DNA from: an uncultured Verrucomicrobiota bacterium
Lineage (GTDB): Bacteria; Verrucomicrobiota; Kiritimatiellia; RFP12; UBA1067
Length of the DNA stretch: 64,000 nt
Reading direction: 5' to 3'
Assembly: GCA_946055075.1 (NCBI GenBank)
Contig: CAMGEN010000005.1
Span: 2,098 to 66,097, forward strand
Shown here: positions 1 to 64,000 of the stretch, one piece after another
Numbering within the stretch: the first letter of the stretch is position 1
Layout of the letters: the number at the start of each line of letters is the position of its first letter
Notes under the pieces: generated by a model
The model's database searches: none
Told to the model about the DNA's origin: nothing
Seen by the model: only the letters and a program-made list of their open reading frames with translations
Translations under genes and position numbers: made by a program

Positions 1-3000
1 TGATACGAAGAGTGAGGGCATCGGATTCTATCCGGTCGTTCAGGAGGCAGCTCCGGCGGCGATTTATGAACCTGGCGACCGTGCTCTGCTACAGATCAAC
101 TCGTTGCACGCTCCGGTGATTCTGCAGCCTAAGACTGACCACGACTATGGCACGGTTTCTGGGGCTGCGGGCGAGGGCTTCGACATCTCGTTGCTGGTCA
201 ATGACTGTCTGCGCGACATGGAGAATACCAATGGCTTTACGGTCACCTTCGGTGGCGCGCTCAAGGCTCAGCCGGCGACCAACATCGTGTTCACTGCCGG
301 TGAGACCTTTGATTTCACGGTAACCGGTTACGACAAGAAGAAAGAAGGTCTTCAGATCGCGACGATCAAGGTCACCGAACCGGCCGAACCGGGAGTCACT
401 CCGAAGTCGGCGATCGTGCAGGTGTATTTCACGGTTGCGGTCGAGAAGGATAAGCTTGTCTACGTCAGCCTGTATGATACGACGGCAGCAACTTCGCTGC
501 ATGACGGCACGCTTTTCACCGAAGGTACGGCTCCAATCCCGATGTTCTACGTGAACGAGCCGATGTCTGCCGGCGAGTCGATCTATTTCTTCTTGCGTCC
601 GCTTAACGATGCAAGTTCCAACCTTGTCAATTGCGCCGCGTTTACGCAGGGTGTCGAGTTGGTCGGCGGGCAAACCAATACGGTTCGTTCCTCTGCCTTT
701 GCGATGAGCCTCACTGATGGTTGCGCGCTTACGGAATCTACTGGATCGTTGGAGTATGAGATTTTTGCGCGTACGTCTCCGAAGCTCGATGAGGGTTCTG
801 CGAGCAATCTCTACATCCCCGCTCAGAAGCTCGTCATCAACGTGGCCAACGTCTTCCCGTTGCAGGAGGGTCTCTACATCGCCGGCAATCCGAATTCCGT
901 GCCCAATGGCGGCCATTACCTTACGCCGATTTCCTCGTCGGTCACCAACAGCTACGTCGCTGCGGTAACCGACGTCAGTGAGGTTGATATTACTAACGGG
1001 CTCTATGTTATCTGGAATTTCACCGAGGGTTACGCTTTCGCTCCGTCTTACGAGTACGCGTGGACATTTGCGACTAATGACACGGTGCAGTGCATGCATG
1101 CCTTTGAGACTGAGGATGCCACTCAGACGGTTCAGTATGTGGCGATCGACAAGGACATGTTGGCTGTTCTTGGAGGAACGAATGCGTTCAACAATCTGCA
1201 GACGTTGTGGCCGCGTCTCGTCAAGATGGTCGGCAAGGAGGGCATCTACAAGGCGACGGTATACGTGTCTAACCGTCCGTACATCAAGCTGCTGGATGAA
1301 AACGACAGCGATACCTTCGTTATTGACGAAGACGTTGATAAGAACGATGGGCATACGCTCAAGGTAATGCTTTCCGAACCGGCAATGCAGAATCTGCAGT
1401 TAAAGGTTAAGGTGAAATCCTATTCTGACTATACTGACGCGAAGCAGATCGGCACCTTGAAGTTCAATACCGAGACGCTTGCCATTGCCAAAGGCAAGAC
1501 GGTTCTGACCGGCGAGTTCAAGGAGCTCAAGTACGATTATCACAACCTCGACGGTGCTCCAGGCAGCTCTGATGCCGGTTTCTTCGTCACGGTTGAGGTT
1601 GTCTCACCAGCGGCATTGACAAACTATTATCAGCGCGCAGAGGCTGAGATCTACATCAACAACCGCCCACCGGTCATCAGTCCCAAGCAAGGCGAGGTCA
1701 TTACAACCAACAAGACGATAGCGGCCGGTGAGCCATTTGCACTCGAGTGGTCCGCGAAGGATGAGAAAATCGATATGGCCAGCGGTCTTACTGCGAAGTG
1801 GTATATCGATGATATGATTCAGAATGCGCTGACCGTGGTTGGCATTACAAACAACGAGGCACGTGTCACGTCTAACATTGTGATTAACGCGGAAGGTCTG
1901 CACGAGGTCAAGCTCGTAGTTTCCGACAAGGATGGTGAGGATTATGACGGCATTGCCGAACGCAGGTGGCTATATTATATTGCGCCTACCAAGAAGCTTC
2001 AGATCCGTCCGTTCGGTCCGGCATCAACTACCGAATCCTACTACGACGGCGCGGCCGGCGTCGGTAAGGGCCGCGTATTCGCTGATGGAACCCGTTCCAC
2101 GGTCCAAGCGTTCGTCCAGACCTGGTTCTACAACGTTGAGACCTCGGAGGCGAACATGTACGCCGCGGGCTATCCTTCCGCCGCGGCGCCTTACGCCGAC
2201 AACGGCCTGCTCGGCACGGGGACGCCGAAACGCGATCTGGCGCTTAATCCCTTCGGCGAGAAGTGGACTAGCGGTGATTATTACCAATACGACGGCGAGT
2301 ACGACAACTTCTTCTACCGCTGGGTCTACGTTGGCGTCGGTTCCGATGGTGGTGCGCCGACGAGCCAGTACAGCAAGGTCGAGATCCAGACGGTTTCCGG
2401 TCAGGAAGCCATAGCCCCGCCCTACAAGCTCACTCCGTTTGAAGCTAATAAGGTCGGTTACGAGACTCGTATTGTCGAGGCGGTCTTCTCGCGCGAAATG
2501 AAGAAGCAGGACAACCTCGGCGACATCAACGCCGACGGCGTGCCGGACCTCTTTATCAAGATGTACAAGTTCAACGTGTTTGACGCGCAGGGCAACTTGA
2601 TCGGAGATGACGCCGGGATCGATAGTCTCGCCGCCTGGGATGACGGTGATTATCTGCCGGGCTCTACAAATTTGTCGGTACAGGCCGCCTGGGGCGTTAC
2701 CAACACCTGGAACATTGATGCGTTACCGTTTGATACGGTGATGGAGTTGCGCGGCATGGACGGGGCGAATAGTCATTTTAATGACGCTTATGAGATTCTC
2801 TCTGCTGGTATCGGCACTGGCAAGTCGATGGCGTTGATTGCCGACGTCAAGGCTGACAAGATGTTCACTATGCCGTACTACAACGCAACTACCGGCGTAC
2901 AGACTAACGACTCGACACTTTCCGTTGTAGAGTATATCGCTTTCACAAATTACTGCGCAAAGATGGGCTGGGATCCGGCAGATGAATCCCACTGGGGCTT

Positions 3001-6000
3001 ACAGAACGGCTCCTATGATGCCAGTTGGTCGCCGGAGCGTCCGACCGATCCGACTATGGCTGATACCGACGGCGATCTTCTTTCCGACGGGTTTGAGTAT
3101 TTTCTTTGGTATCATGCACATGTTGGCGAGCTCGTTGACGGTAAGCTCGTGCAGTTGGTCGGCCGTCGTTACAACCAGTACGATCCAGGTCGTCCCATCG
3201 TTATCTCTTCTGAGGAGATCGAGCGGCTTTTTGATCCGCTGACGAAGTCGATTGACGTTAATACTCGTGATACTGATAACGACGGTCTTACTGATCTTGA
3301 GGAGTTTGCGCTTGGCACGAGTCCGATTGACTGGGACACCGACGGAGACGGGCTGCCTGACGGTTGGGAAGTGCATTATCTCCATTCCGACCCGCTCAAG
3401 TATGCGACAGTCGGCACGCAGTGTGACGCCTTAATGAATGAGGATAAGGATGCGATGGCGTGGATGGAGGCCGAAATGCACATGGTCGCCGAGATCGTTC
3501 TTGACGCCGAGGGGAAGATCATTGGCACTAACAACGTATACTTATCTGACGAGGAGTTCGCGACAATTGGAAATGCCGACAGTAATCGTTATCTCCGAGT
3601 CGATCAGGGTGCTGATTTCTTCTGCTACACTGGATGGGTATACGGTGTGAATGGACCTTGGGCGATTCGGACTCCCGGCACCACCAATATTACGGCGATG
3701 ACCAATGTCCTTGTCTCCAAGGACGAGAAGGTCAAGGTGGTCCGTCTCCATTATCAGGTTTATCATCATGAGGGCTTCGATCCGCGCACCGGCTGGAACA
3801 TGGCTCCGTGCAAGGACAATCATATTCTCAACACCAAGGACTACACGGCGCTTGACGAGTTTCTCCTCCAGGCGTTCTACTGGTGTAACTTCGGTATCCT
3901 CCCGGAGGATATGGCGACCGCGTCCTACGCCATCGACGGCAAGACCAACAAGAAGAGCATCCTCGACCTTTGGGCGAAGACCTGCACTGATCCGAACAAG
4001 GCCGATACCGATGATGACTCGATGCCCGACGGCTGGGAGCTTTACGTCCAGGCGCCGGTTGAGGCCTCCGGCAAGGCTCCGGATCCTGAGACCTATGGTC
4101 CGAAATGCATCTTCTCGCCGAAGGTCACTTATTACACTGAGCCGCCGCCGCTCGCCAATGACGGACTTCTCTGGCCCGAGGAATTCGCCGGTATTGAGAG
4201 CTGCTTCCGTTATAGTGAGTGTCCGACGATCGTCAATCCGCATCCGGAATGGCAGAATAAGGTGTGGCCGACCGACCCGTGGGTCGATGATACCGACGGT
4301 GATGGCGTTATCGACGGCGAGGAGCGCTCGCACTTCGTTTACGGCGACAAGGTCCGCGGCGACGAGGAGTTTGACGACTGCATCGAAGGCGGCGGTCTCA
4401 ATCCTAACTTCTGGGATACCGACCTCGATATGCTTCCCGACCCGTGGGAAGTCGAGTTTGAGGGAGCTAACGAGACGACCGACACCCCGGCCTCCACGAA
4501 TATCATCGAGAACGCCGACGGTACGCTTTCGACCAACGTGACAGAGGCCACTTCCACGACCGCCTGGAACGGCGGCATGAACGGCACGCTCAACGACGCG
4601 ATGCTCGACTACGACAACGACGGCCTTAAGAACTGGCAGGAGTACATGGTCGGCACGATGCGCTGCTGGCGTTATGACGACACGATCACGACGTGGACCT
4701 TCCATGAGCCGGATCTGGGTCGCATCGCGGCATGCGACAACGAGTACATCTACGGGCTCATCGTCAATCCGGAAAGCCCCGACTATAACCCTGGCTTGCG
4801 CGGCAAGCACGTCCATCCTGGCGTCTACATGTCTTGGTGTAACAATAAGTGGGATCCCAGATACGGCAAATTCTACTATCTCAAGGACGGTATCTATCAC
4901 GATCTCAAGATTGAAGCCGGTCTTGAGGAGACGATGCATCAGAACCGGTGGCATCGCCAAGTGCCGTTGATGCCGCCGCCGCCGTTCTCGATCTCGAAGA
5001 ACTATCCGTCCAAGTACATCTGCTGCGATCCGCGCAACCGCGATACCGATGCGGACGGCATGGATGACTTCTACGAACTCTTCCACGGTCTCAACCCGCT
5101 TTACGGAACGATCGACATCGTTTCCGAAAGCTGGGACGTTGCGGACGCGATTCCCTGGACGGCGATCAACAACTACTGGACCTATTCTGTCGGTCGTACG
5201 CGTACGGATTACGAGCTTCGTCTTAAGGGCAACACCAATTCGCCGTACGACTTCTTCCAGTATCCGTGGCTCGCCGGTGAACCGACCGCCGACCCCGACG
5301 GCGATAACATCCGCAATATCTACGAGTCGATCCAGAGTCATATGCAGGCCGAGTCGACCTTCCTGCATACCGACCCGACGCCGCTGTGGATGACGGACAT
5401 GAGCTATCCGGACTCGCTGACCTACCGCTTCTACTACATGATGGATCCGTACTGGAACCTGGGCGGTGTCGGATTGTTCATCCATCCGACTGGCATGTTC
5501 ACGCACACCGTGGTCGATGAGAATGGCGTCGAGCATACGACGACGTACGAATTAAACGACTTCCCGTGGCTCCATTGGGATGCCGCTACTGGAATCTGCG
5601 AGGTGAACTACGACATCGACTACTGGAGCATCCTTGACACGATGTATTCGTTCGAGCAGAACGAGGGTTACGATACCGACGGCGACTATCTCGGCGACTT
5701 CGAGGAATCGCAGGGTAAGACCAAGTCGGCTTCCAACCCGCAGGATTTCGACGATCCGCTTCGCCGTCAGGCCATGTACTTCGGCGGCAAGGACGATCCT
5801 GGCTTCCTCCAGACTTCGCTCGTGTTCAACGAGATGACGCCGAGCGGCGGTATAGCACCTGAAGACCACATGTTCCTCTACTTTACGGTCGAGTGCTGGG
5901 CCAAGGCCGATGCGTCCGGCCTCGAGTCGCCCGATCTCCAGGTGATGGTCGAACGTCCGATCTGGACCGGTGCCGCGAACGCCGCGGACGAGTCGTACCT

Positions 6001-9000
6001 CCGCAAGAACTTCCTGATCGGTCTGAAGGGCGGGCGCTGGTACACCAAGTTCGATTCTACCGGTGTTGACCGCAAGCAGGCTGTTGAAATCACCGATGGT
6101 CCTGCGGCCACCACCAACTGGACGCATATTGCGGCGACCTATGACGGCACCGCGCTTAAGCTCTATGTCAACGGTGTCTGCTGCAACACCCACAAGACCT
6201 CCATTCAGCCTGAACACGGCGTAGCGGCGGCGTTCCATGATTTCGGCCTGGATCCGCCAGATGATACCAAGCGTACGGATGTGATCTGGGCCGATGAGAT
6301 TGGTAACCGTGCGGTCGTTTATCAGATGATTTCGATTCTGATCGGCGCCGATGCTAAGACTTATTACGGTATTGCGCCGGACCTCGCATGGCATGAGCGT
6401 AGTATTATGACTGGTGTCGCGCCGTACTACTTCAGCGAAGCATCAGCTGCGACGCTGAACGACTATACCGGATATTTTAAGGGCTATATCGACGAAGTCC
6501 GTATCTGGGACGGAGCGCGTCCCGCCGCCGACATCCTTTCTGACGTGAAGACCCGTAAGCGCTACAATCGTGATGACGCGCTGTCGAATCGTAGCAAGGT
6601 CCTCGGCGAAATCCGCAGCGGTCGCGGTCGTTCGCCGCTTTCGACCGCGATGCTGTCGCCGGAGCTGCGCTACCACTGGTCGTTCGACCACATGCCGGGT
6701 GCGGTGGACGCCGCTGATGTCTCCGCGCTACCCGCCGGCTTCAAGACGAGCGACGGCACGGCGGACGGTATGGCCGTCTGGGCGCGTCCCGTGAAGGTCG
6801 ACGGCAGCCGCTGGGTGACTCCGTGGCTCCTGTCGATCGACGAGTCGATCCGCTCCAGGATCTACACCGATCTCGCCTGGGTGCCGTGGATCCGCAACAC
6901 CGTCTCGCACCTGCCGCGTGTCGACGGACTTACCCGTGACTCGCTCTTCTGGTCAGAGAATTTCGCGGGAGGCGTTCCCGCCACCGCGTACGGGCTTCCG
7001 AACTACGATTTCGCCCGTACGGCCGAGCCGCAGTGCAGCTGGTATCAGCAGCTCTACGTCCGTCCCGACGGTACGATCTACAGTCAGGACTACCCGACTT
7101 ACAAGGGCGATCTCTATCAGTTCGCGATGCGCGAGACCCACACCGAGGGTGATGACCTCATTCCGCTCGGCGGCGTCTACGCCAAGCGCATTTCCGCGAC
7201 CGAGGGCGGCATGTGGGATGACCTTGGTGCCGCTGATGCTTGGGCCGAAACCGTCGTGGACAGCGATCATAACGGGCTTCCTGATTGGTGGGAACAGTAC
7301 GCCCGTCAGAACCTCTCCGCAGATCTTCGTCCGTGGGATGACTTCATGTGGGATACAACCGTTATCTATAACGGGCTCGAGATGCCGGCGTGGCGTGCGT
7401 ACCTCCGCGATCTTGCGCTCGGTCTTCTGCCCGACGGCAAGTACCATGACGGCACTAACGGCACGCTCGATTACCGCGACACCCGTGACCTCGACCACGA
7501 CGGCATGCCCGACTGGTGGGAGGATATGTACGGAATCGACACCGGCTCGGTCGCCGATGCGAAGGCCGACCCCGACAACGACGGCCTCTCCAATTACCAG
7601 GAGTACCGCATCGAGCAGGATTCCCTCTACATGCTGAATCCGTCGCTTACTCGCACGTTCGTCGGACAGGTCGAGACCGACTACTTCCTGCAGACGACCA
7701 ACGCCGAAGGCAGGGCCGTGTATCTCGGCGAGCTCTACGCCGACCACGACTTCATGGAAGATGACGTCGAAGACGTGAACGGTTATGACCGCACGCGTTA
7801 CGACGCCTACGCCGACCCTGACGAGGACGGATGGTCCAATTTCGCCGAAATGCGCTACGCCGGCTTCAAGATGGATACCGCCGCGCGCTTCGCGACCCAT
7901 TATTTCGCTCAGACCGAGGTGAAGGACTTCCCGATCCCGGTTGTCCATGCGACGCTCCGTTATCACGGCGATACCGGCACCGGCAGCGCCACGAACATGA
8001 TTTATGTCGAGGCCTATTCGGGCAATAACCTCCAGAAGTCCCCGAGCGCGGTTTATGCCGTCACACCCGGTTCGACCCAGAGCCGTACGATCTACCTCGG
8101 CGAATACAGCGACCGAGTCTATCACGGAACGCTCACGCCCGGACATGTCCAGGCCGGCAAGGACAACATCCAGCTCGAGGGCTGCTTCATTCAGCAGAAC
8201 GAGAAGTGGACTTGGCTTGCGGGTGGAGTCATGAATTTCGGCACTTATGAAGAGATGTACCGCGCGTTCTGCGCAGACCCGACCATTCAGATCACGCGTC
8301 AGGAGAACCAGTGGTTCCAGCTGCAGTCGATGCTCAGCTCGCAGGCGGTCCTTCAGATCTCCGTCGACGACAAGACGCAGAAGGGCTACCTCTATCTCGA
8401 TTACTCACGTGTCGGCGAAATCGACATGATCACCGGCGACTTCTCGATCGACCTTACGCCGATCAGAGACTACTTCATGGCCGATACGCTTGTCGCGGTG
8501 CCGCAGCTCTTCTTCCGCATCAATTACAAGTCGATGTTGCCGACGATGCAGAATAATAAGCTGACGATTTCGTTGGCCGAACCTGATCAGGGCATCCTGA
8601 ACGAAGGTAAGACCGCGTTTGTCGCGTGGATGGATAAGGACGGTAACGGCGTCTACACGCCAGGTGTCGATCCGATCGGTTTCGTCAAGGATGTCGAAGT
8701 CGGCTGGGATCAGGTCCCGGCGATCGACATCGAGATGACGGACGCTTCGCAGGCAGCCGGTCAGCGCTTCTCCTACGCGACCGCGTCCAATGACGTCGTC
8801 CGCGTCGTCCGTATCGGCGTCAACGGTGAGACCGAGGGCTTCCAGCCTCGCATTATCTTCAGCCGCGACCGCAATGCGATGACCCGCGATTACGTCTTTG
8901 AAGGCGACCTCGTCTCCGGCGGCAAGTACGGTCTCGACTGGGACAACCTCCGCGCCGACCTCCAGGCGTTGGAAGGCGTCAAGCTCAGGGACGTGACCTC

Positions 9001-12000
9001 CGTCAACTATGCGGTGGTCGACGGCGCCTGCTCGATGCAGAACCTCGATACGAATCTCTTCATCACGACGTTCGCGGTTAATTATACCTCTGAGCCAGTC
9101 AAGCCGACGGTTTATTCGCCGTCCGAGAAGGCTGACGGCATCGTGGAGACTGTCCGTCCGACGTTCCGTTGGACCGGCGCCGACGGCTACACCGCCTTCC
9201 GTCTCCAGATCTATGACGAGACGGGAGCGACCAAGCTCTACGACTCCGACGTCCAGACGCTGCCAGCCCGTGACAGCTCGTCCCGTTATTACTGGACGGC
9301 GCCGGTGTTCATCGGTACCAACGTCCTGGCTGACGCCTGGGCGCTTGATAACCACAAGTCGTACAAGTGGCGCGTCGCGATGTACAACCAGAAGTTCTCC
9401 GAGACGACGGACGGCGCCTCGCTCTGGAGCGATTGGGCGACGATGCGTGCGGAGCTCGCCGACACGAACGATAAGTCAACGCTTTACGGAACGGTGAAGA
9501 CGGTCGTTAAGTACTTCGGTCCGGCGACCAACACGCTCGACCAGGTCGTTGTCCAGCTCTTCAAGAACGCCGATCTTACCGGCGTCCCGGCGGCGCAGAC
9601 CCGGCTCTTCGACGTCTCCGGTGACATCTCCGATCTCACCAACGGCATCGAGGTCGTGTTCCACGGCCTTGAGGACGGCGAATATTACGCGTGCGCCTTC
9701 ATCGACCGCGCGGATCCGGAGACCGGCGCGGGCGACTGCATCCGCCAGCGTTACGAGACCTGGGGTTACTCCGCGCAGGTGGGCCTCGGTTACTCGAATA
9801 TCTGGAATCCGCTCGGCGCCAAGTCCGCCGCGGAATCCGTGAAGATTCCGTCCGTCACCGTCTATATGGAGGATACCGACGTCAATGGCGACGACATCCT
9901 CGACTGGGATCAGGACGAGGAGCTGCTCAAGGTGGCTTCCACTTCCGCCGGTGAATCGGCGCTCGCGGGCGATTCCGACGGTGACGGCCTTAGCGACTTC
10001 GACGAAGGCGACAAGAGCTACACCAAGGCGAACATGTGGGATACCGACGGTGACGGCATGCCCGACGGCTGGGAATACCTCTTTGCCGGTACGGATCCCC
10101 TCACTGCCGACGCCGACAAGGTCGTTGACGGCGATCTCATGGCCTACGCCGAGTACGCCAGCCGCGTGATCACGGTTCGTGCCACCGCCACCGGCGCCGA
10201 GGAGACCTACATCATCCCCGGCACCAATGAATACTTCATCGGCGACAACGTCAACGGTCAGCAGTTCTATTCGACCTTCGACTACAACGGCAGCTACGGC
10301 CGCGGCGGACTGGTGACCGTCGAGGATTCTGAGCAGTACAACCTCGTGACCATCACCAACACCCTCGGCGGCGCCGAGTACAAGGTGATCTTCGAGATCG
10401 ATAATCCGGTCGTCGGAGTGGGCACCAACGTCAACGAGGAGACGGGCTGGATCCCCGAAGGTCCCGACGGCGGCCCGTACACCCTTGGTGCGAAGACGAA
10501 CCTCAATGTCACTGTCCTCGCCGAGACTAACCTGGTCACGGCGGTCGAAACGATCGACATCTCGCTCGGCGAGAACCGCGTGATCGCCATCGACAACGCC
10601 GCGAAGGTCGTGCTGGTCCATGCGCAGGTCTACGACGAATTCGGCTTCACGCAGACCACGGCGGTTGATCCGGCAGACGAACACACCAAGCCGTTCACGG
10701 CGCTCGACAAGTACCTGGTGATCCGTTATCTCTCCGCGATCGGCATCGGTCCTGGCGAGGAGGAGATCAACAAGAAGAAACTGTGGAAGTACTACTCGCT
10801 CATCCCGATGGTCAAGGACGGCGACGGCATCAGTGATCTTACGGACGACAAGTCGGCGATCAAGCAGGTCAAGGACGCGACCGACAAGTACGGCGACGGC
10901 ATCGCCGACGGCTGGGAACTCTACGTGATGTTCGGCACGAACGGCGTTACGAACGTCGTCGCGAGCGCCACGATGAAGCCGGCCGAGACGGAGATCAATC
11001 CGTGGAAGTACGGCGATCGTTCGCTCGACGTCGACGGCGACGCGCTTGATCTCGTCCACGAATACAGCGACGGCAAGGATCCGTCCGATCCGTGGGATCC
11101 CTATTCGGTATATAAGCTCATCCTCGCGGAGGGCGTGATCGAGGCGGAGACCCTACCGTTCCTCGATTCCGAGGTGCGTCGCTTCGGCGTCAAGAAGGAC
11201 GATATCGACGACGACTGGGATCTCGACATGATCTCCAACGGACAGGAGGTGTGGGGTTACTACAAGGACCGTGTCGCCCTTGCGGACATCTGCGAGACCA
11301 ACGCTTGGTCCGACGGCTTCACGCCGGACTACTTCCGCGCGCTCACCAACCTCACGCCGGTCACCTACCTCGGCGAGATCTACAACGGCGCCGAGTTCAT
11401 CGAACCGCAGGTGCGCAAGCTCTTCGGCATCCAGGATCTCCAGCGTGCCGGCACCCGCGATCTCTATAACTCCGGATGGGACATCTGGTCGATTGTTCGC
11501 GGCAGCATCTACAAGCGCGAGCAGACCGGTGTCGGCGAAGTGTCCGAGGATCTCAGCTACTGCGTCAAGTTCCTTTACGCCGTCTGGCCCGATGAGTTCA
11601 CGGGCGCGACGCAGGACGACGTGATCCAGTTTGTCAACGACCACTATCAGGCCAACGTCTCCACGCTCGACGGCGTCATCACGACCCTCGGCGGCATGGA
11701 CTACATCAAGCGCACCGTCAAGGAGCATTCGGCGAATAGCTTCGACGTCGCCGGCTACGCGATCCCGGAGCCGGAGGTCAACGTCAAGTTCCGCTACTAC
11801 GGCAACGATGCCCACGATATCGTCGTTGAGGCCTATCAGACCTCCTCTACCTATCCGGAGCGCGGCGAGCAGATGACCGCCAGCTGGTCGGTCGCGCCGC
11901 TCTTCGATTCCGGCACGGCCTACGTCACGCTGAAGGCGACGAGCAAGGGAACCCTCAAGCAGGGTAAGTGCCGCTTCTTGGCGTATATCGATAATGACGG

Positions 12001-15000
12001 CAGTTCCACGTTCTCGGCCGCGGATACTTTCGCGGTGGCTACTGCCAACATCGGTTTCGCCGGCGCTTATGTCGAAATGACGCTCGGCGATCCGAACCTC
12101 GGCTTCCCGGCGTTTACTTTCAATGACGGATCCAATTTCGTGTCGCAGATCAAGATCGTGCGCACTCATATCAACGGAATGCCGTTCCTCGATGAGGACG
12201 GTAATGGGCCGCACACTGTCTACCATCGTGAGTTCGCAAACAATGTCGAGCGCCTTACGGTGTTCCCTGATGATTATATCTGGGATGGCACGCGTGATGA
12301 TGCGGGTACCATCGCTCATTATATTGGCGTGGACAAGGGTATTGACATCAATACTGGCAAATATAAGAAGTACGCAGGGTTTGATGTTGAGAGTGTCACT
12401 TATGAGATTCTCGAGGGAATTGGACCGTTCACCGTATCAAATCTGACCGAATACGCGGTAATTACATCCAATAAGGTTAATGAAGGCTGGGTGTTCAAGA
12501 CGAATGTCGTTAGCGGCATTGGCGGGAATAAGACGTTCACAATCAATTATTCCAAGAAGCGCGATATTGCGGACGTAAATGTTTTCGCTGATCAGCTTGA
12601 GGATGGCGATGTGTATGCCGCCTTTACGATTCCGACTGACACTCCGGCGACGAAGTTCTGGCTCAAGTGGGACGGCACCACTTATCCAAGCGGATCCGGA
12701 ATCGACCTGAAGAACTTCTCGGGCAGGAAGATCACCTGCACTGAGGATACCGGATATCCGATTTCGGGATCGGCGAACGGTCTCGTCCGCATCAAGCTGT
12801 CGGATTATCTTCCTGAAGGAGAAGCCCTGGTCGGAGTTCACGAGCTTCGTATCTGCCTTGGTAACGACAGGTTCTCGAGTGTCGGTGCAGACAACGAGTG
12901 GAGCCAGGCCGCTACGTTCTCTGTTGGAGAGAAGGCGACGCGTAACGGCAAGATCACCGTCATCGTCAAGCATCCGCTTACGAGCTTCGGAAATAACGTG
13001 ACGGTTGCAGTGTATGATCGTCCCGACTTTGCCAATCCGGTCGCTATCGTCCGTGATGGCAATGGAAGCACTGATAGCGAGATTACTATCAATAACCTGC
13101 GTGAGAATGGCGAATACTATGTCGCGGCGTGGTATATCAAGGATGACGCTGACGGACGTAGCGGCGAGGTTGATTCGGCTGGCGTGCCGATTTCCGACGC
13201 GACAGTTAGAATGCCTTATGACACCTGGGGTTATGTTAGCGCCATCGGAACAGTCACTAACGGATTTAACGCGTTGGCAATTAAGGCCGAATCCAAGGTC
13301 TCTGTAACCAACTATGTTTGGTTGCAGGACACGGACTGGAATGATAACGGTAAGATCGACCGGAGTGAGGACTTCTTCGACATCGACGGCATTACCCTCA
13401 AGGGCGGTGGTACGAAGATGCTCTATATCGACGATTTCGACCTTGACGGACTCCCAGACAACTACGAGGAACAAGAGGAGGCGCCGGAGGAAGAAGAAGA
13501 GGACACCGATAATAAGGTTACCTCGAAGGATGTTATGGCGTATTATGAGGCGTCTGACATGCTCTTCGTCGGACTCAGCAACACCGGCGGCGATTCAAAT
13601 CTCGTTTGGTGCGCGGTGGTCGATCGCGATGGTATTGATCATAGTTTCACGCTGAATGATGGTTCGCTTCAGCTGCAGACACCGGCTTCGGCGCTCGGTA
13701 CGCTCTACTCAACCTACGATTACTATTATAGCGGTGCGTCGCCGCGTAAGGATTCAAGCAAGTGGCAGGGCATCGGCACGAATGTGACCTACGATTCGAC
13801 CTGGACCGTTCAGCGCATGCGCACGGGCAAGGCGAAGTTCGTCCACGCTCAGGTCTATTCGCTCTTCGGCTTCGATCCGAAGACCTGCGTCGGCGATGAT
13901 GACGCGGTGAACACCAAGAACTTCACCCGCAATGACAGGTATCTCGTCTGCCGTTACCTCGAGGCCATTGGCGTCGAAGGTGTCTCCGAGAAGGACATGA
14001 GCGACAGCGGCAACTGGATCTGGTCGCTTAAGGCCGGAAATAAGCTCGACCAGGATCGTGACTCGGTCGCCGACGGTTGGGAGCTCTACGTGATGTTCGG
14101 ACCTGATACCGCGAAATATGATTTCGCGAACGGATCCAGTATCACCGCGGCTGATCTCACCAATTCGGTCCCGGCGCAGATCATCTCGCCGTTCGACGGA
14201 CGCGACGGTCAGGCGTACTCCTATGCCGACCAGCAGGCGTTCCCGGCCGGAGCGGCCGAGGATTCGACCAACCTCTGGCTTAAGATCGCGCAGGAGTTCG
14301 ACAACGGACAGAGTCCGACCGACCCGTGGACGATCGATTCCGACGCCGATGGCATTGCCGACTACATCGCGTTCTACTACAACGTGAAGGGCGCGAACTC
14401 CGCGAAGGACGATGATGGTGACGGACTCTCCAACTACGCTGAATACCTAATCAGTGAAGTGTTCAGGTTTACCAAGCTTGATCCGAAGAACGCTAAGACT
14501 GACGGTGCCTGCATCGACTACTTCCGCAAGGCGGGCGAGTTCTACTTCGGCGAGATGTTCACCGATCACGACCGGGTCAACGACAACTGGGAGGACTACT
14601 TCGGTGCGAAGTGGACTAACAGCGGCATCTTTGATCCGTTCGACGATCCTGATGACGACGGCTGGTCTAACTACGCCGAGTTTATGGCCGGTACCGATCC
14701 GACGTACGGACGCCGTGCCGACACGGTCAATCCCACGAACGGTGAGCTGATTGTCGAGGCCTCTTACCCGGTGCCGACCATCAAAGCGACAATCGTCTAC
14801 AACGGATCTGCCAGCATCGGCAGCAGCTCGTTCCTCATTAAGGCGTGGACTGATGCTGAGATGAAGGGTGCTCCAGATGCGGCATGGGTCGCCGCCGTCG
14901 GTGCGACGAATACGCCGAGCGTTACAACTGGAAGAGCCGTCACCTTCATGCTTAAGGATCCCGAGCCGGTCGTAGCTTCTGCCGGAGATGCCGAGAACGG

Positions 15001-17101
15001 CGGCAGCAGATCGGATTCGCTCGGTGGTGACGAGGATTCCGGTGTTGTTGTCAAGAAGCCGACGCAGCTCATCCATAACGGCGGCGTTCGTGAGGGTCGG
15101 AATACCTTCGTCGTATTCGCCGACCTCGATGGCAATCAGATGTACACTGCCGGTGAGCCCTTTGGCGTTGTCAATAATGTCAATGTTGGCTGGAACGCTG
15201 CCGAGTTCATGGTTGAGCTTACGGATACTCATCCCGTCTTCGCGCGTCTTGACATCACCGATGCGGTCAACGACCGCGAAGATAAGTATGGCGAAGAGAG
15301 CGGAAACTGGGATCAGGTGACGGGTGGCCATGTCTCCGGCGGCGACCTTGAGCGTGTCCGCGTGGTCCGCACCCTCATCGACGGCATCGGCGTTGATGAC
15401 CCGATCCTCGTGGGTGTTGGTGTCCATAATGGCAATCGTGTTGTCATGGATAAGTGGCTTGATGTCGCGAACTGCCGTTGCGTGATTCACGAAGGCGACT
15501 TCCTCACCAACGGATGCTTTGACATCGACTGGGAGTTCTTCGACGCAGATATCGGTCCGGCCATCGGCAAGAAGTATAATCGCGTGATCGGAACGACGAC
15601 TGATTTCTATGGCAATCCGCAGCCGATAACCGAAGAGGTCACCATTGCTGGCACCAGTGTCGTGTATCGCGTCGTGCTCGGCAACTGCGATATCTCGACG
15701 GCTTTGACGAACAATCTCGTCGCGACCGCGATCGTTCGTAAGTATGACTTCGAGCGCGTCGTCGCGATTCCCGTCAGTGTTGACAACGATAACGGCGTTG
15801 TCTACTCTGCGGCTCCGACCTTCAACTGGAAGATGCCGTATAATCTCAACAGCTATACCGCGTTCGAGCTTGAGATCGCCGATGCTGATACGGGCGCGAC
15901 GGTTTACGATTCCGGTATGCGCCTCGTGCCGGTGATGAAGGGCGGCATGTACAGCTGGAAGGCCGACCCGATCGTCGGAATCTTCCTCGCTAAGAGTGGC
16001 AATTGGAAGTGGCGCGTCGCGATGTGCAATGCCAAGTTCAAGACGCCGTTGTGGTCTGATTACGCGAACTTCTCGACCGCTGTCAATACGCAGCAGCCGC
16101 TGAACGATCACGGCTACTCGTCGATCGGCGTCAGCGTCAAGTACACCGGACCGAGCGCGGTCCTCAATCAGCTCGCTGCGGAAGGCAAGGTCGGCAAGCT
16201 CGTGATTGAGGCGTACACCGCGAACGACTTCTCCGGCGCGCCTGTCGCCGCCGCTTACGCGACCGACAAGACCTCCGTCTCTGATCCTTCGATCCTCACC
16301 AATGACGCGGTGCTGGTCGGTCTCGATGCGAATGGCACCTACTATATTCGCGCATTCATCGATTCGAATGGCAACGGCGTCAAGGATGACTTCGAGTCGT
16401 GGGGCTACTCCTCCGAGGCGATCAAGCTCGCCGGACGGACCACGGTGCCGGTCGTCGGCTTCTATCTTGAGGACGCCGATACCGACGGCGACTGGTTGCC
16501 GGATGCCTGGGAGTATGCGGAAGCCGGCTGGACCGGTGATTGGGAGGATGTCAAGAAGCAGAAGGAAGCCGAAGTGCTGAGTGACGGCAAGGTGCTGTTC
16601 TCGACCACTCTCGAAACGGATGCGATTTCGAAGCTTACCGGTTTCTCCAGTTACGCCAAGGGCGCTTCGCTGACGATCTTCGAGAACGGCTCCGCTGTGA
16701 CTGGACTTATCGGCGATGGTAGTCTGAGCGCTGGCGGATGGACTTTTGATTCGATCCGTGAAGCGGTCAATGGAGAAATCAAGGTTCGGGAGGATTCCGT
16801 TAAGATTGCCGCCGTTACTCTTGATTACGCGACCGGCAAGGTACACCTCTTCGTCGATGCCGAGGTTGCCATGTCGCTTGCCGGCAAGACGCTGAGCCAG
16901 ATCTACGCGATAACCCCTGGTTCTACCAAGACGGTGAGTATCAAGATCTTCCGCAAGGCTTCGCTCGCGCAGGCTGCCTGGGTGCTGGTCGATACTAAAA
17001 CGGCTTCGGTCGGTGCTGATGCGGTCGAGGTGACCGTCGATACGGGAATTGGTCCGGCCGATATTCAGAGCGGCTTCTACAAGGTCGAGGTTTGCGAATA
17101 A
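1..17101 (+). CDS. giant secreted/surface mosaic protein (>5,665 aa, 5' end outside window): thrombospondin-type-3-like Ca-binding repeats, LamG/ConA-like domain, PKD/Ig-like and repeated beta-sandwich modules
   Basis: The frame of ORF 104..17101 has no stop codon back to nt 2, so TTG-104 is only the first start-like codon and the gene continues upstream. Translation shows more than 20 DxDxDGxxDxxE motifs (e.g. DTDGDGLPDGWE ~3337-3372, DLDHDGMPDWWE ~7486-7521, DTDGDGMPDGWE ~10040-10075). There is a LamG-like block (FTVECWAKA...YIDEVRIWDG, ~5830-6540) and a PKD-like block (~1660-1940). Confidence 0.85.
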   Translation, partial: DTKSEGIGFYPVVQEAAPAAIYEPGDRALLQINSLHAPVILQPKTDHDYGTVSGAAGEGFDISLLVNDCLRDMENTNGFTVTFGGALKAQPATNIVFTAGETFDFTVTGYDKKKEGLQIATIKVTEPAEPGVTPKSAIVQVYFTVAVEKDKLVYVSLYDTTAATSLHDGTLFTEGTAPIPMFYVNEPMSAGESIYFFLRPLNDASSNLVNCAAFTQGVELVGGQTNTVRSSAFAMSLTDGCALTESTGSLEYEIFARTSPKLDEGSASNLYIPAQKLVINVANVFPLQEGLYIAGNPNSVPNGGHYLTPISSSVTNSYVAAVTDVSEVDITNGLYVIWNFTEGYAFAPSYEYAWTFATNDTVQCMHAFETEDATQTVQYVAIDKDMLAVLGGTNAFNNLQTLWPRLVKMVGKEGIYKATVYVSNRPYIKLLDENDSDTFVIDEDVDKNDGHTLKVMLSEPAMQNLQLKVKVKSYSDYTDAKQIGTLKFNTETLAIAKGKTVLTGEFKELKYDYHNLDGAPGSSDAGFFVTVEVVSPAALTNYYQRAEAEIYINNRPPVISPKQGEVITTNKTIAAGEPFALEWSAKDEKIDMASGLTAKWYIDDMIQNALTVVGITNNEARVTSNIVINAEGLHEVKLVVSDKDGEDYDGIAERRWLYYIAPTKKLQIRPFGPASTTESYYDGAAGVGKGRVFADGTRSTVQAFVQTWFYNVETSEANMYAAGYPSAAAPYADNGLLGTGTPKRDLALNPFGEKWTSGDYYQYDGEYDNFFYRWVYVGVGSDGGAPTSQYSKVEIQTVSGQEAIAPPYKLTPFEANKVGYETRIVEAVFSREMKKQDNLGDINADGVPDLFIKMYKFNVFDAQGNLIGDDAGIDSLAAWDDGDYLPGSTNLSVQAAWGVTNTWNIDALPFDTVMELRGMDGANSHFNDAYEILSAGIGTGKSMALIADVKADKMFTMPYYNATTGVQTNDSTLSVVEYIAFTNYCAKMGWDPADESHWGLQNGSYDASWSPERPTDPTMADTDGDLLSDGFEYFLWYHAHVGELVDGKLVQLVGRRYNQYDPGRPIVISSEEIERLFDPLTKSIDVNTRDTDNDGLTDLEEFALGTSPIDWDTDGDGLPDGWEVHYLHSDPLKYATVGTQCDALMNEDKDAMAWMEAEMHMVAEIVLDAEGKIIGTNNVYLSDEEFATIGNADSNRYLRVDQGADFFCYTGWVYGVNGPWAIRTPGTTNITAMTNVLVSKDEKVKVVRLHYQVYHHEGFDPRTGWNMAPCKDNHILNTKDYTALDEFLLQAFYWCNFGILPEDMATASYAIDGKTNKKSILDLWAKTCTDPNKADTDDDSMPDGWELYVQAPVEASGKAPDPETYGPKCIFSPKVTYYTEPPPLANDGLLWPEEFAGIESCFRYSECPTIVNPHPEWQNKVWPTDPWVDDTDGDGVIDGEERSHFVYGDKVRGDEEFDDCIEGGGLNPNFWDTDLDMLPDPWEVEFEGANETTDTPASTNIIENADGTLSTNVTEATSTTAWNGGMNGTLNDAMLDYDNDGLKNWQEYMVGTMRCWRYDDTITTWTFHEPDLGRIAACDNEYIYGLIVNPESPDYNPGLRGKHVHPGVYMSWCNNKWDPRYGKFYYLKDGIYHDLKIEAGLEETMHQNRWHRQVPLMPPPPFSISKNYPSKYICCDPRNRDTDADGMDDFYELFHGLNPLYGTIDIVSESWDVADAIPWTAINNYWTYSVGRTRTDYELRLKGNTNSPYDFFQYPWLAGEPTADPDGDNIRNIYESIQSHMQAESTFLHTDPTPLWMTDMSYPDSLTYRFYYMMDPYWNLGGVGLFIHPTGMFTHTVVDENGVEHTTTYELNDFPWLHWDAATGICEVNYDIDYWSILDTMYSFEQNEGYDTDGDYLGDFEESQGKTKSASNPQDFDDPLRRQAMYFGGKDDPGFLQTSLVFNEMTPSGGIAPEDHMFLYFTVECWAKADASGLESPDLQVMVERPIWTGAANAADESYLRKNFLIGLKGGRWYTKFDSTGVDRKQAVEITDGPAATTNWTHIAATYDGTALKLYVNGVCCNTHKTSIQPEHGVAAAFHDFGLDPPDDTKRTDVIWADEIGNRAVVYQMISILIGADAKTYYGIAPDLAWHERSIMTGVAPYYFSEASAATLNDYTGYFKGYIDEVRIWDGARPAADILSDVKTRKRYNRDDALSNRSKVLGEIRSGRGRSPLSTAMLSPELRYHWSFDHMPGAVDAADVSALPAGFKTSDGTADGMAVWARPVKVDGSRWVTPWLLSIDESIRSRIYTDLAWVPWIRNTVSHLPRVDGLTRDSLFWSENFAGGVPATAYGLPNYDFARTAEPQCSWYQQLYVRPDGTIYSQDYPTYKGDLYQFAMRETHTEGDDLIPLGGVYAKRISATEGGMWDDLGAADAWAETVVDSDHNGLPDWWEQYARQNLSADLRPWDDFMWDTTVIYNGLEMPAWRAYLRDLALGLLPDGKYHDGTNGTLDYRDTRDLDHDGMPDWWEDMYGIDTGSVADAKADPDNDGLSNYQEYRIEQDSLYMLNPSLTRTFVGQVETDYFLQTTNAEGRAVYLGELYADHDFMEDDVEDVNGYDRTRYDAYADPDEDGWSNFAEMRYAGFKMDTAARFATHYFAQTEVKDFPIPVVHATLRYHGDTGTGSATNMIYVEAYSGNNLQKSPSAVYAVTPGSTQSRTIYLGEYSDRVYHGTLTPGHVQAGKDNIQLEGCFIQQNEKWTWLAGGVMNFGTYEEMYRAFCADPTIQITRQENQWFQLQSMLSSQAVLQISVDDKTQKGYLYLDYSRVGEIDMITGDFSIDLTPIRDYFMADTLVAVPQLFFRINYKSMLPTMQNNKLTISLAEPDQGILNEGKTAFVAWMDKDGNGVYTPGVDPIGFVKDVEVGWDQVPAIDIEMTDASQAAGQRFSYATASNDVVRVVRIGVNGETEGFQPRIIFSRDRNAMTRDYVFEGDLVSGGKYGLDWDNLRADLQALEGVKLRDVTSVNYAVVDGACSMQNLDTNLFITTFAVNYTSEPVKPTVYSPSEKADGIVETVRPTFRWTGADGYTAFRLQIYDETGATKLYDSDVQTLPARDSSSRYYWTAPVFIGTNVLADAWALDNHKSYKWRVAMYNQKFSETTDGASLWSDWATMRAELADTNDKSTLYGTVKTVVKYFGPATNTLDQVVVQLFKNADLTGVPAAQTRLFDVSGDISDLTNGIEVVFHGLEDGEYYACAFIDRADPETGAGDCIRQRYETWGYSAQVGLGYSNIWNPLGAKSAAESVKIPSVTVYMEDTDVNGDDILDWDQDEELLKVASTSAGESALAGDSDGDGLSDFDEGDKSYTKANMWDTDGDGMPDGWEYLFAGTDPLTADADKVVDGDLMAYAEYASRVITVRATATGAEETYIIPGTNEYFIGDNVNGQQFYSTFDYNGSYGRGGLVTVEDSEQYNLVTITNTLGGAEYKVIFEIDNPVVGVGTNVNEETGWIPEGPDGGPYTLGAKTNLNVTVLAETNLVTAVETIDISLGENRVIAIDNAAKVVLVHAQVYDEFGFTQTTAVDPADEHTKPFTALDKYLVIRYLSAIGIGPGEEEINKKKLWKYYSLIPMVKDGDGISDLTDDKSAIKQVKDATDKYGDGIADGWELYVMFGTNGVTNVVASATMKPAETEINPWKYGDRSLDVDGDALDLVHEYSDGKDPSDPWDPYSVYKLILAEGVIEAETLPFLDSEVRRFGVKKDDIDDDWDLDMISNGQEVWGYYKDRVALADICETNAWSDGFTPDYFRALTNLTPVTYLGEIYNGAEFIEPQVRKLFGIQDLQRAGTRDLYNSGWDIWSIVRGSIYKREQTGVGEVSEDLSYCVKFLYAVWPDEFTGATQDDVIQFVNDHYQANVSTLDGVITTLGGMDYIKRTVKEHSANSFDVAGYAIPEPEVNVKFRYYGNDAHDIVVEAYQTSSTYPERGEQMTASWSVAPLFDSGTAYVTLKATSKGTLKQGKCRFLAYIDNDGSSTFSAADTFAVATANIGFAGAYVEMTLGDPNLGFPAFTFNDGSNFVSQIKIVRTHINGMPFLDEDGNGPHTVYHREFANNVERLTVFPDDYIWDGTRDDAGTIAHYIGVDKGIDINTGKYKKYAGFDVESVTYEILEGIGPFTVSNLTEYAVITSNKVNEGWVFKTNVVSGIGGNKTFTINYSKKRDIADVNVFADQLEDGDVYAAFTIPTDTPATKFWLKWDGTTYPSGSGIDLKNFSGRKITCTEDTGYPISGSANGLVRIKLSDYLPEGEALVGVHELRICLGNDRFSSVGADNEWSQAATFSVGEKATRNGKITVIVKHPLTSFGNNVTVAVYDRPDFANPVAIVRDGNGSTDSEITINNLRENGEYYVAAWYIKDDADGRSGEVDSAGVPISDATVRMPYDTWGYVSAIGTVTNGFNALAIKAESKVSVTNYVWLQDTDWNDNGKIDRSEDFFDIDGITLKGGGTKMLYIDDFDLDGLPDNYEEQEEAPEEEEEDTDNKVTSKDVMAYYEASDMLFVGLSNTGGDSNLVWCAVVDRDGIDHSFTLNDGSLQLQTPASALGTLYSTYDYYYSGASPRKDSSKWQGIGTNVTYDSTWTVQRMRTGKAKFVHAQVYSLFGFDPKTCVGDDDAVNTKNFTRNDRYLVCRYLEAIGVEGVSEKDMSDSGNWIWSLKAGNKLDQDRDSVADGWELYVMFGPDTAKYDFANGSSITAADLTNSVPAQIISPFDGRDGQAYSYADQQAFPAGAAEDSTNLWLKIAQEFDNGQSPTDPWTIDSDADGIADYIAFYYNVKGANSAKDDDGDGLSNYAEYLISEVFRFTKLDPKNAKTDGACIDYFRKAGEFYFGEMFTDHDRVNDNWEDYFGAKWTNSGIFDPFDDPDDDGWSNYAEFMAGTDPTYGRRADTVNPTNGELIVEASYPVPTIKATIVYNGSASIGSSSFLIKAWTDAEMKGAPDAAWVAAVGATNTPSVTTGRAVTFMLKDPEPVVASAGDAENGGSRSDSLGGDEDSGVVVKKPTQLIHNGGVREGRNTFVVFADLDGNQMYTAGEPFGVVNNVNVGWNAAEFMVELTDTHPVFARLDITDAVNDREDKYGEESGNWDQVTGGHVSGGDLERVRVVRTLIDGIGVDDPILVGVGVHNGNRVVMDKWLDVANCRCVIHEGDFLTNGCFDIDWEFFDADIGPAIGKKYNRVIGTTTDFYGNPQPITEEVTIAGTSVVYRVVLGNCDISTALTNNLVATAIVRKYDFERVVAIPVSVDNDNGVVYSAAPTFNWKMPYNLNSYTAFELEIADADTGATVYDSGMRLVPVMKGGMYSWKADPIVGIFLAKSGNWKWRVAMCNAKFKTPLWSDYANFSTAVNTQQPLNDHGYSSIGVSVKYTGPSAVLNQLAAEGKVGKLVIEAYTANDFSGAPVAAAYATDKTSVSDPSILTNDAVLVGLDANGTYYIRAFIDSNGNGVKDDFESWGYSSEAIKLAGRTTVPVVGFYLEDADTDGDWLPDAWEYAEAGWTGDWEDVKKQKEAEVLSDGKVLFSTTLETDAISKLTGFSSYAKGASLTIFENGSAVTGLIGDGSLSAGGWTFDSIREAVNGEIKVREDSVKIAAVTLDYATGKVHLFVDAEVAMSLAGKTLSQIYAITPGSTKTVSIKIFRKASLAQAAWVLVDTKTASVGADAVEVTVDTGIGPADIQSGFYKVEVCE

Positions 17102-17138
17102 GCTTAAGTATCCAATAGAATTCAGGAATCGAAATTAA

Positions 17139-18275
17139 ATGAAGAAGGCAATCAACAAGGTTCTCGTCATCAATTCCGGCTCGTCGAGCTTGAAGTACCA
17201 GCTCTTCGATATGAAGAAGGGCGTTCGTTTGGCGAAGGGACTCGTCGAGCGTATCGGCTGCGGCGGCCCTAAGGATCATTCAGAAGCGCTTAAGACCGTT
17301 GTCGCCCAGCTTGGCGATCTCGCGAAGGGTATTGACGCGATTGGACACCGCATTCTCCATGGTGGTGAGGTGTTTAAGGATTCCGCACTTATGAACAAGG
17401 CGAACATGGCGAAGGCCAAGAAGCTCGTCAAGTTCGGTCCGCTCCATATGCCGGCCAATCTCGGCGGTATTGAGGCGTGCGAGAAAATCTTCAAGGGCGT
17501 TCCGAACGTTGGCGTCTTCGATACGGCCTTTCATATTGCCACCATGCCCGATTGCGCCGGTATGTACGCGATTGATCCGAAGTACTATAAGAAGATGGGT
17601 ATCCGCAAGTACGGGTTCCACGGCACTTCGCACAAGTTCATCACCCAGGAGGCGGCCAAGTTCCTCAAGAAGCCGCTTGCTAAGGTTAACCTCGTTACCT
17701 GTCATCTCGGCAACGGCTCTTCGCTCGCCGCGATCAAGGACGGCGGAGTTGTTGATACGACGATGGGTCTTACCCCGCTTGCGGGACTCGTGATGGGGAC
17801 TCGTTGCGGTGATATCGACGCTGCGGCCGTGCTCGCTATCATGGAAGCAGAGAAGAAGACTCCGGCGGAGATGGATACGCTCCTCAACAAGAAGTCGGGT
17901 CTTCTCGCTCTCGCCGGATCCTCCGACTGCCGTGATCTCTGCGCAGGCGCTGCGAAGGGATGCAAGCAGTGTGAACTCGCGCTCGAAATGCTCGCCTACC
18001 GTGTCGCTCTCTATATCGGCGCGTACAACACCGTTATCGGTGGAGCGGACGCAATCATCATGACCGGTGGCATCGGCGAGAACTCGTCCGAAGTCCGTGA
18101 GAAGATCATCGCCCGTCTTGGTGCGCTCGGCATTAAGCTTGACAAGAAGGCCAACAAGGTTCGTGGTGAGGTCAAGATCATTTCCGCGAAGGGTTCGAAG
18201 ATCCCCGTGATCGTTATGCCCACCAACGAGGAGCTCATGATCGCGAAGGATACGCTCCGCGTCCTTTCGAAGTAA
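17139..18275 (+). CDS. ackA: acetate kinase
   Basis: 378 aa. N-terminal VLVINSGSSSLKYQLF, plus FDTAFH and GFHGTSH motifs typical of the acetate/propionate kinase family. Followed directly by pta. Confidence 0.93.
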   Translation: MKKAINKVLVINSGSSSLKYQLFDMKKGVRLAKGLVERIGCGGPKDHSEALKTVVAQLGDLAKGIDAIGHRILHGGEVFKDSALMNKANMAKAKKLVKFGPLHMPANLGGIEACEKIFKGVPNVGVFDTAFHIATMPDCAGMYAIDPKYYKKMGIRKYGFHGTSHKFITQEAAKFLKKPLAKVNLVTCHLGNGSSLAAIKDGGVVDTTMGLTPLAGLVMGTRCGDIDAAAVLAIMEAEKKTPAEMDTLLNKKSGLLALAGSSDCRDLCAGAAKGCKQCELALEMLAYRVALYIGAYNTVIGGADAIIMTGGIGENSSEVREKIIARLGALGIKLDKKANKVRGEVKIISAKGSKIPVIVMPTNEELMIAKDTLRVLSK

Positions 18276-18280
18276 CCTCA

Positions 18281-18309
18281 TTCTCCAACTCCAACTTTTT
18301 CTCCAACTT
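18281..18309 (+). repeat. single-arm family-B element (CTCCAAC-TCCAAC-N5-CTCCAAC) in the pta leader
   Basis: CTCCAAC 18283-89, TCCAAC 18290-95, TTTTT, CTCCAAC 18301-07. It ends 6 nt before ATG-18314. Confidence 0.75.
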
Positions 18310-18313
18310 AGAA

Positions 18314-19351
18314 ATGAACGCAATCAAGAATATTATCGAGAAGGCCAGCAAGTTGAACGGCAAGGTCGTCCTGCCTGAAGGACAGGATCCCCGTGTCATT
18401 ACCGCCGCATGCGCGTGTGTGGAGCGCAAGATTTGCTCGGTCGTCGTACTCGGCACCCCTGCTGAAATCGCCGACGCAGAAGCCAAGGCCGGTAAGAAGC
18501 TTTCCGACTTCGGAATCCCTGCGGTCGACTACACACAGGGCGATGCCGAACTTGAAAATCTTTATCTTGAGTCTTGGAACGCCAAGGAGTCGAAAAAGCC
18601 TGTGGAGAAGCAGAAACTCATCGACCTCGCCGGCGCTCAGAAGACGCTTCGCACCAAGCGCATCTATTTTGGCGGCATGATGGTGAAGACTGGTCGTGTC
18701 AACGGACTCGTCGCCGGCTCTATCGCTTCCACCGGCGACATGCTTCGCGCCGCGTTTCATACGCTCGGAACCCAGAAAGGAGTGAAGACCGCGTCTTCCT
18801 GCTTTATTCTCGACCTCGCGGCGCCGACGGCATCCGGAGATGTCGTTCTCGCTTTTGGTGATTGTGCCGTGATTCCCAACCCGACGGCCGAGCAGCTCGT
18901 CGACATCGGCCTCGCCACGGCTCAGACCTATAAAGATCTTACCGGCAACGAGCCGCGTGTCGCGTATCTGTCGTTTTCCACGAAGGGCAGTGCGGCCGGC
19001 GATATGGTTGAGAAGGTTCAGAAGGCGGTCGAGCTCGCCCGCCCTGTTTTCGCCGAGAAGGGTATCAAGATGGACGGCGAACTACAGTTCGATGCAGCCA
19101 TCGTTCCTTCGACCGGCAAACAGAAGAATCCTAACGGCGAGATTCAGGGTAACGCCAATGTCTTCATCTTTCCCGACCTTAATGCCGGTAACATTGGCTA
19201 CAAGATCGCGCAACGCCTCGGTAAGGCTGACGCGATCGGTCCGAATCTTCAGGGTCTTGCCAAGGCGATGAATGATCTCTCTCGTGGCTGCAATGCAGAA
19301 GATATTGTTGGAACTATCGCGGTAACGCTTCTTCAGTCTACGACTAAATGA
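18314..19351 (+). CDS. pta: phosphate acetyltransferase (short PTA_PTB form)
   Basis: 345 aa with PTA_PTB-like sequence (GMMVKTGRVNGLVAGSIASTGDMLR, NVFIFPDLNAGNIGYKIAQRL). Classic ackA-pta pairing. Confidence 0.9.
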   Translation: MNAIKNIIEKASKLNGKVVLPEGQDPRVITAACACVERKICSVVVLGTPAEIADAEAKAGKKLSDFGIPAVDYTQGDAELENLYLESWNAKESKKPVEKQKLIDLAGAQKTLRTKRIYFGGMMVKTGRVNGLVAGSIASTGDMLRAAFHTLGTQKGVKTASSCFILDLAAPTASGDVVLAFGDCAVIPNPTAEQLVDIGLATAQTYKDLTGNEPRVAYLSFSTKGSAAGDMVEKVQKAVELARPVFAEKGIKMDGELQFDAAIVPSTGKQKNPNGEIQGNANVFIFPDLNAGNIGYKIAQRLGKADAIGPNLQGLAKAMNDLSRGCNAEDIVGTIAVTLLQSTTK

Positions 19352-20334
19352 TGACAGATAAGCAGATGCTGGAGCGCGCAGCGCAGGTTTTCGATATCGA
19401 GATCAGGGGTCTCGAATCGGTAAAGGCTTCGCTTGATGCCAGCTTCACTACGGCGATTGAGATGATGCTGTCCGCTCAGTCGGAAGGCGGCATTGTCGTC
19501 GTGACTGGTGTTGGCAAGAATCTGCACATCGCGGAGAAGATGTCCGCCATCTTTTCGTCGACCGGTACGCGCTCCATCGTCCTCAATCCTGTGCAGGCGA
19601 TGCACGGCGATCTAGGCATGGTGTCGGCGAAGGATGTTCTTATCGCGCTTTCCTTCTCCGGTGAGTCCGCCGAGGTCAATAACCTTATACCGGCAATTCG
19701 CCGGCACGGTCTCAAGGTGATCTCGATGACTCGCGACCCAGAGTCGACTCTTGCCAAGCTCTCGGATTGTCATATCGCGATTCCATGTGGTAAGGAGGCA
19801 TGTCCGTTCGGCATGGCGCCGACGAATTCCACTACCGCCACTATGGCCATGGGCGACGCCCTCGCGATGGTGATGATTGATGCGCAGCAGTTCAAGATCG
19901 AGGCCTACGCGATGAATCATCCTGCCGGTGCGATCGGAAGGGCGCTAGTGATGAAGGTTACTGACATCATGCGCACCGGGGAAAAGCTTGCCGTGGTCGC
20001 TCCGTCTGCTAGTGTGCTTGAAACCGTAATGGCGATGACCAAGGCGAAGGGAGGCGCGGCGGCGATCGCCGATGAAGGTGGAAAGCTGCTTGGCGTTTTC
20101 ACCGACGGTGACTTCCGCCGAGTGATGAGCGCTGGTGAGAGCTCGGTCCTGCAGGATGACATCGCTTCCCACATGACGAAGTCCCCGATGTTTGTCTACG
20201 ACGATGCTTACGCGGCGGAGCTTCTGAAGATCTTCGAGAAGAAGCACATCGATGACCTTCCGGTGTGTGATCGGTCCGGCAGGGTGGTTGGACTCGTCGA
20301 CATCCAGGATCTGCCCAAGATGAAGGTACTTTAA
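19348..20334 (+). CDS. kdsD: KpsF/GutQ-family arabinose-5-phosphate isomerase (SIS + tandem CBS)
   Basis: 328 aa. SIS motif VVVTGVGKNLHIAEKMSAIFSSTGT, then two CBS-like repeats at the C-terminus. ATGA overlap with the pta stop. Confidence 0.85.
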   Translation: MMTDKQMLERAAQVFDIEIRGLESVKASLDASFTTAIEMMLSAQSEGGIVVVTGVGKNLHIAEKMSAIFSSTGTRSIVLNPVQAMHGDLGMVSAKDVLIALSFSGESAEVNNLIPAIRRHGLKVISMTRDPESTLAKLSDCHIAIPCGKEACPFGMAPTNSTTATMAMGDALAMVMIDAQQFKIEAYAMNHPAGAIGRALVMKVTDIMRTGEKLAVVAPSASVLETVMAMTKAKGGAAAIADEGGKLLGVFTDGDFRRVMSAGESSVLQDDIASHMTKSPMFVYDDAYAAELLKIFEKKHIDDLPVCDRSGRVVGLVDIQDLPKMKVL

Positions 20335-20357
20335 TCAAAAAGCTAAGGAGGTCAGAC

Positions 20358-21074
20358 ATGAACATGAAGAAGACTCTGGTTGCTGTTACGTCCGTGATTG
20401 CGGTTACCGTCGCGCTCGCGGCCCCCAAGAAGGCGCCTAAGGCGATGGCCGGCGCTGACGAGATGACCACCACCGGCAAGGGCGCGAAGATCCTCGTCGA
20501 CCAGGCTCCGAGGATTGGTAGGGCGGCGTGCATGATGGCTCCTTCTCTTCCTGGTGGAACACAGATTGGGCAGTGCTATAAGAAGCCGCGCAATTGGATT
20601 GTCCTGGAGACGAAGTATACTACCTACGGTACGGAGACATCGCGTTTTCTCGATCAGCTGACTTTCACCTGGCACGTGATGCTCGAGACGAAGAGCGCGA
20701 CTGAGAATAAGGGCAATAGGGAAGGTCTCGCCCCCTACAGCTATTTCTCGACCTCGATGACCTACTTCAATATCCCGCAGGGATCGCATGCGTCATCGGT
20801 TGTCCTTCCGCCTTCCTATCTTGAGCGTTACGGTGAGCCTAAGGCGGTCGGATTCACGATTTCCAATCAGAACGGCGATGAGCTATTCTGTGGCTCGGTC
20901 AGCGAAATTCAGGGAATTAAGCCAAACGAGAAGTTCTGGGACAATGACAACATCATGAACGCTTCCGGCAAGGACGGCAAGCCGATGATTGAGCGTCGGC
21001 AGGGTCTTTTGGATCGGTCCAAGACCATCTGGGCGCTTGTGTACCCGAACGACTACGAAACCACTCTTCAGTAA
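20358..21074 (+). CDS. secreted hypothetical protein, first gene of the pilus-like cluster (position equivalent to Akkermansia Amuc_1102)
   Basis: Strong SD (AAGGAGG) 7 nt upstream. N-terminal signal-like MNMKKTLVAVTSVIAVTVALAAP. I recognise no family motif; the call rests on synteny only. Confidence 0.6.
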   Translation: MNMKKTLVAVTSVIAVTVALAAPKKAPKAMAGADEMTTTGKGAKILVDQAPRIGRAACMMAPSLPGGTQIGQCYKKPRNWIVLETKYTTYGTETSRFLDQLTFTWHVMLETKSATENKGNREGLAPYSYFSTSMTYFNIPQGSHASSVVLPPSYLERYGEPKAVGFTISNQNGDELFCGSVSEIQGIKPNEKFWDNDNIMNASGKDGKPMIERRQGLLDRSKTIWALVYPNDYETTLQ

Positions 21075-21083
21075 TCCAAGACT

Positions 21084-22715
21084 ATGGCGAAGAAGATCCT
21101 TACTCTCGATATCGGCGCCGCGAATATCGCGCTTGCCGAATATGAGCTTGGTGCGAAAGGCGCGTTGACGCTTGTCAACTACGGCACTGCTGCGCTCGCC
21201 GCTCCGATTGATACCGGTGATGCCGCGACGATTCTTTCACCTGCGTTGCTGGAGCTTGTGCGGGAGAAGGGTTTCAAGCCTGGAGATGTCGCGGTTTCGG
21301 TTTCGGGACAGATGGTGTTTCCACGCATTGCGGCGATTCCTGCGATCGGCGGAGACGAGAAGTTCGAGCAGAACATCCGTTATGAGATTGAGCAGAACGT
21401 TCCGTTCCCGTTTGACGAGATGGTCTGCGACCGACAGATTCTCGGAGATACTGCGGATGGCGATAAGAGCGTGCTCATTGCTGCCGCCAAGATTGAGCAG
21501 ATCGAGACGATTACCGATGCCGTCGCGTCTGCCGGCTTTCGTCCGCTGCTTGTGGATATCGCTCCATTCGCCACTTTAAGCGCGCTCAAGGCCGCGAGTG
21601 CGGAAAATGATGGATCGGTGATTGTGCTGGATATCGGCGCCAAGACCACTTCGCTGATGATTGTCGAGGGCGAGAAGGTTTACAACCGTTCTATTCCGAT
21701 TGCCGGTAATAACATCACCCGCGAGATTGCACAGTCGTTCGGCATCACCCAGGTGGAGGCCGAGCAACTCAAGAAGGACAAGGGCTATGTCGCGCTTGGC
21801 GGCGTCGTTGAAGACGAAGACGAGGTGGCCGATCGTGTTTCCAAAGTCTGTCGCGCGGTGATGAGCCGGCTTCTCGCGGAAATCTCGCGTTCGGTCAATT
21901 TCTATCGTTCTCAGCAGGGAGGAACGGCGCCGCATCGTCTCTATCTTACCGGTGGTACGGCATTGTTGCCGCAGGCCGACCGCTTCTTCTCTGAGTCGCT
22001 GCAGATCGAAGTTGAGTTTTTCAATCCGTTTGAGTTCGTCGGTGTCGGTGATGCGGTAGATGCTGATGCGTTATCCACAGACGGAGCTCTGCTTTCGCCG
22101 ACCATCGGTCTGGCGCTTCACGCGTCTGGCCAGTCGTTCTTTACGATCAATCTGCTTCCGCCTTCGCTTATCGAAGCAAGGGCGGAGAAGGCCAAGGTCC
22201 CGTATGTGGTCGCGGCAGCCGTTGTGTTTATCGCTGCGCTCGTTGTTGCGCTATTGGCGGTCGGTCGTTCGGCCGACGTGACCGAAGCTGTTCGTGAGGG
22301 GCTTGATGCGAAAGTCATGGGGCTTAAGAACTACGAGAAGAAGATCAAGGCGGCGGACGAGTCCGTTGAGGCCGCCAAGGTCCGTGCGGATGCGTTGAAG
22401 TCGTTGATCGCTTCGCGTTCCGCTCCGGTGGTTCGCCTTAACGCTATCCGCGGTGCGCTTGCTCAGGGGATGTGGATCGAGAAGCTTGACGGCGAACGGA
22501 TCACGATTCGCGGCTGGGTTGATGATTTGGATCGGCTGGTGGAGAAGGATGCCGCTTCCAACGGCAACAAGCGTCGTACCGCGTCGGAAATCGTGGTTGC
22601 GAAGCTCAAGGGTTCCGCTGCCGTCGATGCTTCCGGAGTGAAGATCGCCGATATGTCGACCATTGGCAAGAACGGGGATATTGAGCAGTTCACGGTGGAG
22701 GTGAAGTTCAAATGA
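21084..22715 (+). CDS. pilM: type IV pilus assembly PilM (actin-like ATPase) fused to a PilN-like TM/coiled-coil segment
   Basis: 543 aa. N-terminal ~350 aa resembles PilM/FtsA (LTLDIGAANIALAEY, VLDIGAKTTSLMIVEG, LYLTGGTALLP). Then a hydrophobic helix VPYVVAAAVVFIAALVVALLAVG (~22195-22265) and a coiled-coil tail, as in PilN. Confidence 0.8.
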   Translation: MAKKILTLDIGAANIALAEYELGAKGALTLVNYGTAALAAPIDTGDAATILSPALLELVREKGFKPGDVAVSVSGQMVFPRIAAIPAIGGDEKFEQNIRYEIEQNVPFPFDEMVCDRQILGDTADGDKSVLIAAAKIEQIETITDAVASAGFRPLLVDIAPFATLSALKAASAENDGSVIVLDIGAKTTSLMIVEGEKVYNRSIPIAGNNITREIAQSFGITQVEAEQLKKDKGYVALGGVVEDEDEVADRVSKVCRAVMSRLLAEISRSVNFYRSQQGGTAPHRLYLTGGTALLPQADRFFSESLQIEVEFFNPFEFVGVGDAVDADALSTDGALLSPTIGLALHASGQSFFTINLLPPSLIEARAEKAKVPYVVAAAVVFIAALVVALLAVGRSADVTEAVREGLDAKVMGLKNYEKKIKAADESVEAAKVRADALKSLIASRSAPVVRLNAIRGALAQGMWIEKLDGERITIRGWVDDLDRLVEKDAASNGNKRRTASEIVVAKLKGSAAVDASGVKIADMSTIGKNGDIEQFTVEVKFK

Positions 22716-23668
22716 ACAAGACGAAGATAATCCTGATTTCGATTGGCGGAGTCACGCTTCTCGCTACACTTGTGCTTGCGTATCTCATTTACAGCGCCGT
22801 CTCGGCGAGGGGAGAAAGTAGCGAAGAGCTTGAGTATCTTGAGTCAGAAGCAGGGCGGCTCACGCGAATGAGCGTTTATCCGGGTCCTGAGGCTGTCAAG
22901 GCGACGGACGACAATCGTAAGTCAATTGCTGAGTGGTCGGAGTTGGCCATGGGGCTGGCGTCGTCTGGTGACCAGAAGTTTGAAGACACTACGCCCGCTT
23001 CCTTCAAGGCGTTTATCAACGATGAGGCAAAGCGTTACGCCGTGTTGCCGGGATCGGCGGACGGACATTTCGTCAAGGGTGATTTCGGCTTCGGATTTGA
23101 CGAATACATCCACAAGGGCAAACTTCCTGCCGCGGCGGACCTTCCGCGCCTGCAGCGCGAGTGGAATGACATTTCGGTTTTCCTCGGTATCCTCATTGAC
23201 GCGAAGGCGTCGTCCGTCTCCGAGCTTCAGCTCGTGAAGGAGGTTAAGGAGGAGGAGCCGCGCCGCGGTAAGCGCAAGCGTCAGCAGAAGAAGTCGGATG
23301 ACGAAGCCAAGCCTGATATTACCCGTTTCAACATCGTCTTCACCGCGAGTCCTGATGCGCTGGTGAAGATCTTTAACGATATCGCCGGAAACGCGCGATT
23401 CGTGGTCGCCGAGGAGTATTCTTTCCTTCGTTCGCCTGATGAACTCGCCGACAGGCTCGGAGATAGGACCGCGAAGAAGCCTGAGGCCGGTGGACGTCAC
23501 CGTCGTCGTGCGGTAACCATCCAGGATGAAGAGACGGACGACACTAAGTCGACCGGCGTCGTCACCGATCCCGCCACGATCGCAGATTTCAAGGTAAGCA
23601 TGAAGGTTGCGGTTTATGATTTCCGCACCAAGGCCAAACCGCAGCTCGAGAAGGAGGAACAGGAATGA
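22712..23668 (+). CDS. pilus-cluster membrane-anchored protein, PilO-position / Amuc_1100-like
   Basis: 318 aa. N-terminal TM (IILISIGGVTLLATLVLAYLIY), a charged K/R/E-rich central linker and a conserved-looking C-terminal beta segment. ATGA overlaps on both sides. Size and gene position match the Akkermansia Amuc_1100 locus as I recall it. Confidence 0.6.
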   Translation: MNKTKIILISIGGVTLLATLVLAYLIYSAVSARGESSEELEYLESEAGRLTRMSVYPGPEAVKATDDNRKSIAEWSELAMGLASSGDQKFEDTTPASFKAFINDEAKRYAVLPGSADGHFVKGDFGFGFDEYIHKGKLPAAADLPRLQREWNDISVFLGILIDAKASSVSELQLVKEVKEEEPRRGKRKRQQKKSDDEAKPDITRFNIVFTASPDALVKIFNDIAGNARFVVAEEYSFLRSPDELADRLGDRTAKKPEAGGRHRRRAVTIQDEETDDTKSTGVVTDPATIADFKVSMKVAVYDFRTKAKPQLEKEEQE

Positions 23669-24786
23669 TCGCCTCTGCCAACAATAAGAACTTCATCGTC
23701 GCGCATTATGAATGGCTCGCTCTCGGAGTCGCGGTCGCCACGTTGATTGCCGCGGTAATATATGCAGTAGGGGCCTTCGGGGAGGATCCGGATGAGGCTT
23801 CAACCGACGTTGTCGCACGTTTCCGTCGTCCCGCGTCTCAGAACGGTGATGTCGGTGTTAAACCGGTGGATCTTTCCGATTACGAGCGCACTTCCGCTTT
23901 GCTGGACCCCAAGAAGGTTCCGCATGTTTCAGACATCTCGACCAAGGACGGCAGCTTCCTTGCCAGTGCTGCGCGCGTGTTTTGCGAACACTGCCGTCGT
24001 CCCATGCCGTTCCGCGCCGAAATTTGCCCTTTCTGTAAGCAGGCCCCTAAGGTCAAGGAACTGCCGGTGGTTGTTGTTGATGCAGATGGTGACGGAATGA
24101 CGGACGAATGGGAGAAGAAGTACGGGCTTAATCCCGCGGACGCTGCGGATGCTGTGTTGGATAAAGATGGTGACGGGTTCACGAATCTCGAGGAGTTCAT
24201 GGCGAAGACAGATCCAACGAATCGGAACGATCATCCTGATTATCTTGATTCGCTTTCGATCGTGCTGCCGCTTGTGGAGACGAAACTTCCGTTTGTCTTT
24301 GAGAAGGTGTTGAAAATTCCGGCCGGATATCGTTTTTATTTCAAGGATCCGCTCGCAAAGAACGACTACGGTCAACGTGGTCTTCAGTATGCCCCCGTCG
24401 CCGGTGAGGATATCGGCAAGACTGGGTATGTCGTTGTTTCGTATAATGAGAAGTTCGAGAAGCGTAAGATCAAATCCGTTGGAAGTGAGAAGGCCCTTGA
24501 AAAGACGGTTGATGTCTCTACTGCGACGATCGAGCGCAAAAGCGACAAACGGCGTTTCGATCTGCTGGTCGGCAATCGCAAGCATATAGCGGTAGATGTC
24601 CAGGCAAAGCTGATGTATTCGCGCGGTGAGATAAAGGAAATGAAAGTCATTGCCGGCGACACCATCGATCTCAATGGGAGCAAATACGAAGTCAAGTCTG
24701 TGGAACGCGTTGGCAATGGAGCGAAAGTCACCCTTGCCGACAAGATCCTTGGAAAAATTCGCGTGCTGGAAGCCCTTGAACAGTAA
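23665..24786 (+). CDS. pilus-cluster protein with N-terminal TM, CxxC...CxxC zinc ribbon and two TSP3-like Ca-binding repeats
   Basis: 373 aa. TM YEWLALGVAVATLIAAVIYAVGAF; zinc ribbon FCEHCRRPMPFRAEICPFCKQ; TSP3-like DADGDGMTDEWEKKYGLNP...DKDGDGFTNLEEF. The start overlaps the upstream gene's stop (ATGA). Confidence 0.65.
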   Translation: MIASANNKNFIVAHYEWLALGVAVATLIAAVIYAVGAFGEDPDEASTDVVARFRRPASQNGDVGVKPVDLSDYERTSALLDPKKVPHVSDISTKDGSFLASAARVFCEHCRRPMPFRAEICPFCKQAPKVKELPVVVVDADGDGMTDEWEKKYGLNPADAADAVLDKDGDGFTNLEEFMAKTDPTNRNDHPDYLDSLSIVLPLVETKLPFVFEKVLKIPAGYRFYFKDPLAKNDYGQRGLQYAPVAGEDIGKTGYVVVSYNEKFEKRKIKSVGSEKALEKTVDVSTATIERKSDKRRFDLLVGNRKHIAVDVQAKLMYSRGEIKEMKVIAGDTIDLNGSKYEVKSVERVGNGAKVTLADKILGKIRVLEALEQ

Positions 24787-24795
24787 ACTGAATTT

Positions 24796-24804
24796 CGGTA
24801 TAAT
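24796..24804 (+). promoter_or_regulatory. putative sigma-70 -10 box (CGGTATAAT) upstream of the secretin gene
   Basis: Perfect TATAAT at 24799-24804 in the 46-nt gap before ATG-24833. Confidence 0.45.
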
Positions 24805-24832
24805 ATCGCAATAAATGGGAGAGGTGTTCGAT

Positions 24833-27800
24833 ATGACGAACTTGAAGAAGCTGACCGCTTGTGGAGCGGCCTTGGCGCTCGTTGCCGTTGGATCACTGGC
24901 GTTCGCGCAGGACGATCTTGACGATATGTTGAAGGATCTCGAAGGAGAGATCGGAGCCGAGGAAGCGACCACCGCCGAGGCGAAGGCCGAAGAGCCTAAA
25001 CCCGCAGAGGAGAAGGCTGAGGAAGCCGCTCCCGCAGAAGAGGCGGCCGAGGAAACTGCTCTCGCAGAAGAGAAGGCTGAGGAAGCCGCTCCTGCTGAAG
25101 AGGCGGCCGAGGAGGCTGCTCCCGTAGAGGAGAAGGCTGAGGAAGCCGCTCCTGCTGAAGAGGCGGCCGAGGAAACTGCTCCCGTAGAGGAGAAGGCCGC
25201 GGGAAACGCTCCTGCTGAAGAGGTCGCACCCGCCGCTGAGGCGAAGATTTCCAACACGGATGTTGATAATGCGTTAACCCTTCTGGATGAGTTGGATGCC
25301 GAGACAAGGGATGAAGAGTCCGCCCAGGCCAGTGCTTCAACGAATGCCGAAGCACCTGTGGCTGCCGTTGACGCTCCTGTCGCTGACGCTTCTGTCGAGA
25401 GCGCTCCTGCCGTTGTCGCGCCAGTTGCCGCAAAGCCGCTATCTCCCGATGCTGAGCTTATTGCTAATATCCGTGCGACCGAGACTTTGCGCCGTCAGGC
25501 TTTTGACGAGCAGGCGAAACGTGAGATCGGAGAAGCCCGCGCTGCGATGGCTGAAATGGAATATAGTGAGGCCGCGCGTCATTATGGTATCGCGCTTAAG
25601 TTGTTAAATGACAGTCCCGCGACCAAGAAGCATCGTCGCGAGTGTGAGCAGGGTGTTGCTGAAGGGCTTTATCGTGCAGCCATTCAGGAGGATCGCACGG
25701 GTCGTCGTGATCGGGCGATCAAGCTGATGGAGAAGGCGATAGACATGCGGCACCCTAAGGCCCGCAAGCAGTTAGAGTTTTGGTTGGCTGATAAGCAGCG
25801 CGGTGAGGAGAAGCTTGATCTGTCTCAGATCACTCATCGCAAGAACGAGGAAGATTTCAAGGCGCAGCGTAAGGCCGATCAGAAGCTTCTCCGAAGGGCG
25901 CGTCAGCTTTTGGCCGTCCGTGACATTGAAGCGGCTCTTGAGCAGTGCGAGATTGTGCTGGCTGCTGAGCCCTATAATCAGGAGGCGATTCGTCTGCGCG
26001 GGCAGATCATCAAGAAGCAGAAGATTATTCTCGATCAGGAACATACAGTCGCTCGTGACGGGATGATTGCCGAAGTAGGCAAGAAGTGGCGTCCCGTTTA
26101 TGCTCCCAACGCTAAGAAACTTGGCGAAGTCGTGACTGAGACCAGGAAGAAGCCGCTGGGTGACGATCCCGAGCGTTCGGAGGAGCAGAAGATCATCAAT
26201 CGCATGAAGGCTATGCGTCTTCCGACAATTTCCTTTAAGCCGCCGGCAACCATTATCGATGCGGTTGAGTTCTTCCGTGGCGCTTCAAAGGATTACGATA
26301 ATCCAGAGATCCCGCTTGAGAAGCGCGGCTTCAACTTCGTGCTCAAGACACCGGATACACTGGTGTCCAACGCCATGTCCGATGATGACGGAGACGATGG
26401 TTTTACCCAGACTGCCGAGGATGAGGCTGCCAGCAGTGGACAGGTAGGCGTACCTGTGATTCCGATGATTACCGCTAGCGATGTATCCTTCTATGAGGCG
26501 CTGAAGCTGGTTTGCGATTCGGTGAAATACAAGTTCAAGGTTCAGGGTAAGATCGTTATGGTCATGCAGAAAGACATGACTACTGACGAGATGGTCACTC
26601 GCTCCTATCCGGTGCTCGGATCGTTCATTGAACGTATGGGATCTGCTTCGTCTGATATCAAGGAAATGCGGCAGGCCGGTTTTGGCGGCGCAGTTGCGAA
26701 GAATGACGAGGGCGAGGAGAATCAGGAGAAGGACTGGAAGGCGTTCTTTGAGATGATGGGTGTGCAGTGGCCCGAGGGTTCGACGATCATGTACATCAAG
26801 ACGATCGGCAAGCTTCGTGTCAAGAACACTTATGACAACCTCGCCGAACTCGAGAAGGCACTCACTGAACTCAACGTCGACCAGAAGCTGGTCGAGATTG
26901 AGGCCCGCTTCGTCGAAGTCTGTCAGGAAGACCTCAACTCCCTCGGCTTCGAGTGGATTCTTAACAGTGATTACGCTATCGGCTCCCGCGCGCTCGCCAG
27001 CTGGGCTGGTCTGAAGGAGGGAGCATTCGCTGTTACTCAGACCCAGACCTCCACGCCCAGCTCAAGCTCCTCGATGTCTCAGGACTATATTAATGTGGGC
27101 GGCGTCTGGACCCAGAATGGCTCCCCGACATCGACTTCCGGCAAGACGATCAGCACGTCTAATTCCAGCGCTCAGTGGCGCAAACAGCCTGGCTCAGGCA
27201 AGGTCCTCGGCGTTAACGCCATGGGAGGTACTGATGCAAGCTATGGTAACGGTAATCGTTACCTGTCCACCAAGGGCAACCATATCTCCGGTGAGGGCGC
27301 TTCTAACAATGACCAGTTCATGCGGGTGAATGCGTTCCTCGGTTCCGCGGACCTCTCGATGATTCTTCATATGCTCTCGCAGCGTAGCGACACCGATCTT
27401 CTCTCTGCTCCGAAGGTGCTCACCAAGCCGGGCGAAGAAGCCGTCATCAAGGTCGTCACCGAGTATATTTATCCGACGGACTACGACGTTCAGCTTCAAT
27501 CTTCTGGTGGTTCGTCCTCCGGCGGCAGTTCGTCCTCCGGCGGCAGTTCCATGATTCTCGCGGTTGTTGAGCCGCAATCCTTCACCATGCGCGAGGTCGG
27601 TGTCATCCTTGATGTAACTCCTACGCTTACTGACGACGGCAATCTTATCGATCTTAAGCTCAATACGCAGGTCGTTGACGAACCGACTTGGAAGAACTAT
27701 GGTATGAAGATTCCGTTCTCAGGAAACACCTCGATGAACAGCTTTCAGGGTATCGGTGATATCTTTACAGGCTTGGGACAGGTGTTGGCAACTATCGGCA

Positions 27801-28225
27801 CTGGTCTCAGCCCTGATCTGAAGAATGCTTTTGCTGAGCGCGCCGTCGCCTCCGCCAGCCAGGCGATGGACAATCTCTCGAGTTCGCAGAACAAGAACAT
27901 CGAGTATTATGATGCGCCGATGGAGCAGCCGTTCTTCCACGTTCGCTCGATTGACTCGTCCGTCTCTATCAATCCCGGCTCGACGATCGTCATGGGCGGC
28001 CTCATCACCGAAGAGCGCAAGGCGATGGATGACAAGGTGCCGTTCCTCGGGGACATTCCGTTGATCGGCCGCCTCTTCCGTAGCCATTCGGAATGGACCA
28101 ATAAGCGCAACCTCCTTATCTTTGTGACCACCCGACTCGTTGACGTTCGCGGTCGTGAAGTAACTCTTGGATCCGCGGCGGATACCGAATCGGTGGAGAC
28201 CAAGGCCCAGCCGAACGCTGAATAA
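24833..28225 (+). CDS. type II/III secretion system secretin (PilQ/GspD family) with acidic tandem-repeat and TPR-like N-terminal region
   Basis: C-terminal secretin signature (LSAPKVLTKPGEEAVIKV..., VGVILDVTPTL, VPFLGDIPLIGRLFRS...NLLIFVTTRLV). Signal peptide MTNLKKLTACGAALALVAVGSLAFA follows ATG-24833, which has a GGGAGAGG SD 8 nt upstream. The ORF-track start at 24815 is also possible. Confidence 0.88.
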   Translation: MTNLKKLTACGAALALVAVGSLAFAQDDLDDMLKDLEGEIGAEEATTAEAKAEEPKPAEEKAEEAAPAEEAAEETALAEEKAEEAAPAEEAAEEAAPVEEKAEEAAPAEEAAEETAPVEEKAAGNAPAEEVAPAAEAKISNTDVDNALTLLDELDAETRDEESAQASASTNAEAPVAAVDAPVADASVESAPAVVAPVAAKPLSPDAELIANIRATETLRRQAFDEQAKREIGEARAAMAEMEYSEAARHYGIALKLLNDSPATKKHRRECEQGVAEGLYRAAIQEDRTGRRDRAIKLMEKAIDMRHPKARKQLEFWLADKQRGEEKLDLSQITHRKNEEDFKAQRKADQKLLRRARQLLAVRDIEAALEQCEIVLAAEPYNQEAIRLRGQIIKKQKIILDQEHTVARDGMIAEVGKKWRPVYAPNAKKLGEVVTETRKKPLGDDPERSEEQKIINRMKAMRLPTISFKPPATIIDAVEFFRGASKDYDNPEIPLEKRGFNFVLKTPDTLVSNAMSDDDGDDGFTQTAEDEAASSGQVGVPVIPMITASDVSFYEALKLVCDSVKYKFKVQGKIVMVMQKDMTTDEMVTRSYPVLGSFIERMGSASSDIKEMRQAGFGGAVAKNDEGEENQEKDWKAFFEMMGVQWPEGSTIMYIKTIGKLRVKNTYDNLAELEKALTELNVDQKLVEIEARFVEVCQEDLNSLGFEWILNSDYAIGSRALASWAGLKEGAFAVTQTQTSTPSSSSSMSQDYINVGGVWTQNGSPTSTSGKTISTSNSSAQWRKQPGSGKVLGVNAMGGTDASYGNGNRYLSTKGNHISGEGASNNDQFMRVNAFLGSADLSMILHMLSQRSDTDLLSAPKVLTKPGEEAVIKVVTEYIYPTDYDVQLQSSGGSSSGGSSSSGGSSMILAVVEPQSFTMREVGVILDVTPTLTDDGNLIDLKLNTQVVDEPTWKNYGMKIPFSGNTSMNSFQGIGDIFTGLGQVLATIGTGLSPDLKNAFAERAVASASQAMDNLSSSQNKNIEYYDAPMEQPFFHVRSIDSSVSINPGSTIVMGGLITEERKAMDDKVPFLGDIPLIGRLFRSHSEWTNKRNLLIFVTTRLVDVRGREVTLGSAADTESVETKAQPNAE
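25004..25222 (+). repeat. 60-nt (20-aa) tandem repeat x ~3.6 in the secretin gene (AEEKAEEAAPAEEAAEETAL)
   Basis: Exact 60-nt periodicity: GGAAGCCGCT recurs at 25021, 25081 and 25141, with GGGAAACGCT at 25201. Confidence 0.9.
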
Positions 28226-28262
28226 TCATCGGCGTTTGGCGTCTGCTGGAATTTCTAATTTT

Positions 28263-28799
28263 ATGAAGCGTATCGCCCTTACCGGCGGTATCGCGTGCGG
28301 GAAGTCCCTCGTCGCGAAGTACCTGAATAATTTCGGCGTCGAAACCATCGACGCCGATGATGTCGTTCATGGTCTCCTTCCTGATCCTGTTGAACGCAAG
28401 CGGATCGCAGCCGAGGTTTTTTCTGATCCTGAGAAACGTCGTGCCCTCGAATCGCGTCTCCATCCCCTCGTCAAATCAAAGATTGACGAATTCCTTTCTT
28501 CGACTTCGCGCTTCAACTCTCTCCGCCTCGCCATCATCCCACTTCTTTTCGAGATCCATTGGGAGTCGAATTTTGATATAATATGTTGCGTCAGCAGTTC
28601 TAGGAAGAATCAGATCGACCGGATGTTGACGACCCGCGGCTATTCTCTTGAAGAGGCAGAAGCGCGATTATTGGCGCAGATGACCGTTGAAGAGAAGGCC
28701 GCTCGTTCCCACTATGTGATTAATAACAACGGCTCTGCAGAGGAGCTGAAACTCGAAGTAGAAAAATTCGTTAACTGGCTGAAGGAAAATAAGGTGTAG
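28263..28799 (+). CDS. coaE: dephospho-CoA kinase
   Basis: MKRIALTGGIACGKS P-loop at the N-terminus, typical of CoaE, with appropriate length. The ORF-track start at 28167 would overlap the secretin and add a non-homologous Arg/Pro-rich extension. Confidence 0.85.
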   Translation: MKRIALTGGIACGKSLVAKYLNNFGVETIDADDVVHGLLPDPVERKRIAAEVFSDPEKRRALESRLHPLVKSKIDEFLSSTSRFNSLRLAIIPLLFEIHWESNFDIICCVSSSRKNQIDRMLTTRGYSLEEAEARLLAQMTVEEKAARSHYVINNNGSAEELKLEVEKFVNWLKENKV

Positions 28800-28850
28800 A
28801 GCGAAGGTGTGAATCTACTGAGGATGTCAAATCCTGTATTCCATTGTCCG

Positions 28851-28870
28851 CCTACACATAAAACCTACAC
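28851..28870 (+). repeat. direct repeat CCTACAC-N6-CCTACAC in the rho leader
   Basis: Copies at 28851-57 and 28864-70 in a G-poor stretch ending at ATG-28881. Confidence 0.55.
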
Positions 28871-28880
28871 CTGATCTATT

Positions 28881-30416
28881 ATGGCAGAAGAATTCGACGT
28901 CTTTGCCGGCGTGAGTAAGCCGGCTGCACCCGCACCGCAACCGCAGGGCGCCAAGAAAAAGTTCCATAACAAGAAGGACCGTCCCTTCCGTGGCAATAAT
29001 GGGGGTCAGCTGAAGCAGAACAATTCGCCGCTTCGCGGAGCTAACGGCGAAGAAAGTGTCAATCCGCTGCTGAACGCACCCTTGCCGACAGAGCCGAAAT
29101 CGTCGGCGGATGGAACGATGGTTAATCCTAATCGCAATCCAGAATTGCCAGAGTACCGTCTAGCCGACATCCAGACTTGGTCAGCTCCCGTCATCGTCGA
29201 ACGCATGATGCCCGGTGCCGATCCTGAGGAGCTCGGCACGTATCGTAAGCACGAGCTCATTTTCGCCGCGATCCGCATGTATCTGCAGAAGGGTGGTGCG
29301 GTGCTTGCAAGCGGCTGTTTGGAGATCGTCCGTGAGGGACACGGCTTCCTCCGTTCCGCGAAGAACAACTTCCTCGCCTGCCCTGAAGATGTTTTCGTCA
29401 CGCAGCAGCAGATCCGCCGTCACGCGCTCCGTACTGGTGATATTGTTGAAGGACCGATTCGCGATCCTCGTGATAAAGACCGTTTCTTCGTGATTGGCAA
29501 TGTCACGACCGTCAACGGCAAGGAGCCTTCGCAGGCCGCTCGAGTGATTCATTTCGAGAACCTTACCGCGACCTTCCCCACGCGGCGCATCATCCTCGAG
29601 ACCGAGGCAAAGGAATTCTCGACTCGTGTCATCGACCTTTTTACTCCAATCGGGTTCGGGCAGCGCGGAATGATCATTGCGCCGCCTCGGGTCGGTAAGA
29701 CCGTGCTTCTCCAGAAGATGGCCAACGCGATTTCTAAGAATCATCCCGAGGCGATCTTGATCATCCTCCTTATTGACGAGCGTCCTGAGGAGGTGACGGA
29801 TATGCAGCGCAACACCAAGGCGATGGTTCTTTCATCGACCTTCGATGAAGAGCCTCAGCACCATGTGAACGTCACCGAGATGGTGCTTGAAATGTCCAAG
29901 CGACAGGTCGAGAACGGTAAGGACGTAATCATCCTTATGGATTCGCTTACGCGCATGGCTCGCGCCTACAATACAGTTCAGCCCCATTCCGGCAAGATCC
30001 TCACCGGTGGCGTTGACGCGCTTGCAATGCACCGACCGAAGCGCTTTTTCGGTGCTGCCCGCAACATTGAAGGCGGAGGGTCGCTCACCATTATTGCGAC
30101 TGGTCTTATTGATACGGGCTCGCGCATGGACGAGGTTATCTTCGAGGAATTCAAGGGTACCGGCAATATGGAGATCATGTTGGACCGCGGCCTCGCCGAC
30201 AAGCGTATCTATCCCGCGATCGACATCGAGAAGTCAGGGACGCGTAAAGAGGACCTTCTCCTTGATCCGCGCGAACTGGAGAAGACCTGGGGCCTTCGTC
30301 GTATCCTTGCCGCCGCCGGCGCCGAGAACGCGATGAAGTCCGTCCTCAATTCGCTCAAGAAGACTCAGTCCAATCCTGAATTTCTGATCGCCTTGGATCT
30401 TTCGAAGCTTGGATAA
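28881..30416 (+). CDS. rho: transcription termination factor Rho with ~90-aa low-complexity N-terminal extension
   Basis: 511 aa. RNA-binding and ATPase blocks are present (GFGFLR-like [22 protein letters not shown] Walker [32 protein letters not shown]). Confidence 0.95.
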
Positions 30417-33376
30417 TGGATATTGTCATCAAGAATGCCAAGGTTCACAATCTCCGCGGAATCGATGTGACGATTCCGCGGAATTCCTTGACGGTCATTA
30501 CCGGGCTTTCCGGTTCCGGTAAATCTTCCCTCGCCTTTGACACCCTTTATGCCGAAGGACAACGCCGCTACGTCGAGTCGCTCTCGGCTTATGCGCGGCA
30601 GTTCCTAGATCGCATGGAGAAGCCAGATGTCGAGCGCATTGACGGACTCTCTCCTGCGATCTCTATTGAACAGCACACGACCTCGGGTAATCCCCGTTCC
30701 ATTGTCGCGACCGTTACCGAGATCCATGATTACCTCCGTATCCTGTACGGATCGATCGCCACGGCCCATTGTCCGCATTGCGGCAAGCCCGTCACTAAGC
30801 AGTCCGCCGAGCAGATCGTGGATTCCATTCTCAATCTTAAACCGCAGGCTTCAGCTTCGGGGCGCAAGATCATCCTTCTTGCTCCAGTGGTGAAGGGCAA
30901 GAAGGGCGCGCAAATCGATGTCTTCGCCGCGCTTAAGCGCAACGGCTTCGCCCGCGTGCGCGTTGACGGCGAGATGTATTTGCTTGATGAGGTTCCGGAA
31001 CTCGACAAAAAGAAGGCCCATAATATTGATGTCGTCATCGACAGGTTGGTTTTGCCGTGTGCGGAACTTTCCGACTCTTGCTCAACGTCTCAAATTCCCA
31101 ATTCCTTTCGCACCCGTCTTACCGATTCCGTTGAACTCGCGCTCAAGACTGGCAAAGGCATCCTCAAGGTCGAAGAACTCGGATCCGCTCCCGAATCCCG
31201 AACCGCGAACCACGAACCACGAACCACCACCTACTCCGAACTCAACGCCTGCGTCGATTGCGGACTCTCCTTTGACGAACTCAAGCCCCGTAGCTTCTCC
31301 TTCAATTCGCCGTTTGGAGCCTGTCCGAAATGTTCTGGCCTCGGCCAGCTCTACTTTTTCGACGAGGACCTTATCGTTCCCGACAAGACGCTGCCGCTGG
31401 AGGAATGCATCCATCCGTGGCGCCGTCTTGGGGGACAGATGGCGATACTTTATCATAAGGAGCTTCTCGTCCACATTGCGAAACAGTACAAGGTGAAGCT
31501 CTCGACTCCGTACCAGAAGCTGCCCGCGGCATTTCGTAAAGGACTTATGCACGGCTTTAAGGACGACCTCGTCCTTCCCTGGCGCCGAAATGACAAGCCG
31601 TTTGAGGGTGTCATCGAGAATCTTCAGCGCAAGATGGAGGAGGCGCCGGATGACGAGGTCCGCGCGAAATATGCCGCCTACCAGAACTTCAAGACCTGCC
31701 CTGATTGCGGCGGTTCGCGACTAAATGAATTCTCTCGCGTAGCTGAAATCGCCGGCCGGACCATCGTCGACGTGATGGCGATGCCCATCGCCGACTGCCT
31801 CGCCTTCTTCAAGAAGTTAAGAAGTAAGAGTGAAGAGTCAAGAGTTGTGGAGGATTCTCTAAATGACGATTCCACAACTCTTCACTCTTCACTCTTAACT
31901 CTTAACTCCAACCGTCTTGCCGGGCTGCGCGACATCCTCGCGGAAATCGTCAAACGGCTGCAGTTCCTGCTCGACGTCGGCCTCGACTACCTCACGCTCG
32001 ATCGCGCGTCTTCGACCCTCTCCGGCGGCGAGATGCAGCGCATCCGTCTCGCGACGCAGATCGGTTCGGGGCTTACCGGCGTCCTCTATGTCCTCGATGA
32101 GCCGACGATCGGACTCCATCCTCGCGACAACGAGCGTCTCATCAATACGCTCAAGAGTCTGCGAGACCGCGGGAACACCGTGGTCATCGTCGAGCATGAC
32201 GAGGAGATGATGCGCGCCGCTGACTACATCGTCGACCTCGGTCCCGGTGCGGGACGCGAAGGCGGCAAGGTGATGTATCAAGGCGACTTCGCGGGGCTTC
32301 TCAAGGCGAACTCATTGACGGCCGACTATCTGACCGGACGCAAGAAAGTAAGAGGTAAGAGTGAAGAAGTAAGAGTTGCGGAAAGTTCTTCTTTGAAGAA
32401 GATTAAAAAAACCACAACTCTTCACTCTTCACTCTTACCTCTTAACTGCCTTACCATCTCCCGCGCGACAGCGCACAATCTGCGTAATCTCACCGCGCAC
32501 GTCCCGATCGGTTCGCTGACCGTCGTCACCGGTGTCTCTGGATCCGGCAAGTCTTCGCTCGTCTACGACACGTTGAAGCCCCGGATGATCGCGAAGATGG
32601 ACGAGCATTTCGATAAGATGATTGAAATCGACCAGTCGCCCATCGGGAGGACGCCGCGATCGAATCCCGCGACCTACGTCGGATTCTACTCCGATATCCG
32701 CGATCTCTTCTCGAAGACCGAGGCGGCGAAGGCGCGCGGCTATACGCCCGGACGCTTCTCGTTCAACGTGAAGGGCGGACGGTGCGAGGTGTGCGGCGGC
32801 GACGGGGTGCAGAAGCTCGAGATGAGCTTCCTCCCCGATGTCTATGTCACCTGTGAACAGTGCGGCGGCAAGCGCTTTAACGCGGAGACACTCGAGGTCG
32901 CCTACGGCGGCAAGAACATCTCGGAGATCCTCGAGATGACCGTCGCCGAAGGCTGCGAGTTCTTCGCGAAGATCCCGTCCGTCTACAAGAAGCTCAAGAC
33001 GCTTCTTGATGTCGGACTCGGCTACATCGCCCTCGGTCAGTCCTCTACAACTCTCTCCGGCGGCGAGGCCCAGCGCATCAAGCTCGCGACTGAACTCTGC
33101 CGACGGTCTACCGGCAAGACCCTGTATCTGCTGGACGAGCCGACGACCGGACTCCACTTCGACGATGTCGCGAAACTGATGAAGCTTCTCACGCGGCTCC
33201 GCGATCAGGGCAACACCATACTGATCATTGAGCATAATCTTGACGTGATCCGAATGGCCGACTGGATTATCGATCTCGGACCCGGTGGCGGAGATAAAGG
33301 CGGACGGCTGGTCTTTGAGGGGACAGTCCCCAATCTCAAGAAGTGCAAGGACTCCCTTACGGCCAAGTTCCTATGA
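30416..33376 (+). CDS. uvrA: excinuclease ABC subunit A, carrying three in-frame repeat-element insertions
   Basis: 986 aa. Two ABC modules ([52 protein letters not shown]) and zinc-finger cysteines. TAATG overlap with the rho stop. Confidence 0.97.
31192..31226 (+). repeat. tandem heptamer run (CGAAYCN x5; family C) in frame inside uvrA
   Basis: CGAATCC CGAACCG CGAACCA CGAACCA CGAACCA encodes part of [15 protein letters not shown], between conserved UvrA blocks. Confidence 0.75.
31816..31906 (+). repeat. in-frame imperfect palindromic element (family A; 5 heptamers per arm) inside uvrA
   Basis: Left arm GTTAAGA|AGTAAGA|GTGAAGA|GTCAAGA|GTTGTGG (31816-31850), 21-nt loop, right arm CCACAAC|TCTTCAC|TCTTCAC|TCTTAAC|TCTTAAC (31872-31906). 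The arms are complementary at 32/35 positions. Confidence 0.85.
32347..32446 (+). repeat. second in-frame imperfect palindromic element (family A) inside uvrA
   Basis: Left arm AGTAAGA|GGTAAGA|GTGAAGA|AGTAAGA|GTTGCGG (32347-32381), 30-nt loop, right arm CCACAAC|TCTTCAC|TCTTCAC|TCTTACC|TCTTAAC (32412-32446). Same orientation and reading frame as the first copy. Confidence 0.85.
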
Positions 33377-34071
33377 ATGACCTTAAAGACAGCGTCGCGG
33401 CGGTGATTCCGGTGTATAATCCAGAACCGGCATTGCCAGAACTCTGTCGTCGTCTGGTTGAGATCTTCGCAGTAGTAGTTGTCGTGGATGACGGTTCGGT
33501 TGAAGACCGCGGCAGATTCGCCACGCTGTCCGGCGTCAAGCTGTTGACCCATTCAGTCAACCGTGGAAAAGGTGCCGCGATTAAGACAGCGTTTGGTTTC
33601 CTCATGAACAAATGTCCGAACATCAAGACTGCGGTTTTCGTGGATGGGGACGGACAGCACCGTATCGAGGATGCGGTGTCTGTCGCAAGTGCGGCGTTGG
33701 AAGGGGATTGTGTCGCACTTGGCTATCGTAAGTTCGGAAAGAATGTGCCGTTTCGCAGTCGGTTCGGCAACTTCTGGACCTCGATCTGGACCTGGCTGTT
33801 CCTTGGGATGTTCTTGCGGGACACGCAGACAGGACTCCGCGCTATCCCTTCGCGGCTGTTTCAGGAGATGCTAACCTTCGAAGAGGACGGTTTCGCCTAC
33901 GAGATGCGGCTCTGGGGTTTTGTCAGATGCCATCATGAGAAATTGCGACAGTTGCCGATTGAGACCATTTACATTGAGTCTAACCGTACCTCGCATTACG
34001 ACCCATGGCGTGACACTTGTCGCGTCTATAAAGTCCTCTTATCCGATTCGCTCCGCCGTCTCGGTTTGTGA
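33373..34071 (+). CDS. family 2 glycosyltransferase
   Basis: VIPVYNPEP...VVVVDDGSVED...NRGKGAAIKTAF...VFVDGDGQH motifs of GT2. ATG-33373 forms an ATGA overlap with the uvrA stop. The ORF-track start at 33343 lies inside uvrA. Confidence 0.8.
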   Translation: MNDLKDSVAAVIPVYNPEPALPELCRRLVEIFAVVVVVDDGSVEDRGRFATLSGVKLLTHSVNRGKGAAIKTAFGFLMNKCPNIKTAVFVDGDGQHRIEDAVSVASAALEGDCVALGYRKFGKNVPFRSRFGNFWTSIWTWLFLGMFLRDTQTGLRAIPSRLFQEMLTFEEDGFAYEMRLWGFVRCHHEKLRQLPIETIYIESNRTSHYDPWRDTCRVYKVLLSDSLRRLGL

Positions 34072-34077
34072 TATAAT
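34069..34077 (+). promoter_or_regulatory. putative extended -10 promoter (TGATATAAT) for guaA
   Basis: TGnTATAAT match overlapping the GT2 stop codon. An A+T-rich spacer follows up to ATG-34123. Confidence 0.5.
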
Positions 34078-34122
34078 ATTTTTGATAATTTGTAATAATT
34101 AACTTAAGACAAGGAAACGAAA

Positions 34123-35130
34123 ATGAACGTAGCCGAGAAAGCCCGTTTCGCGCGCGTGGGCAAGACCTTCAACGCGAAGAAGTACATCAAGGAAGAAATC
34201 GAAGCGATCCGTCAGCAGGTTGGTGACAAGAAGGTGCTTCTCGCGCTTTCCGGCGGCGTCGACAGCTCCGTCTGCGCCGCGCTTCTCTATAAGGCGATCG
34301 GCAAGCAGCTCGTCTGCGTCTTCGTCGACCACGGTTGCATGCGTCTCAATGAAGGCAAGATGATTAAGAAGGTCTTCAAGGGACAGTTCGGTGTCAATCT
34401 CATTGCCCTTGATTGCGAGAAGCGCTTCCTCGACAAGGCCAAGGGTGTCACCGATCCCGAGACTAAGCGGAAGATCATTGGCGGCGAGTTTATCAAGGTT
34501 TTCGCCGATACCGCGCGCGACCTTCAGAAGAAGTACGGCAATATCGACTTCCTCGGTCAGGGCACGATCTATCCCGATATCATCGAGTCCGGCGTCGGCG
34601 GACACAAGGCCGTCAAGGCCCACCACAATGTCGGAGGTCTCCCGAAGGACATCATCTTCAAGGGCCTCGTCGAACCCGTCAAGTACCTCTACAAGGACGA
34701 GGTCCGCAAGGTCGGCAAGCTCCTCGGCCTCCCCGAGGAGATGGTCATGCGCCAGCCGTTCCCAGGCCCGGGTCTCGCGGTCCGCTGTCTCGGCGAGCTC
34801 ACCAAGGAGAAGCTCGACATCCTTCGTGCCGCTGACTTCATCTTCCGTGACGAGATGCATAAGGCCGGGCTTGACAAGAAGGCCCAGCAGTTCTTCGCGA
34901 TCATGACGAACGTTAAGTCCGTCGGCGTCAAGAACGGCGCCCGCACCTACGGCTACGTGATCGGTATCCGTGCGATCACGACCCAGCAGTTCGTCAAGGC
35001 AGGAATTGTTGAGCTTCCGTTCAAGTTTGTTACCATGGTCGCCGAGAAGATCGCGACTAAGGTGAAAGGCGCGAATCGTGTCGTCTGGGACATCACCCCA
35101 AAGCCGCCGGCCACGATCGAGTGGGAATAA
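34123..35130 (+). CDS. guaA: GMP synthase, ATP-pyrophosphatase/dimerisation part only (no glutamine amidotransferase domain)
   Basis: 335 aa. N-type PP-loop LALSGGVDSSV, VFVDHGCMR, GQGTIYPDIIES, HHNVGGLP and C-terminal PPATIEWE are all GuaA C-terminal-half hallmarks. The ORF starts right at the PPase domain. Confidence 0.88.
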   Translation: MNVAEKARFARVGKTFNAKKYIKEEIEAIRQQVGDKKVLLALSGGVDSSVCAALLYKAIGKQLVCVFVDHGCMRLNEGKMIKKVFKGQFGVNLIALDCEKRFLDKAKGVTDPETKRKIIGGEFIKVFADTARDLQKKYGNIDFLGQGTIYPDIIESGVGGHKAVKAHHNVGGLPKDIIFKGLVEPVKYLYKDEVRKVGKLLGLPEEMVMRQPFPGPGLAVRCLGELTKEKLDILRAADFIFRDEMHKAGLDKKAQQFFAIMTNVKSVGVKNGARTYGYVIGIRAITTQQFVKAGIVELPFKFVTMVAEKIATKVKGANRVVWDITPKPPATIEWE

Positions 35131-35159
35131 GCGGTCGGCATCGCTGACCGGATTAAAAA

Positions 35160-35187
35160 GTGAAGAATGAGAAGCGAAGAGTCGTAG
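35160..35187 (+). repeat. single purine-rich (left-arm type, family A) element at the argC 5' end
   Basis: GTGAAGA|ATGAGAA|GCGAAGA|GTCGTAG lies immediately before ATG-35190. It resembles the uvrA left arms. If translated from GTG-35160 it gives KNEKRRVVE, compared with KSEESRVVE in uvrA. Confidence 0.6.
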
Positions 35188-35189
35188 AA

Positions 35190-36197
35190 ATGAAGAAAGT
35201 CTTTATTGACGGAAGTGCCGGAACTACTGGTCTGAGAATCAAGGAAAGACTTTTACAGCGAGACGACCTGGAGCTGATTACTCTTCCTGAAGAGGTCCGT
35301 AAGGATGTCAATGCGAGACGCGACGCGCTCAATTCGAGCGACGTCGCGTTTCTCTGTCTTCCTGACGCGGCCGCGATCGAAGCGGTCTCGCTCGTCGAGA
35401 ATCCGGATACCGTCGTCATCGATACCTCTACTGCGCACCGTTGTGCCGAAGGGTGGGTTTACGGCTTCCCGGAATTGACGGTCGATGGCATTCCGTACCG
35501 CTCGCGCCTCGCGAGCGCTAGGCGTATTGCGAATCCCGGTTGTCATGCGAGCGGATTCGTTGCGCTTGTTGCACCGCTCGTTCGAGCCGGAATCATTTCC
35601 GCCGACGCCGCGCTTGCGTCATTCTCTCTCACCGGCTACTCTGGCGGCGGTAAGAAGATGATCGCGGATTATGACGAGAAGTTGAAGTGTGAGGTTGAAG
35701 GCGAAGATCGGAATGCAAAGAATCCTTGCTTCAACTTCAACTCGGAACTTCAACTCTATCTCGGGGGTCGCCAGTATGCTCTCGGGCAGGTCCATAAGCA
35801 TCTGCCGGAGATGGTGAAGTACTGCGGACTTTCCCGGGCGCCGGTCTTCTCTCCGGTCGTCGTCCCGCATCTGAGCGGTATGGAAGTTACGGTGCAGCTC
35901 AATCTGTCTTCGCTCCGTACCGCTTGCGCCCTCGCGGGCGTTAAGGATGCCTATCGCGAGTTCTACTCGGATGCGAGGCTCGTCCGTTTCGTCGAGTCGC
36001 TTGATCAAGGCGGTTTCATCTCGTCCGCGGCGATGACCGGACGTGATGATATGCTAGTCTCAGCCTACGGCAACGACGAACGTATCATCCTCGTTTCGCT
36101 TTTCGACAATCTCGGCAAGGGCGCATCCGGCGCCGCGATCCAGAACATGAACCTCGCCCTTGGCGTCCCCGAAACCACCGGACTGGTATTAGGTTGA
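35190..36197 (+). CDS. argC: N-acetyl-gamma-glutamyl-phosphate reductase (short/type-2 form) with an in-frame palindromic insertion
   Basis: MKKVFIDGSAGTTGLRI N-terminus, active-site IANPGCHASG, HKHLPEM, and LGKGASGAAIQNMNL near the C-terminus. An alternative GTG start at 35160 lies inside a repeat element. Confidence 0.88.
   Translation: MKKVFIDGSAGTTGLRIKERLLQRDDLELITLPEEVRKDVNARRDALNSSDVAFLCLPDAAAIEAVSLVENPDTVVIDTSTAHRCAEGWVYGFPELTVDGIPYRSRLASARRIANPGCHASGFVALVAPLVRAGIISADAALASFSLTGYSGGGKKMIADYDEKLKCEVEGEDRNAKNPCFNFNSELQLYLGGRQYALGQVHKHLPEMVKYCGLSRAPVFSPVVVPHLSGMEVTVQLNLSSLRTACALAGVKDAYREFYSDARLVRFVESLDQGGFISSAAMTGRDDMLVSAYGNDERIILVSLFDNLGKGASGAAIQNMNLALGVPETTGLVLG
35676..35756 (+). repeat. 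in-frame imperfect palindromic element (family B, CTTCAAC/GTTGAAG heptamers) inside argC
   Basis: Left arm GTTGAAG-TGTGAG-GTTGAAG-GCGAAG (35681-35706), 18-nt loop, right arm CTTCAAC-TTCAAC-TCGGAA-CTTCAAC (35729-35754). Encodes EKLKCEVEGEDRNAKNPCFNFNSELQL. Confidence 0.8.
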
Positions 36198-36246
36198 TGG
36201 TAGCTATAACATCCTTCATTCCTAATTCCACACTCCTACTTCCTAG

Positions 36247-37134
36247 TTGTCCTGCTCCTTGATCACTAATTTCCACACTCATTCGACCTGGTGCGACGGA
36301 AAGAACTCCGTCGAGGAGATGATCGTCGGTGCGATCGAGCGTGGGTTCGCCGCGATCGGCTTTACTTCGCATGCGATGTTCCCGTATTTTGAGAGCTGGT
36401 CGCTCGGGCCACAGGCGGCGAAGGACTACGTTTCCTGCGTCCGCGCCGCGGCCGAGAAGTACTCGAAGTACATCAAGGTGTATTGCGGACTTGAGACCGA
36501 CTATCTTCCGGGCGTGACGACCCCTGAGCAATCGCGTTATGCCGAGTACGGACTCGACTATATCATCGGGTCGCTCCATTGGGTGTTGGCCGGTTATTCG
36601 CCTCAGCCGGGGATGCGGAATCCTTTCCGCTCCGAACCGTTGATCGGCGCCGACGGACTGCTGTCTCCTGCCTTCGTCTCTGTCGACCATACGCCGCAGA
36701 TCCTCGCGGACGGACTTCGCGATCACTTCGGTGGTTCTGCGAAGGCGCTGATTACTGCGTATCATGAGCAGCTTCGCGAGATGGTCACACGTTACGATTT
36801 CGATATTCTCGGACATCCCGACCTTTACCGTAAGTACAACCAGAAGCACCCGTTCTTCGACGAGTCCGAACAGTGGTATCGTGACGAGCTCGTGAAGTCC
36901 GCTGATGCGATCGCGGTTTCAGGGAAGCTCGTCGAGGTGAATACAGGGGCGATTGGACGCGGTTGGCGTGATGACGCTTATCCGTCCGACGAGTTCCGTG
37001 CGCTTTTGCGTGAACGCGGCGTGAAGTTCGTCTTGAATTCCGACAGTCATTCCGTCGATTCGCTGGACGCCGGTTTCGGGAAATATGCGTCCGCGGAAGA
37101 ATACATCGATTTCCGCAATCACATAAGGAGGTAA
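36247..37134 (+). CDS. PHP-family histidinol-phosphatase-like phosphoesterase (non-ATG start)
   Basis: NFHTHSTWCDGKNS metal-binding HxH motif sits within 10 codons of TTG-36247, and later HxD/H motifs (GHPD, NSDSH) are present. There is no in-frame ATG upstream of the HxH motif. Confidence 0.75.
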   Translation: MSCSLITNFHTHSTWCDGKNSVEEMIVGAIERGFAAIGFTSHAMFPYFESWSLGPQAAKDYVSCVRAAAEKYSKYIKVYCGLETDYLPGVTTPEQSRYAEYGLDYIIGSLHWVLAGYSPQPGMRNPFRSEPLIGADGLLSPAFVSVDHTPQILADGLRDHFGGSAKALITAYHEQLREMVTRYDFDILGHPDLYRKYNQKHPFFDESEQWYRDELVKSADAIAVSGKLVEVNTGAIGRGWRDDAYPSDEFRALLRERGVKFVLNSDSHSVDSLDAGFGKYASAEEYIDFRNHIRR

Positions 37135-37138
37135 CCGT

Positions 37139-38614
37139 ATGCCAGTCGCGATGCTGCTCGCTGCACTCGCCCTCGTCCCTCAGCCGACTGAAGTGGTCGA
37201 GCGGGAGGGTTTTTGCGATAAGACCGAGTCCATCGTCTTCACCACCGACTCCGCCATCCCCGCCGAGGGATACAAGCTGAAGATCACTGCGGACGGCATC
37301 ACGGTGGCGAGTTCCGATGCCGCTGGCGCGTTCTATGCGAAGGTCACGTTGGGACAGCTTGCGATCAAGGAAGGGGGGAATACCAAGTATCCGTGCGTGG
37401 AGATCTCCGATGTTCCGCGCTACAGCTGGCGAGGCATCCACTTTGACGACTGCCGTCATTTCTTCGGCAAGGAGCAGGTGCTGAAGACGCTGGAGCTCAT
37501 GGCGCAGCACAAGTTCAACCGCTTCCACTGGCACCTCACCGACGATCAGGGATGGCGTCTTGATGTTCCCGGCTATCCCGAGCTCGTGAAATACGGCGCT
37601 GTGCGTTCGTCTTCGCCGAAGCATGGCACGCATCCTGAATTTGGCGCCGGTCCTGAAGCACGTGCGAAGGCCTCTGACGGCAAACCATATGGTCCGTTCT
37701 ATTACACCGAGGATGACATCAAGGAGATCGTCGCCTATGCCGCCGAACGTCACATTCAGGTCGTGCCGGAGATTGAGCTACCCGGACACTTCCAGGCGGT
37801 GCTTGCCGCGTATCCGGAATTCGCCTGCTTCCCCGATCCGTCTAATCGCGATCCGCTCTGCATCTGGGGCATCTCGAAGAACGTGATGTGTATCGGTAAC
37901 GATCAGGCGATCAGATTCATGGAAGACGTTCTTGATTATGTCTGTAGGCTTTTCCCCGGCGACGTTGTTCATATCGGCGGCGACGAGTGTCCGCAGGAGA
38001 AATGGAAGACGTGTCCCAAGTGTCAGGCCCGCATCAAGGCGGAGAACCTCGGCGACGAACACGGACTTCAGCCGTGGATCACCAAGCGATTTGTGAAGTT
38101 CCTCGAAGCGCGCGGCAAGCGCGCACTTGGTTGGGATGAATACCTGCTCGGCGATGTGCCGATCAGCGCGATGGGCATGAACTGGCGGACTGTCGGCGGA
38201 GCCGGCGCCGGACACCAGCTCGTCAACGGAATCGCGGCGGCGATCAAAGGGCATGACATCGTGATGACGCCGATGAGCTTCTGTTACCTCGATTACGCTC
38301 AGGGTCTAGATGAAGACCCGTTTCAATATATTGGCGGTAAACTTACGCTTGCGCAATGCTATGCGTTCGATCCCTGCGCGGGTGTTCCCGAGGAAGCGCA
38401 GAAACATATCATTGGTGGACAGGGCAATAACTGGTCCGAATACACCTGGAACGGATACGACCTCGAGTGGAAGATGTGGCCTCGCGCATGTGCGCTTGCG
38501 GAGGTGCTCTGGACCGGCGGGAAGAAGCCGTCCTTCGACGACTTTCTACGTCGCATGCGGACCCACCGGTCCCGTCTGATCAAATCCCACGTCAACTGCG
38601 CTCCGCTCCAGTGA
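37139..38614 (+). CDS. beta-N-acetylhexosaminidase (GH20)
   Basis: YSWRGIHFDDCRHFF, FHWHLTDDQGWR, EIELPGH and HIGGDECP motifs characteristic of GH20. N-terminal signal-like sequence. Confidence 0.88.
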   Translation: MPVAMLLAALALVPQPTEVVEREGFCDKTESIVFTTDSAIPAEGYKLKITADGITVASSDAAGAFYAKVTLGQLAIKEGGNTKYPCVEISDVPRYSWRGIHFDDCRHFFGKEQVLKTLELMAQHKFNRFHWHLTDDQGWRLDVPGYPELVKYGAVRSSSPKHGTHPEFGAGPEARAKASDGKPYGPFYYTEDDIKEIVAYAAERHIQVVPEIELPGHFQAVLAAYPEFACFPDPSNRDPLCIWGISKNVMCIGNDQAIRFMEDVLDYVCRLFPGDVVHIGGDECPQEKWKTCPKCQARIKAENLGDEHGLQPWITKRFVKFLEARGKRALGWDEYLLGDVPISAMGMNWRTVGGAGAGHQLVNGIAAAIKGHDIVMTPMSFCYLDYAQGLDEDPFQYIGGKLTLAQCYAFDPCAGVPEEAQKHIIGGQGNNWSEYTWNGYDLEWKMWPRACALAEVLWTGGKKPSFDDFLRRMRTHRSRLIKSHVNCAPLQ

Positions 38615-38619
38615 CTTCA

Positions 38620-38644
38620 CCAACCACGAACCGCCAACCACGAA
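38620..38644 (+). repeat. direct repeat CCAACCACGAA-N3-CCAACCACGAA (family C) in the ispF leader
   Basis: Copies at 38620-38630 and 38634-38644, ending 6 nt before ATG-38651. Shares the CCACGAACC core with the uvrA heptamer run. Confidence 0.7.
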
Positions 38645-38650
38645 TATCCC

Positions 38651-39118
38651 ATGAGAATCGGTTTCGGATATGATTCGCATCGCTTCGCCGAGGATCGTCC
38701 CCTCGTGCTCGGCGGCGTGACGATCCCTTTCGAGAAGGGCCTCGCCGCGCATTCGGACGGAGATGTGCTGATCCACGCGATCATCGACGCCTTGCTAGGC
38801 GCCGCCGCGCTCGGTGACATCGGCTCGCATTTTCCCGATACGGACGAGAAGTGGAAGGGCGCTGATTCGACGAAGCTGCTCATCGCGGTTGTTGATGAGA
38901 TCCGCGCCGCCGGCTACACCATCGGCAACATCGATGCGACGGTGATCTGCGAACGCCCGAAGCTCCGTCCCCATATCGACGCGATTCGGACGAAGCTTTC
39001 TCAAATTCTCGGCATCCAGACTTCTCAGCTGTCCCTTAAGGGCAAGACCAACGAGAAGATGGATGACATCGGTGCGGGACTCGGCATTGAGGTGCATGCG
39101 GTATGTTTGCTGGACTGA
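38651..39118 (+). CDS. ispF: 2-C-methyl-D-erythritol 2,4-cyclodiphosphate synthase
   Basis: 155 aa. MRIGFGYDSHRF...HSDGDVLIHAI.DALLGA...GDIG..FPD are canonical IspF motifs. Confidence 0.95.
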   Translation: MRIGFGYDSHRFAEDRPLVLGGVTIPFEKGLAAHSDGDVLIHAIIDALLGAAALGDIGSHFPDTDEKWKGADSTKLLIAVVDEIRAAGYTIGNIDATVICERPKLRPHIDAIRTKLSQILGIQTSQLSLKGKTNEKMDDIGAGLGIEVHAVCLLD

Positions 39119-41427
39119 TTCTTGCGGCGATTTCCGTCATCGACGTCCAGTGCGGTGACCTCGACGGCTATTATTCCGGCGGCTGGCATGTGGGGTCCGA
39201 ATACCCGTGGGTCTTCTGCGGCAATCAGCCAATGCGGATCGCGCGAGAACCGGACGATGGCTTCTGGACCTTCCAAGGCGAGGACAACGTTCCCGCGGCA
39301 GATTTGCCGCGGGAGGGAGGCTACTCTTTGTCCGGCTACTGGACTTATGACTGGGCCTTCGAAACTCTTCGCGTTGACGGCGTCAACCCCAACGGCACGA
39401 TCCGTTTCAAGGATCAGCATGCGTTCGGCATTGGCAAACCCTCGTGGGGGGCGAAGGACCGTCGCTATTACGCGGTCAACCACAAGTCCTTCCTCAATGC
39501 TCCCGGCGAATGGTGGCTTGATGCAGCGACCGGGAAGCTCTACTTTATTCCCCTGGATGACGACTCCGAAATCCGTTTTTGCTGGGAGAAGAAACCGGCA
39601 CTCGGACTCTACAACCGTCACGGCGAGACCATCCGCGGCAGAACCATCGCGTTCGGTGCGTGGTGCGGAATCGAGATCCGCGGATGTTCGAACCTCACGA
39701 TCGCCGACTGCACGATAGAATGTTTCGGCGGCTACGGTATCGACATCGGCGGCGACTGCCACGACATCGTCATCACCAACTGCGTGATCCGGAATGTCGG
39801 CAGCGGCGGCGTGCTCGTCAACGGCAGGTCCAATCAGGTGATCGACTGCGAGATCTGCGATTTCGGACTGCGCCAGCGCGTCTATGCGCCGGGCGTGAGG
39901 TTATACGGCGAATCCCATGAAGTCCGTTGCTGCCGCATCCACGCGGCGCCGCACAGCGCGATCATCTACAATGGCAAGGATCATCTCATCGCGGGGAATG
40001 AGATCTGGGACGTGATCCGCGAGACCGGCGATGCCGGCGCCATCTATACGGGGCGCGACCTCTCGTCCAAGGCGAACCGTATCGTCGGCAACTACATCCA
40101 CGACCTCGGCGATACGGTGTCCAACGGCAAGCCGCACGACGTCTTCACGATGGGCATCTACATTGACGACTGCGACTGCAACGAGACGCTGCTCTCGAAC
40201 CGTATCGTGAACGCCGGCTGTGCGATCATGCTCGGCGGCGGCAGCGATCTCGTCGTGAAGTACAACGACATCTCGAGATGCCGCAAGGGCATTCATCTTG
40301 ACGACCGCGGCGTGACCTGGAACAACGACTGGATCAAGAGCGCGACCGATCCGCATTATCCGCTCCGCAACGACATCTCAAACAACAAGATCACCGACTG
40401 TGCATGCGACTACGACATGCAGACGGGAGCCGCGTTCAAGCGCGCGCTCGCAGATTACTTCTCGGACAAGACGCATCTCTATTATCACACCAGACAAAAG
40501 CAGGGCGAAGGTGCTCGCGAGGACTGCGCGATATTGAACGGTGTCGCGCTTGCGTATTATGTCGAGAAGTGGGATCGTGAGATGGCGTTGAAGACTGCGG
40601 ACGGACTCCTTCGTCTCGCGACTGTGCACGGCGTCCCCGGTTTCGTTTGCCGCGGACTCGAAGAAGACGGCGTGACATATTCGCCATACACGTCGCGCGA
40701 CCAGTACACGCATTTCATTCACGGTCTACTCCGCTATTATCTGTCCGGCCTTGCCGATGACCAGATGAAGGAGCGTATCCGCGGCGCTTTTGCCGCGGTT
40801 GCCGACCGGATGATCCGCAACGTGACCGAGACGAACAACTGGAATGCGCTTACAGCCGACGGTGAGATCGACCAGAAGGGTGTCTTGAAGATGTGGAACG
40901 TGCAGGCGCATGAAGCGGCGCGACTTCCCGCGATCTACGCGGCGGCGTGGAAGGTTACCGGCGATGAGAAATACAAGGTCGAGTACCTCAAGTACGCCGA
41001 TGCCGCGATCGAACAGTCGTGGAAGATCTCCGAACAGCGCCGCGCCGAGGTCTATCATCAGCCCGGTTACGCTTTTCTTCAGATGAATGCGTCATTGGAG
41101 ACGATGTATCTCTGCGATTCCGAACGCGCGAACCGCATCCAGGCGGTGATGAAGGAGTGTGCGCAGATCGCGGCGGGAAGGTTCGTGGATGAGAAGGGAG
41201 ACAACGGACCCTGGCTCTCGTTCGCCGGCGACCTTGCGTCTGCCGTCGCGATGACCGCGAAGTTCGTGTCGACGGAAAGATTGCTCGGCCCTGATCTTTA
41301 CAATGCGTATCGCGAACTCCTCAGGGATTGTTTTTGGGGAATTAACGGACAACCCATGCTCGCAGCATCTGTTCCTGCTCGTGCTCTTTCCGTTTCCTAC
41401 GCGTCCATCCTGGAGAGTGTGAGGTAA
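39103..41427 (+). CDS. right-handed parallel beta-helix repeat protein with C-terminal alpha-helical (glycoside hydrolase/lyase-like) domain
   Basis: 774 aa. PbH1-like repeats (IEIRGCSNLTIADCTIECFGGYGIDIGGDCHDIVITNCVIRNVGSGGV...), then a helical C-terminal half. Function inferred only at fold level. Confidence 0.6.
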   Translation: MFAGLILAAISVIDVQCGDLDGYYSGGWHVGSEYPWVFCGNQPMRIAREPDDGFWTFQGEDNVPAADLPREGGYSLSGYWTYDWAFETLRVDGVNPNGTIRFKDQHAFGIGKPSWGAKDRRYYAVNHKSFLNAPGEWWLDAATGKLYFIPLDDDSEIRFCWEKKPALGLYNRHGETIRGRTIAFGAWCGIEIRGCSNLTIADCTIECFGGYGIDIGGDCHDIVITNCVIRNVGSGGVLVNGRSNQVIDCEICDFGLRQRVYAPGVRLYGESHEVRCCRIHAAPHSAIIYNGKDHLIAGNEIWDVIRETGDAGAIYTGRDLSSKANRIVGNYIHDLGDTVSNGKPHDVFTMGIYIDDCDCNETLLSNRIVNAGCAIMLGGGSDLVVKYNDISRCRKGIHLDDRGVTWNNDWIKSATDPHYPLRNDISNNKITDCACDYDMQTGAAFKRALADYFSDKTHLYYHTRQKQGEGAREDCAILNGVALAYYVEKWDREMALKTADGLLRLATVHGVPGFVCRGLEEDGVTYSPYTSRDQYTHFIHGLLRYYLSGLADDQMKERIRGAFAAVADRMIRNVTETNNWNALTADGEIDQKGVLKMWNVQAHEAARLPAIYAAAWKVTGDEKYKVEYLKYADAAIEQSWKISEQRRAEVYHQPGYAFLQMNASLETMYLCDSERANRIQAVMKECAQIAAGRFVDEKGDNGPWLSFAGDLASAVAMTAKFVSTERLLGPDLYNAYRELLRDCFWGINGQPMLAASVPARALSVSYASILESVR

Positions 41428-41431
41428 TGTT

Positions 41432-42727
41432 ATGCTGTTGGCGTTATTGGCACTGTTCCTGCTTTCCGCATTCTTCTCAAGCGCCGAGACGGTGTTGTTT
41501 TCGCTTACTGGCGCGCAGCGTGAGAAGATTCGCAGCAAAAGCGCAGAGGATGACCAGCGAATCGGCAAGTGCCTATCGGATAAGGCGGTGCTTTTCTCGA
41601 CGTTATTGGTCGGTAATACCTTTGTGAATTTCGCGATTTCTTCCATCGGATACTGCGTCTTTGACTGGCTCGTTCCCGGTAACGGTTGGATTGCGGTGCC
41701 GGCGATGACGGTGCTGTTATTGCTCTTTGGCGAGATCACACCGAAGCGCCTTGCGCTACGCTATACTGGAGAGCTGGCGCCGCTGTACTCAAGATTGCTT
41801 CTGTTTTGGCGTGCAGCGTTTTATCCGTTCAACAAGGCGTTACGTTGGTCTTCGAAGGCTTTCGCTCCAGCATTGGCGCGCGAGCGTCGAGCGCTTTCGG
41901 ATGATGAACTCGTTTCGGTGATGGATTCCGCTGCGGAACGAGGCGATATCTCATCAGCTGACGCCGACATGATTGAAGGCGTTTTGCGGCTCTCTGAGCT
42001 CTGTGCCAACGACGAGATGACTCCGCGAGTCGATATCGTCGGTTATGATATAGATCTGCTCGGTGATCCATCCGCTGCCCGCCAACAACCCACTACCCAC
42101 ACTCCACTACCAGCTACCGACTACCAGCTACCAACTACTCGACATCGCTGGCTGCCTGCGTTCCGGCGAAGTCCGGATAATATCGAGGGGGTCTATGATG
42201 CGAAGGAGAAAAGGATCGTGGACGCGCTCTTCGTTCCGGAGACTGTGACATTGGACGATCTGCTTACAACGTTTGCGAAGAGCGGAAGGGAGATTGCGAT
42301 CGTTACGGACGAATATGGCGGAACCGCGGGCATTATCACTCCAAACGATATACTTGAGCTAATCATCGGTCCCCAGGTATTCGACTCTCCAGATGCCGAG
42401 CCGAAGCTGGTAATGAAGGGAGTGGGGGTATGGGAGGTGGACGGACGCGTATCGCTCGACGAGATCAATCGTACGCTGGATATTGAACTTGAGGCTGAGG
42501 ATGCAGATCGTCTGTCCGGATGGCTACAGTTTCATGCCGAACGGATTCCGCATGTAGGACAGCAGATCGTTGCAGATGGCGTCAGGGCGACGGTTCTGAA
42601 GCGTCGCCATCGGCGTGTAACTCTGGTTAAACTCGAGATTCTTGAACATCCGGAAGCGGATTCGGATGAAGAGATTATCGCCGAAACTGATGAGGCTGTT
42701 GAGAAGACCGAGGAGGATAACGCATGA
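41432..42727 (+). CDS. CNNM/CorC-family membrane protein (DUF21 + CBS pair + CorC_HlyC) with heptamer-repeat insertion
   Basis: 431 aa. N-terminal DUF21 TM region (SAETVLFSL), CBS-region motifs (MTPRVDIV, AIVTDEYGGTAGIIT) and a C-terminal CorC_HlyC-like block (WEVDGRVSLDEIN). Confidence 0.82.
   Translation: MLLALLALFLLSAFFSSAETVLFSLTGAQREKIRSKSAEDDQRIGKCLSDKAVLFSTLLVGNTFVNFAISSIGYCVFDWLVPGNGWIAVPAMTVLLLLFGEITPKRLALRYTGELAPLYSRLLLFWRAAFYPFNKALRWSSKAFAPALARERRALSDDELVSVMDSAAERGDISSADADMIEGVLRLSELCANDEMTPRVDIVGYDIDLLGDPSAARQQPTTHTPLPATDYQLPTTRHRWLPAFRRSPDNIEGVYDAKEKRIVDALFVPETVTLDDLLTTFAKSGREIAIVTDEYGGTAGIITPNDILELIIGPQVFDSPDAEPKLVMKGVGVWEVDGRVSLDEINRTLDIELEAEDADRLSGWLQFHAERIPHVGQQIVADGVRATVLKRRHRRVTLVKLEILEHPEADSDEEIIAETDEAVEKTEEDNA
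42089..42138 (+). repeat. tandem heptamer run (CCACTAC/CCACACT then CTACCAG|CTACCGA|CTACCAG|CTACCAA|CTAC) in frame inside the CNNM gene
   Basis: 7-nt periodicity read directly from the sequence. Encodes PTTHTPLPATDYQLPTT within the first CBS region. Confidence 0.75.
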
Positions 42728-43362
42728 TAACATTTTTGCTGGCCGTGATAGCTCTTGTCGCGCTGGGATGCTCGGCTTTCTGTTCTGGAGCGGAAACAGC
42801 TTTTTTATCCGTCAGTCGTGAACGTGTTTTGCATTTGTCCCGAGAAGGCGGCCGTAAGGCGAAGATCATTCAGAAGGCGCTATCTGACATGGGACGGACC
42901 ACGACGACTATCTTGATCGGTAACAACCTCGCGAATGTTACCTACTCGGCGGCAAGTGCTGCATTAGCGCTGAGACTCTGTTCCGGGTCGGTATCGAAGA
43001 CAATCTGGAGCTTCACGGCAGCCTTTCTCGTGTTGTATGTTTCTGAGTTTATGCCGAAACTTCTTTGCGCCGCGCGCCCATTGCGCTGTTCGCTGATGAT
43101 TGCAGATGTTTACCAGTGGATGTCAAGGGGATTGTCCCCATTGACGTATATTGCTGTAAAATTGACAAATTTCTTTATTTCCGGCCATGATTCGAAATAT
43201 AAGCTTACGACTAAAGACTTGATTCGCATCCTTCAGGACAGAAAGGACGGGGTATGCCTTTCAGACTTTGAGTCGGCGCTTATCGGCCGGATTATCGTTC
43301 ATCGCGTGAAGGGTAGATTCATCACTACGGATTCGTTGTTGGATGTTCTTCGAAGCGAATAA
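42724..43362 (+). CDS. DUF21 (CNNM transmembrane) domain-only protein
   Basis: 212 aa. GAETAFLSVSRERV and LIGNNLANV motifs of DUF21. It ends before any CBS/CorC domain. ATGA overlap with the upstream CNNM gene. Confidence 0.7.
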   Translation: MITFLLAVIALVALGCSAFCSGAETAFLSVSRERVLHLSREGGRKAKIIQKALSDMGRTTTTILIGNNLANVTYSAASAALALRLCSGSVSKTIWSFTAAFLVLYVSEFMPKLLCAARPLRCSLMIADVYQWMSRGLSPLTYIAVKLTNFFISGHDSKYKLTTKDLIRILQDRKDGVCLSDFESALIGRIIVHRVKGRFITTDSLLDVLRSE

Positions 43363-43398
43363 TCTTGTAATTATTTTTCGCTCGCAACACCCATTTTT

Positions 43399-43407
43399 TG
43401 GTATAAT
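43399..43407 (+). promoter_or_regulatory. putative extended -10 promoter (TGGTATAAT) for the C10 protease gene
   Basis: TTTTTTGGTATAATT context, 17 nt before ATG-43424. Confidence 0.55.
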
Positions 43408-43423
43408 TAGCCCATAAATATTA

Positions 43424-46400
43424 ATGGGTATTACCATGAAGAAAAGCATCGTCATTTCGATGGCCTTGTTTGCGTTTGCATTCGAGGCCAATGCCAGTGT
43501 TGTTTCGCTATCGCGCGCTAAGAATGTGGCGCGGTCCTGGCTTGTTCGTGAAGGCAAGGCGTCAAACGTCCAAGCTATTTCAATTCAGCGCGCTGATGTT
43601 ATTAGGGTGCCTGAGCTTGGTGATGACGCGAAGTATTTTGCGGTCAAGATTAAGGATGGGGGGACGGTTGTTACTTCTTCCGATGACGAGGCGTCGCCAG
43701 TAGTGTTGTTTTCTGACAGTGCCGAGGAGATTGATTTTTCTGATGTGAACAGTCCGGCCTATTCTTTGCTTCGCAAGGATTATCAAATCCGGAAGCGGGC
43801 AGATGTCATGGCGTCAGAGGCGAAGGAAAAGCCGCAAGTATCCAACGATTATCGTTTTTACCTTGATCGTCGGCGCATGCTCGATCGCAACCGTGAGGAG
43901 TGGGCTCGGCTTTCCGGCGATTCCTATCAGCTTGACGATTGTGCGTTGAATCCTGGCCTTGCGTGGTATGGTAGGGATGACTGGTTCATCAAGATCTTTA
44001 CTGCAAATTCACTTTACGATATTCGCATTAATCCGCTCGTCCAGTCTCGCTGGAATCAGTCGACGGTCAGTGTCAACGGGCAGACTATGGCCTGCTACAA
44101 TTATTATACGCCGAACAAAAAGAACCCTCTTGACCAGTATGGCTTCGCCGGGAATCCCGACAACGTCGTATGTGGTTGCGTAGCGACTGCGCTTGCCCAA
44201 ATTCTGCGGTATTTCGCGTATGATGGGACGGTTGAATGTGTTAACGGATATACGAATCAGACATTTGACTGTATGTATGAAGATTCTAACATCAAGCGCA
44301 AGCTGCAGGGAGGTACCTATGATTGGGAGAAGATGACGCTGGTGCCGGCGATGAGCACAGCTACGGATCCGTTTACCTCTACTAACGCGATGCAGATCGG
44401 CAAACTCTGTGCGGACTGCGGCACTGCGGTTGAAATGATGTACGGCGAGTCTGGTTCGGGTGCGTATTCTTCCAAAGCTTTTATTGCGCTTACCCAGTAT
44501 TTCGGCTATTCCAGCGCAAGGTGGTATAGCAACGGCCACGAGATTGGGTCTGCGGGTAGAGACGCCCAAACTCCTGTTGAGCCAGAGGAGTTCCCTGAGA
44601 CTCGTGCCGCGGCGCTTCAGCGGGTATTCTATTCCAATTTTGATGCTGGGCTTCCGATTTTGCTCGGACTTACCGGGCACGAGGTGGTGGCCGACGGCTA
44701 TGGTTACAGCAAGGATGGTCTCGATTATGTCCATATCAACATGGGCTGGGGTGGTCAATGCGACCTTTGGTACCTGCTTCCGAACGTGAGCTGTGATTCG
44801 AATGGGCGTCCTGAGGGCAATCTCATGTTCTTTGAAGACTGCGCCTATAATATCTTTACCACCAATGCCGCTACTGATGTCGTGATGTCCGGTCGCGTCG
44901 TCGATGATGATGACAATCCGATTGCTGGCGCCAGTGTGAAGATCTGCCGACCTGGCGATCACGATAATCCCGTTGCTGAGTTCGTCACCGGGGACAACGG
45001 CATCTGGGGTCTTGTCATCGCTCCTGGCAATTACGAAGTTGTAGCATCATCTGAGTTCGTGACTGAGTCGGAGACCTTTTCGGTTCTGGACAATCGTTGG
45101 GGTTGCGATATTAGGCTTGCGCCGATGGCCGTGAGGAACCTTATGCAGCTTGCTCCCACTAATGAGTATACCTCGCTTGAGAAGGCGATTCTTGCGGCGA
45201 ACACCAATGACGTTCTCGAGGTCTTCGCCCGTACGCGACTGAAGAAGAGCGTCACGATCGACCGCAATCTGACGATTAAAATAGACAGCGGGCATGCAGA
45301 CGATCCGACCAATTGCCTGATCCGCGTGAGCAATTCATCCGTGATCACGGTTGCGCCCGGTGTCCGAGCCGTATTCGGTGGCCTTGCGTTTGTGTCCGAC
45401 GCCGAAACGGTGATTAATGTTGAAACTAACGGTGTCGCCGCATTTTCCGGCATGCTTGGCGTTGGGACGATCCGTACTGCTGATGCCGAAGGATTTGAAC
45501 TTGCGGGAGCGATTGATTATATCGATGGATTTGAGCTCTTTGTCAAGTGTGCCGTGGCGAGTAAAAAGGGGCAGAAGTTCGGTGTTTGGACTTGCCCTGA
45601 CGGCGATAAGGCTTCCGCCGGTCATATTCTGAATCCCGAGAATCTTGATCTCGGTGGCGTTGCCGTCGATGGCGGTTCTCTCGTGTGGGGCGTCGTTCCC
45701 GTGGATCCGCGACTGGCTGTCGCCTATGTTGATAATGGTAGTGGTTCGCTAGTCTATTACCGCACGCTTGAGAGTTTGTTTGAGGACAATCCGAGTGGAG
45801 ATCTTGATATTAAGCTCACCAAGGACGTGAGCGGCTTTAATCTTCAGCCGTCTGTTGATGTAAGTGGGCGTGAGATTTCGATTTCTTCCGATGGTGGTCC
45901 GTTCACAATCTCTGGCATCGTCGCTAAGTCTGGAGGATTTCGTGTCGGCACAGGTGGTGAACTGACGCTTGAAGGCGTTACATTGGACGGTTTCAAAGGT
46001 CCGTGGTTCGTCCAGCTTCCTGAGAACGGCGGAACCTTCACTCTCGGCGAGAATGCGCAGCTCAGGAACTTCATTGTTGTAGATGCATCGGATTCGGGAG
46101 ATTGTCCAAAGGGCATTATTGGTATGCTCGGCGGGAAGATGGTTATGTGCGAGAATTCGTTGATTTCCGATAGCGCCTTCATGGGAGGTGTCGGCAGCGT
46201 GATCTCGCTGTTCGGCGGAGAGCTCGATGTGGATGGTGGCTCGATTATCGGTTGTGTAGCCGAGCAGGGCGGCGGCGCGATATATTATTATCCGTACATT
46301 GACGGCACAGTGCTTAACCTTTCCGGCAATGTAGACATCTTCGGAAATCAAATCAACGATACGAATGCGAGGGGGCCCGGTAACATTTACATTGGAACAG

Positions 46401-48544
46401 CGGATGCGGTAATCAACGTAATCGGCGATATTACATCGACATATGGTATTGGCGTCCATCACGGTCTAAACGACGTCAGCAACGCCTTTGCTAATGTCGT
46501 TGGTTCGCTTTCCAATCCCGGAGTTTTCGTCCATGATCTGAACGGGCGCATGAAGAAGCCTTTGGCGGCGATCCTGGACGGGTCTTCGGTGCTGTGGGAT
46601 TATGCTGAAGACACCTTCGGGCAGTGCGACCCGGCTGAGGCGACGGTGACGGTTACTTGTGGAGAAGGCGACCGTTATTATGCGGATATCGCGACCGCGC
46701 TAAATCACCTTACTGGTGATGCGACGATCGTCCTAAATGCCGATCAGCGTCTCCATGATGAAGCCTTGGTTTCCCATATGGTGAATATTGATGGTGACGG
46801 TTACCGTATCATTCGTGACGGGCTCGGCGAAATCAAGGTTGCGGCCGATGGCGATCTTACCTTGGAGAATGTTCAAGTCGCAGGCTATGATTACGAATCT
46901 CCGTGGTATTACTATGTTGTCGGAGCCGGTTATTTGTATGCGGAGTTCCGCGGTTCGAATCACCAGATAATTGAGGTGGACGGCGGAAAGCTTACGCTTG
47001 GTTCTGGTGCGGAAATCTGTTACCTTGGCTATGATCAGGTTACAGACAGGCTTTGGGACGAAGCCGATCCTCAGCTTTACGCATTGTTCATGGAATACGG
47101 CCAACTTATCCCAGCTGGTGCGTACATTTTGGACGATTATTACCGCTCCTCCTGTGCGGTTGTCGTGTGGAACGGAGGAGAACTCGTGATGGAGTCTGGC
47201 GCAGAGATTCACGATTGCTGGAATTATTATTATGAGGATCCCGTAAATCTCGGCGTCACGGCCGGCATATTGGTTGAAGAGGGAACCGCGTATCTCAATG
47301 GTGGTAGCATCTACAGGTGTGTCGCTTCGCTCGCATCGGCGATGAACGCCTGTCAGGGTGTTAACGGATACAGTATTATCCATCTTGGCGGAGATTTCAC
47401 GATGTCGGGTAATATCAATTGCGACGGCGGGAATTCTAATTTCGTGCTTGAGGACCTTTCGAAACTGTATCTTGACAGCACACTGTCTGGTTCCATCGGA
47501 TACACGCCCGGTTACTTCGCGGACCAGGAGAAGGTGTGCGAGGTGATCACTAATCTTACTCCGGAGGAGGTGTCCGATTCTGCGGCTCATTTCATCAATG
47601 ACAAGACTGGCGCCCGCGCGGTCGTTGTGCGCGGCGATTCGGGTTGCCTGATCGTCTGGTCTACGGCGATTTCGGCGGATAATAATTATTATGAGGTTTG
47701 CTCCAATGGCGTCACTAATGTCTGGGCGATGATCGGTTCCGAGATTCCGAAGTCGCTCGCCCGTTACCGTTTTGCCACCAACTTCACGTACAATGCTGCA
47801 ATCCACAGCGCGGTCATTGAAAGCACTGGTTGTGAGCTCGTCAGCGGATTTTGTGCGACTAATGCCGGAACCTACATTTGCAAGCTTAAGCCGGTCGAAG
47901 GCTTCGCCTGGATAGATGACTCTGTTGCTGTCAAATCCTTTGAATGGACGATCAATCCATCTCCGCTTTACATTTACCCCGAGAAGGGCCAGGGAAGGTA
48001 TTTCATTTTGCCGGAGGATCAGATTGCTGAGCATGAGCCCAAGCCGTTCCGCTTTACAGCAGGAACCTTTTACGGTGGTGACAGCATTGCCAATACCTTG
48101 ACTGGCGAGATTTCACATCAATTTTTCGGACAAAATGTTTGGGCGATTTCGCACTACACGATCGGTACGCTCGAATGCACGAACTCGAACTACGTGATTA
48201 CAGAGGAGACATTCAATCCTGAGGGGCAGTATTTCTATATCGACCAGTCGCGGACGAACGATTATTCCGTTGCCAACAGCGTGAATTACGGGCGGCCCAA
48301 TCCTTCGGATCCGATTCCTGTGACATTCAAGCAGTTGCGGTCTTTAATAGGCGGGTCGATGTTCTTCGCTGTTGAAGCTCCGGTAGGTGCTGTGTTCAAC
48401 GTGATGTGGACCGAGTCGCTGGCGGAGGAGTTTAAGTTGCTCAAGACGGTCGTGATCGCCGAGGATTCGGTCTTTGAGGTTGCGCCCGACGAATCCATGA
48501 CGGAACATCCCGCTGGCTTTTTCAAGATCGTACCCGTAAAGTAA
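43424..48544 (+). CDS. large secreted peptidase C10 (streptopain-like) with I69-type propeptide, CarboxypepD_reg-like domain and long beta-helix/adhesin-like C-terminal region
   Basis: Signal peptide MKKSIVISMALFAFAFEANA. Catalytic-Cys context VVCGCVATALAQILRYF (~44169-44207) and His context GHEVVADGYG (~44674-44703). MSGRVVDDDDNPIAGASVKI beta-sandwich and GGGAIYY-type repeats. The start could be ATG-43436. Confidence 0.82.
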   Translation: MGITMKKSIVISMALFAFAFEANASVVSLSRAKNVARSWLVREGKASNVQAISIQRADVIRVPELGDDAKYFAVKIKDGGTVVTSSDDEASPVVLFSDSAEEIDFSDVNSPAYSLLRKDYQIRKRADVMASEAKEKPQVSNDYRFYLDRRRMLDRNREEWARLSGDSYQLDDCALNPGLAWYGRDDWFIKIFTANSLYDIRINPLVQSRWNQSTVSVNGQTMACYNYYTPNKKNPLDQYGFAGNPDNVVCGCVATALAQILRYFAYDGTVECVNGYTNQTFDCMYEDSNIKRKLQGGTYDWEKMTLVPAMSTATDPFTSTNAMQIGKLCADCGTAVEMMYGESGSGAYSSKAFIALTQYFGYSSARWYSNGHEIGSAGRDAQTPVEPEEFPETRAAALQRVFYSNFDAGLPILLGLTGHEVVADGYGYSKDGLDYVHINMGWGGQCDLWYLLPNVSCDSNGRPEGNLMFFEDCAYNIFTTNAATDVVMSGRVVDDDDNPIAGASVKICRPGDHDNPVAEFVTGDNGIWGLVIAPGNYEVVASSEFVTESETFSVLDNRWGCDIRLAPMAVRNLMQLAPTNEYTSLEKAILAANTNDVLEVFARTRLKKSVTIDRNLTIKIDSGHADDPTNCLIRVSNSSVITVAPGVRAVFGGLAFVSDAETVINVETNGVAAFSGMLGVGTIRTADAEGFELAGAIDYIDGFELFVKCAVASKKGQKFGVWTCPDGDKASAGHILNPENLDLGGVAVDGGSLVWGVVPVDPRLAVAYVDNGSGSLVYYRTLESLFEDNPSGDLDIKLTKDVSGFNLQPSVDVSGREISISSDGGPFTISGIVAKSGGFRVGTGGELTLEGVTLDGFKGPWFVQLPENGGTFTLGENAQLRNFIVVDASDSGDCPKGIIGMLGGKMVMCENSLISDSAFMGGVGSVISLFGGELDVDGGSIIGCVAEQGGGAIYYYPYIDGTVLNLSGNVDIFGNQINDTNARGPGNIYIGTADAVINVIGDITSTYGIGVHHGLNDVSNAFANVVGSLSNPGVFVHDLNGRMKKPLAAILDGSSVLWDYAEDTFGQCDPAEATVTVTCGEGDRYYADIATALNHLTGDATIVLNADQRLHDEALVSHMVNIDGDGYRIIRDGLGEIKVAADGDLTLENVQVAGYDYESPWYYYVVGAGYLYAEFRGSNHQIIEVDGGKLTLGSGAEICYLGYDQVTDRLWDEADPQLYALFMEYGQLIPAGAYILDDYYRSSCAVVVWNGGELVMESGAEIHDCWNYYYEDPVNLGVTAGILVEEGTAYLNGGSIYRCVASLASAMNACQGVNGYSIIHLGGDFTMSGNINCDGGNSNFVLEDLSKLYLDSTLSGSIGYTPGYFADQEKVCEVITNLTPEEVSDSAAHFINDKTGARAVVVRGDSGCLIVWSTAISADNNYYEVCSNGVTNVWAMIGSEIPKSLARYRFATNFTYNAAIHSAVIESTGCELVSGFCATNAGTYICKLKPVEGFAWIDDSVAVKSFEWTINPSPLYIYPEKGQGRYFILPEDQIAEHEPKPFRFTAGTFYGGDSIANTLTGEISHQFFGQNVWAISHYTIGTLECTNSNYVITEETFNPEGQYFYIDQSRTNDYSVANSVNYGRPNPSDPIPVTFKQLRSLIGGSMFFAVEAPVGAVFNVMWTESLAEEFKLLKTVVIAEDSVFEVAPDESMTEHPAGFFKIVPVK

Positions 48545-48550
48545 TATATC

Positions 48551-49576
48551 ATGGCTGTAAAAGAAACCAAGAAAACCGGTAATACCGCGTTGGACGCGGT
48601 GATGTCGCAGATCCGTAAGGAATTCGGCGAGATGGCGATCATGCGTCTCGGCGATCAGGAGGTAAAGGAGATCCCCGTGATTTCGACCGGAGCGCTGTCG
48701 CTCGATATGGCGCTCGGCGTCGGCGGGCTCCCTCGAGGCCGCGTCGTCGAATGTTACGGGCACGAGTCTTCGGGTAAAACGACGCTCGCCCTGCATGTCG
48801 TCGCGAATGCCCAGAAGGCCGGCGGCGTGGCCGCGTTCATCGATGCCGAACATGCGCTTGATCCCGTCTACGCGAAGAAGATCGGCGTGGACCTCGACAA
48901 CCTCATCGTCTCCCAGCCGAACTCTGGTGAAGAGGCGCTGACGATCTGCGAGCAGCTCGCGAAGTCCGGAGCCCTCGACGTCATCGTCGTTGACTCGGTC
49001 GCCGCGCTTACTCCGCAGGCGGAGATCGACGGACAGATGGGCGACAGCCATGTCGGCCTCCAGGCGCGTCTCATGTCGCAGGCGATGCGCAAGCTCACCT
49101 CGGTCCTCGCCAACACTAAGACGCTCTGTATCTTCACCAACCAGGTGCGTGAGAAGATCGGCGTGATGTTCGGCAATCCCGAGACCACGCCCGGCGGCAA
49201 GGCGCTCAAGTTCTACGCTTCCGTTCGACTTCAGGTTCAGCGTATCGGCGCGATCAAGAACACCGCGAACGAGGTCGTAGGCAACCGTACCCGCGTCAAG
49301 GTCGTGAAGAACAAGGTTGCGCCGCCTTTCGCCGAGGCCGAGTTCGATATCCTCTACACCTGCGGCATCTCGTATGAAGGTTCGGTTCTTGACGCCGCCC
49401 TGGTGCGTGGCATTATCGAGAAGCGCGGCAGCTGGCTTTCTTTCGGCGATGAGAATCTCGCCCAGGGTTCGCTCGCCACGATCGAATACCTCAAGTCCAA
49501 TCCCAAGGTCGTCGCCAAGATCGTCGAGCTCGTGAAGACCACTCCGGTTAATCCCGCGCTCGCGAAGAAGAAGTGA
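48551..49576 (+). CDS. recA: recombinase A
   Basis: 341 aa. [48 protein letters not shown] and [20 protein letters not shown] are canonical RecA. Confidence 0.98.
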
Positions 49577-50241
49577 AGGCGGTTGTCGTATTAAGCGGTG
49601 GGCAGGACTCGGCACTGTGTCTTGCACTCGCCGTTAAGAAGTTCGGCGCGAAGCACGTCTCGGCGATCACCTTCGCCTATGGTCAGCGGCATTCCATAGA
49701 GCTTAAGTTCGCCAAGAAACTCGCGAAGCGCTTTGGTGTCGCGCAGCACAAGGTCGTCCGGCTCGACTTCTATTCACAGATCACCGACAACGCCTTGATG
49801 ACGCCAGGCACCGCCATCCGCATCAAGCACTCTGCACTCCGAACTTCGCGCTCAGTTCCCAATACCGTCGTTGAGGGCCGCAATGCGATTTTCCTGCAGA
49901 TCGCCTCGGTCTGGGCCAAGTCGTTGGGCGCGACATATGTCTACACCGGCGTCTCGCAGGCCGACTACTCCGGCTATCCCGACTGTCGTGCTGTCTTCAT
50001 TCGCGCACAGCAGAAGTCCATCCGTCTGGCGCTCGAATATCCGATCGTCATCGTCACGCCGTTCATGCGCAAGACGAAGGCGGACGAATGGGCGCTTGCC
50101 GATCGTCTCGGACTTCTCGAATACATTAACGAGAATACAGTGACTTGCTATAACGGCATCCCCGGCAAAGGCTGCGGAAAGTGTCCTTCCTGCAAGCTCC
50201 GTAACTGTGGACTTGCAGATTACCTGAAACGGAAGGGGTAA
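49573..50241 (+). CDS. queC: 7-cyano-7-deazaguanine synthase
   Basis: 222 aa. [15 protein letters not shown]-loop, YGQRH and the C-terminal Zn-binding CYNG...GCGKCPSC cluster. GTGA overlap with the recA stop. Confidence 0.92.
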
Positions 50242-50273
50242 TAACTCTTCACTCTTCACTCTTACTTCTTAAT
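50239..50273 (+). repeat. single right arm of family A (TAATAAC|TCTTCAC|TCTTCAC|TCTTACT|TCTTAAT) between queC and nhaC
   Basis: Near-identical to the right arms of the two uvrA palindromes. It overlaps the queC stop and ends 5 nt before ATG-50279. No complementary left arm lies nearby. Confidence 0.75.
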
Positions 50274-50278
50274 TTACC

Positions 50279-51598
50279 ATGAAACCACGCGCCTCAGCTC
50301 TCGTCCCGTTCGTCATTTTCGCGGTCTTTTACGTCGGACTTTCGCTTTACGCTGGCAATCAGGGTTTTGAAATGCCCTGGTACAAGGTGCCGATGCCGAT
50401 CGCGTTCATCGTGGCTTCCGCCTTCGCCCTGCTCTGGGGCAAGAAGTCGCTGGAGGAGAAGGTGGACGTCTATGCGAAGGGCATGGGCGAGACCAACATC
50501 ATGCTCATGTGCCTGATCTTTATCCTTGCGGGAGCTTTCGCGACGATCGCGAAGGGATCTGGCGCTGTCGACGCTGCTGTGACGATTGCCCAGTCGTTCA
50601 TTCCCGCGAAGCTGATGGTCGCCGGCGTGTTCCTCGTCTCCTGCGTGATCTCGACATCCATCGGAACCTCGTGCGGCACGATTGCCGCGGTCGCGCCGAT
50701 CGCGCTGGGATTCGCCGGACCCCTCGGAATTCCTCCGGCGCTGCTGCTTGGATCTGTTGTCGCTGGCTCGATGTTTGGCGACAATCTCTCGATGATTTCC
50801 GACACCACGATCGCCGCGACACGCACCCAGGGGGTGCGGATGCAGGACAAGTTCGTCGCGAACTTTTGGATCGCGCTTCCAGCCGCGGTCGTCGCGCTCG
50901 TGTTCTACGCTCTTTCAGGTTCGTCCGTCGGCGAAGTTGCCGCGCCGGCGCTCACCTGGCAGCATTGTCTGCTGGTGCTGCCGTATCTCTTCATCCTCGT
51001 GCTGGCGCTCTGCGGCTTCAATGTCATGGGCCTCCTCTTCTCGGGTACGTTACTTTCCGCCGTCATTGGCGCCTGCCTCGGCAAGCTCGACCTCTTCGGA
51101 TGTCTTGATCTCGTCGGCAAGGGTGCGCTCGGCATGAGCGAGACGCTGATTGTGGCGATCCTCGCCGGCGGACTCTTCAAGACGGTCCAGTCCAACGGCG
51201 GCATCGACTGGCTCGTCAACCGGATCTCGTCGCTGATCAGGGGCTCGCGCTCCTGCGAGGCTGGAGTGGCGATCCTCGTTTCGGCGATCAACTGCTTCAC
51301 CGCGAATAACACGGTGGCGATCGTCATCGCGGGACCGATCGCGAAGGAGTGTGCGGACAAGGCCAAGGCCGATCCTGTGCGCATCTCGTCCGTCCTCGAC
51401 ACCTGCTCCTGCGTGATCCAGGGCCTCATCCCCTACGGCGCTCAGATCCTTATCGCGATCGGTGTCGCGAAGGGGCTCGATCTCACCATAGACACCTTTT
51501 CGCTGATCAAATCGCTTTACTACCAGCCGCTTCTCGCGCTGGCGGTGCTGGTTTCGATCGTCATTCCCCGCAAAGCCAAGCAAGGTTGCCCCCAATGA
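50279..51598 (+). CDS. nhaC: NhaC-family Na+/H+ antiporter
   Basis: 439 aa, polytopic membrane protein. NhaC-like blocks (GAFATIAKGSGAVDA, GSMFGDNLSMISDTTIAAT, GLIPYGAQIL). Confidence 0.8.
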   Translation: MKPRASALVPFVIFAVFYVGLSLYAGNQGFEMPWYKVPMPIAFIVASAFALLWGKKSLEEKVDVYAKGMGETNIMLMCLIFILAGAFATIAKGSGAVDAAVTIAQSFIPAKLMVAGVFLVSCVISTSIGTSCGTIAAVAPIALGFAGPLGIPPALLLGSVVAGSMFGDNLSMISDTTIAATRTQGVRMQDKFVANFWIALPAAVVALVFYALSGSSVGEVAAPALTWQHCLLVLPYLFILVLALCGFNVMGLLFSGTLLSAVIGACLGKLDLFGCLDLVGKGALGMSETLIVAILAGGLFKTVQSNGGIDWLVNRISSLIRGSRSCEAGVAILVSAINCFTANNTVAIVIAGPIAKECADKAKADPVRISSVLDTCSCVIQGLIPYGAQILIAIGVAKGLDLTIDTFSLIKSLYYQPLLALAVLVSIVIPRKAKQGCPQ

Positions 51599-54096
51599 CA
51601 AAGTGCCTCTCGTTTGCGGTTGCCCTCGCCGCGCCTTTTCTGTATGCCGAAATGGAACCGGCCACTCCGGAATCGCAGGGCGTCGAATCGCAGGGGATAA
51701 TCGACTTCATTGATGCTTGCGAGCAGACCTTCGACGGGGTCAAGGAAGGGCGTGTACATGGCTTCGTGATCGTCCGTCACGGCAAGGTGATTGCAGAGGG
51801 TAGCTGGAAACCTTTCGATACCTTGAACGAGACGCATATGCTCTATTCTCATTCGAAGAGCTTCACTTCGACCGCTATTGGGTTTCTCGTCGACGACGGT
51901 AAGCTCGATCTTGACGAGCGGGTTGCGGACATCTTCCCCGAGGACCTCCCCGAGCATCCGGCTGATGGGATCTGCGAGATTCGCGTGCGCGATCTCCTCA
52001 CGATGAACGTCGGCTCCGATCTCAATCACGATATCACGAAATCGTCGAATTGGCGCCGACGTTTCTTCGAGCGGAAGCTCGACCGCAAGCCCGGCACCGG
52101 TTTTAAATACGACTCGGACGCAACCTATATGCTTGCTTGTATCGTCGAGCGGCGTACCGGCAGGAAGCTCATGGATTTCCTCGAAGAGCGTCTATTCTCG
52201 AAGATCGGCATCAAGAAGGCGTGGACCACAACTTCACCCCAGGGCATCGCCTGCGGCGGCTGGGGGATGAACATGACGACGCGCGAGCTTGCGCGGTTCG
52301 GACAGCTCTATCTGCAGAAGGGCTACTGGAATGGCGAGAACATCATCTCTCCGTACTGGGTGGCGCTTGCGACCGCGCGTCATACCTGGTCCGGCTGGCA
52401 GAACGTCGGAGCCCAGCGACTCGGCGCGGGTACGGAATGGGAACAGGGATACGGCTTCCAGTTCTGGCGTTGCACTCATAACGCGTATCGTGCGGACGGC
52501 GCCAGGGGACAGTATACGGTCATCGTGCCCGATCAGGACCTGGTCGTCTCAATGCACGCCGGTCTCTGCGATATACAGAAGGAGATCAATCTCATCTGGA
52601 ATCATCTTCTCCCCGCGATGAAGGACGGCGTTCTCCCCGAGAACGAGCAGAAGCTCGCCGAGCTCCGCGGCAGAATCGCCGCGCTCGCGATTCCGCCGGT
52701 TACGGGGAATGGGGAAAAGGCAATAGGGAATGAGGGGGAGTTGTATGGCGATTATGCGATCGAGGACAACTGGCGCGGCATCAGGGCGGTGCGGATCATG
52801 AAGGACGCAGACGGATGGAAGATGAAGTTCTACGCCCGTTGTTGGCCGAGTGAGTTTCCGATCGGCTTCAACGGGTGGAAGAAGGGCGCGCTCAATTTCG
52901 ATCCGGATAGTTTCGAGGCGATCGGTACTCTGCAATGGACCCAGGAGACCGCCGCTTCCGCCGCCTTCGACAAGGATGGTGCACTGAAGTGCCGTGTTTA
53001 TATGACGGGTACGACGCATTATCTCGATTTCAAGTTCTTCATGAAGGACGGAGTGCCGACAGTTGAAGGCAAGCTTTGGGGTATGGGCGGTACGGACTTC
53101 AAGGGGTCGAAGATGAAGGAGCCGGTCGTCCCGGCGGATCTGTCGAAGACCGATGATCCCGTTGCGGTGAAATCCTTTTTCGAACGGAACGAATTCGGTT
53201 CGCGTCCGGTCGAGAAGCCGTCCGATCTAACCTTTAAACTCCTCGCGCAGAACGAATGTCTCGGAGGAAAGGCGATCCACCAGATGGTCGAGATTTCATC
53301 GAAGGGAACACTCGCTCCGTTTGCGTTCGTCGCTCACGCGTACTTTCCGAAGGGAGCGAAGAATGTTCCGGTGATGGTTTCGATCAATCTCGGGCAATGG
53401 CTTGAGAGTCAGAAGTTCAACGCGTCCGCTGAAGATCCGTCCATTTCTTCTTGGCCGATCAAGGACGTGATAGCGCGAGGTATCGCGACGATCGGCTTTC
53501 GAAACTCAGATATTGCGAATGACGGCGGAAATTGTTTTGAGACTGGAGTCTTCAAGGCGTTCGGTCCCGTGACGCGGGCTGATGATTCCTGGGGCGCGCT
53601 TTCGGCGTGGGCGTGGGGTGCGAGCCGTTGCGTCGATTGGTTGGAGACGCTCGGCGGCGCTGTCGACATGAAGCGGATCGGCGTGATCGGACACTCCCGC
53701 GGCGGAAAGACCGCGCTTTGGGCCGGTGTAACTGATTCGCGTTTCTCGCTCGTTTGCGTCAACAACTCTGGATGCGGAGGCGCGAAGCTTAACCGGATGG
53801 TGTTGCCGTGGTCCGAAACGATCGACGCGATCTCCACCGTTTTCCCGTATTGGTTCGCGCCGAATTTCCGGAAGTTCGCCAAGGATAACGGAGCTTCCAT
53901 GCCGTACGACCAGCACAATCTTCTGTCGCTCGTCGCGCCGCGCAAATTGGTAATCGGCTCAGCGACGAAAGACGACTGGGCCGGACCGAAGGGCGAGGAA
54001 GCGGCGGCGAAGCTCGTCGGCGCCAAACACTTCTGGCGAGAAGGCGGACACGACCTCACGCCCTCAGACTGGTCCCGTTATCTGGAAAATCTTTAA
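51595..54096 (+). CDS. secreted fusion protein: beta-lactamase-class serine hydrolase (SxxK) + C-terminal alpha/beta esterase resembling CE15 glucuronoyl esterase
   Basis: ATG-51595 (ATGA overlap with the nhaC stop) gives the signal peptide MTKCLSFAVALAAPFLYA. YSHSKSFTSTAIG SxxK motif; C-terminal GHSRGGKTALWAG nucleophile-elbow motif. The ORF-track start at 51349 lies inside nhaC. Confidence 0.75.
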   Translation: MTKCLSFAVALAAPFLYAEMEPATPESQGVESQGIIDFIDACEQTFDGVKEGRVHGFVIVRHGKVIAEGSWKPFDTLNETHMLYSHSKSFTSTAIGFLVDDGKLDLDERVADIFPEDLPEHPADGICEIRVRDLLTMNVGSDLNHDITKSSNWRRRFFERKLDRKPGTGFKYDSDATYMLACIVERRTGRKLMDFLEERLFSKIGIKKAWTTTSPQGIACGGWGMNMTTRELARFGQLYLQKGYWNGENIISPYWVALATARHTWSGWQNVGAQRLGAGTEWEQGYGFQFWRCTHNAYRADGARGQYTVIVPDQDLVVSMHAGLCDIQKEINLIWNHLLPAMKDGVLPENEQKLAELRGRIAALAIPPVTGNGEKAIGNEGELYGDYAIEDNWRGIRAVRIMKDADGWKMKFYARCWPSEFPIGFNGWKKGALNFDPDSFEAIGTLQWTQETAASAAFDKDGALKCRVYMTGTTHYLDFKFFMKDGVPTVEGKLWGMGGTDFKGSKMKEPVVPADLSKTDDPVAVKSFFERNEFGSRPVEKPSDLTFKLLAQNECLGGKAIHQMVEISSKGTLAPFAFVAHAYFPKGAKNVPVMVSINLGQWLESQKFNASAEDPSISSWPIKDVIARGIATIGFRNSDIANDGGNCFETGVFKAFGPVTRADDSWGALSAWAWGASRCVDWLETLGGAVDMKRIGVIGHSRGGKTALWAGVTDSRFSLVCVNNSGCGGAKLNRMVLPWSETIDAISTVFPYWFAPNFRKFAKDNGASMPYDQHNLLSLVAPRKLVIGSATKDDWAGPKGEEAAAKLVGAKHFWREGGHDLTPSDWSRYLENL
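52703..52740 (+). repeat. purine-rich heptamer-periodic run (GGGGAAT|GGGGAAA|AGGCAAT|AGGGAAT|GAGGGGG) in frame in the hydrolase fusion gene
   Basis: Encodes TGNGEKAIGNEGEL at the apparent boundary between the beta-lactamase-like domain and the following domain. Confidence 0.6.
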
Positions 54097-54103
54097 TCTT
54101 CCT

Positions 54104-54133
54104 TTCTCCAACTCCAACTAATTTCTCCAACTT
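54104..54133 (+). repeat. single-arm family-B element (CTCCAAC-TCCAAC-N6-CTCCAAC) in the arfB-like leader
   Basis: CTCCAAC 54106-12, TCCAAC 54113-18, TAATTT, CTCCAAC 54125-31. It ends 9 nt before ATG-54141. Same 7+6+N+7 layout as the pta copy and the argC right arm. Confidence 0.75.
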
Positions 54134-54140
54134 TCCACCG

Positions 54141-54545
54141 ATGATCTCTCCCGAAAAAATCGAGCAGATCCGCGCCTTGATGGCGGAGGCGTCCGTTTAT
54201 GAGGACGATCTCGAGGAGAGCTTCATCCTCGGTGGAGGTCCTGGAGGACAGAAAACGAATAAGACGTCGTCCGTCGTGCGGCTTTCGCACGAGCCGAGTG
54301 GGATCGCGGTGAAGGTCGGCGAGTCGCGCAGCCGTGAGGAGAACCGCTGGCTCGCGCGACGGATGCTCGCGGAGACGATTCTTGAGCGCGAGCACAAGCG
54401 CAAGTCCGCAACGCGTCAGGCGAAGGAGAAGATTCGCCGTCAGAAGCGCCGCCGTTCTCGTCGTCAGAAGCAGAAGATGCTGGACGCCAAGCACGCCCAT
54501 TCCGAAATCAAGGCGCTGCGCCGTCCAGTTACGGACATTTCATGA
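54141..54545 (+). CDS. arfB: GGQ-domain peptidyl-tRNA hydrolase, ArfB (YaeJ)-like ribosome rescue factor
   Basis: 134 aa. GGGPGGQKTNKTSS GGQ motif followed by a strongly basic C-terminal tail (KEKIRRQKRRRSRRQKQK), as in ArfB. Confidence 0.7.
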   Translation: MISPEKIEQIRALMAEASVYEDDLEESFILGGGPGGQKTNKTSSVVRLSHEPSGIAVKVGESRSREENRWLARRMLAETILEREHKRKSATRQAKEKIRRQKRRRSRRQKQKMLDAKHAHSEIKALRRPVTDIS

Positions 54546-54547
54546 GC

Positions 54548-54569
54548 ATCTGACGTCGTGTCAGATTTT
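54548..54569 (+). terminator. possible intrinsic terminator after the arfB-like gene
   Basis: ATCTGAC-GTCGT-GTCAGAT, a 7-bp stem, followed by TTT. Confidence 0.4.
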
Positions 54570-54618
54570 CCGTGCGTGACTACAGTAAATAGTGTAATCG
54601 GCTAGAGGAGGTGCAGTC

Positions 54619-55731
54619 ATGGCATGGAATCAATCGACGGAGAAATGCCGAACCGTTAACGGCGGAATTAAGAAGCGCCATGGATGGCTGTGGGTTCTTT
54701 GGGTGTTTGCGGGCGTGGCGGCAGTAGCCGTGCCTGCATATCTGACCAGTTCTGTCGGGATTGATTCGGCAGCGGTTGCGGATGATGTTCCCGAGGTGAC
54801 GGATGAACCGGTGACGAGCCCCAAACCGTCTAATATGATCAAGGAGGTGAAGCCGGATCTGGCGTGCTTTGTTGGGAAAAAGCTCCGGTCGTGTGATTTC
54901 CTGCTGAACAAGGATTTCAAGAAGAACGCCAAGTATTATCTGTGTCTCTTTTCGGCATCGTGGTGTCCGCCGTGCCGCAGGGAAATGCCGCGTATCGCCA
55001 AGACCTACTTGGAGACCTTGAAAGACGATCCGGATATCGAGCTTATCCACTTCTCGCGCGATCAGAATGACGTAATGGCGCTCGCTTGGGCGAAGGAACA
55101 TGACGTCAAGTTCCCCGTTGTGAAGCCGAACGGCGGCAACCCGCTTGATCTGAAGCCGAGCGGCATCCCGCATCTCTTTATCCTCAAGGCCGACGGCACT
55201 CTTGTCGAGCACGATCATCCGATGCGAATTTTCAACGAAGAGAAGTTCAGCGAGATAAAGTCGGGGAATGTAAAGGTAAAACCTCATGTTGCTAATGTTG
55301 AGTTGAAGAATGGAGAGGGAGCGGAACAAGTCGGCGGCTACTTATGGACATATCGTTTGGAAAATGGGTGCGCAACGATAGTGGCTGCGGGAGGGCTGGG
55401 GAGATGTACGATTTCGCCTGTCCCGCATGGGGATGTCGTTATCCCTGCGAAGCTGGGTGATATGAGCGTTACGAGTATTGGCGATTTTGCGTTTTGGGAG
55501 TGCGGCCAACTGACGTCGGTGACAATTCCATCGAGTGTGAAGAGTATTTGTGCTGGTGCGTTTTGGAACTGCTGTGGGTTGACATCGGTGAAGATGTTGG
55601 GCGAACGTCCTGCCGTGGGATCGCAGATGTTTGCTTATTGCGGGAAGTTAAAAGAGATCCATGTTCCGGCGAATGCGAAGAGCTGGGCGGGGATGAAGGA
55701 GTGGCAGGGTATTCCGCTGGTCTTTGATTGA
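54619..55731 (+). CDS. membrane-anchored thioredoxin-fold (TlpA/redoxin-like, CPPC) protein fused to BspA-type leucine-rich repeats
   Basis: AGGAGG SD. TM WLWVLWVFAGVAAVAVPAYL. FSASWCPPCRREMP redox motif. C-terminal repeats (IPAKLGDMSVTSIGDFAFWECGQLTSVTIPSSVKSICAGAFWNCCGLTSV) typical of LRR_5/BspA. Confidence 0.72.
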   Translation: MAWNQSTEKCRTVNGGIKKRHGWLWVLWVFAGVAAVAVPAYLTSSVGIDSAAVADDVPEVTDEPVTSPKPSNMIKEVKPDLACFVGKKLRSCDFLLNKDFKKNAKYYLCLFSASWCPPCRREMPRIAKTYLETLKDDPDIELIHFSRDQNDVMALAWAKEHDVKFPVVKPNGGNPLDLKPSGIPHLFILKADGTLVEHDHPMRIFNEEKFSEIKSGNVKVKPHVANVELKNGEGAEQVGGYLWTYRLENGCATIVAAGGLGRCTISPVPHGDVVIPAKLGDMSVTSIGDFAFWECGQLTSVTIPSSVKSICAGAFWNCCGLTSVKMLGERPAVGSQMFAYCGKLKEIHVPANAKSWAGMKEWQGIPLVFD

Positions 55732-55749
55732 GCCGCTGTTAATATCGTA

Positions 55750-55771
55750 CGGGGCGCGTTATCGCGCCCCG
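55750..55771 (+). terminator. GC-rich hairpin after the thioredoxin-LRR gene (no U-tract)
   Basis: CGGGGCGCG-TTAT-CGCGCCCCG, a 9-bp perfect stem 19 nt after the stop. No T-run on either strand. Confidence 0.3.
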
Positions 55772-55958
55772 GGTTCGCAATTAGACAAATATTGATTCGC
55801 CGCTTTACGAGGTTTTAAAGCAGCTGATCGAAAAGACTGCGGGGGCGGAAGTTGTTTCGCGTTTGAGAAAGAAGTATCCCGCGCATGGTCTGCTGGCAGA
55901 AGATCCTCCAGATTTGTGATGTCATTTTGATTTTGGCGTGGTTTTGGGGCGACTTTTT

Positions 55959-55967
55959 TGGTATAAT
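55959..55967 (+). promoter_or_regulatory. putative extended -10 promoter (TGGTATAAT) for the first DUF4143 ATPase
   Basis: TTTTTTGGTATAATT, identical 15-nt context to the 43399 box. Confidence 0.55.
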
Positions 55968-56025
55968 TCAAAAACGAAGGTATGGAAAATGCGCGTGCGC
56001 GCAAAAAATCACCTTGGAATGTCGT

Positions 56026-57324
56026 ATGATAATCAAACGCCAACAGTATCTTGATCGATTGATTAATCGCCGGTGCAATGGACTCGTGAAGGTTGTTACG
56101 GGGTTGCGTCGATGTGGTAAGTCTTTCTTGCTCTTTACGCTTTACCATGAGTATTTGAATGGTATTGGGGTCCCGGATGACCATATCGTGGAAGTCGCAT
56201 TGGATGATGTTGAGAATTTCAGATATCACAATCCTCGTCGGTTGCTCAAGTATCTGAAGTCTCGCATTGAGGATAAGGACCAGTATTACATCTTCATTGA
56301 TGAGATTCAGTTCGTTAAGAAGATTAAGATTCGCGATTCGGAGATCGGCAATTCTGCCCCCATCACTTTTTATTCTGTTGTCAATGCGCTTTTGAAGCTG
56401 CCGAACGTTGATGTCTATGTCACGGGTTCTAACTCGACGATGTTGTCGCAGGATGTGATGACAGAGTTTCGCGGACGAGGTGACGAAGTGCGGATTCGAC
56501 CGCTGTCTTTCTCGGAGTTCATGAGCGTCTACGAGGGCGATGCGCGAGACGGCTGGGACGAGTATCTCGAATACGGAGGGATGCCGCTTGCGGTTTTGGC
56601 CAAAGGACATGAGGCGAAGAGCAGCTATCTCAAGAATCTCTTTGAGGAAACGTATCTTAAGGATGTTGTTGAGCGTTATAAGATTCGCAAGCCGGGAGTC
56701 CTTAACGATGTCGTCGATGTTCTGGCCTCTGGCGTTGGTAGTTTGACGAATTCGCAGAAGTTGGCGAACACGTTTGAGACAGTCATGAAGGCGCCGATAC
56801 TGGCCAAAACGGTGAACGGGTACATCGGCAAGCTGAAGAATTCGTTCTTGCTGGAAGAGGTTCGGCGTTATGATGTGAAGGGGCGCAAGTACATCGGGGC
56901 GTTGTGCAAGTATTACTTTGCCGATACTGGCTTGCGTAACGCGCGCATTGGGTTCCGACAGACGGAGGAGACGCATCTGATGGAAAACGCCATCTGTACT
57001 GAACTTCTGGCGCTTGGTTATGAGGTTGATGTTGGCATTGTGGAGATATTTGAAACGAGTACGAATGGAAGTGGCGTCAGAAAGCAGATCGAGATAGATT
57101 TCGTGGCGAATAAAGCAGATCGCCGTTACTACATTCAATCTGCCTTGACGATCGAGGACCCTTTGAAACGCGCACAGGAAATTCGCCCGTTCGGCAAGGT
57201 CGGAGATTCTTTCAAGAAGATTATTCTCGTCGGTGGCCGCCATGAGCCGCGACGAGACGAGAACGGCTATCTCGTCGCCGGTGTCATTGACTTTATGCTG
57301 TCACCGGAAAATGTTCTGAATTAA
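56026..57324 (+). CDS. AAA+ ATPase (AAA_14) with DUF4143 C-terminal domain (COG1373 family)
   Basis: Walker A TGLRRCGKSFLL, Walker B YIFIDEIQ, and a C-terminal EIDF motif. ATG-56026 lies ~60 nt downstream of a TGGTATAAT box. The ORF-track start at 55885 is upstream of that promoter. Confidence 0.82.
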   Translation: MIIKRQQYLDRLINRRCNGLVKVVTGLRRCGKSFLLFTLYHEYLNGIGVPDDHIVEVALDDVENFRYHNPRRLLKYLKSRIEDKDQYYIFIDEIQFVKKIKIRDSEIGNSAPITFYSVVNALLKLPNVDVYVTGSNSTMLSQDVMTEFRGRGDEVRIRPLSFSEFMSVYEGDARDGWDEYLEYGGMPLAVLAKGHEAKSSYLKNLFEETYLKDVVERYKIRKPGVLNDVVDVLASGVGSLTNSQKLANTFETVMKAPILAKTVNGYIGKLKNSFLLEEVRRYDVKGRKYIGALCKYYFADTGLRNARIGFRQTEETHLMENAICTELLALGYEVDVGIVEIFETSTNGSGVRKQIEIDFVANKADRRYYIQSALTIEDPLKRAQEIRPFGKVGDSFKKIILVGGRHEPRRDENGYLVAGVIDFMLSPENVLN

Positions 57325-57474
57325 AGGGGATGCCGGTTCGTTGCAGGACTCGCGCGTACTCGTATTGCGAGCGTTTTCGTGATTCGTCTGTCAGATTGAC
57401 CTGCCGGGAATGCCGTAATCGTTGGAGCCTATGCAGAAATTGCCAACGGCGTTGTGGCGGGTATAGTCGGAATT

Positions 57475-57483
57475 TGGTATAAT
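57475..57483 (+). promoter_or_regulatory. putative extended -10 promoter (TGGTATAAT) ~250 nt upstream of the Sel1 gene
   Basis: Exact TGnTATAAT in a 410-nt intergenic region. Confidence 0.5.
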
Positions 57484-57617
57484 ACTGCCGTTCTTTCGGG
57501 CGGCGCAAGCCAAACCCGACTGACATGACATAACACTGCGAAGCAATCGTCAGGCGGAATGTAGGAAGTTTCGATGCAGACGATACAGTTGCAGGGGCAT
57601 GCGCATACACTTTGCGT

Positions 57618-57710
57618 GCCTCTCTCCGTATTTCTGCATGGGCCTCCTACAGCCTCGCCTGAAACCGGAGAGAGGCCGTTTCTTTCCCGATCTTTGTATT
57701 TTGTTTTGAG
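57618..57710 (+). terminator. terminator/attenuator-like hairpin plus T-rich tract in the Sel1 leader
   Basis: GCCTCTCTCCG (57618-57628) pairs perfectly with CGGAGAGAGGC (57666-57676), an 11-bp stem with a 37-nt loop. It is followed by CGTTTCTTTCCCGATCTTTGTATTTTGTTTT. Confidence 0.4.
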
Positions 57711-57734
57711 AAGATGAAAATGAAGGAGGGTAAA

Positions 57735-58421
57735 ATGATGCATCGTGGAACTGATAGCGAGATTATAGTAGTTCGATTATCATTAATGATTGCTTTTGCG
57801 GTTGTCATGTGTTTGACATATGGTTGTGTGCGAGATGAGGCGAAAGAAATGTATGAGCTTGGGCAGAAATACCTTGACGGGGATGGTGTTGAGAAAAATG
57901 TGTCCAAAGCCATTGACTTATTCCGAGAGTCGGCAGAACTGGGGAACGCGGAGGCGCAATGGATGGTCGGCCTTGTGTATGATAAGGGTGTTGATGGCAT
58001 CGTAACGAAGAATCCTAGAAAGGCTTTGAGGTGGTATCGCGAGTCTGCAGAGCAAGGATATGTAAACGCCATGGTTAGTCTTGGAAATTGCTATGTAAAT
58101 GGTGTTGGTGTTACCGAAGATCCGCGAGAAGCGGTTCGGTGGTATGGCTTGGCGGCGGAGCGTGGTAATGCTTTTGCGCAGACGCAGCTCGGAACATTCT
58201 ATATGTTGGGGCTTGGTGTTCGGAAGAATCCGGAGATGGGGGTTAGTTTATATCGTAAAGGAGCGGACCAAGGGGATGCGGCTGCTCAGTATCTTCTTGG
58301 GTTGTGCTACCAAGAAGGTGATGGCGTTAAGAGATCTCCGCAAGAGGCGAAATTGTGGTTTCGCAAGGCTGCGGTACAGGGACATAAAGCGGCAAAAAAG
58401 GAGTTGGAAAGATATTATTAA
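57735..58421 (+). CDS. Sel1-repeat (SLR) protein, probable lipoprotein
   Basis: AAGGAGGG SD 6 nt before ATG-57735. Signal/lipobox-like MIAFAVVMCLTYGC. About five Sel1 repeats (GNAEAQWMVGLVYDKG, GYVNAMVSLGNCYVNGVGV, GNAFAQTQLGTFY, GDAAAQYLLGLCYQEGDGV). Confidence 0.82.
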   Translation: MMHRGTDSEIIVVRLSLMIAFAVVMCLTYGCVRDEAKEMYELGQKYLDGDGVEKNVSKAIDLFRESAELGNAEAQWMVGLVYDKGVDGIVTKNPRKALRWYRESAEQGYVNAMVSLGNCYVNGVGVTEDPREAVRWYGLAAERGNAFAQTQLGTFYMLGLGVRKNPEMGVSLYRKGADQGDAAAQYLLGLCYQEGDGVKRSPQEAKLWFRKAAVQGHKAAKKELERYY

Positions 58422-58481
58422 GTGCTTGAAAATCTGAAAGTTAGAGTTTGAAAATTTAACGGTTAAGATAGAGGTGAGGCT

Positions 58482-59285
58482 ATGGGATATGCAAAGCGTA
58501 AATTGAAGCCGGTGGGGCATAGGTCCTATTGTGGCGTATTGATTGTCATATTGACATTAATTATTGTCGGTATTGTGACGGTGATATGGCATCATGGCGC
58601 AGGGATTGACGATCGGGGACGAGATTATGGCGAAAAAGAGGAGCGGGTAAATGAGCAGAAAGAACACCTTTTAGGACGCGATAGCCAAAACCGAGCCTCG
58701 TATAATAAGTTTCGGTTAGGAGATTATAGTAATCTTCAGGACGCGGATTTTCGCTGTCGTCACGGTGTGGACATAGATGAAGTGACGAAATCTTACAATC
58801 CGAAGAGGCGTAATCAAGTCTTCAGGTATTGTGTCAGAGACAAAGTTGAAGATTCTGATAAGTTTTTCATGAATATATATTACAGTGATGAGTGCGAAAA
58901 TCAGGTAGTCACGCAACGATTTTCTGATTGGTGGGTTCCAAAAAACAGAAAAGGAATTCTCAATATCATGGAAGATTTATGGGAGAAAATCGATTGGTTG
59001 GCTTCGCAAGCGCATGAAGGCGTTGAGATTGTTTCTTCGTCATCGAATATACATTACAGGGGGCATAACAAGGAAGATGTGAAAAACGATTTGTGCGCAG
59101 CTGTTATGGATGTGTTGGGAACTGGCTCGAATGTGGCGATGGTGCAATGGAAGACTCCGAAATGTTATGTTGAATGGCGTTTTGTGCGTGGATTACTTGA
59201 GGGAAAGACGATATACATGACTGGAATCACGTATTCAGATCAGCCGATTCTCAACGAAGATAATGGGCAGGAGTCCCCTCTGTAA
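58482..59285 (+). CDS. hypothetical membrane-anchored protein
   Basis: GAGGTGAGG SD. N-terminal TM (YCGVLIVILTLIIVGIVTVIW) followed by a ~220-aa Cys-containing domain in which I recognise no motif. Confidence 0.55.
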   Translation: MGYAKRKLKPVGHRSYCGVLIVILTLIIVGIVTVIWHHGAGIDDRGRDYGEKEERVNEQKEHLLGRDSQNRASYNKFRLGDYSNLQDADFRCRHGVDIDEVTKSYNPKRRNQVFRYCVRDKVEDSDKFFMNIYYSDECENQVVTQRFSDWWVPKNRKGILNIMEDLWEKIDWLASQAHEGVEIVSSSSNIHYRGHNKEDVKNDLCAAVMDVLGTGSNVAMVQWKTPKCYVEWRFVRGLLEGKTIYMTGITYSDQPILNEDNGQESPL

Positions 59286-59434
59286 TCTTTGGGATGAATT
59301 TGTGTGCTAATGGCAAATGGCATTCTCTTGCTGAAAATTGTGTGGCAGAGTGGCAGTGCACTGTACGATATCTCTGGCGACCGGGCTATGCCTTGAATAA
59401 ATAATAGGCTGATTGTAACGAGTAAGGATAGAAT

Positions 59435-60652
59435 ATGAAATTTCAATGTGATCAATGTAAGTCCATCTTGAATTCGGATTCGGTAACCGATGGCATGAAG
59501 GTGGATTGCCCGGTCTGCGGTGTGGAGACCGTATGCCATCCGTATGGGGATGAGCATAAACTTAAACTCAGCAAGATCACTGCGGATGGTGACACTGAGG
59601 GGGTTGAAGAAAATCTATCAAAGGTAATACAGGAGAAGGTTGCTTCTGCGGTTGGCATCGAGAAGCTTGAAGGGTTCAGCCTGTCGGGTCTGTTTTCTGA
59701 GGTGTTTTCGAAACACTCGCGTGAGGAGATGGAGAATTGCTTCACGGTGGGAACATCTAAGACGACTCCGAATATCCTTGACATAGACGTGTCATGGCCT
59801 AAGCCGTGGATGTTTACGCGAATGATACTTGCTTCGCTTGTCTTGTATTTTCTCCTGCTTGTTGGCTGGAACATATGGAAGAATCCTAACCTCCTGCCGG
59901 GGCTGATGCTGGTTGGTTCTTTTGCGATTCCAATTTCAACACTTATTTTGTTCATTGAGCTGAATGTACGGCGAAATATTTCGCTTTATATGGTGTCGCG
60001 GTTGGTATTCCTTGGGGGCGTGTTTTCGCTTCTTATTACTCATCTTTTGCCGGATATTACATCCTTAACATCCATCTTGTTTCGATATTGGCGTGAGCTT
60101 ATGGGAGCTTCTGTGGCGGGGCCGCTTGAGGAATCGGCAAAGGTGCTTGCGATGGTTGTCGTAGCAAGTGCGGCTAAGTTTCGATACAAGTTAAATGGAT
60201 TGTTGGTTGGGGCGGCTGTTGGCACGGGATTTTCGGCGTTTGAATCAGCGGGATATGCTTTTAGCACGCTTCTTGCAGATCGGAATGTCGATGTTATGGT
60301 GCAGGTCATCAATATGCGTGGTCTTATGTCTCCGTTTAGTCATATCGTTTGGTCGGCAATTGCTGGTTGTGCGCTTTGGCGTGTCATCAACGGGCAGAAG
60401 TTTAAGTGGTATATGCTTTGTGATGAACGATTTATTCGGCTATTACTTGTGCCCGTTGTTTTGCATATGGTTTGGAATTCGCCGTTGCAACTCCCGTATT
60501 TTGGGACGTTCATTGTTGTCGGCTTTGTCGGCTGGTTTGTGTGCCTTTCTCTAGCCCAGGAGGGGTTGAATGAATTAGCAGGGGAGCAGAAGGATGCGAG
60601 AAAGCATGAAGGAGAAGAATCCGTTTTGTCATCGAAAGGAGAAGTCCAATGA
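59435..60652 (+). CDS. PrsW-family intramembrane metalloprotease with N-terminal double-CxxC zinc ribbon
   Basis: FQCDQCKSIL...VDCPVCG zinc ribbon. Polytopic region with PrsW signature motifs (GPLEESAKVLAM, GFSAFESAGY, SHIVWSAIAG). Confidence 0.78.
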   Translation: MKFQCDQCKSILNSDSVTDGMKVDCPVCGVETVCHPYGDEHKLKLSKITADGDTEGVEENLSKVIQEKVASAVGIEKLEGFSLSGLFSEVFSKHSREEMENCFTVGTSKTTPNILDIDVSWPKPWMFTRMILASLVLYFLLLVGWNIWKNPNLLPGLMLVGSFAIPISTLILFIELNVRRNISLYMVSRLVFLGGVFSLLITHLLPDITSLTSILFRYWRELMGASVAGPLEESAKVLAMVVVASAAKFRYKLNGLLVGAAVGTGFSAFESAGYAFSTLLADRNVDVMVQVINMRGLMSPFSHIVWSAIAGCALWRVINGQKFKWYMLCDERFIRLLLVPVVLHMVWNSPLQLPYFGTFIVVGFVGWFVCLSLAQEGLNELAGEQKDARKHEGEESVLSSKGEVQ

Positions 60653-61167
60653 AAAGCGGCAACGTGAGATTTAAATGTCCGTTCTGCGGACAGATATCCG
60701 AAGGTCCGGCTCAATGTGCGGGCGCTGAAGATAATTGCCCGTCTTGCGGTAAGCGATTTCAGCTAGTGGCAATGACTGATTCTCCGTCGGTTCGTCCTAA
60801 CTGTTTGATGTGCTATTTTATAATGTTTAAGAGGTATGTCGGTTTTCGGGGACGTTCTTCGCGCCGTGAATTCTGGTGGGCCATGCTTTTTCATACGATA
60901 GTAACATTGATCATTGTTATAGTCGATAGTGCTGTTTTCCGTAGGTATCGAGATCCGCAAGGTCTTCTCGTGCAAATATATTTCTTCGCCACGTTGCTAC
61001 CTCTTATAGCTGTCCAGGTTCGGCGGTTGCATGATACGAACAAAAGCGGCTGGTGGGTGTTGCTTTCGCTTGTGCCAGTCCTGAATATTGTCTATATCGT
61101 TTGGCTGGCGATGGGTGGAGACAAGGGGAGTAACCGCTTTGACGTAGTCCGGAAGGTCGGGATTTAG
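60649..61167 (+). CDS. DUF805-family inner-membrane protein with N-terminal double-CxxC zinc ribbon
   Basis: FKCPFCGQIS...DNCPSCG zinc ribbon, then DUF805 hallmarks (FRGRSSRREFWW, RRLHDTNKSGWW). ATGA overlap with the PrsW gene stop. Confidence 0.78.
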   Translation: MKSGNVRFKCPFCGQISEGPAQCAGAEDNCPSCGKRFQLVAMTDSPSVRPNCLMCYFIMFKRYVGFRGRSSRREFWWAMLFHTIVTLIIVIVDSAVFRRYRDPQGLLVQIYFFATLLPLIAVQVRRLHDTNKSGWWVLLSLVPVLNIVYIVWLAMGGDKGSNRFDVVRKVGI

Positions 61168-61454
61168 TGAGGTAGTGTGGCCAGTGAGGAGGTATGGGGT
61201 ATACCAAGAGAAGATTGAACCAAGTGAATGGAAATCGATGCCGAGGAGTATGGATCGGTGGTTGTATAGGGTTTATAGTCAGTATCGTCGGACAGTGTTC
61301 TTGATTTGGGGGACGGTGAATATGCTGTGAATAAGAATGGCGCGGTATCTGCATTGCTCATGTCATCGTCCGCGAGGCGCGGGGGGTGCGGTGGTTGCGC
61401 TTTGAAAACTAATTTCATTTTTGTCAAAAGTTTTCAGTTTCGCGGCGCAGAATG

Positions 61455-61463
61455 TGGTATAAT
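61455..61463 (+). promoter_or_regulatory. putative extended -10 promoter (TGGTATAAT) for the second DUF4143 ATPase
   Basis: Exact TGnTATAAT 30 nt before ATG-61493, with a GGAGG SD in between. Confidence 0.55.
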
Positions 61464-61492
61464 ATCAGCGAATTTATGATTGGAGGCAAAAT

Positions 61493-62725
61493 ATGTCCAC
61501 CTATATTCCGCGAAAAGATTACTTGGAGTGGTTGTCAGAGTTTAAGGACAAAAAACTTATTAAGGTGCTGACTGGCTTGCGTCGTTCTGGGAAGTCTACG
61601 ATTATGACGATGTTTGCCGAATCGCTTGTTGCTCAGGGCGTGCCGTTGAATCGGATTCTTACGATTAACTTCGAGGAGTTCGAGAATGAGGCCTATTTGG
61701 ATCCGCACGCGCTTCATAACCGGATTATTGAGTCGGTAGTCCCTGGCGAACGGTTGTACGTGTTTCTCGATGAAGTTCAGCATGTCAATGAGTATGAGCG
61801 GGTTCTCGACAGCCTTTATGTCAAGCCAGACATCGATCTTTATGTGACAGGATCAACGGCTGATCTGCTTTCCTCTGAAATTGCATCCCGGCTGACTGGC
61901 CGTTATGTGGAGATTAATGTCTTACCTCTTTCGTTCGCAGAGTCCCTGTATGGACGGCAGATGAAGGAGGGCGGCGAGCGCCGGGCATTCATGGAGTATT
62001 TGACATTCGGCGGACTTCCTGGTGCGCGTGAATTCGAGAACGGATCGAGTGCTCAGCGTGAATACGTGGAAAGCGTCTTCAGAACGATACTGGAGAAGGA
62101 TGTTCTCAAGCGGGCGAAGAAAGGCCGATTCCTGGTCGAACGGATTATTCGTTATATGGCGGACAATATCGGGCATCTTACCAGTCCCAAGCGTCTGACT
62201 GATCGTTTGGGAGAGGAAAGCAAGACGCATGAAGAAAAAGCTGCCGCCTATAACACGGTTGTCTCGTATCTCGAACGGCTGACGGATTGTTTCTTTCTTT
62301 ACAAGCCGGATCGTTTCGATGTTGTCGGCGGCGAATTGCTTCAGCTTGTCCATAAGTACTACTTGACGGATTTCGGTTTTCAACATTATCTCCTTGGAAA
62401 TGTCAGGCTCGAGCTTCAGCAACTCATAGAGAACGTTGTATATTTTGAGCTTATTCGGCGTCGTTATCAGGTTGCGACCGGTAAGGTGGATGATAAGGAG
62501 GTCGATTTCAGGGTCAAGGACAGGAACGGCGGCATTGCCTATATTCAGGTCGCGGTGACGGTGTCGAGTCCAGAGAAACTCGCACAGGAACTCGGACCGT
62601 TCAAGTTGATCAAGGATAACTATCCGAAGTATATTCTGACGTTGGATGAAATCTTTACACCTGATCATGCAGGAGTAAAGACATTGGGACTGATAGATTT
62701 CCTGCTCGGTCGATCTGCGATATAG
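61493..62725 (+). CDS. AAA+ ATPase (AAA_14) with DUF4143 C-terminal domain (COG1373 family), divergent paralog of 56026..57324
   Basis: GGAGG SD. Walker A TGLRRSGKSTIM, Walker B YVFLDEVQ, C-terminal EVDF motif. Preceded by a TGGTATAAT box. Confidence 0.85.
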   Translation: MSTYIPRKDYLEWLSEFKDKKLIKVLTGLRRSGKSTIMTMFAESLVAQGVPLNRILTINFEEFENEAYLDPHALHNRIIESVVPGERLYVFLDEVQHVNEYERVLDSLYVKPDIDLYVTGSTADLLSSEIASRLTGRYVEINVLPLSFAESLYGRQMKEGGERRAFMEYLTFGGLPGAREFENGSSAQREYVESVFRTILEKDVLKRAKKGRFLVERIIRYMADNIGHLTSPKRLTDRLGEESKTHEEKAAAYNTVVSYLERLTDCFFLYKPDRFDVVGGELLQLVHKYYLTDFGFQHYLLGNVRLELQQLIENVVYFELIRRRYQVATGKVDDKEVDFRVKDRNGGIAYIQVAVTVSSPEKLAQELGPFKLIKDNYPKYILTLDEIFTPDHAGVKTLGLIDFLLGRSAI

Positions 62726-62757
62726 CAGGTTTATCAAGTAGAGGATCAGTACAATCT

Positions 62758-62807
62758 CGGACGGTACGGTGGTTGCGCGGACGGTACGGTGGTTGCGGAC
62801 GGTGCGG
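62758..62807 (+). repeat. 20-bp direct repeat CGGACGGTACGGTGGTTGCG x2 plus partial third copy, intergenic
   Basis: Perfect copies at 62758-62777 and 62778-62797, then GACGGTGCGG. A related GGTGCGGTGGTTGCGC occurs at 61385-61400. Confidence 0.8.
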
Positions 62808-62881
62808 AATTGTTGTCAGAAACGGCGAGGTGACGCGCCTATACCATCGTAAGGACAAAAGTCCGGAAAGGATGGCGCGAT

Positions 62882-63325
62882 ATGAACAAGATCATGACAA
62901 TTCTGGCGGTTGGGCTCGTGGTGGCCGGTGCGGTGACGTGCCGTGCGGAGACCAAGACGACGGTGCGGGACTCCCTGGGACGGATCACGGCGACCGTGAC
63001 GACTGACCGCAACGGCAAGACGACGGTCCGCGATTCCCTCGGCAGGATCCAGGGGACTTCGACAACCGACCGTAACGGCAAGACGACGGTCCGCGATTCC
63101 CTCGGCAGGATCCAGGGGACTTCGACAACCGACCGTAACGGCAAGACGACTTACCGCGACTGCCTCGGACGCACCCAGGGGACGAAGACGACGGACCGCA
63201 ACGGCAAGACCACGTGGCGTGACGCGACCGGACGTGTCCAGGGGACGTCTACCACCGACCGCAACGGCAAGACCACTTTCCGTGACAGCAGCGGACGGAT
63301 TACCGGCACCAAGCTGAAACGGTGA
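62882..63325 (+). CDS. small secreted protein made of six 21-aa tandem repeats (KTTxRDxxGRxxGTxTTDRNG; YD/Rhs-repeat-like)
   Basis: Signal peptide MNKIMTILAVGLVVAGAVTCRA followed by a 63-nt periodicity. Units 63017-63079 and 63080-63142 are identical at nucleotide level. Confidence 0.75.
   Translation: MNKIMTILAVGLVVAGAVTCRAETKTTVRDSLGRITATVTTDRNGKTTVRDSLGRIQGTSTTDRNGKTTVRDSLGRIQGTSTTDRNGKTTYRDCLGRTQGTKTTDRNGKTTWRDATGRVQGTSTTDRNGKTTFRDSSGRITGTKLKR
62954..63322 (+). repeat. 63-nt tandem repeat x6 (coding)
   Basis: Units start at 62954, 63017, 63080, 63143, 63206 and 63269. Units 2 and 3 are identical. Confidence 0.9.
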
Positions 63326-63337
63326 AACGCCGCGGGG

Positions 63338-64000
63338 TTATTCCGCGAAGGCGGAGATCGAGAAGGGGAGGAGATTACAGGTGTATTTCCTGCCATCGAT
63401 CTTGACTGCGATGATCTTCGGCTGAGCGGAGTCGTTGGCGAACAGGACGGCCACGGTTCCGTCCGCATTGCGGAACGCGAGCTCGTTGAGATCGCCACGA
63501 GTCAGAAGCCGCGTTGCTCCCTTACGGATGTACGTCGAGAGCATCTTCATCAGGTAGTACTCGCGGTTGAACACGGACTTCTTCGTCTTACGGTCGACGG
63601 TAACGAGCGAGTTCTGCGGCCAGCCCCAACGGCTCCGCTGGTCGTCCGTCAGCGCGAGGTTCCAGTAGTTGTAGTACGAGGCGCCTTGTCCGAGGAAGGT
63701 GCGCGCGACCTTCCAGGAGTGGAAGAGTTCGGCGCGGTCGTTCTTTCCGGCATTACATTCGTGCTCGGTCATCACCAGCGTGAGGTCGGGATAGCGGCGG
63801 TGAACCGCGCCGATGGCGCAGCGTCCTTCCCATTGGAAGCCCGCGCCGGTCACGTATTTGCGTCCGTCGGTCCGGTCAAGGACGTCACGGACCTTCTCGA
63901 TCGACCGCTCTTCGATCGTGCCCATGTAGATTTCGGTGCCGGATCCCGCAAGCGCCGGACCGAGATAGTCGACGGTAAATTCCGCGAGCGATCGTCCCCG
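63338..64000 (-). CDS. glycoside hydrolase family 30 (glucosylceramidase-like), C-terminal part; 5' end outside window
   Basis: The minus-strand frame is open from 63338 to the window end; no stop lies upstream of the ORF-track Met at 63925. VMTEHECNAG resembles the GH30 nucleophile block. WNLALTDD...GWPQN and the C-terminal beta-sandwich pattern are GH30-like. Confidence 0.7.
   Translation of the reverse strand, partial: RGRSLAEFTVDYLGPALAGSGTEIYMGTIEERSIEKVRDVLDRTDGRKYVTGAGFQWEGRCAIGAVHRRYPDLTLVMTEHECNAGKNDRAELFHSWKVARTFLGQGASYYNYWNLALTDDQRSRWGWPQNSLVTVDRKTKKSVFNREYYLMKMLSTYIRKGATRLLTRGDLNELAFRNADGTVAVLFANDSAQPKIIAVKIDGRKYTCNLLPFSISAFAE

Follow-up and report, generated by a model that had tools for sequence, protein, structure and literature searches.

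The window analysed here, a stretch of 64,000 nt from a contig of an uncultured Verrucomicrobiota bacterium, carries a uvrA gene (Table 1) whose product matches solved UvrA chains at an E-value of 1e-287 and whose homologs contain the UvrA Pfam domains PF17755 and PF17760. Within this gene are two palindromic elements, E1 (31816-31906; 91 nt) and E2 (32347-32446; 100 nt), which lie at a distance of 531 nt (177 codons), share orientation and heptamer/codon phase, and are free of stop codons. Their arms are arrays of tandem heptamers, called by TRF at period 7 with 4-5 units per arm and hence at least three in each, and are complementary at 32 of 35 positions in E1 and over 33 nt (88%) in E2 according to the repeat finder. 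The two elements agree in the order of their unit variants and in a non-repeat apex, GTTGYGG/CCACAAC. Re-measurement reproduced the coordinates, five-heptamer arms, 21-30 nt loops and E1 complementarity given in the original prediction, together with the common orientation and frame, the absence of stops and the peptides that it quoted. The boundaries of both elements blur into native AAGAAG codons. The ends of the E1 loop, GGATTC..CGATTCC, resemble by eye, without statistics, an inner hairpin (ggaatcg..cgattcc) of three longer ORF-less elements from other contigs (L133, L137, and L142).

The 35-nt arm pattern, with up to three mismatches allowed, matched three times in the window and not once in 100 shuffles, and a two-heptamer pattern was found nine times where 0.09 matches were expected. 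RNA folding, which had been proposed as a check, predicts very stable hairpins for E1 (-52.8 kcal/mol, z -9.7) and E2 (-51.7 kcal/mol, z -8.7), that is, z-scores of about -9 to -10. The elements have a GC content of 0.385 and 0.36, respectively, versus 0.578 in the remainder of uvrA, and each is stop-free in only one of the six orientation/frame combinations, which is the frame used. A scan of the whole window against Rfam, rRNA included, returned no family at gathering score.

In an alignment with the solved UvrA 9gxk, the first site falls between chain residues ~470 and 476 and the second inside a ~13-aa linker preceding the second ATPase domain. E1 occupies the loop after the FF..L helix and E2 the NBD-I/NBD-II linker, both of which are structurally permissive; the expectation that the inserts would map to fold-compatible positions is thus borne out, solved UvrA structures aligning them as a short loop and an inter-domain linker. 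A multiple alignment of UvrA orthologs delimited both sites and found them hypervariable, all 45 aligned homologs carrying differing inserts at both. The proposed insertion between conserved UvrA blocks needs correction in that these are not simple insertions: the sites carry different hairpin or tandem-repeat families, and at site 2 E2 takes the place of a ~17-aa linker instead of splitting it. In distant orthologs the loop is short at each of the two sites, as opposed to the homologous peptides that would have spoken against insertion. A concatenated 64-aa insert-peptide query gave no scored match in other proteins, and an insert-peptide profile run against 1.84 billion representatives gave a single match, to an irrelevant repeat protein. 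An AlphaFold2 model of UvrA built on a 32-sequence alignment was discarded (mean pLDDT 53.6), confidence being low for the inserts (474-500 and 643-694) and for many core segments.

Further heptamer arrays and hairpins are present elsewhere in the window (Table 1) and in relatives, including argC, coaE and a CNNM-family gene, so that E1 and E2 are not the only copies. Placement in frame, without stops and at fold-compatible positions, as in E1 and E2, is also seen in argC, coaE (in the related assembly L121) and the CNNM and beta-lactamase/esterase ORFs. The argC hairpin is predicted to fold at -37.9 kcal/mol (z -3.2), and in L121 a solo AGGA heptamer arm stands in its place. Of the two single arms proposed earlier, that at 50239-50273 was confirmed by 83% identity to the E1 right arm; it is intergenic, preceded by the queC stop (50241) and followed by an ATG at 50279, a stop-arm-ATG layout that recurs in phage contigs. 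At 35160-35187 there is an array as proposed, albeit only a degenerate purine one, and its L121 ortholog (12623-12661) is a clean 5.6-unit GAGTGAA array, i.e., (GTGAAGA)n. Seven was the commonest tandem-repeat period across the window and the fetched loci (374 arrays, compared with 37 for period 6 and 65 for period 8), although these counts are biased in part by how the loci were fetched.

Table 1. Host gene, element parts and further heptamer arrays in the window (positions in nt of the window).
Feature	Position	Strand	Details
uvrA ORF	30416..33376	+	986 aa; hosts E1 and E2; ORF list and translation
In-frame CGAACCA x4.1 array in uvrA	31199..31227	+	Within 11-aa stretch missing from UvrA 9gxk
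E1 left (purine) arm	31816..31850	+	GTTAAGA AGTAAGA GTGAAGA GTCAAGA GTTGTGG
E1 loop	31851..31871	+	21 nt, between E1 arms
E1 right (pyrimidine) arm	31872..31906	+	CCACAAC TCTTCAC TCTTCAC TCTTAAC TCTTAAC
E2 left arm	32347..32381	+	AGTAAGA GGTAAGA GTGAAGA AGTAAGA GTTGCGG
E2 loop	32382..32411	+	30 nt; own small hairpin TTCTTC/GAAGAA
E2 right arm	32412..32446	+	CCACAAC TCTTCAC TCTTCAC TCTTACC TCTTAAC
Degenerate purine heptamer array	35160..35187	+	Directly 5' of argC ATG (35190)
Third in-frame hairpin, in argC	35676..35762 (approximate)	+	GTTGAAG/CTTCAAC units; encodes KLKCEVEGEDRNAKNPCFNFNSELQ
Solo AGGA-flavour arm	36220..36247	-	ACTAGGA AGTAGGA GTGTGGA ATTAGGA; intergenic, downstream of argC; identical in L122
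Intergenic CACCAAC array	38618..38641	+	3.4 units versus 6.4 in near-identical L122
In-frame CCAACTA-type x8.1 array	42082..42138	+	CNNM-CBS linker of ORF 41432-42727; L122 ortholog 7.3 units
Solo pyrimidine arm	50239..50275	+	TAATAAC TCTTCAC TCTTCAC TCTTACT TCTTAAT; 83% identical to E1 right arm
In-frame GGGGAAT x4.1 array	52704..52732	+	Between beta-lactamase and glucuronyl-esterase domains, ORF 51349-54096

The host of both uvrA elements is a gut bacterium of an Akkermansia-like lineage, and the two sites are hypervariable across that clade. The uvrA protein cluster comprises 18 member sequences on three contigs, and the independent assemblies L121 and L123, as well as the protein P0003, again contain E1 and E2 or close variants of them. 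The uvrA gene of a further relative, L122, is 96.0% identical to that of the window (97.9% when only third positions are compared) but has neither element, and P0003 combines an L122-type site 1 with E2. L121 has a third-position identity of only 65%, and its E1 arms are identical at 68 of 70 positions. L123 carries both elements, each with six stem pair columns altered on both sides (AAGA:TCTT to AGGA:TCC(T/A)). In six relatives compared at the DNA level, these two sites are filled by hairpins built of other units, by solo tandem arrays or by palindromes of high GC content. Repeat families at permissive sites of housekeeping proteins thus turn over faster than the strains diverge, and the arms retain complementarity and family flavour through compensatory, concerted changes, which may arise from array slippage combined with either gene conversion or re-templating by other family members. 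No stop interrupts the host frame in any of the five orthologous copies (E1 and E2 of the window, E1 of L121, and E1 and E2 of L123); every difference among their lengths (90, 93 and 87 nt; 99 and 99 nt) is a multiple of three, and their arms have five units in every ortholog seen. This conservation of frame suggests that E1 and E2 are translated into loop or linker peptides of ~30 aa.

The original prediction knew of no element combining these properties in a PVC-like genome, but the element is not special to that group: identical arms were found in Clostridia, Bacteroidota, Campylobacterota, Cyanobacteria and phage contigs. Over 36-44 nt, apex included, the right arm of E1 is 92-97% identical to arms in unrelated metagenome contigs, and the same arm, in frame and encoding TLNSSLLTLN or another 10-residue peptide, occurs in HypF, AlaRS and GH28 genes. 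Ga0123353 contigs with a GC content of 0.58-0.60 and full elements were considered as relatives of the window and rejected, the one checked (L142, equivalent to P0121) belonging to a Clostridiales MAG and resembling the window in its arms only. Literature searches with the exact DNA and peptide strings gave chance primer matches or nothing, and those combining Akkermansia or Verrucomicrobia with heptamer repeats gave nothing relevant.

A metagenome scan with the apex-plus-arm pattern returned 31 loci, and in 12 of these an ORF of the PF05635 family is situated between a (GTGAAGA)n array and a CCACAAC-(TCTTCAC)n array; the similarity that links arms and cassettes spans ~35-45 nt and is in part a product of selection, the search pattern having been derived from the arms themselves. 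These small, selfish cassettes, ~0.5 kb in length with inverted heptamer arrays at their ends, occur in several bacterial phyla, with examples in Clostridia, Bacteroidota and low-GC contigs, and encode a ~120-aa four-helix-bundle protein (PF05635/TIGR02436, 23S-rRNA intervening-sequence protein; E-values of 1e-23 to 1e-29 for PF05635 and 1e-30 for TIGR02436). The PF05635 family was first found within 23S rRNA intervening sequences and is related to the DGR protein Avd; to our knowledge, no transposase activity is associated with it. Six PF05635 genes were also chosen by protein similarity alone, blind to the arms, and in each of them the ATG directly follows a purine heptamer array, accompanied in three by a complementary 3' array; since all are 65-77% identical to one query, they represent one subfamily. 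Array length beside PF05635 genes varies between samples by multiples of 7 (e.g., P0132 and P0168), and window arrays other than the E1 and E2 arms likewise vary in steps of 7. ORF-less versions that keep two inner hairpins were also detected (L130, L133, L136, L137, L140, and L151). Judged by sequence similarity, the arms of the uvrA elements match the end repeats of PF05635 cassettes, a correspondence that is newly found here.

E1 and E2 share with the ORF-bearing cassettes a long terminal stem of tandem heptamers and the arm sequence itself, including the apex GTTGTGG/CCACAAC. They lie in a protein-coding gene, as opposed to helix 25 or 45 of 23S rRNA, and because their loops of 21 and 30 nt contain no PF05635 ORF they are at most ORF-less derivatives, like L130, L133, L137, and L140. 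A PF05635 gene was found neither in the window nor among closely related contigs totalling ~110 kb, so that the lineage's own cassette source is putative. Among viral contigs, the apex-specific pattern had no match and the general arm pattern returned 14 loci, mostly solo arms and none with PF05635, which does not support phage carriage of the cassette. The many solo arrays in other genomes and phages that have no cassette nearby indicate that heptamer arrays also exist independently of PF05635.

On balance, E1 and E2 are probably translated, ORF-less miniatures of the hairpin family to which the PF05635 cassettes belong, with an RPE-like outcome. Under this model, a dispersed family of hairpin repeats with tandem-heptamer arms (GTNAAGA, or TCTTNAC when the opposite strand is read) would have seeded both elements, the same arms, apex included, serving as the terminal inverted arrays of the ~0.5-kb cassettes. 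The inserts lie at permissive loops and linkers, where selection may do no more than filter for frame and tolerance. Neither a transposase nor a target-site duplication, a reverse transcriptase or a clean empty site was seen, and the replacement of the linker by E2 at site 2 is more easily reconciled with recombination or conversion than with cut-and-paste insertion. In RNA, each element would form a duplex of ~33-35 bp, a plausible RNase III substrate by the precedent of the Coxiella intervening sequence, and the net effect on uvrA expression would then probably be neutral to mildly negative.

An origin on the spot, by slippage on native AAGAAG (Lys-Lys) codons and fold-back template switching to generate the second arm, with the likeness of the copies due to convergent slippage, would dispense with mobility. 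It accords with the start of E1 and E2 immediately after native AAGAAG or AAGAAA codons, with copy numbers that differ between near-identical strains (the CACCAAC array and those of P0132 and P0168), with deletion scars resembling local decay, such as GGRSVEFPNST in P0007, and with the over-representation of heptamer SSRs in bacteria, which is usually attributed to slippage (Mrazek, 2007, cited in PMC4692102). It is nevertheless unlikely, as convergence would have to account for the same variant order and non-repeat apex in both elements and for the same 26-40 nt at 92-97% identity in unrelated organisms with GC contents from 0.38 to 0.61. The elements moreover have 36-38% GC within a gene of 58% GC, the E1 arms are 97% identical between genomes with 65% third-position identity, and a strain that is 98% identical at silent sites differs entirely at both sites.

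Less likely again is that the structures are selected, the hairpins being kept for the regulation of uvrA (through RNase III cleavage, ribosome pausing or mRNA stability) or the peptides having a function in UvrA. The stems are very stable, have been preserved through compensatory changes and are better conserved in their arms than silent sites are, and the similarly built stems of intervening sequences are RNase III substrates (PMC4990558). Against such a role, presence and absence vary within one species, unrelated sequences substitute in relatives, and the same arms recur in unrelated genes and intergenic DNA of many phyla; the insert peptides are wholly different between lineages at the same site, so that no peptide function is conserved.

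The inserts could also be missing from the UvrA protein, through excision as in intervening sequences or bypass by the ribosome, in that related 23S rRNA elements are cut out by RNase III and long hairpins can promote translational bypass, as in T4 gene 60. We consider this very improbable, since the openness of all five copies in the host frame, the length differences in multiples of three and the location of each element in its only stop-free frame would be needless without translation, and we know of no route by which bacteria rejoin an mRNA after RNase III excision of a segment. Repeats and hairpins do trouble short-read assemblers, and many related contigs are short, but an error of assembly or sequencing (for instance, low-complexity repeats joined into a chimera) can be dismissed because the same elements are found at identical codons in assemblies that are independent and come from different samples, with the frame intact and the flanking UvrA blocks collinear with solved structures.

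With respect to known repeat systems, the original prediction described the elements as RPE-like in behaviour and STRR-like in composition; the in-frame, stop-free palindromes and tandem-heptamer arms uphold this, and the link to PF05635 cassettes was missing from it. As RPEs are summarized in PMC10969869 (after Ogata et al., 2000, 2002), they are likewise short palindromes located in frame in unrelated housekeeping genes, encode a fold-compatible peptide, have intergenic copies too and contain no transposase. They differ in being ~100-150 bp long, lacking tandem heptamers, being confined to Rickettsia and relatives and having no known ORF-bearing parent, whereas the heptamer-array arms of E1 and E2 are common to several phyla and to PF05635 cassettes, and one protein site holds different repeat families in different strains. 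Membership of the RPEs is therefore unlikely on unit composition and host, only behaviour being shared.

A long terminal stem that contains heptamer repeats has a published precedent in the Coxiella 23S intervening sequence, a selfish element with an S23p (PF05635) ORF and a 28-bp terminal stem cut by RNase III; tandem heptamers make up part of the 5' side of this stem, in numbers that differ from strain to strain (PMC4990558). The 23S intervening sequences of Leptospira and Coxiella resemble E1 and E2 and the cassettes in their long inverted-repeat stem, copy-variable heptamers, PF05635 ORF, insertion at a permissive loop of a conserved gene and the occurrence of decayed ORFs or ORF-less forms (PMC4990558). 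They differ in residing in rRNA and being excised by RNase III, whereas E1 and E2 lie in a protein gene, are ORF-less and evidently let the ribosome read through them; the heptamer unit in Coxiella is GACAGAT (PMC4990558), versus GTGAAGA here.

Small non-autonomous palindromes that are sometimes intragenic and have longer, gene-bearing relatives are also known as REP/REPIN-RAYT systems and MITEs (Correia, ERIC, BOX, Nezha), but no RAYT or IS transposase, GTAG/CGTC tag or target-site duplication was seen for E1 and E2. They have the terminal inverted repeats (35-nt arms) and the size below 300 bp (91 and 100 nt) of a MITE; no direct repeat flanks either element, the ORF-bearing relatives encode PF05635 in place of a transposase, and no IS was found beside any copy. 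Heptameric SSRs, such as cyanobacterial STRRs, GGGAATC in Xanthomonas, GGGGAYT in Nostoc and TAACTGA in Beggiatoaceae, are similar in consisting of tandem 7-nt units, mostly intergenic, often just 5' of starts and variable in length among close relatives; Xanthomonas has 70-75 convergent inverted heptamer pairs per genome, and the patchy cross-phylum spread of such repeats has been read as horizontal transfer (PMC4692102; PMC4679880). These reports describe arrays only, with no linked ORF and no in-frame occupation of housekeeping genes (PMC4692102; PMC4679880), and the units differ from those of E1 and E2, although the window does contain a GGGGAAT array (52704-52732).

A wider proposal, possible but doubtful, is that heptamer-armed hairpins and PF05635 genes form one cross-phylum selfish system, in which the Avd-like protein would recognize, or help to copy, its array ends, and ORF-less miniatures, mobilized in trans, would colonize rRNA helices (as intervening sequences), intergenic DNA and protein loops. 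If true, this would explain the long-noted excess of heptameric repeats in bacterial genomes, the origin of 23S intervening sequences and the occurrence of RPE-like palindromes outside Rickettsia. Three oddities, namely protein-coding palindromes, the excess of 7-nt repeats and ORF-bearing 23S intervening sequences, may then be faces of one family. That family is active in bacteria of several phyla, from the gut and from the environment, and remodels loops and linkers of core proteins (UvrA, ArgC, CoaE, HypF, and AlaRS) on the time scale of strain divergence. In practice, such inserts make the proteins of Akkermansia-like genomes look more divergent and disrupt the assembly of these genomes. 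They bear on how new peptide segments enter conserved proteins and offer a testable handle on the role of stand-alone PF05635/Avd-like proteins. A correspondence between a pentameric PF05635 protein and the five heptamers per arm was considered and dropped, given that the arrays beside PF05635 genes have about 3 to 19 units.

E1 and E2, the two hairpin elements within the uvrA gene of the window, were recovered with the positions, heptamer arms and loops of the original prediction, and the 32/35 arm complementarity claimed for E1 was likewise obtained. The purine arm of E1 comprises the heptamers GTTAAGA, AGTAAGA, GTGAAGA, GTCAAGA and GTTGTGG, and its second arm CCACAAC, TCTTCAC, TCTTCAC, TCTTAAC and TCTTAAC; the 35-nt arm pattern occurs three times in the window vs none in 100 shuffles. 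RNA folding yielded the single hairpin expected of each palindrome (E1, −52.8 kcal/mol, z −9.7; E2, −51.7 kcal/mol, z −8.7), and the RNA stems would be substrates for RNase III. The elements lie 531 nt apart in identical orientation and codon phase, and neither contains a stop, as had been claimed: only one of the six orientation and frame combinations of each is stop-free, which is exactly the one that uvrA uses for both, with GTGAAGA/TCTTCAC employed in the phase where GTTAAGA/TCTTAAC would yield an in-frame TAA. Both elements are probably translated. Their GC content (0.385 for E1 and 0.36 for E2) compares with 0.578 in the remainder of uvrA, and an Rfam scan of the whole window matched no family.

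Positions of uvrA, its two elements and further heptamer repeats in the window
Feature	Position	Remarks
uvrA ORF	30416-33376	986 aa; solved UvrA structures match at E about 1e-287
E1	31816-31906	purine arm, 21-nt loop, pyrimidine arm
E2	32347-32446	plan as in E1, 30-nt loop
In-frame heptamer array	31199-31227	uvrA
Degenerate purine array	35160-35187	intergenic, directly before argC ATG; L121 counterpart clean
In-frame hairpin in argC (35190-36197)	about 35676-35762	GTTGAAG/CTTCAAC units
Solo AGGA-type arm	36220-36247	intergenic
CACCAAC array	38618-38641	intergenic; 3.4 units in window vs 6.4 in L122
In-frame heptamer array	42082-42138	CNNM-CBS linker
Solo pyrimidine arm	50239-50275	intergenic, queC stop to next ATG
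In-frame heptamer array	52704-52732	beta-lactamase/esterase interdomain linker

In an alignment to the solved UvrA 9gxk, the E1 site (site 1) lies between FFANLNL (chain residue ∼470) and LIARQILKEI (∼476), in the short connection joining two helices of the first signature domain, and the E2 site (site 2) lies within the stretch LSGRKKIEVPKERRKPNGKWLEIIGA, in the linker of about 13 residues that joins the two ATPase halves; on this alignment E1 occupies a loop and E2 a linker. An AlphaFold2 model of UvrA was too poor to inform on the inserts (mean pLDDT 53.6). Both sites are hot spots: in an alignment of the 45 closest homologs (70–94% identity), every sequence carries some 15–60-aa insert at each site, drawn from many different families. 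The homologs come from Akkermansia-like genomes: Amuc_1100 and Amuc_1102 family proteins, PilM and a secretin are among those encoded next to uvrA, and gene order and gene lengths in these neighborhoods equal those in the window.

The DNA of both sites was compared in six relatives. At site 1, L121 carries E1 itself, L123 an E1 of AGGA flavor, the near-identical strain L122 a GC-rich palindrome, L169 a REP-like palindrome (GGACGCGTC/GACGCGTCC), L170 a hairpin built of GAATTGACGAATGG-type units and L171 a solo array of CTCCAAC units. Site 2 is comparably varied and includes, in L121, a plain 17-aa linker, probably the form nearest to the ancestral one. Given this range, the predicted insertion between conserved UvrA blocks stands as regards position, but E2 replaces the native linker and is no clean insertion. 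In L169, an Akkermansia-like relative (73% UvrA identity), GC-rich REP-like palindromes occupy both sites (11438-11503 and 11942-12058), translating as RGRVGDASLP and RDRGRLGEPSLP, a peptide motif that annotated proteins of its lineage may often contain. One arm (GGAAAGGATTCCGC) of the L122 site 1 palindrome recurs without a mismatch at 36615-36628 (−) of the window, inside a PHP-domain ORF, so that genes of the window genome also harbor copies of this second, GC-rich family. Three more variable UvrA patches in this clade (window residues ∼140–150, 214–230 and 257–270) contain lineage-specific inserts such as RSGKDTASPAENAKSTGAAESFPRLPSD; two of the patches overlap, in L123, with a period-7 and a period-6 array (L123 1198-1227 and 1514-1539).

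L122 uvrA is 96.0% identical to that of the window (97.9% at third codon positions, elements excluded) and lacks both elements, and the homolog P0003 combines E2 with an L122-type site 1. Presence of either element thus varies between strains of what amounts to a single species, which shows turnover within a species, and the two sites assort independently. The L121 and window genes are only 65% identical at third positions, yet their E1 arms match at 68/70 and the E1 loop at 18/21 positions; the arms are much better conserved than silent sites. L123 has both elements with homologous loops, but every left-arm unit reads AGGA in place of AAGA and the right arm has changed from TCTT to TCC(T/A) to match, giving double compensatory changes in six stem pair columns in both elements; the predicted fold of its E2 is retained (−56.7 kcal/mol). 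This is compensatory concerted evolution, and could reflect conversion by another family member or replacement with a sister-subfamily copy. Every length difference between orthologous copies is a multiple of three. Conversion together with slippage probably maintains the arms.

A period-7 scan and TRF located additional arrays and arms in genes and intergenic DNA of the window (see table) and in L121, where a solo AGGA arm takes the exact place of the window argC hairpin and coaE contains a solo (TCTTCAC)5 arm encoding LHSSLFTLHSSL. These in-frame examples in further genes show that occupation of protein loops by repeats is general in this lineage. Repeats of other kinds were also seen. The giant 5665-aa ORF at 104-17101 (+) has many dispersed D-x-D-x-D-G-type calcium-binding motif copies, thrombospondin type 3-like (GATACCGACGGCGAC...) and seen as repeat families D3-D6 and D8-D9. 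Near the N-terminus of the secretin-like protein (ORF 24815-28225), PAEEKAEEAA is encoded by seven tandem 30-nt units (24926-25225 (+); 7.4 units in the window vs 5.4 in L122), and five tandem 63-nt repeats (62890-63300; 65–85% identical) lie close to the window end.

The arms are not restricted to this lineage. An arm-pattern scan of a species-level genome collection returned at least 120 loci; the matches listed include Clostridia, Prevotella and other Bacteroidales, Cytophagales (Aquirufa, Larkinella, and Fibrella), Campylobacterota, Calothrix, one planctomycete and one verrucomicrobial MAG. The arm is also carried by 14 phage contigs, mostly as a solo array that separates a stop codon from the following ATG. 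Among the 127 arms listed, 28 are accompanied by an inverted partner no more than 160 nt away and 19 fall in open frames of 200 codons or more. Within genes the arm encodes the same peptides as in UvrA (e.g., TLNSSLLTLN). Host genes include Campylobacterota HypF, Sulfurovum AlaRS and a Prevotella GH28 enzyme, and one HypF gene of a Campylobacteraceae MAG has three separate in-frame heptamer-arm inserts, including LLTLNSSLLT. By these matches, the same arms are used in frame in other phyla; E1 and E2 are real and no isolated oddity.

When the non-repeat apex (CCRCAAC...) was added to the arm pattern, a second scan gave 31 loci in metagenomes, from organisms of GC 0.38 to 0.61; these loci resemble the window in the arms only (92–97% identity over 36–44 nt). 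In 12 of the 31 the arm terminates a ∼0.5-kb unit that reads, on the ORF sense strand, (GTGAAGA)n, apex, small hairpin, ∼118-aa ORF, small hairpin, apex and (TCTTCAC)n. The ORF belongs to PF05635, the 23S rRNA intervening-sequence (IVS) protein family (E 1e-23 to 1e-29), and to TIGR02436 (four helix bundle protein). Six loci (L130, L133, L136, L137, L140, and L151) have equal ends and inner hairpins and lack the ORF, and E1 and E2 look like even shorter versions of these. Compared as sequences, the arms of E1 and E2 match the ends of the cassettes and of their ORF-less miniatures, and the two elements probably derive from this family.

Against the bias of an arm search, six PF05635 proteins were chosen by protein similarity alone; all are 65–77% identical to one query and thus sample one subfamily. 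A purine heptamer array (GTGAGGA, GTTAGGA, or GTGTGGA) immediately precedes the ATG in all six genes, and in three a complementary array directly follows the gene (TCCTAAC/TCCTCAC, TCCACAC, and CTCCACT); TCCACAC and GTTAGGA are also the units from which E1 and E2 are built in L123. Across metagenome samples the upstream array varies from 49 to 133 nt for P0132 (L172-L181, gene at 701) and from 61 to 96 nt in L200-L205 (gene at 401), strictly in 7-nt steps.

The main alternative, growth of E1 and E2 in place by slippage and fold-back, accounts for such array-length variation and for the AAGAAG context. Slippage has been proposed as the cause of the over-representation of heptameric repeats in bacteria, where Xanthomonas genomes each contain 70–75 convergent inverted GGGAATC array pairs (PMC4692102). 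Growth in place, however, leaves unexplained the shared apex, the identity of arms across taxa, the low GC of the elements and their one-step presence or absence between near-identical strains. IVS/PF05635 cassettes are most probably the ancestry of E1 and E2. The 428-nt IVS in Coxiella 23S rRNA has been described as a selfish element that comprises an S23p ORF, an RNase III-cut terminal stem of 28 bp and, at its 5′ end, two or three tandem heptamers in strain-dependent number (PMC4990558, which also quotes the old idea that such IVSs are mobile elements). The proposed likenesses, in outcome to Rickettsia palindromic elements (RPEs), the classic in-frame palindromes (PMC10969869), and in composition to cyanobacterial STRR-type arrays, both hold. 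TAACTGA arrays, often directly before start codons, are common to Beggiatoaceae, cyanobacteria and Bacteroidetes (PMC4679880). In the literature, incompletely covered, no report was found that ties heptamer hairpins in general to PF05635 genes or places them in frame within protein genes.

Three of the six sampled PF05635 genes lie between mod and res of type III restriction-modification operons. In L182-L199 and L206-L209 the gene is flanked by the methyltransferase and restriction subunits of such operons, is preceded by a short GTGTGGA-type array and overlaps the res start with its end; in L200-L205 an N6_N4 methyltransferase is also found upstream, with a RhuM-family gene downstream instead. 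Gene callers have annotated spurious 34–41-aa ORFs inside arrays 5′ of PF05635 genes. In the L148 cassette the left heptamer arm contains a small nested GC-rich hairpin (gcgcccgaccgaagggacaagtgcccttgggg), a case of one repeat inserted into another.

Follow-up and report, generated by a model that had tools for sequence, protein, structure and literature searches.

The argC gene of a free-living gut member of the Kiritimatiellae carries, in frame, a palindrome built of two inverted arrays of short repeat units. Here we report, as new observations, that this argC codon is occupied by unrelated hairpins, or by nothing but the native linker, in strains whose flanks are 97–99% identical, that the fill substitutes for the native linker, and that the copy with GTTGAAG units is more alike between species than are the flanking third codon positions. 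Because close relatives differ at the same codon, the site records the coming and going of elements. We propose that the argC palindrome is probably a gene-less, two-armed heptamer-array element, a miniature of the PF05635 cassettes, carried as a passenger in the ArgC linker. Its two arms would be joined at their inner ends, with the hairpin related to the cassette as a miniature element is to a full-length parent.

An insert in the ArgC linker

The gene and its linker are placed as follows in the window, by which we mean the whole 64-kb stretch of DNA that was analysed.

35190..36197, forward strand: argC, type-2 N-acetyl-gamma-glutamyl-phosphate reductase, 335 aa from ATG-35190
35673..35762, forward strand: ArgC linker, codons 162–191 (DEKLKCEVEGEDRNAKNPCFNFNSELQLYL), from linker alignments and the AlphaFold2 model

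The argC ORF scores 333 bits against the TIGR01851 profile (cut-off 229.85), and C118 and H119 of the NPGCH motif are invariant in a 48-sequence ArgC alignment. The element encodes KLKCEVEGEDRNAKNPCFNFNSELQ between GYSGGGKKMIADY and GGRQYALGQVHKH, including the peptide stretches KLKCEVEGEDR and NPCFNFNSELQL. In linker alignments, this linker of 30 aa compares with 9–12 aa in most Kiritimatiellae relatives (for example, ETAATPLHS) and ~10 aa in the type-2 ArgC sequences sampled from Firmicutes, Synergistetes and Spirochaetes. The first-pass annotation had described an extra segment between conserved blocks, to be refuted by a homologous segment of equivalent length in unrelated phyla; as the linkers from those phyla are short, that test does not refute the description. 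All listed full-length members of the 30-member, 90%-identity ArgC protein cluster are 335 aa in length, and every listed member with a readable linker has the insert; as this recurs among members drawn from dozens of contigs and independent assemblies, the insert is not an assembly artefact.

ArgC chains in the PDB align on either side of the insert and not through it, with query residues 161 and 194 corresponding to residues 212 and 222 of 8afu. AlphaFold2 assigns residues 172–186 a pLDDT of <50 and no secondary structure, with a whole-protein mean of 85. In this model, a check that the first-pass annotation had proposed, the insert reads as a disordered surface loop, a low-confidence, unstructured excursion of ~20 residues. 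An adaptive role for this loop in interaction or regulation, with the DNA palindrome as its by-product, would fit the constant insert length among the listed cluster members of the species and the recurrence of the peptide KLKCEVEVE...FFNFNSELQL in several species. We consider such a role highly improbable: near-identical enzymes have the peptide swapped for unrelated peptides or lack it, structure prediction leaves the segment disordered, within-species amino-acid variation is concentrated there (5 of the 15 variable positions in the cluster fall inside the 26-residue insert) and the same peptides occur in the unrelated proteins TsaD, WaaA, HrpB and an ABC ATPase.

Architecture and folding of the hairpin

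The hairpin spans 77 nt (35680–35756) and comprises two inverted arms of 27–34 nt, for which the consensus layout is AGTTGAAG-N5-AGTTGAAG-TTGAAG-AGCGGA, that is, unit8-N5-unit8-unit6-AGCGGA.

35680..35713, forward strand: left (forward) arm, AGTTGAAG-TGTGA-GGTTGAAG-GCGAAG-ATCGGA; nhmmer arm profile E = 6.6e-3 (C5:37777-37810)
35707..35728, no strand assigned: hairpin centre, where the inner arm ends (ATCGGAAT ... ATTCC) meet at a short loop
35722..35756, reverse strand: right (reverse) arm, TCCTTGC-TTCAAC-TTCAACT-CGGAA-CTTCAACT; nhmmer E = 7.8e-6 (C5:37819-37853)

The right arm is convergent with the left, and 8 nt separate the profile-defined arms. The left arm is slightly decayed relative to the consensus, which one ortholog (L249) matches perfectly at the same position, and the inner ends ARYGGA and TCCRYT are common to the argC hairpin, the other copies and the cassette arms described below. 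An inverted-repeat search returns arms at 35680–35706 and 35729–35755, each of 27 nt, 74% complementary and 22 nt apart; the palindrome and its GTTGAAG/CTTCAAC arms are therefore as first described, with the exception of the loop, which had been given as 18 nt.

RNA folding of 35670–35765 yields a single long hairpin of -35.7 kcal/mol, with a z-score of -4.98 and none of 200 dinucleotide shuffles folding as well. The raw energy is not discriminating, as 96-nt windows across the GC-rich 64 kb average -26.8 kcal/mol (sd 6.1), and the signal therefore lies in the composition-corrected score and the repeat architecture. GTTGAAG/CTTCAAC occurs 5 times within the 75 nt of the argC hairpin and 26 times across the window versus 7.4 expected. 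All five GTTGAAG-type orthologous copies and one GTTGGAG-type copy (L247) also form hairpins, of -27.7 to -39.9 kcal/mol; when the six argC hairpins are aligned, the arms are near-invariant, with one row offset by an extra unit. No relevant Rfam match to the hairpin region was obtained at E <= 1, and no terminator was predicted at the argC hairpin.

Dispersed repeat arms in the genome

The genome-wide palindrome search suggested by the first-pass annotation, run here with an nhmmer arm profile, detected 44 arms at E < 0.1 in the 2.0-Mb genome. By the calls of a crude ORF caller made for this analysis, 28 of the 44 lie inside ORFs, including argC, tsaD, waaA, hrpB and the ABC ATPase gene. ORF-internal forward arms read as ELKCEVEVEERK and reverse arms as SALQLQLHTST, PLFNFNSELQL or RSSTSTSHFN; judging from the reading frames, in-frame copies across unrelated genes appear to leave the ORFs open. 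Paired arms are convergent in nine cases and divergent in none, five of the nine being tight hairpins, and solo arms are frequent. The motif GTTGAAGTTGAAGANNGGA was found in 9 of 221 genomes of the family, all of one genus, and a reversed-pattern control in none.

Further copies in the window belong to related families.

18276..18313, reverse strand: solo reverse arm of the sister GTTGGAG family in the pta leader, CATTCTCCAACTCCAACTTTTTCTCCAACT, filling the ackA–pta spacer
54097..54140, reverse strand: solo reverse GTTGGAG arm in the arfB leader, TCCTTTCTCCAACTCCAACTAATTTCTCCAACT, directly upstream of arfB
31815..31907, no strand assigned: uvrA hairpin 1, GTGAAGA family, arms of 37 nt, 92% complementary
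32349..32444, no strand assigned: uvrA hairpin 2, GTGAAGA family, arms of 33 nt, 88% complementary
50242..50275, reverse strand: solo reverse GTGAAGA arm, leader of the next gene, TAACTCTTCACTCTTCACTCTTACTTCTTA
35160..35189, forward strand: purine-rich leader with 7-nt periodicity, GTGAAGA-ATGAGAA-GCGAAGA-GTCGTAGA, directly 5′ of the argC ATG, as read from the sequence

The genes flanking the first of these arms encode Acetate_kinase and PTA_PTB domains, and the ORF downstream of the second an RF-1 domain. The layout of the right argC arm is, as the first-pass annotation had noted, shared with the pta and arfB leaders, both of which are reverse arms of the GTTGGAG family that differs from the GTTGAAG family by one base per unit. 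The annotation had also assigned the argC and uvrA hairpins to separate families, in agreement with their respective GTTGAAG and GTGAAGA units, and had concluded that in-frame insertion extends beyond uvrA to at least two families, a number that can now be raised to at least five or six unit families coexisting in the genome. The leader preceding argC itself resembles a solo forward GTGAAGA-family arm that has degenerated.

Arms of the same layout bracket PF05635 genes

The genome contains seven PF05635 (23S-rRNA-IVS protein, S23p) genes, and each of the five best-scoring ones, which were those examined, has inverted arrays of short repeat units on either side. Sister PF05635 cassettes thus lie between arms on C19, C68, C43 and C1. 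The C19 cassette is the closest to the argC arms: its own arms, AGTTGGAG-N5-AGTTGGAGTTGGAG-ARYGGA, have the argC layout with one base changed per unit (GTTGGAG). The C68 cassette arms are matched by those of the uvrA hairpins and by the solo leader arm at 50242..50275, which is near-identical to the downstream C68 arm. Of the 14 PF05635 genes examined in related genomes, nearly all likewise lie between inverted arrays, one with GGTGAAG/GGCGAAG arms, and the PF05635 four-helix-bundle gene is the only cargo seen between such arms. The link to PF05635-cassette-type arms is a refinement absent from the first-pass annotation.

Between the argC arms there are 8–22 nt and no ORF, of PF05635 or otherwise. 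Given that their layout matches the arrays that bracket PF05635 genes, the argC copy can be read as an IVS-like cassette in miniature, lacking the gene. In the nine genomes carrying the GTTGAAG family, all of them incomplete metagenome-assembled genomes, the surroundings of 30 GTTGAAG loci and of 19 PF05635 loci contained no PF05635 cassette with GTTGAAG arms, and the parent–miniature relation therefore rests on shared architecture rather than on a matched pair. A scan of viral contigs for such a cassette yielded only five matches, which fall inside phage genes away from any PF05635 gene and are put down to chance.

Allele turnover at the argC site

What close relatives carry at the same argC codon varies: a hairpin of another family, one arm without its partner, the remnant of a deletion, or the native linker alone; across relatives, hairpins of at least six unit families occupy codons 162–191. 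The insert classes require at least 47 changes on an ArgC tree of 121 tips from which the linker was left out. The strain comparison proposed in the first-pass annotation yielded filled, empty and swapped alleles between flanks of 97–99% identity. Thus L247 and L253 have argC flanks that are 99.1% and 97.4% identical, and L248 and L251 flanks that are 98.4% and 96.2% identical, yet the inserts of each pair are unalignable, with sharp boundaries (GAGAAGTT| ... |TATCTC). The filled allele L256 and L257, which has the native linker EEARTPLHF, are 97–99% identical over most of the remaining gene, with the first ~200 nt of argC more diverged and divergence raised for ~20–30 nt on each side of the junction. 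The L256 fill stands in place of the native 27 nt, and the native linker is absent from it, which shows that the element replaces the native ArgC linker rather than adding to it.

This replacement bears on whether the palindrome could have arisen on site, by replication slippage and hairpin-templated copying of native sequence, with its likeness to other loci being simple-repeat convergence. The units are indeed short (6–8 nt), there is already weak pairing between the native flanks GAGAAG ... TATCTC, and some alleles of the site are purely tandem (for example, GGGAACGGGGAAC in L083 and L019). Such an origin is nevertheless poorly supported and, in our estimation, very unlikely, as ~44 unlinked loci share arms of 30–35 nt in which the non-tandem layout, the N5 spacer and the AGCGGA end are the same, such arms also flank PF05635 genes, paired arms are exclusively convergent, and the filled allele lacks the native linker from which it would have been copied.

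Between species, the GTTGAAG copy is 76–92% identical, compared with 52–62% at flanking third codon positions (p <= 3e-5), and the copy-specific spacers of the argC arms are also kept. Because the arms are conserved beyond neutral expectation, a passenger drifting by descent is insufficient, and recent exchange, gene conversion or selection is needed. Selection would be expected if the hairpin were a functional nucleic-acid element (a stem in the argC transcript serving as an RNase III site, a stability element or an interdomain translational pause, or a DNA or RNA array bound by a repeat-reading protein, for which the pentameric PF05635 protein is a candidate), making the peptide incidental and the insert more than a passenger. 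Consistent with this, identity in the arms is high with third codon positions included, all five GTTGAAG-type copies and the L247 copy fold stably, and the units of L247 have changed together in the left (GTTGAAG to GTTGGAG) and right (CTTCAAC to CTCCAAC) arms. Some short linker alleles are also palindromic, such as that of L100 (-18 kcal/mol over 33 nt), and the ~5 units per arm echo the reported S23p homopentamer, although as a numerical coincidence only (PMC4990558). Against it, the hairpin is missing in most relatives and in every other phylum sampled, unrelated sequences interchange at the site, single arms persist there without a partner (L251, L009/L016), the N5 spacers of the two arms differ such that the stem is imperfect, Rfam and terminator searches were negative, and many solo arms occur at other loci of the genome. 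On balance we judge a selected element of this kind to be unlikely and favour a passenger that is exchanged among lineages.

Searches for a route of mobility

No linked transposase was found for the argC-type arms, and no direct repeat indicative of target-site duplication flanks the argC, C20, C33 or C6 hairpins; as the filled and empty argC alleles show replacement, the event was not an insertion with duplication. A reverse transcriptase was sought because PF05635 includes Avd, and a retroelement or diversity-generating-retroelement (DGR)-like origin was rejected, as the 90%-complete genome gave no match to PF00078. A REP/RAYT origin was likewise rejected: the one weak PF01797 (Y1, IS200-like transposase) match, of 26.9 bits on C11, is flanked by a different palindrome. 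We also dropped the reading in which two arms enclosing a native gene segment represent one event, with the segment as cargo, as WaaA homologs show the two sites varying independently.

Comparison with known elements

Rickettsia is the best-known case of ‘selfish’ palindromic DNA lying in frame in housekeeping genes. The Rickettsia palindromic elements (Ogata et al. 2000/2002) of this intracellular alphaproteobacterium form several palindromic families per genome, measure about 100–150 bp and have about half of their copies in frame in unrelated housekeeping genes, where they encode fold-compatible extra peptides (PMC10969869). They are the closest known analogue, both systems having dispersed palindromes, several families and in-frame copies. 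Here, by contrast, arms are ~33 nt and hairpins ~77 nt, units are 6–8 nt, the hosts are free-living gut Kiritimatiellae, solo arms are common, arms match PF05635 cassettes and alleles are rapidly replaced at one site. Because size and architecture differ, we regard the argC element as an analogue rather than a member, likened by description.

The IVS of Coxiella burnetii and Leptospira are ~430–450 nt, with an S23p/PF05635 ORF between inverted repeats that form a ~28-bp stem; they sit in helix 25 or 45 of 23S rRNA, occupying a loop of a gene product that is both structured and essential, are cut from the RNA by RNase III, and have a sporadic distribution and suspected horizontal transfer, and their origin and mobility have been a puzzle since about 1990 (PMC4990558). 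The argC hairpin likewise has terminal inverted repeats forming a long stem, whereas the full cassettes here lie between protein genes, and the gene-less argC copy, being inside an ORF, would be translated and not excised. IVS versions without an ORF exist.

MITEs and REP/BIME are short, non-autonomous, dispersed elements with terminal inverted repeats, often intergenic near gene ends. The argC element differs from MITEs in having neither a target-site duplication nor a transposase parent and in its internally repetitive arms, and from REP/BIME in that a RAYT/Y1-transposase link was looked for and not found in the genome. Cyanobacterial STRR are a bacterial heptamer repeat array, as are TAACTGA in Beggiatoaceae (see below) and others. 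Arrays of TAACTGA (PMC4679880) and of GGGAATC in Xanthomonas and Nostoc (PMC4692102) resemble the present arms in their tandem 7-nt units, species-specific sequence, abundance in intergenic leaders and unexplained function. These arrays have been reported for the most part as direct repeats between genes, with no mention in PMC4679880 of in-frame, gene-internal, intervening or S23 arrays; here, the arms are polar, have a conserved inner end, form convergent pairs and lie inside ORFs.

Discussion

In the passenger model that we favour, the insert peptide would be tolerated, and the insert would persist because survival is limited to copies that keep the frame and lie in permissive loops. Short-patch homologous recombination across the conserved flanks may carry alleles from one lineage to another, new loci would be reached by a route without target-site duplication and without a transposase, and the arms could be held near consensus by recent exchange, gene conversion or a repeat-reading factor.

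A bolder extension, which we offer as speculation and think rather unlikely, is that heptamer arms are the working ends of a widespread, transposase-free class of element that includes the classical rRNA IVS, with PF05635 pentamers reading the ~5-unit arrays. Such reading would explain the one-base change in all units of both arms between families, and a recombination-like route would overwrite permissive loops of essential genes. If so, argC codons 162–191 would provide a natural allelic series for the mechanism, comprising an empty site, single arms, deletion remnants and hairpins of six or more unit families, in some cases with flanks that are 99% identical.

The behaviour familiar from Rickettsia is now seen in free-living gut Kiritimatiellae, with much smaller and internally repetitive elements that, by their architecture, join two puzzles, the bacterial heptamer arrays and the S23p-bearing 23S rRNA IVS. 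Over the other cases in this genome, argC adds a codon-precise site, in an enzyme that is well understood, with filled, empty and swapped alleles in near-identical strains, and a repeat conserved well beyond the synonymous rate. Such inserts lengthen and diversify proteins and can mislead annotation, start-site calling and strain typing, and the movement and retention of the elements become addressable by metagenomic time series, long reads and simple biochemistry.

An in-frame hairpin in the argC linker

The argC gene of the window contains a linker whose core is an imperfect palindrome, read in frame with the surrounding conserved blocks.

Features of the argC locus
35190-36197, + strand: argC, type-2 N-acetyl-gamma-glutamyl-phosphate reductase (TIGR01851, 333 bits versus a cut-off of 230)
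35673-35762, + strand: 30-codon linker of argC, between blocks GYSGGGKKMIADY and GGRQYALGQVHKH

A repeat search places two 27-nt palindrome arms, 74% complementary, at 35680-35706 and 35729-35755 with 22 nt between them; as RNA the linker region folds into a single long hairpin (-35.7 kcal/mol; z = -4.98 relative to dinucleotide shuffles). The raw folding energy is ordinary for this GC-rich window; it is by architecture that the hairpin stands out, with five copies of GTTGAAG/CTTCAAC within 75 nt (26 over the whole window versus 7.4 expected). The translated insert is identical to that of the first-pass annotation, and the full-length proteins listed in a 30-member, 90%-identity ArgC cluster are all 335 aa across many independent contigs, which rules out an assembly artefact.

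Only a short linker had been expected here, and comparison with orthologs bears this out: the equivalent segment has about 10 residues in type-2 ArgC of Firmicutes, Synergistetes and Spirochaetes and 9-12 (typically ETAATPLHS) in most Kiritimatiellae relatives, compared with 30 in the window. Solved ArgC structures align on either side of the segment, none across it. In an AlphaFold2 model built from 48 homologs (mean pLDDT 85), residues 172-186 score below 50 without secondary structure, and 5 of the 15 variable amino-acid positions in the species cluster fall within the 26-residue insert, suggesting that the peptide is a tolerated, disordered excursion.

The 30 nt 5' of the argC ATG (35160-35189) are purine-rich with 7-nt periodicity (GTGAAGA-ATGAGAA-GCGAAGA-GTCGTAGA) and look like a degenerate solo arm; they create an in-frame upstream GTG, leaving the argC start site ambiguous. 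In the gene upstream (34123-35130) the ATP-pyrophosphatase half of GMP synthase (GMP_synt_C plus PP-loop) stands alone, without a glutamine amidotransferase domain, and the order guaA-half, argC, PHP phosphatase, GH20 hexosaminidase is kept in relatives L248, L252 and L253. In L247 (ERZ1767561 contig, gene 1247-2557), the gene call for the close homolog P0002 runs to 436 aa and adds Zn_ribbon_2 (PF12674) at the N terminus, through either a fusion or a miscalled start.

Allele turnover at the argC site

Across 120 homologs (63-99% identical to the window protein), the linker position is hypervariable, ranging from 6 to about 49 residues, with peptides that resemble translated palindromes.

Alleles at the argC site (L-numbers, loci of related genomes)
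GTTGAAG hairpins: window, L249, L250, L254, L021
GTTGGAG hairpin: L247; deletion remnant of one: L252
GGTGAGG-type hairpins: L248, L089
Single GTTAGGA arm: L251
GGGGGATCCCCC hairpins: L006, L115, L120, L169
GGGAACG tandem runs: L019, L083, L133
GTGTAAAG single arms: L009, L016, L127
GTTGGAAG hairpins: L123

On an ArgC tree of 121 tips, calculated with the linker columns omitted, the insert classes require at least 47 changes, and unrelated inserts occupy tips only 0.003-0.04 substitutions per site apart. Inserts cannot be aligned between L247 and L253, where the argC flanks are 99.1% and 97.4% identical, or between L248 and L251 (98.4% and 96.2%), and allele breakpoints are sharp, falling directly after GAGAAGTT and directly before TATCTC. 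L256 carries a 90-nt GGTGAAG hairpin and L257 a 27-nt native linker (EEARTPLHF), with 97-99% identity across most of the remaining gene and more divergence in the first ~200 nt; as the hairpin allele lacks the native linker, the event was a replacement. Around this junction divergence is raised over about 30 nt on the left and 20 nt on the right, as expected of a short recombination patch.

Identity between species is 76-92% in the GTTGAAG copy, against 71-81% overall in the adjacent 300 nt of argC and only 52-62% at the third codon positions there (p <= 3e-5). The insert, being more conserved than its flanks, thus has a history separate from that of its host gene, and this is the first evidence in this genome for slower evolution of the arms than of synonymous sites. 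With L021 as the exception among the five, the GTTGAAG copies share a left spacer TGTGA, a right spacer TCGGAA or TCTGAA and a loop CGGAATG...AATCC, and therefore represent one lineage and not independent hits. Relative to the perfect L249 copy, that of the window is slightly decayed (GAGG for GAAG, GGCGAAG for GTTGAAG). Either the hairpin allele moved between species by recombination, or it was kept near consensus by gene conversion or nucleotide-level selection.

A dispersed family of arms

The host genome, a metagenome-assembled Kiritimatiellae genome from gut or rumen, totals 2.0 Mb over 107 contigs. Genome-wide heptamer clusters yield a common arm consensus, AGTTGAAG-N5-AGTTGAAG-TTGAAG-AGCGGA, and an nhmmer profile built from 13 full arms detects 44 (E < 0.1), the two in argC among them. 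With ORFs from our own caller (1,515 genes, 89% coding density), 28 of the 44 lie within ORFs, among them tsaD, waaA, hrpB, a tadA/cpaF-like ATPase and an ABC ATPase; the intergenic arms are mostly within ~35 nt of the start or stop of the adjoining gene. A single frame is open in the forward arm and reads ELKCEVEVEERK; the reverse arm has all three open and all three in use. Opposite-strand arms within 3 kb of each other are convergent in all nine pairs and divergent in none. Of 221 family genomes, only 9 have the motif GTTGAAGTTGAAGANNGGA, and these are all of one genus (reversed-motif control, 0).

The claim of at least two element families proves correct but understated, with six unit families of 7-29 double-unit matches each, the uvrA hairpins having GTGAAGA units. 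The pta and arfB leaders do share the layout of the right argC arm, as had been proposed; their unit is CTCCAAC, not CTTCAAC, which assigns them to the sister GTTGGAG family.

Leaders of the GTTGGAG family
18276-18313: pta leader, solo reverse arm
54097-54140: arfB leader, solo reverse arm

Solo arms in this lineage may also serve as translation leaders. Three G-poor, short-repeat intercistronic spacers (36198-36246, CTTCATTCCTAATTCCACACTCCTACTTCC; 38615-38650, CACCAACCACGAACCGCCAACCACGAA; 28851-28880, CCTACAC-N6-CCTACAC) end a few bases 5' of the next start codon and lack a Shine-Dalgarno motif.

Elsewhere in the genome, convergent pairs at C60:6915-7048, C38:10438-10577, C6:14015-14209, C4:53710-54139 and C1:89534-91086 (contig:position) enclose native gene segments of 64-1498 nt; their hosts are WaaA, a methyltransferase (around motif I), HrpB, the 3' half of an ABC ATPase gene and TsaD. 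Among WaaA homologs, each of the two arm sites varies without regard to the other. WaaA (C60:6128-7555) has a third repeat-derived insert, CGHEPTTTNHEPRTTD (residues ~58-73), from ACCACGA-type heptamers, the unit family of the uvrA tract at window position 31192. The forward arm at C4:53710-53738 encodes KLKCEVEERM (ABC ATPase residues 111-120), where LolD/MacB-type ATPases presumably have a helix of equal length; it seems to overwrite native codons with length unchanged.

Relation to PF05635 cassettes

The genome holds seven matches to PF05635 (23S-rRNA-IVS protein, S23p), and the five best-scoring genes are bracketed by inverted short-unit arrays.

Arms of PF05635 cassettes, by contig
C43: GGTGCAG units
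C68: GTGAAGA units
C1: AGGTGNC units
C6: GGGAATAGG-type units
C19: AGTTGGAG-N5-AGTTGGAGTTGGAG-ARYGGA ... TCCGCT-CTCCAACTCCAACT-N5-CTCCAACT

The C19 arms have the argC arm layout with one base altered per unit, and those of C68 correspond to the uvrA hairpins and to the leader at 50242. Among 14 PF05635 genes examined in eight other GTTGAAG-family genomes, nearly all lie between inverted arrays, and the unit is specific to each (GGTGAAG/GGCGAAG in one). In size and plan the genome's cassettes equal the Coxiella IVS, which spans 428 nt and has an S23p ORF and a terminal stem of 28 bp (PMC4990558). The argC hairpin is best read as a putative gene-less miniature of a PF05635-type cassette. This relation is based on architecture, as no matched parent turned up: none of the PF05635 genes examined in GTTGAAG-carrying genomes has GTTGAAG arms, and a scan of viral contigs for such arms returned chance matches only.

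Comparison with known systems and proposed mechanism

By behaviour, the closest analogues are the Rickettsia palindromic elements, found in frame in many housekeeping genes (PMC10969869), from which the argC element differs in size, build and host phylum. By structure it is closest to the S23p-bearing rRNA IVS, but has no ORF between its arms and is not located in rRNA. It belongs to neither. A MITE identity was rejected, as there is no target-site duplication at the element and no transposase-bearing parent, and a REP identity was rejected on the RAYT criterion. The genome has no reverse transcriptase, and its only Y1-transposase-like gene is unrelated. That 340-aa ORF (C11:26845-27867) weakly matches the N-terminal part of IS200-like Y1 transposases (26.9 bits) and has a different palindrome, GATAATTTCGGTCTGACCGATTTTATC, on either side, with which it may form a separate REP/RAYT-like system.

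The argC element has polar arms and a conserved inner end, sits in frame and stands in place of the native linker; its site shows allele turnover, and its nucleotides are conserved above the neutral rate. From one sister family to another, a single base is altered in every unit of both arms under a constant layout, and these all-unit changes, with the nine-to-none excess of convergent pairs, hint at templated arm synthesis or an oligomeric unit reader. Alleles would travel by short-patch homologous recombination and survive in permissive loops, with selection acting as a filter. WaaA behaves alike at two loops, and the argC site provides the clearest allelic series so far for these elements.
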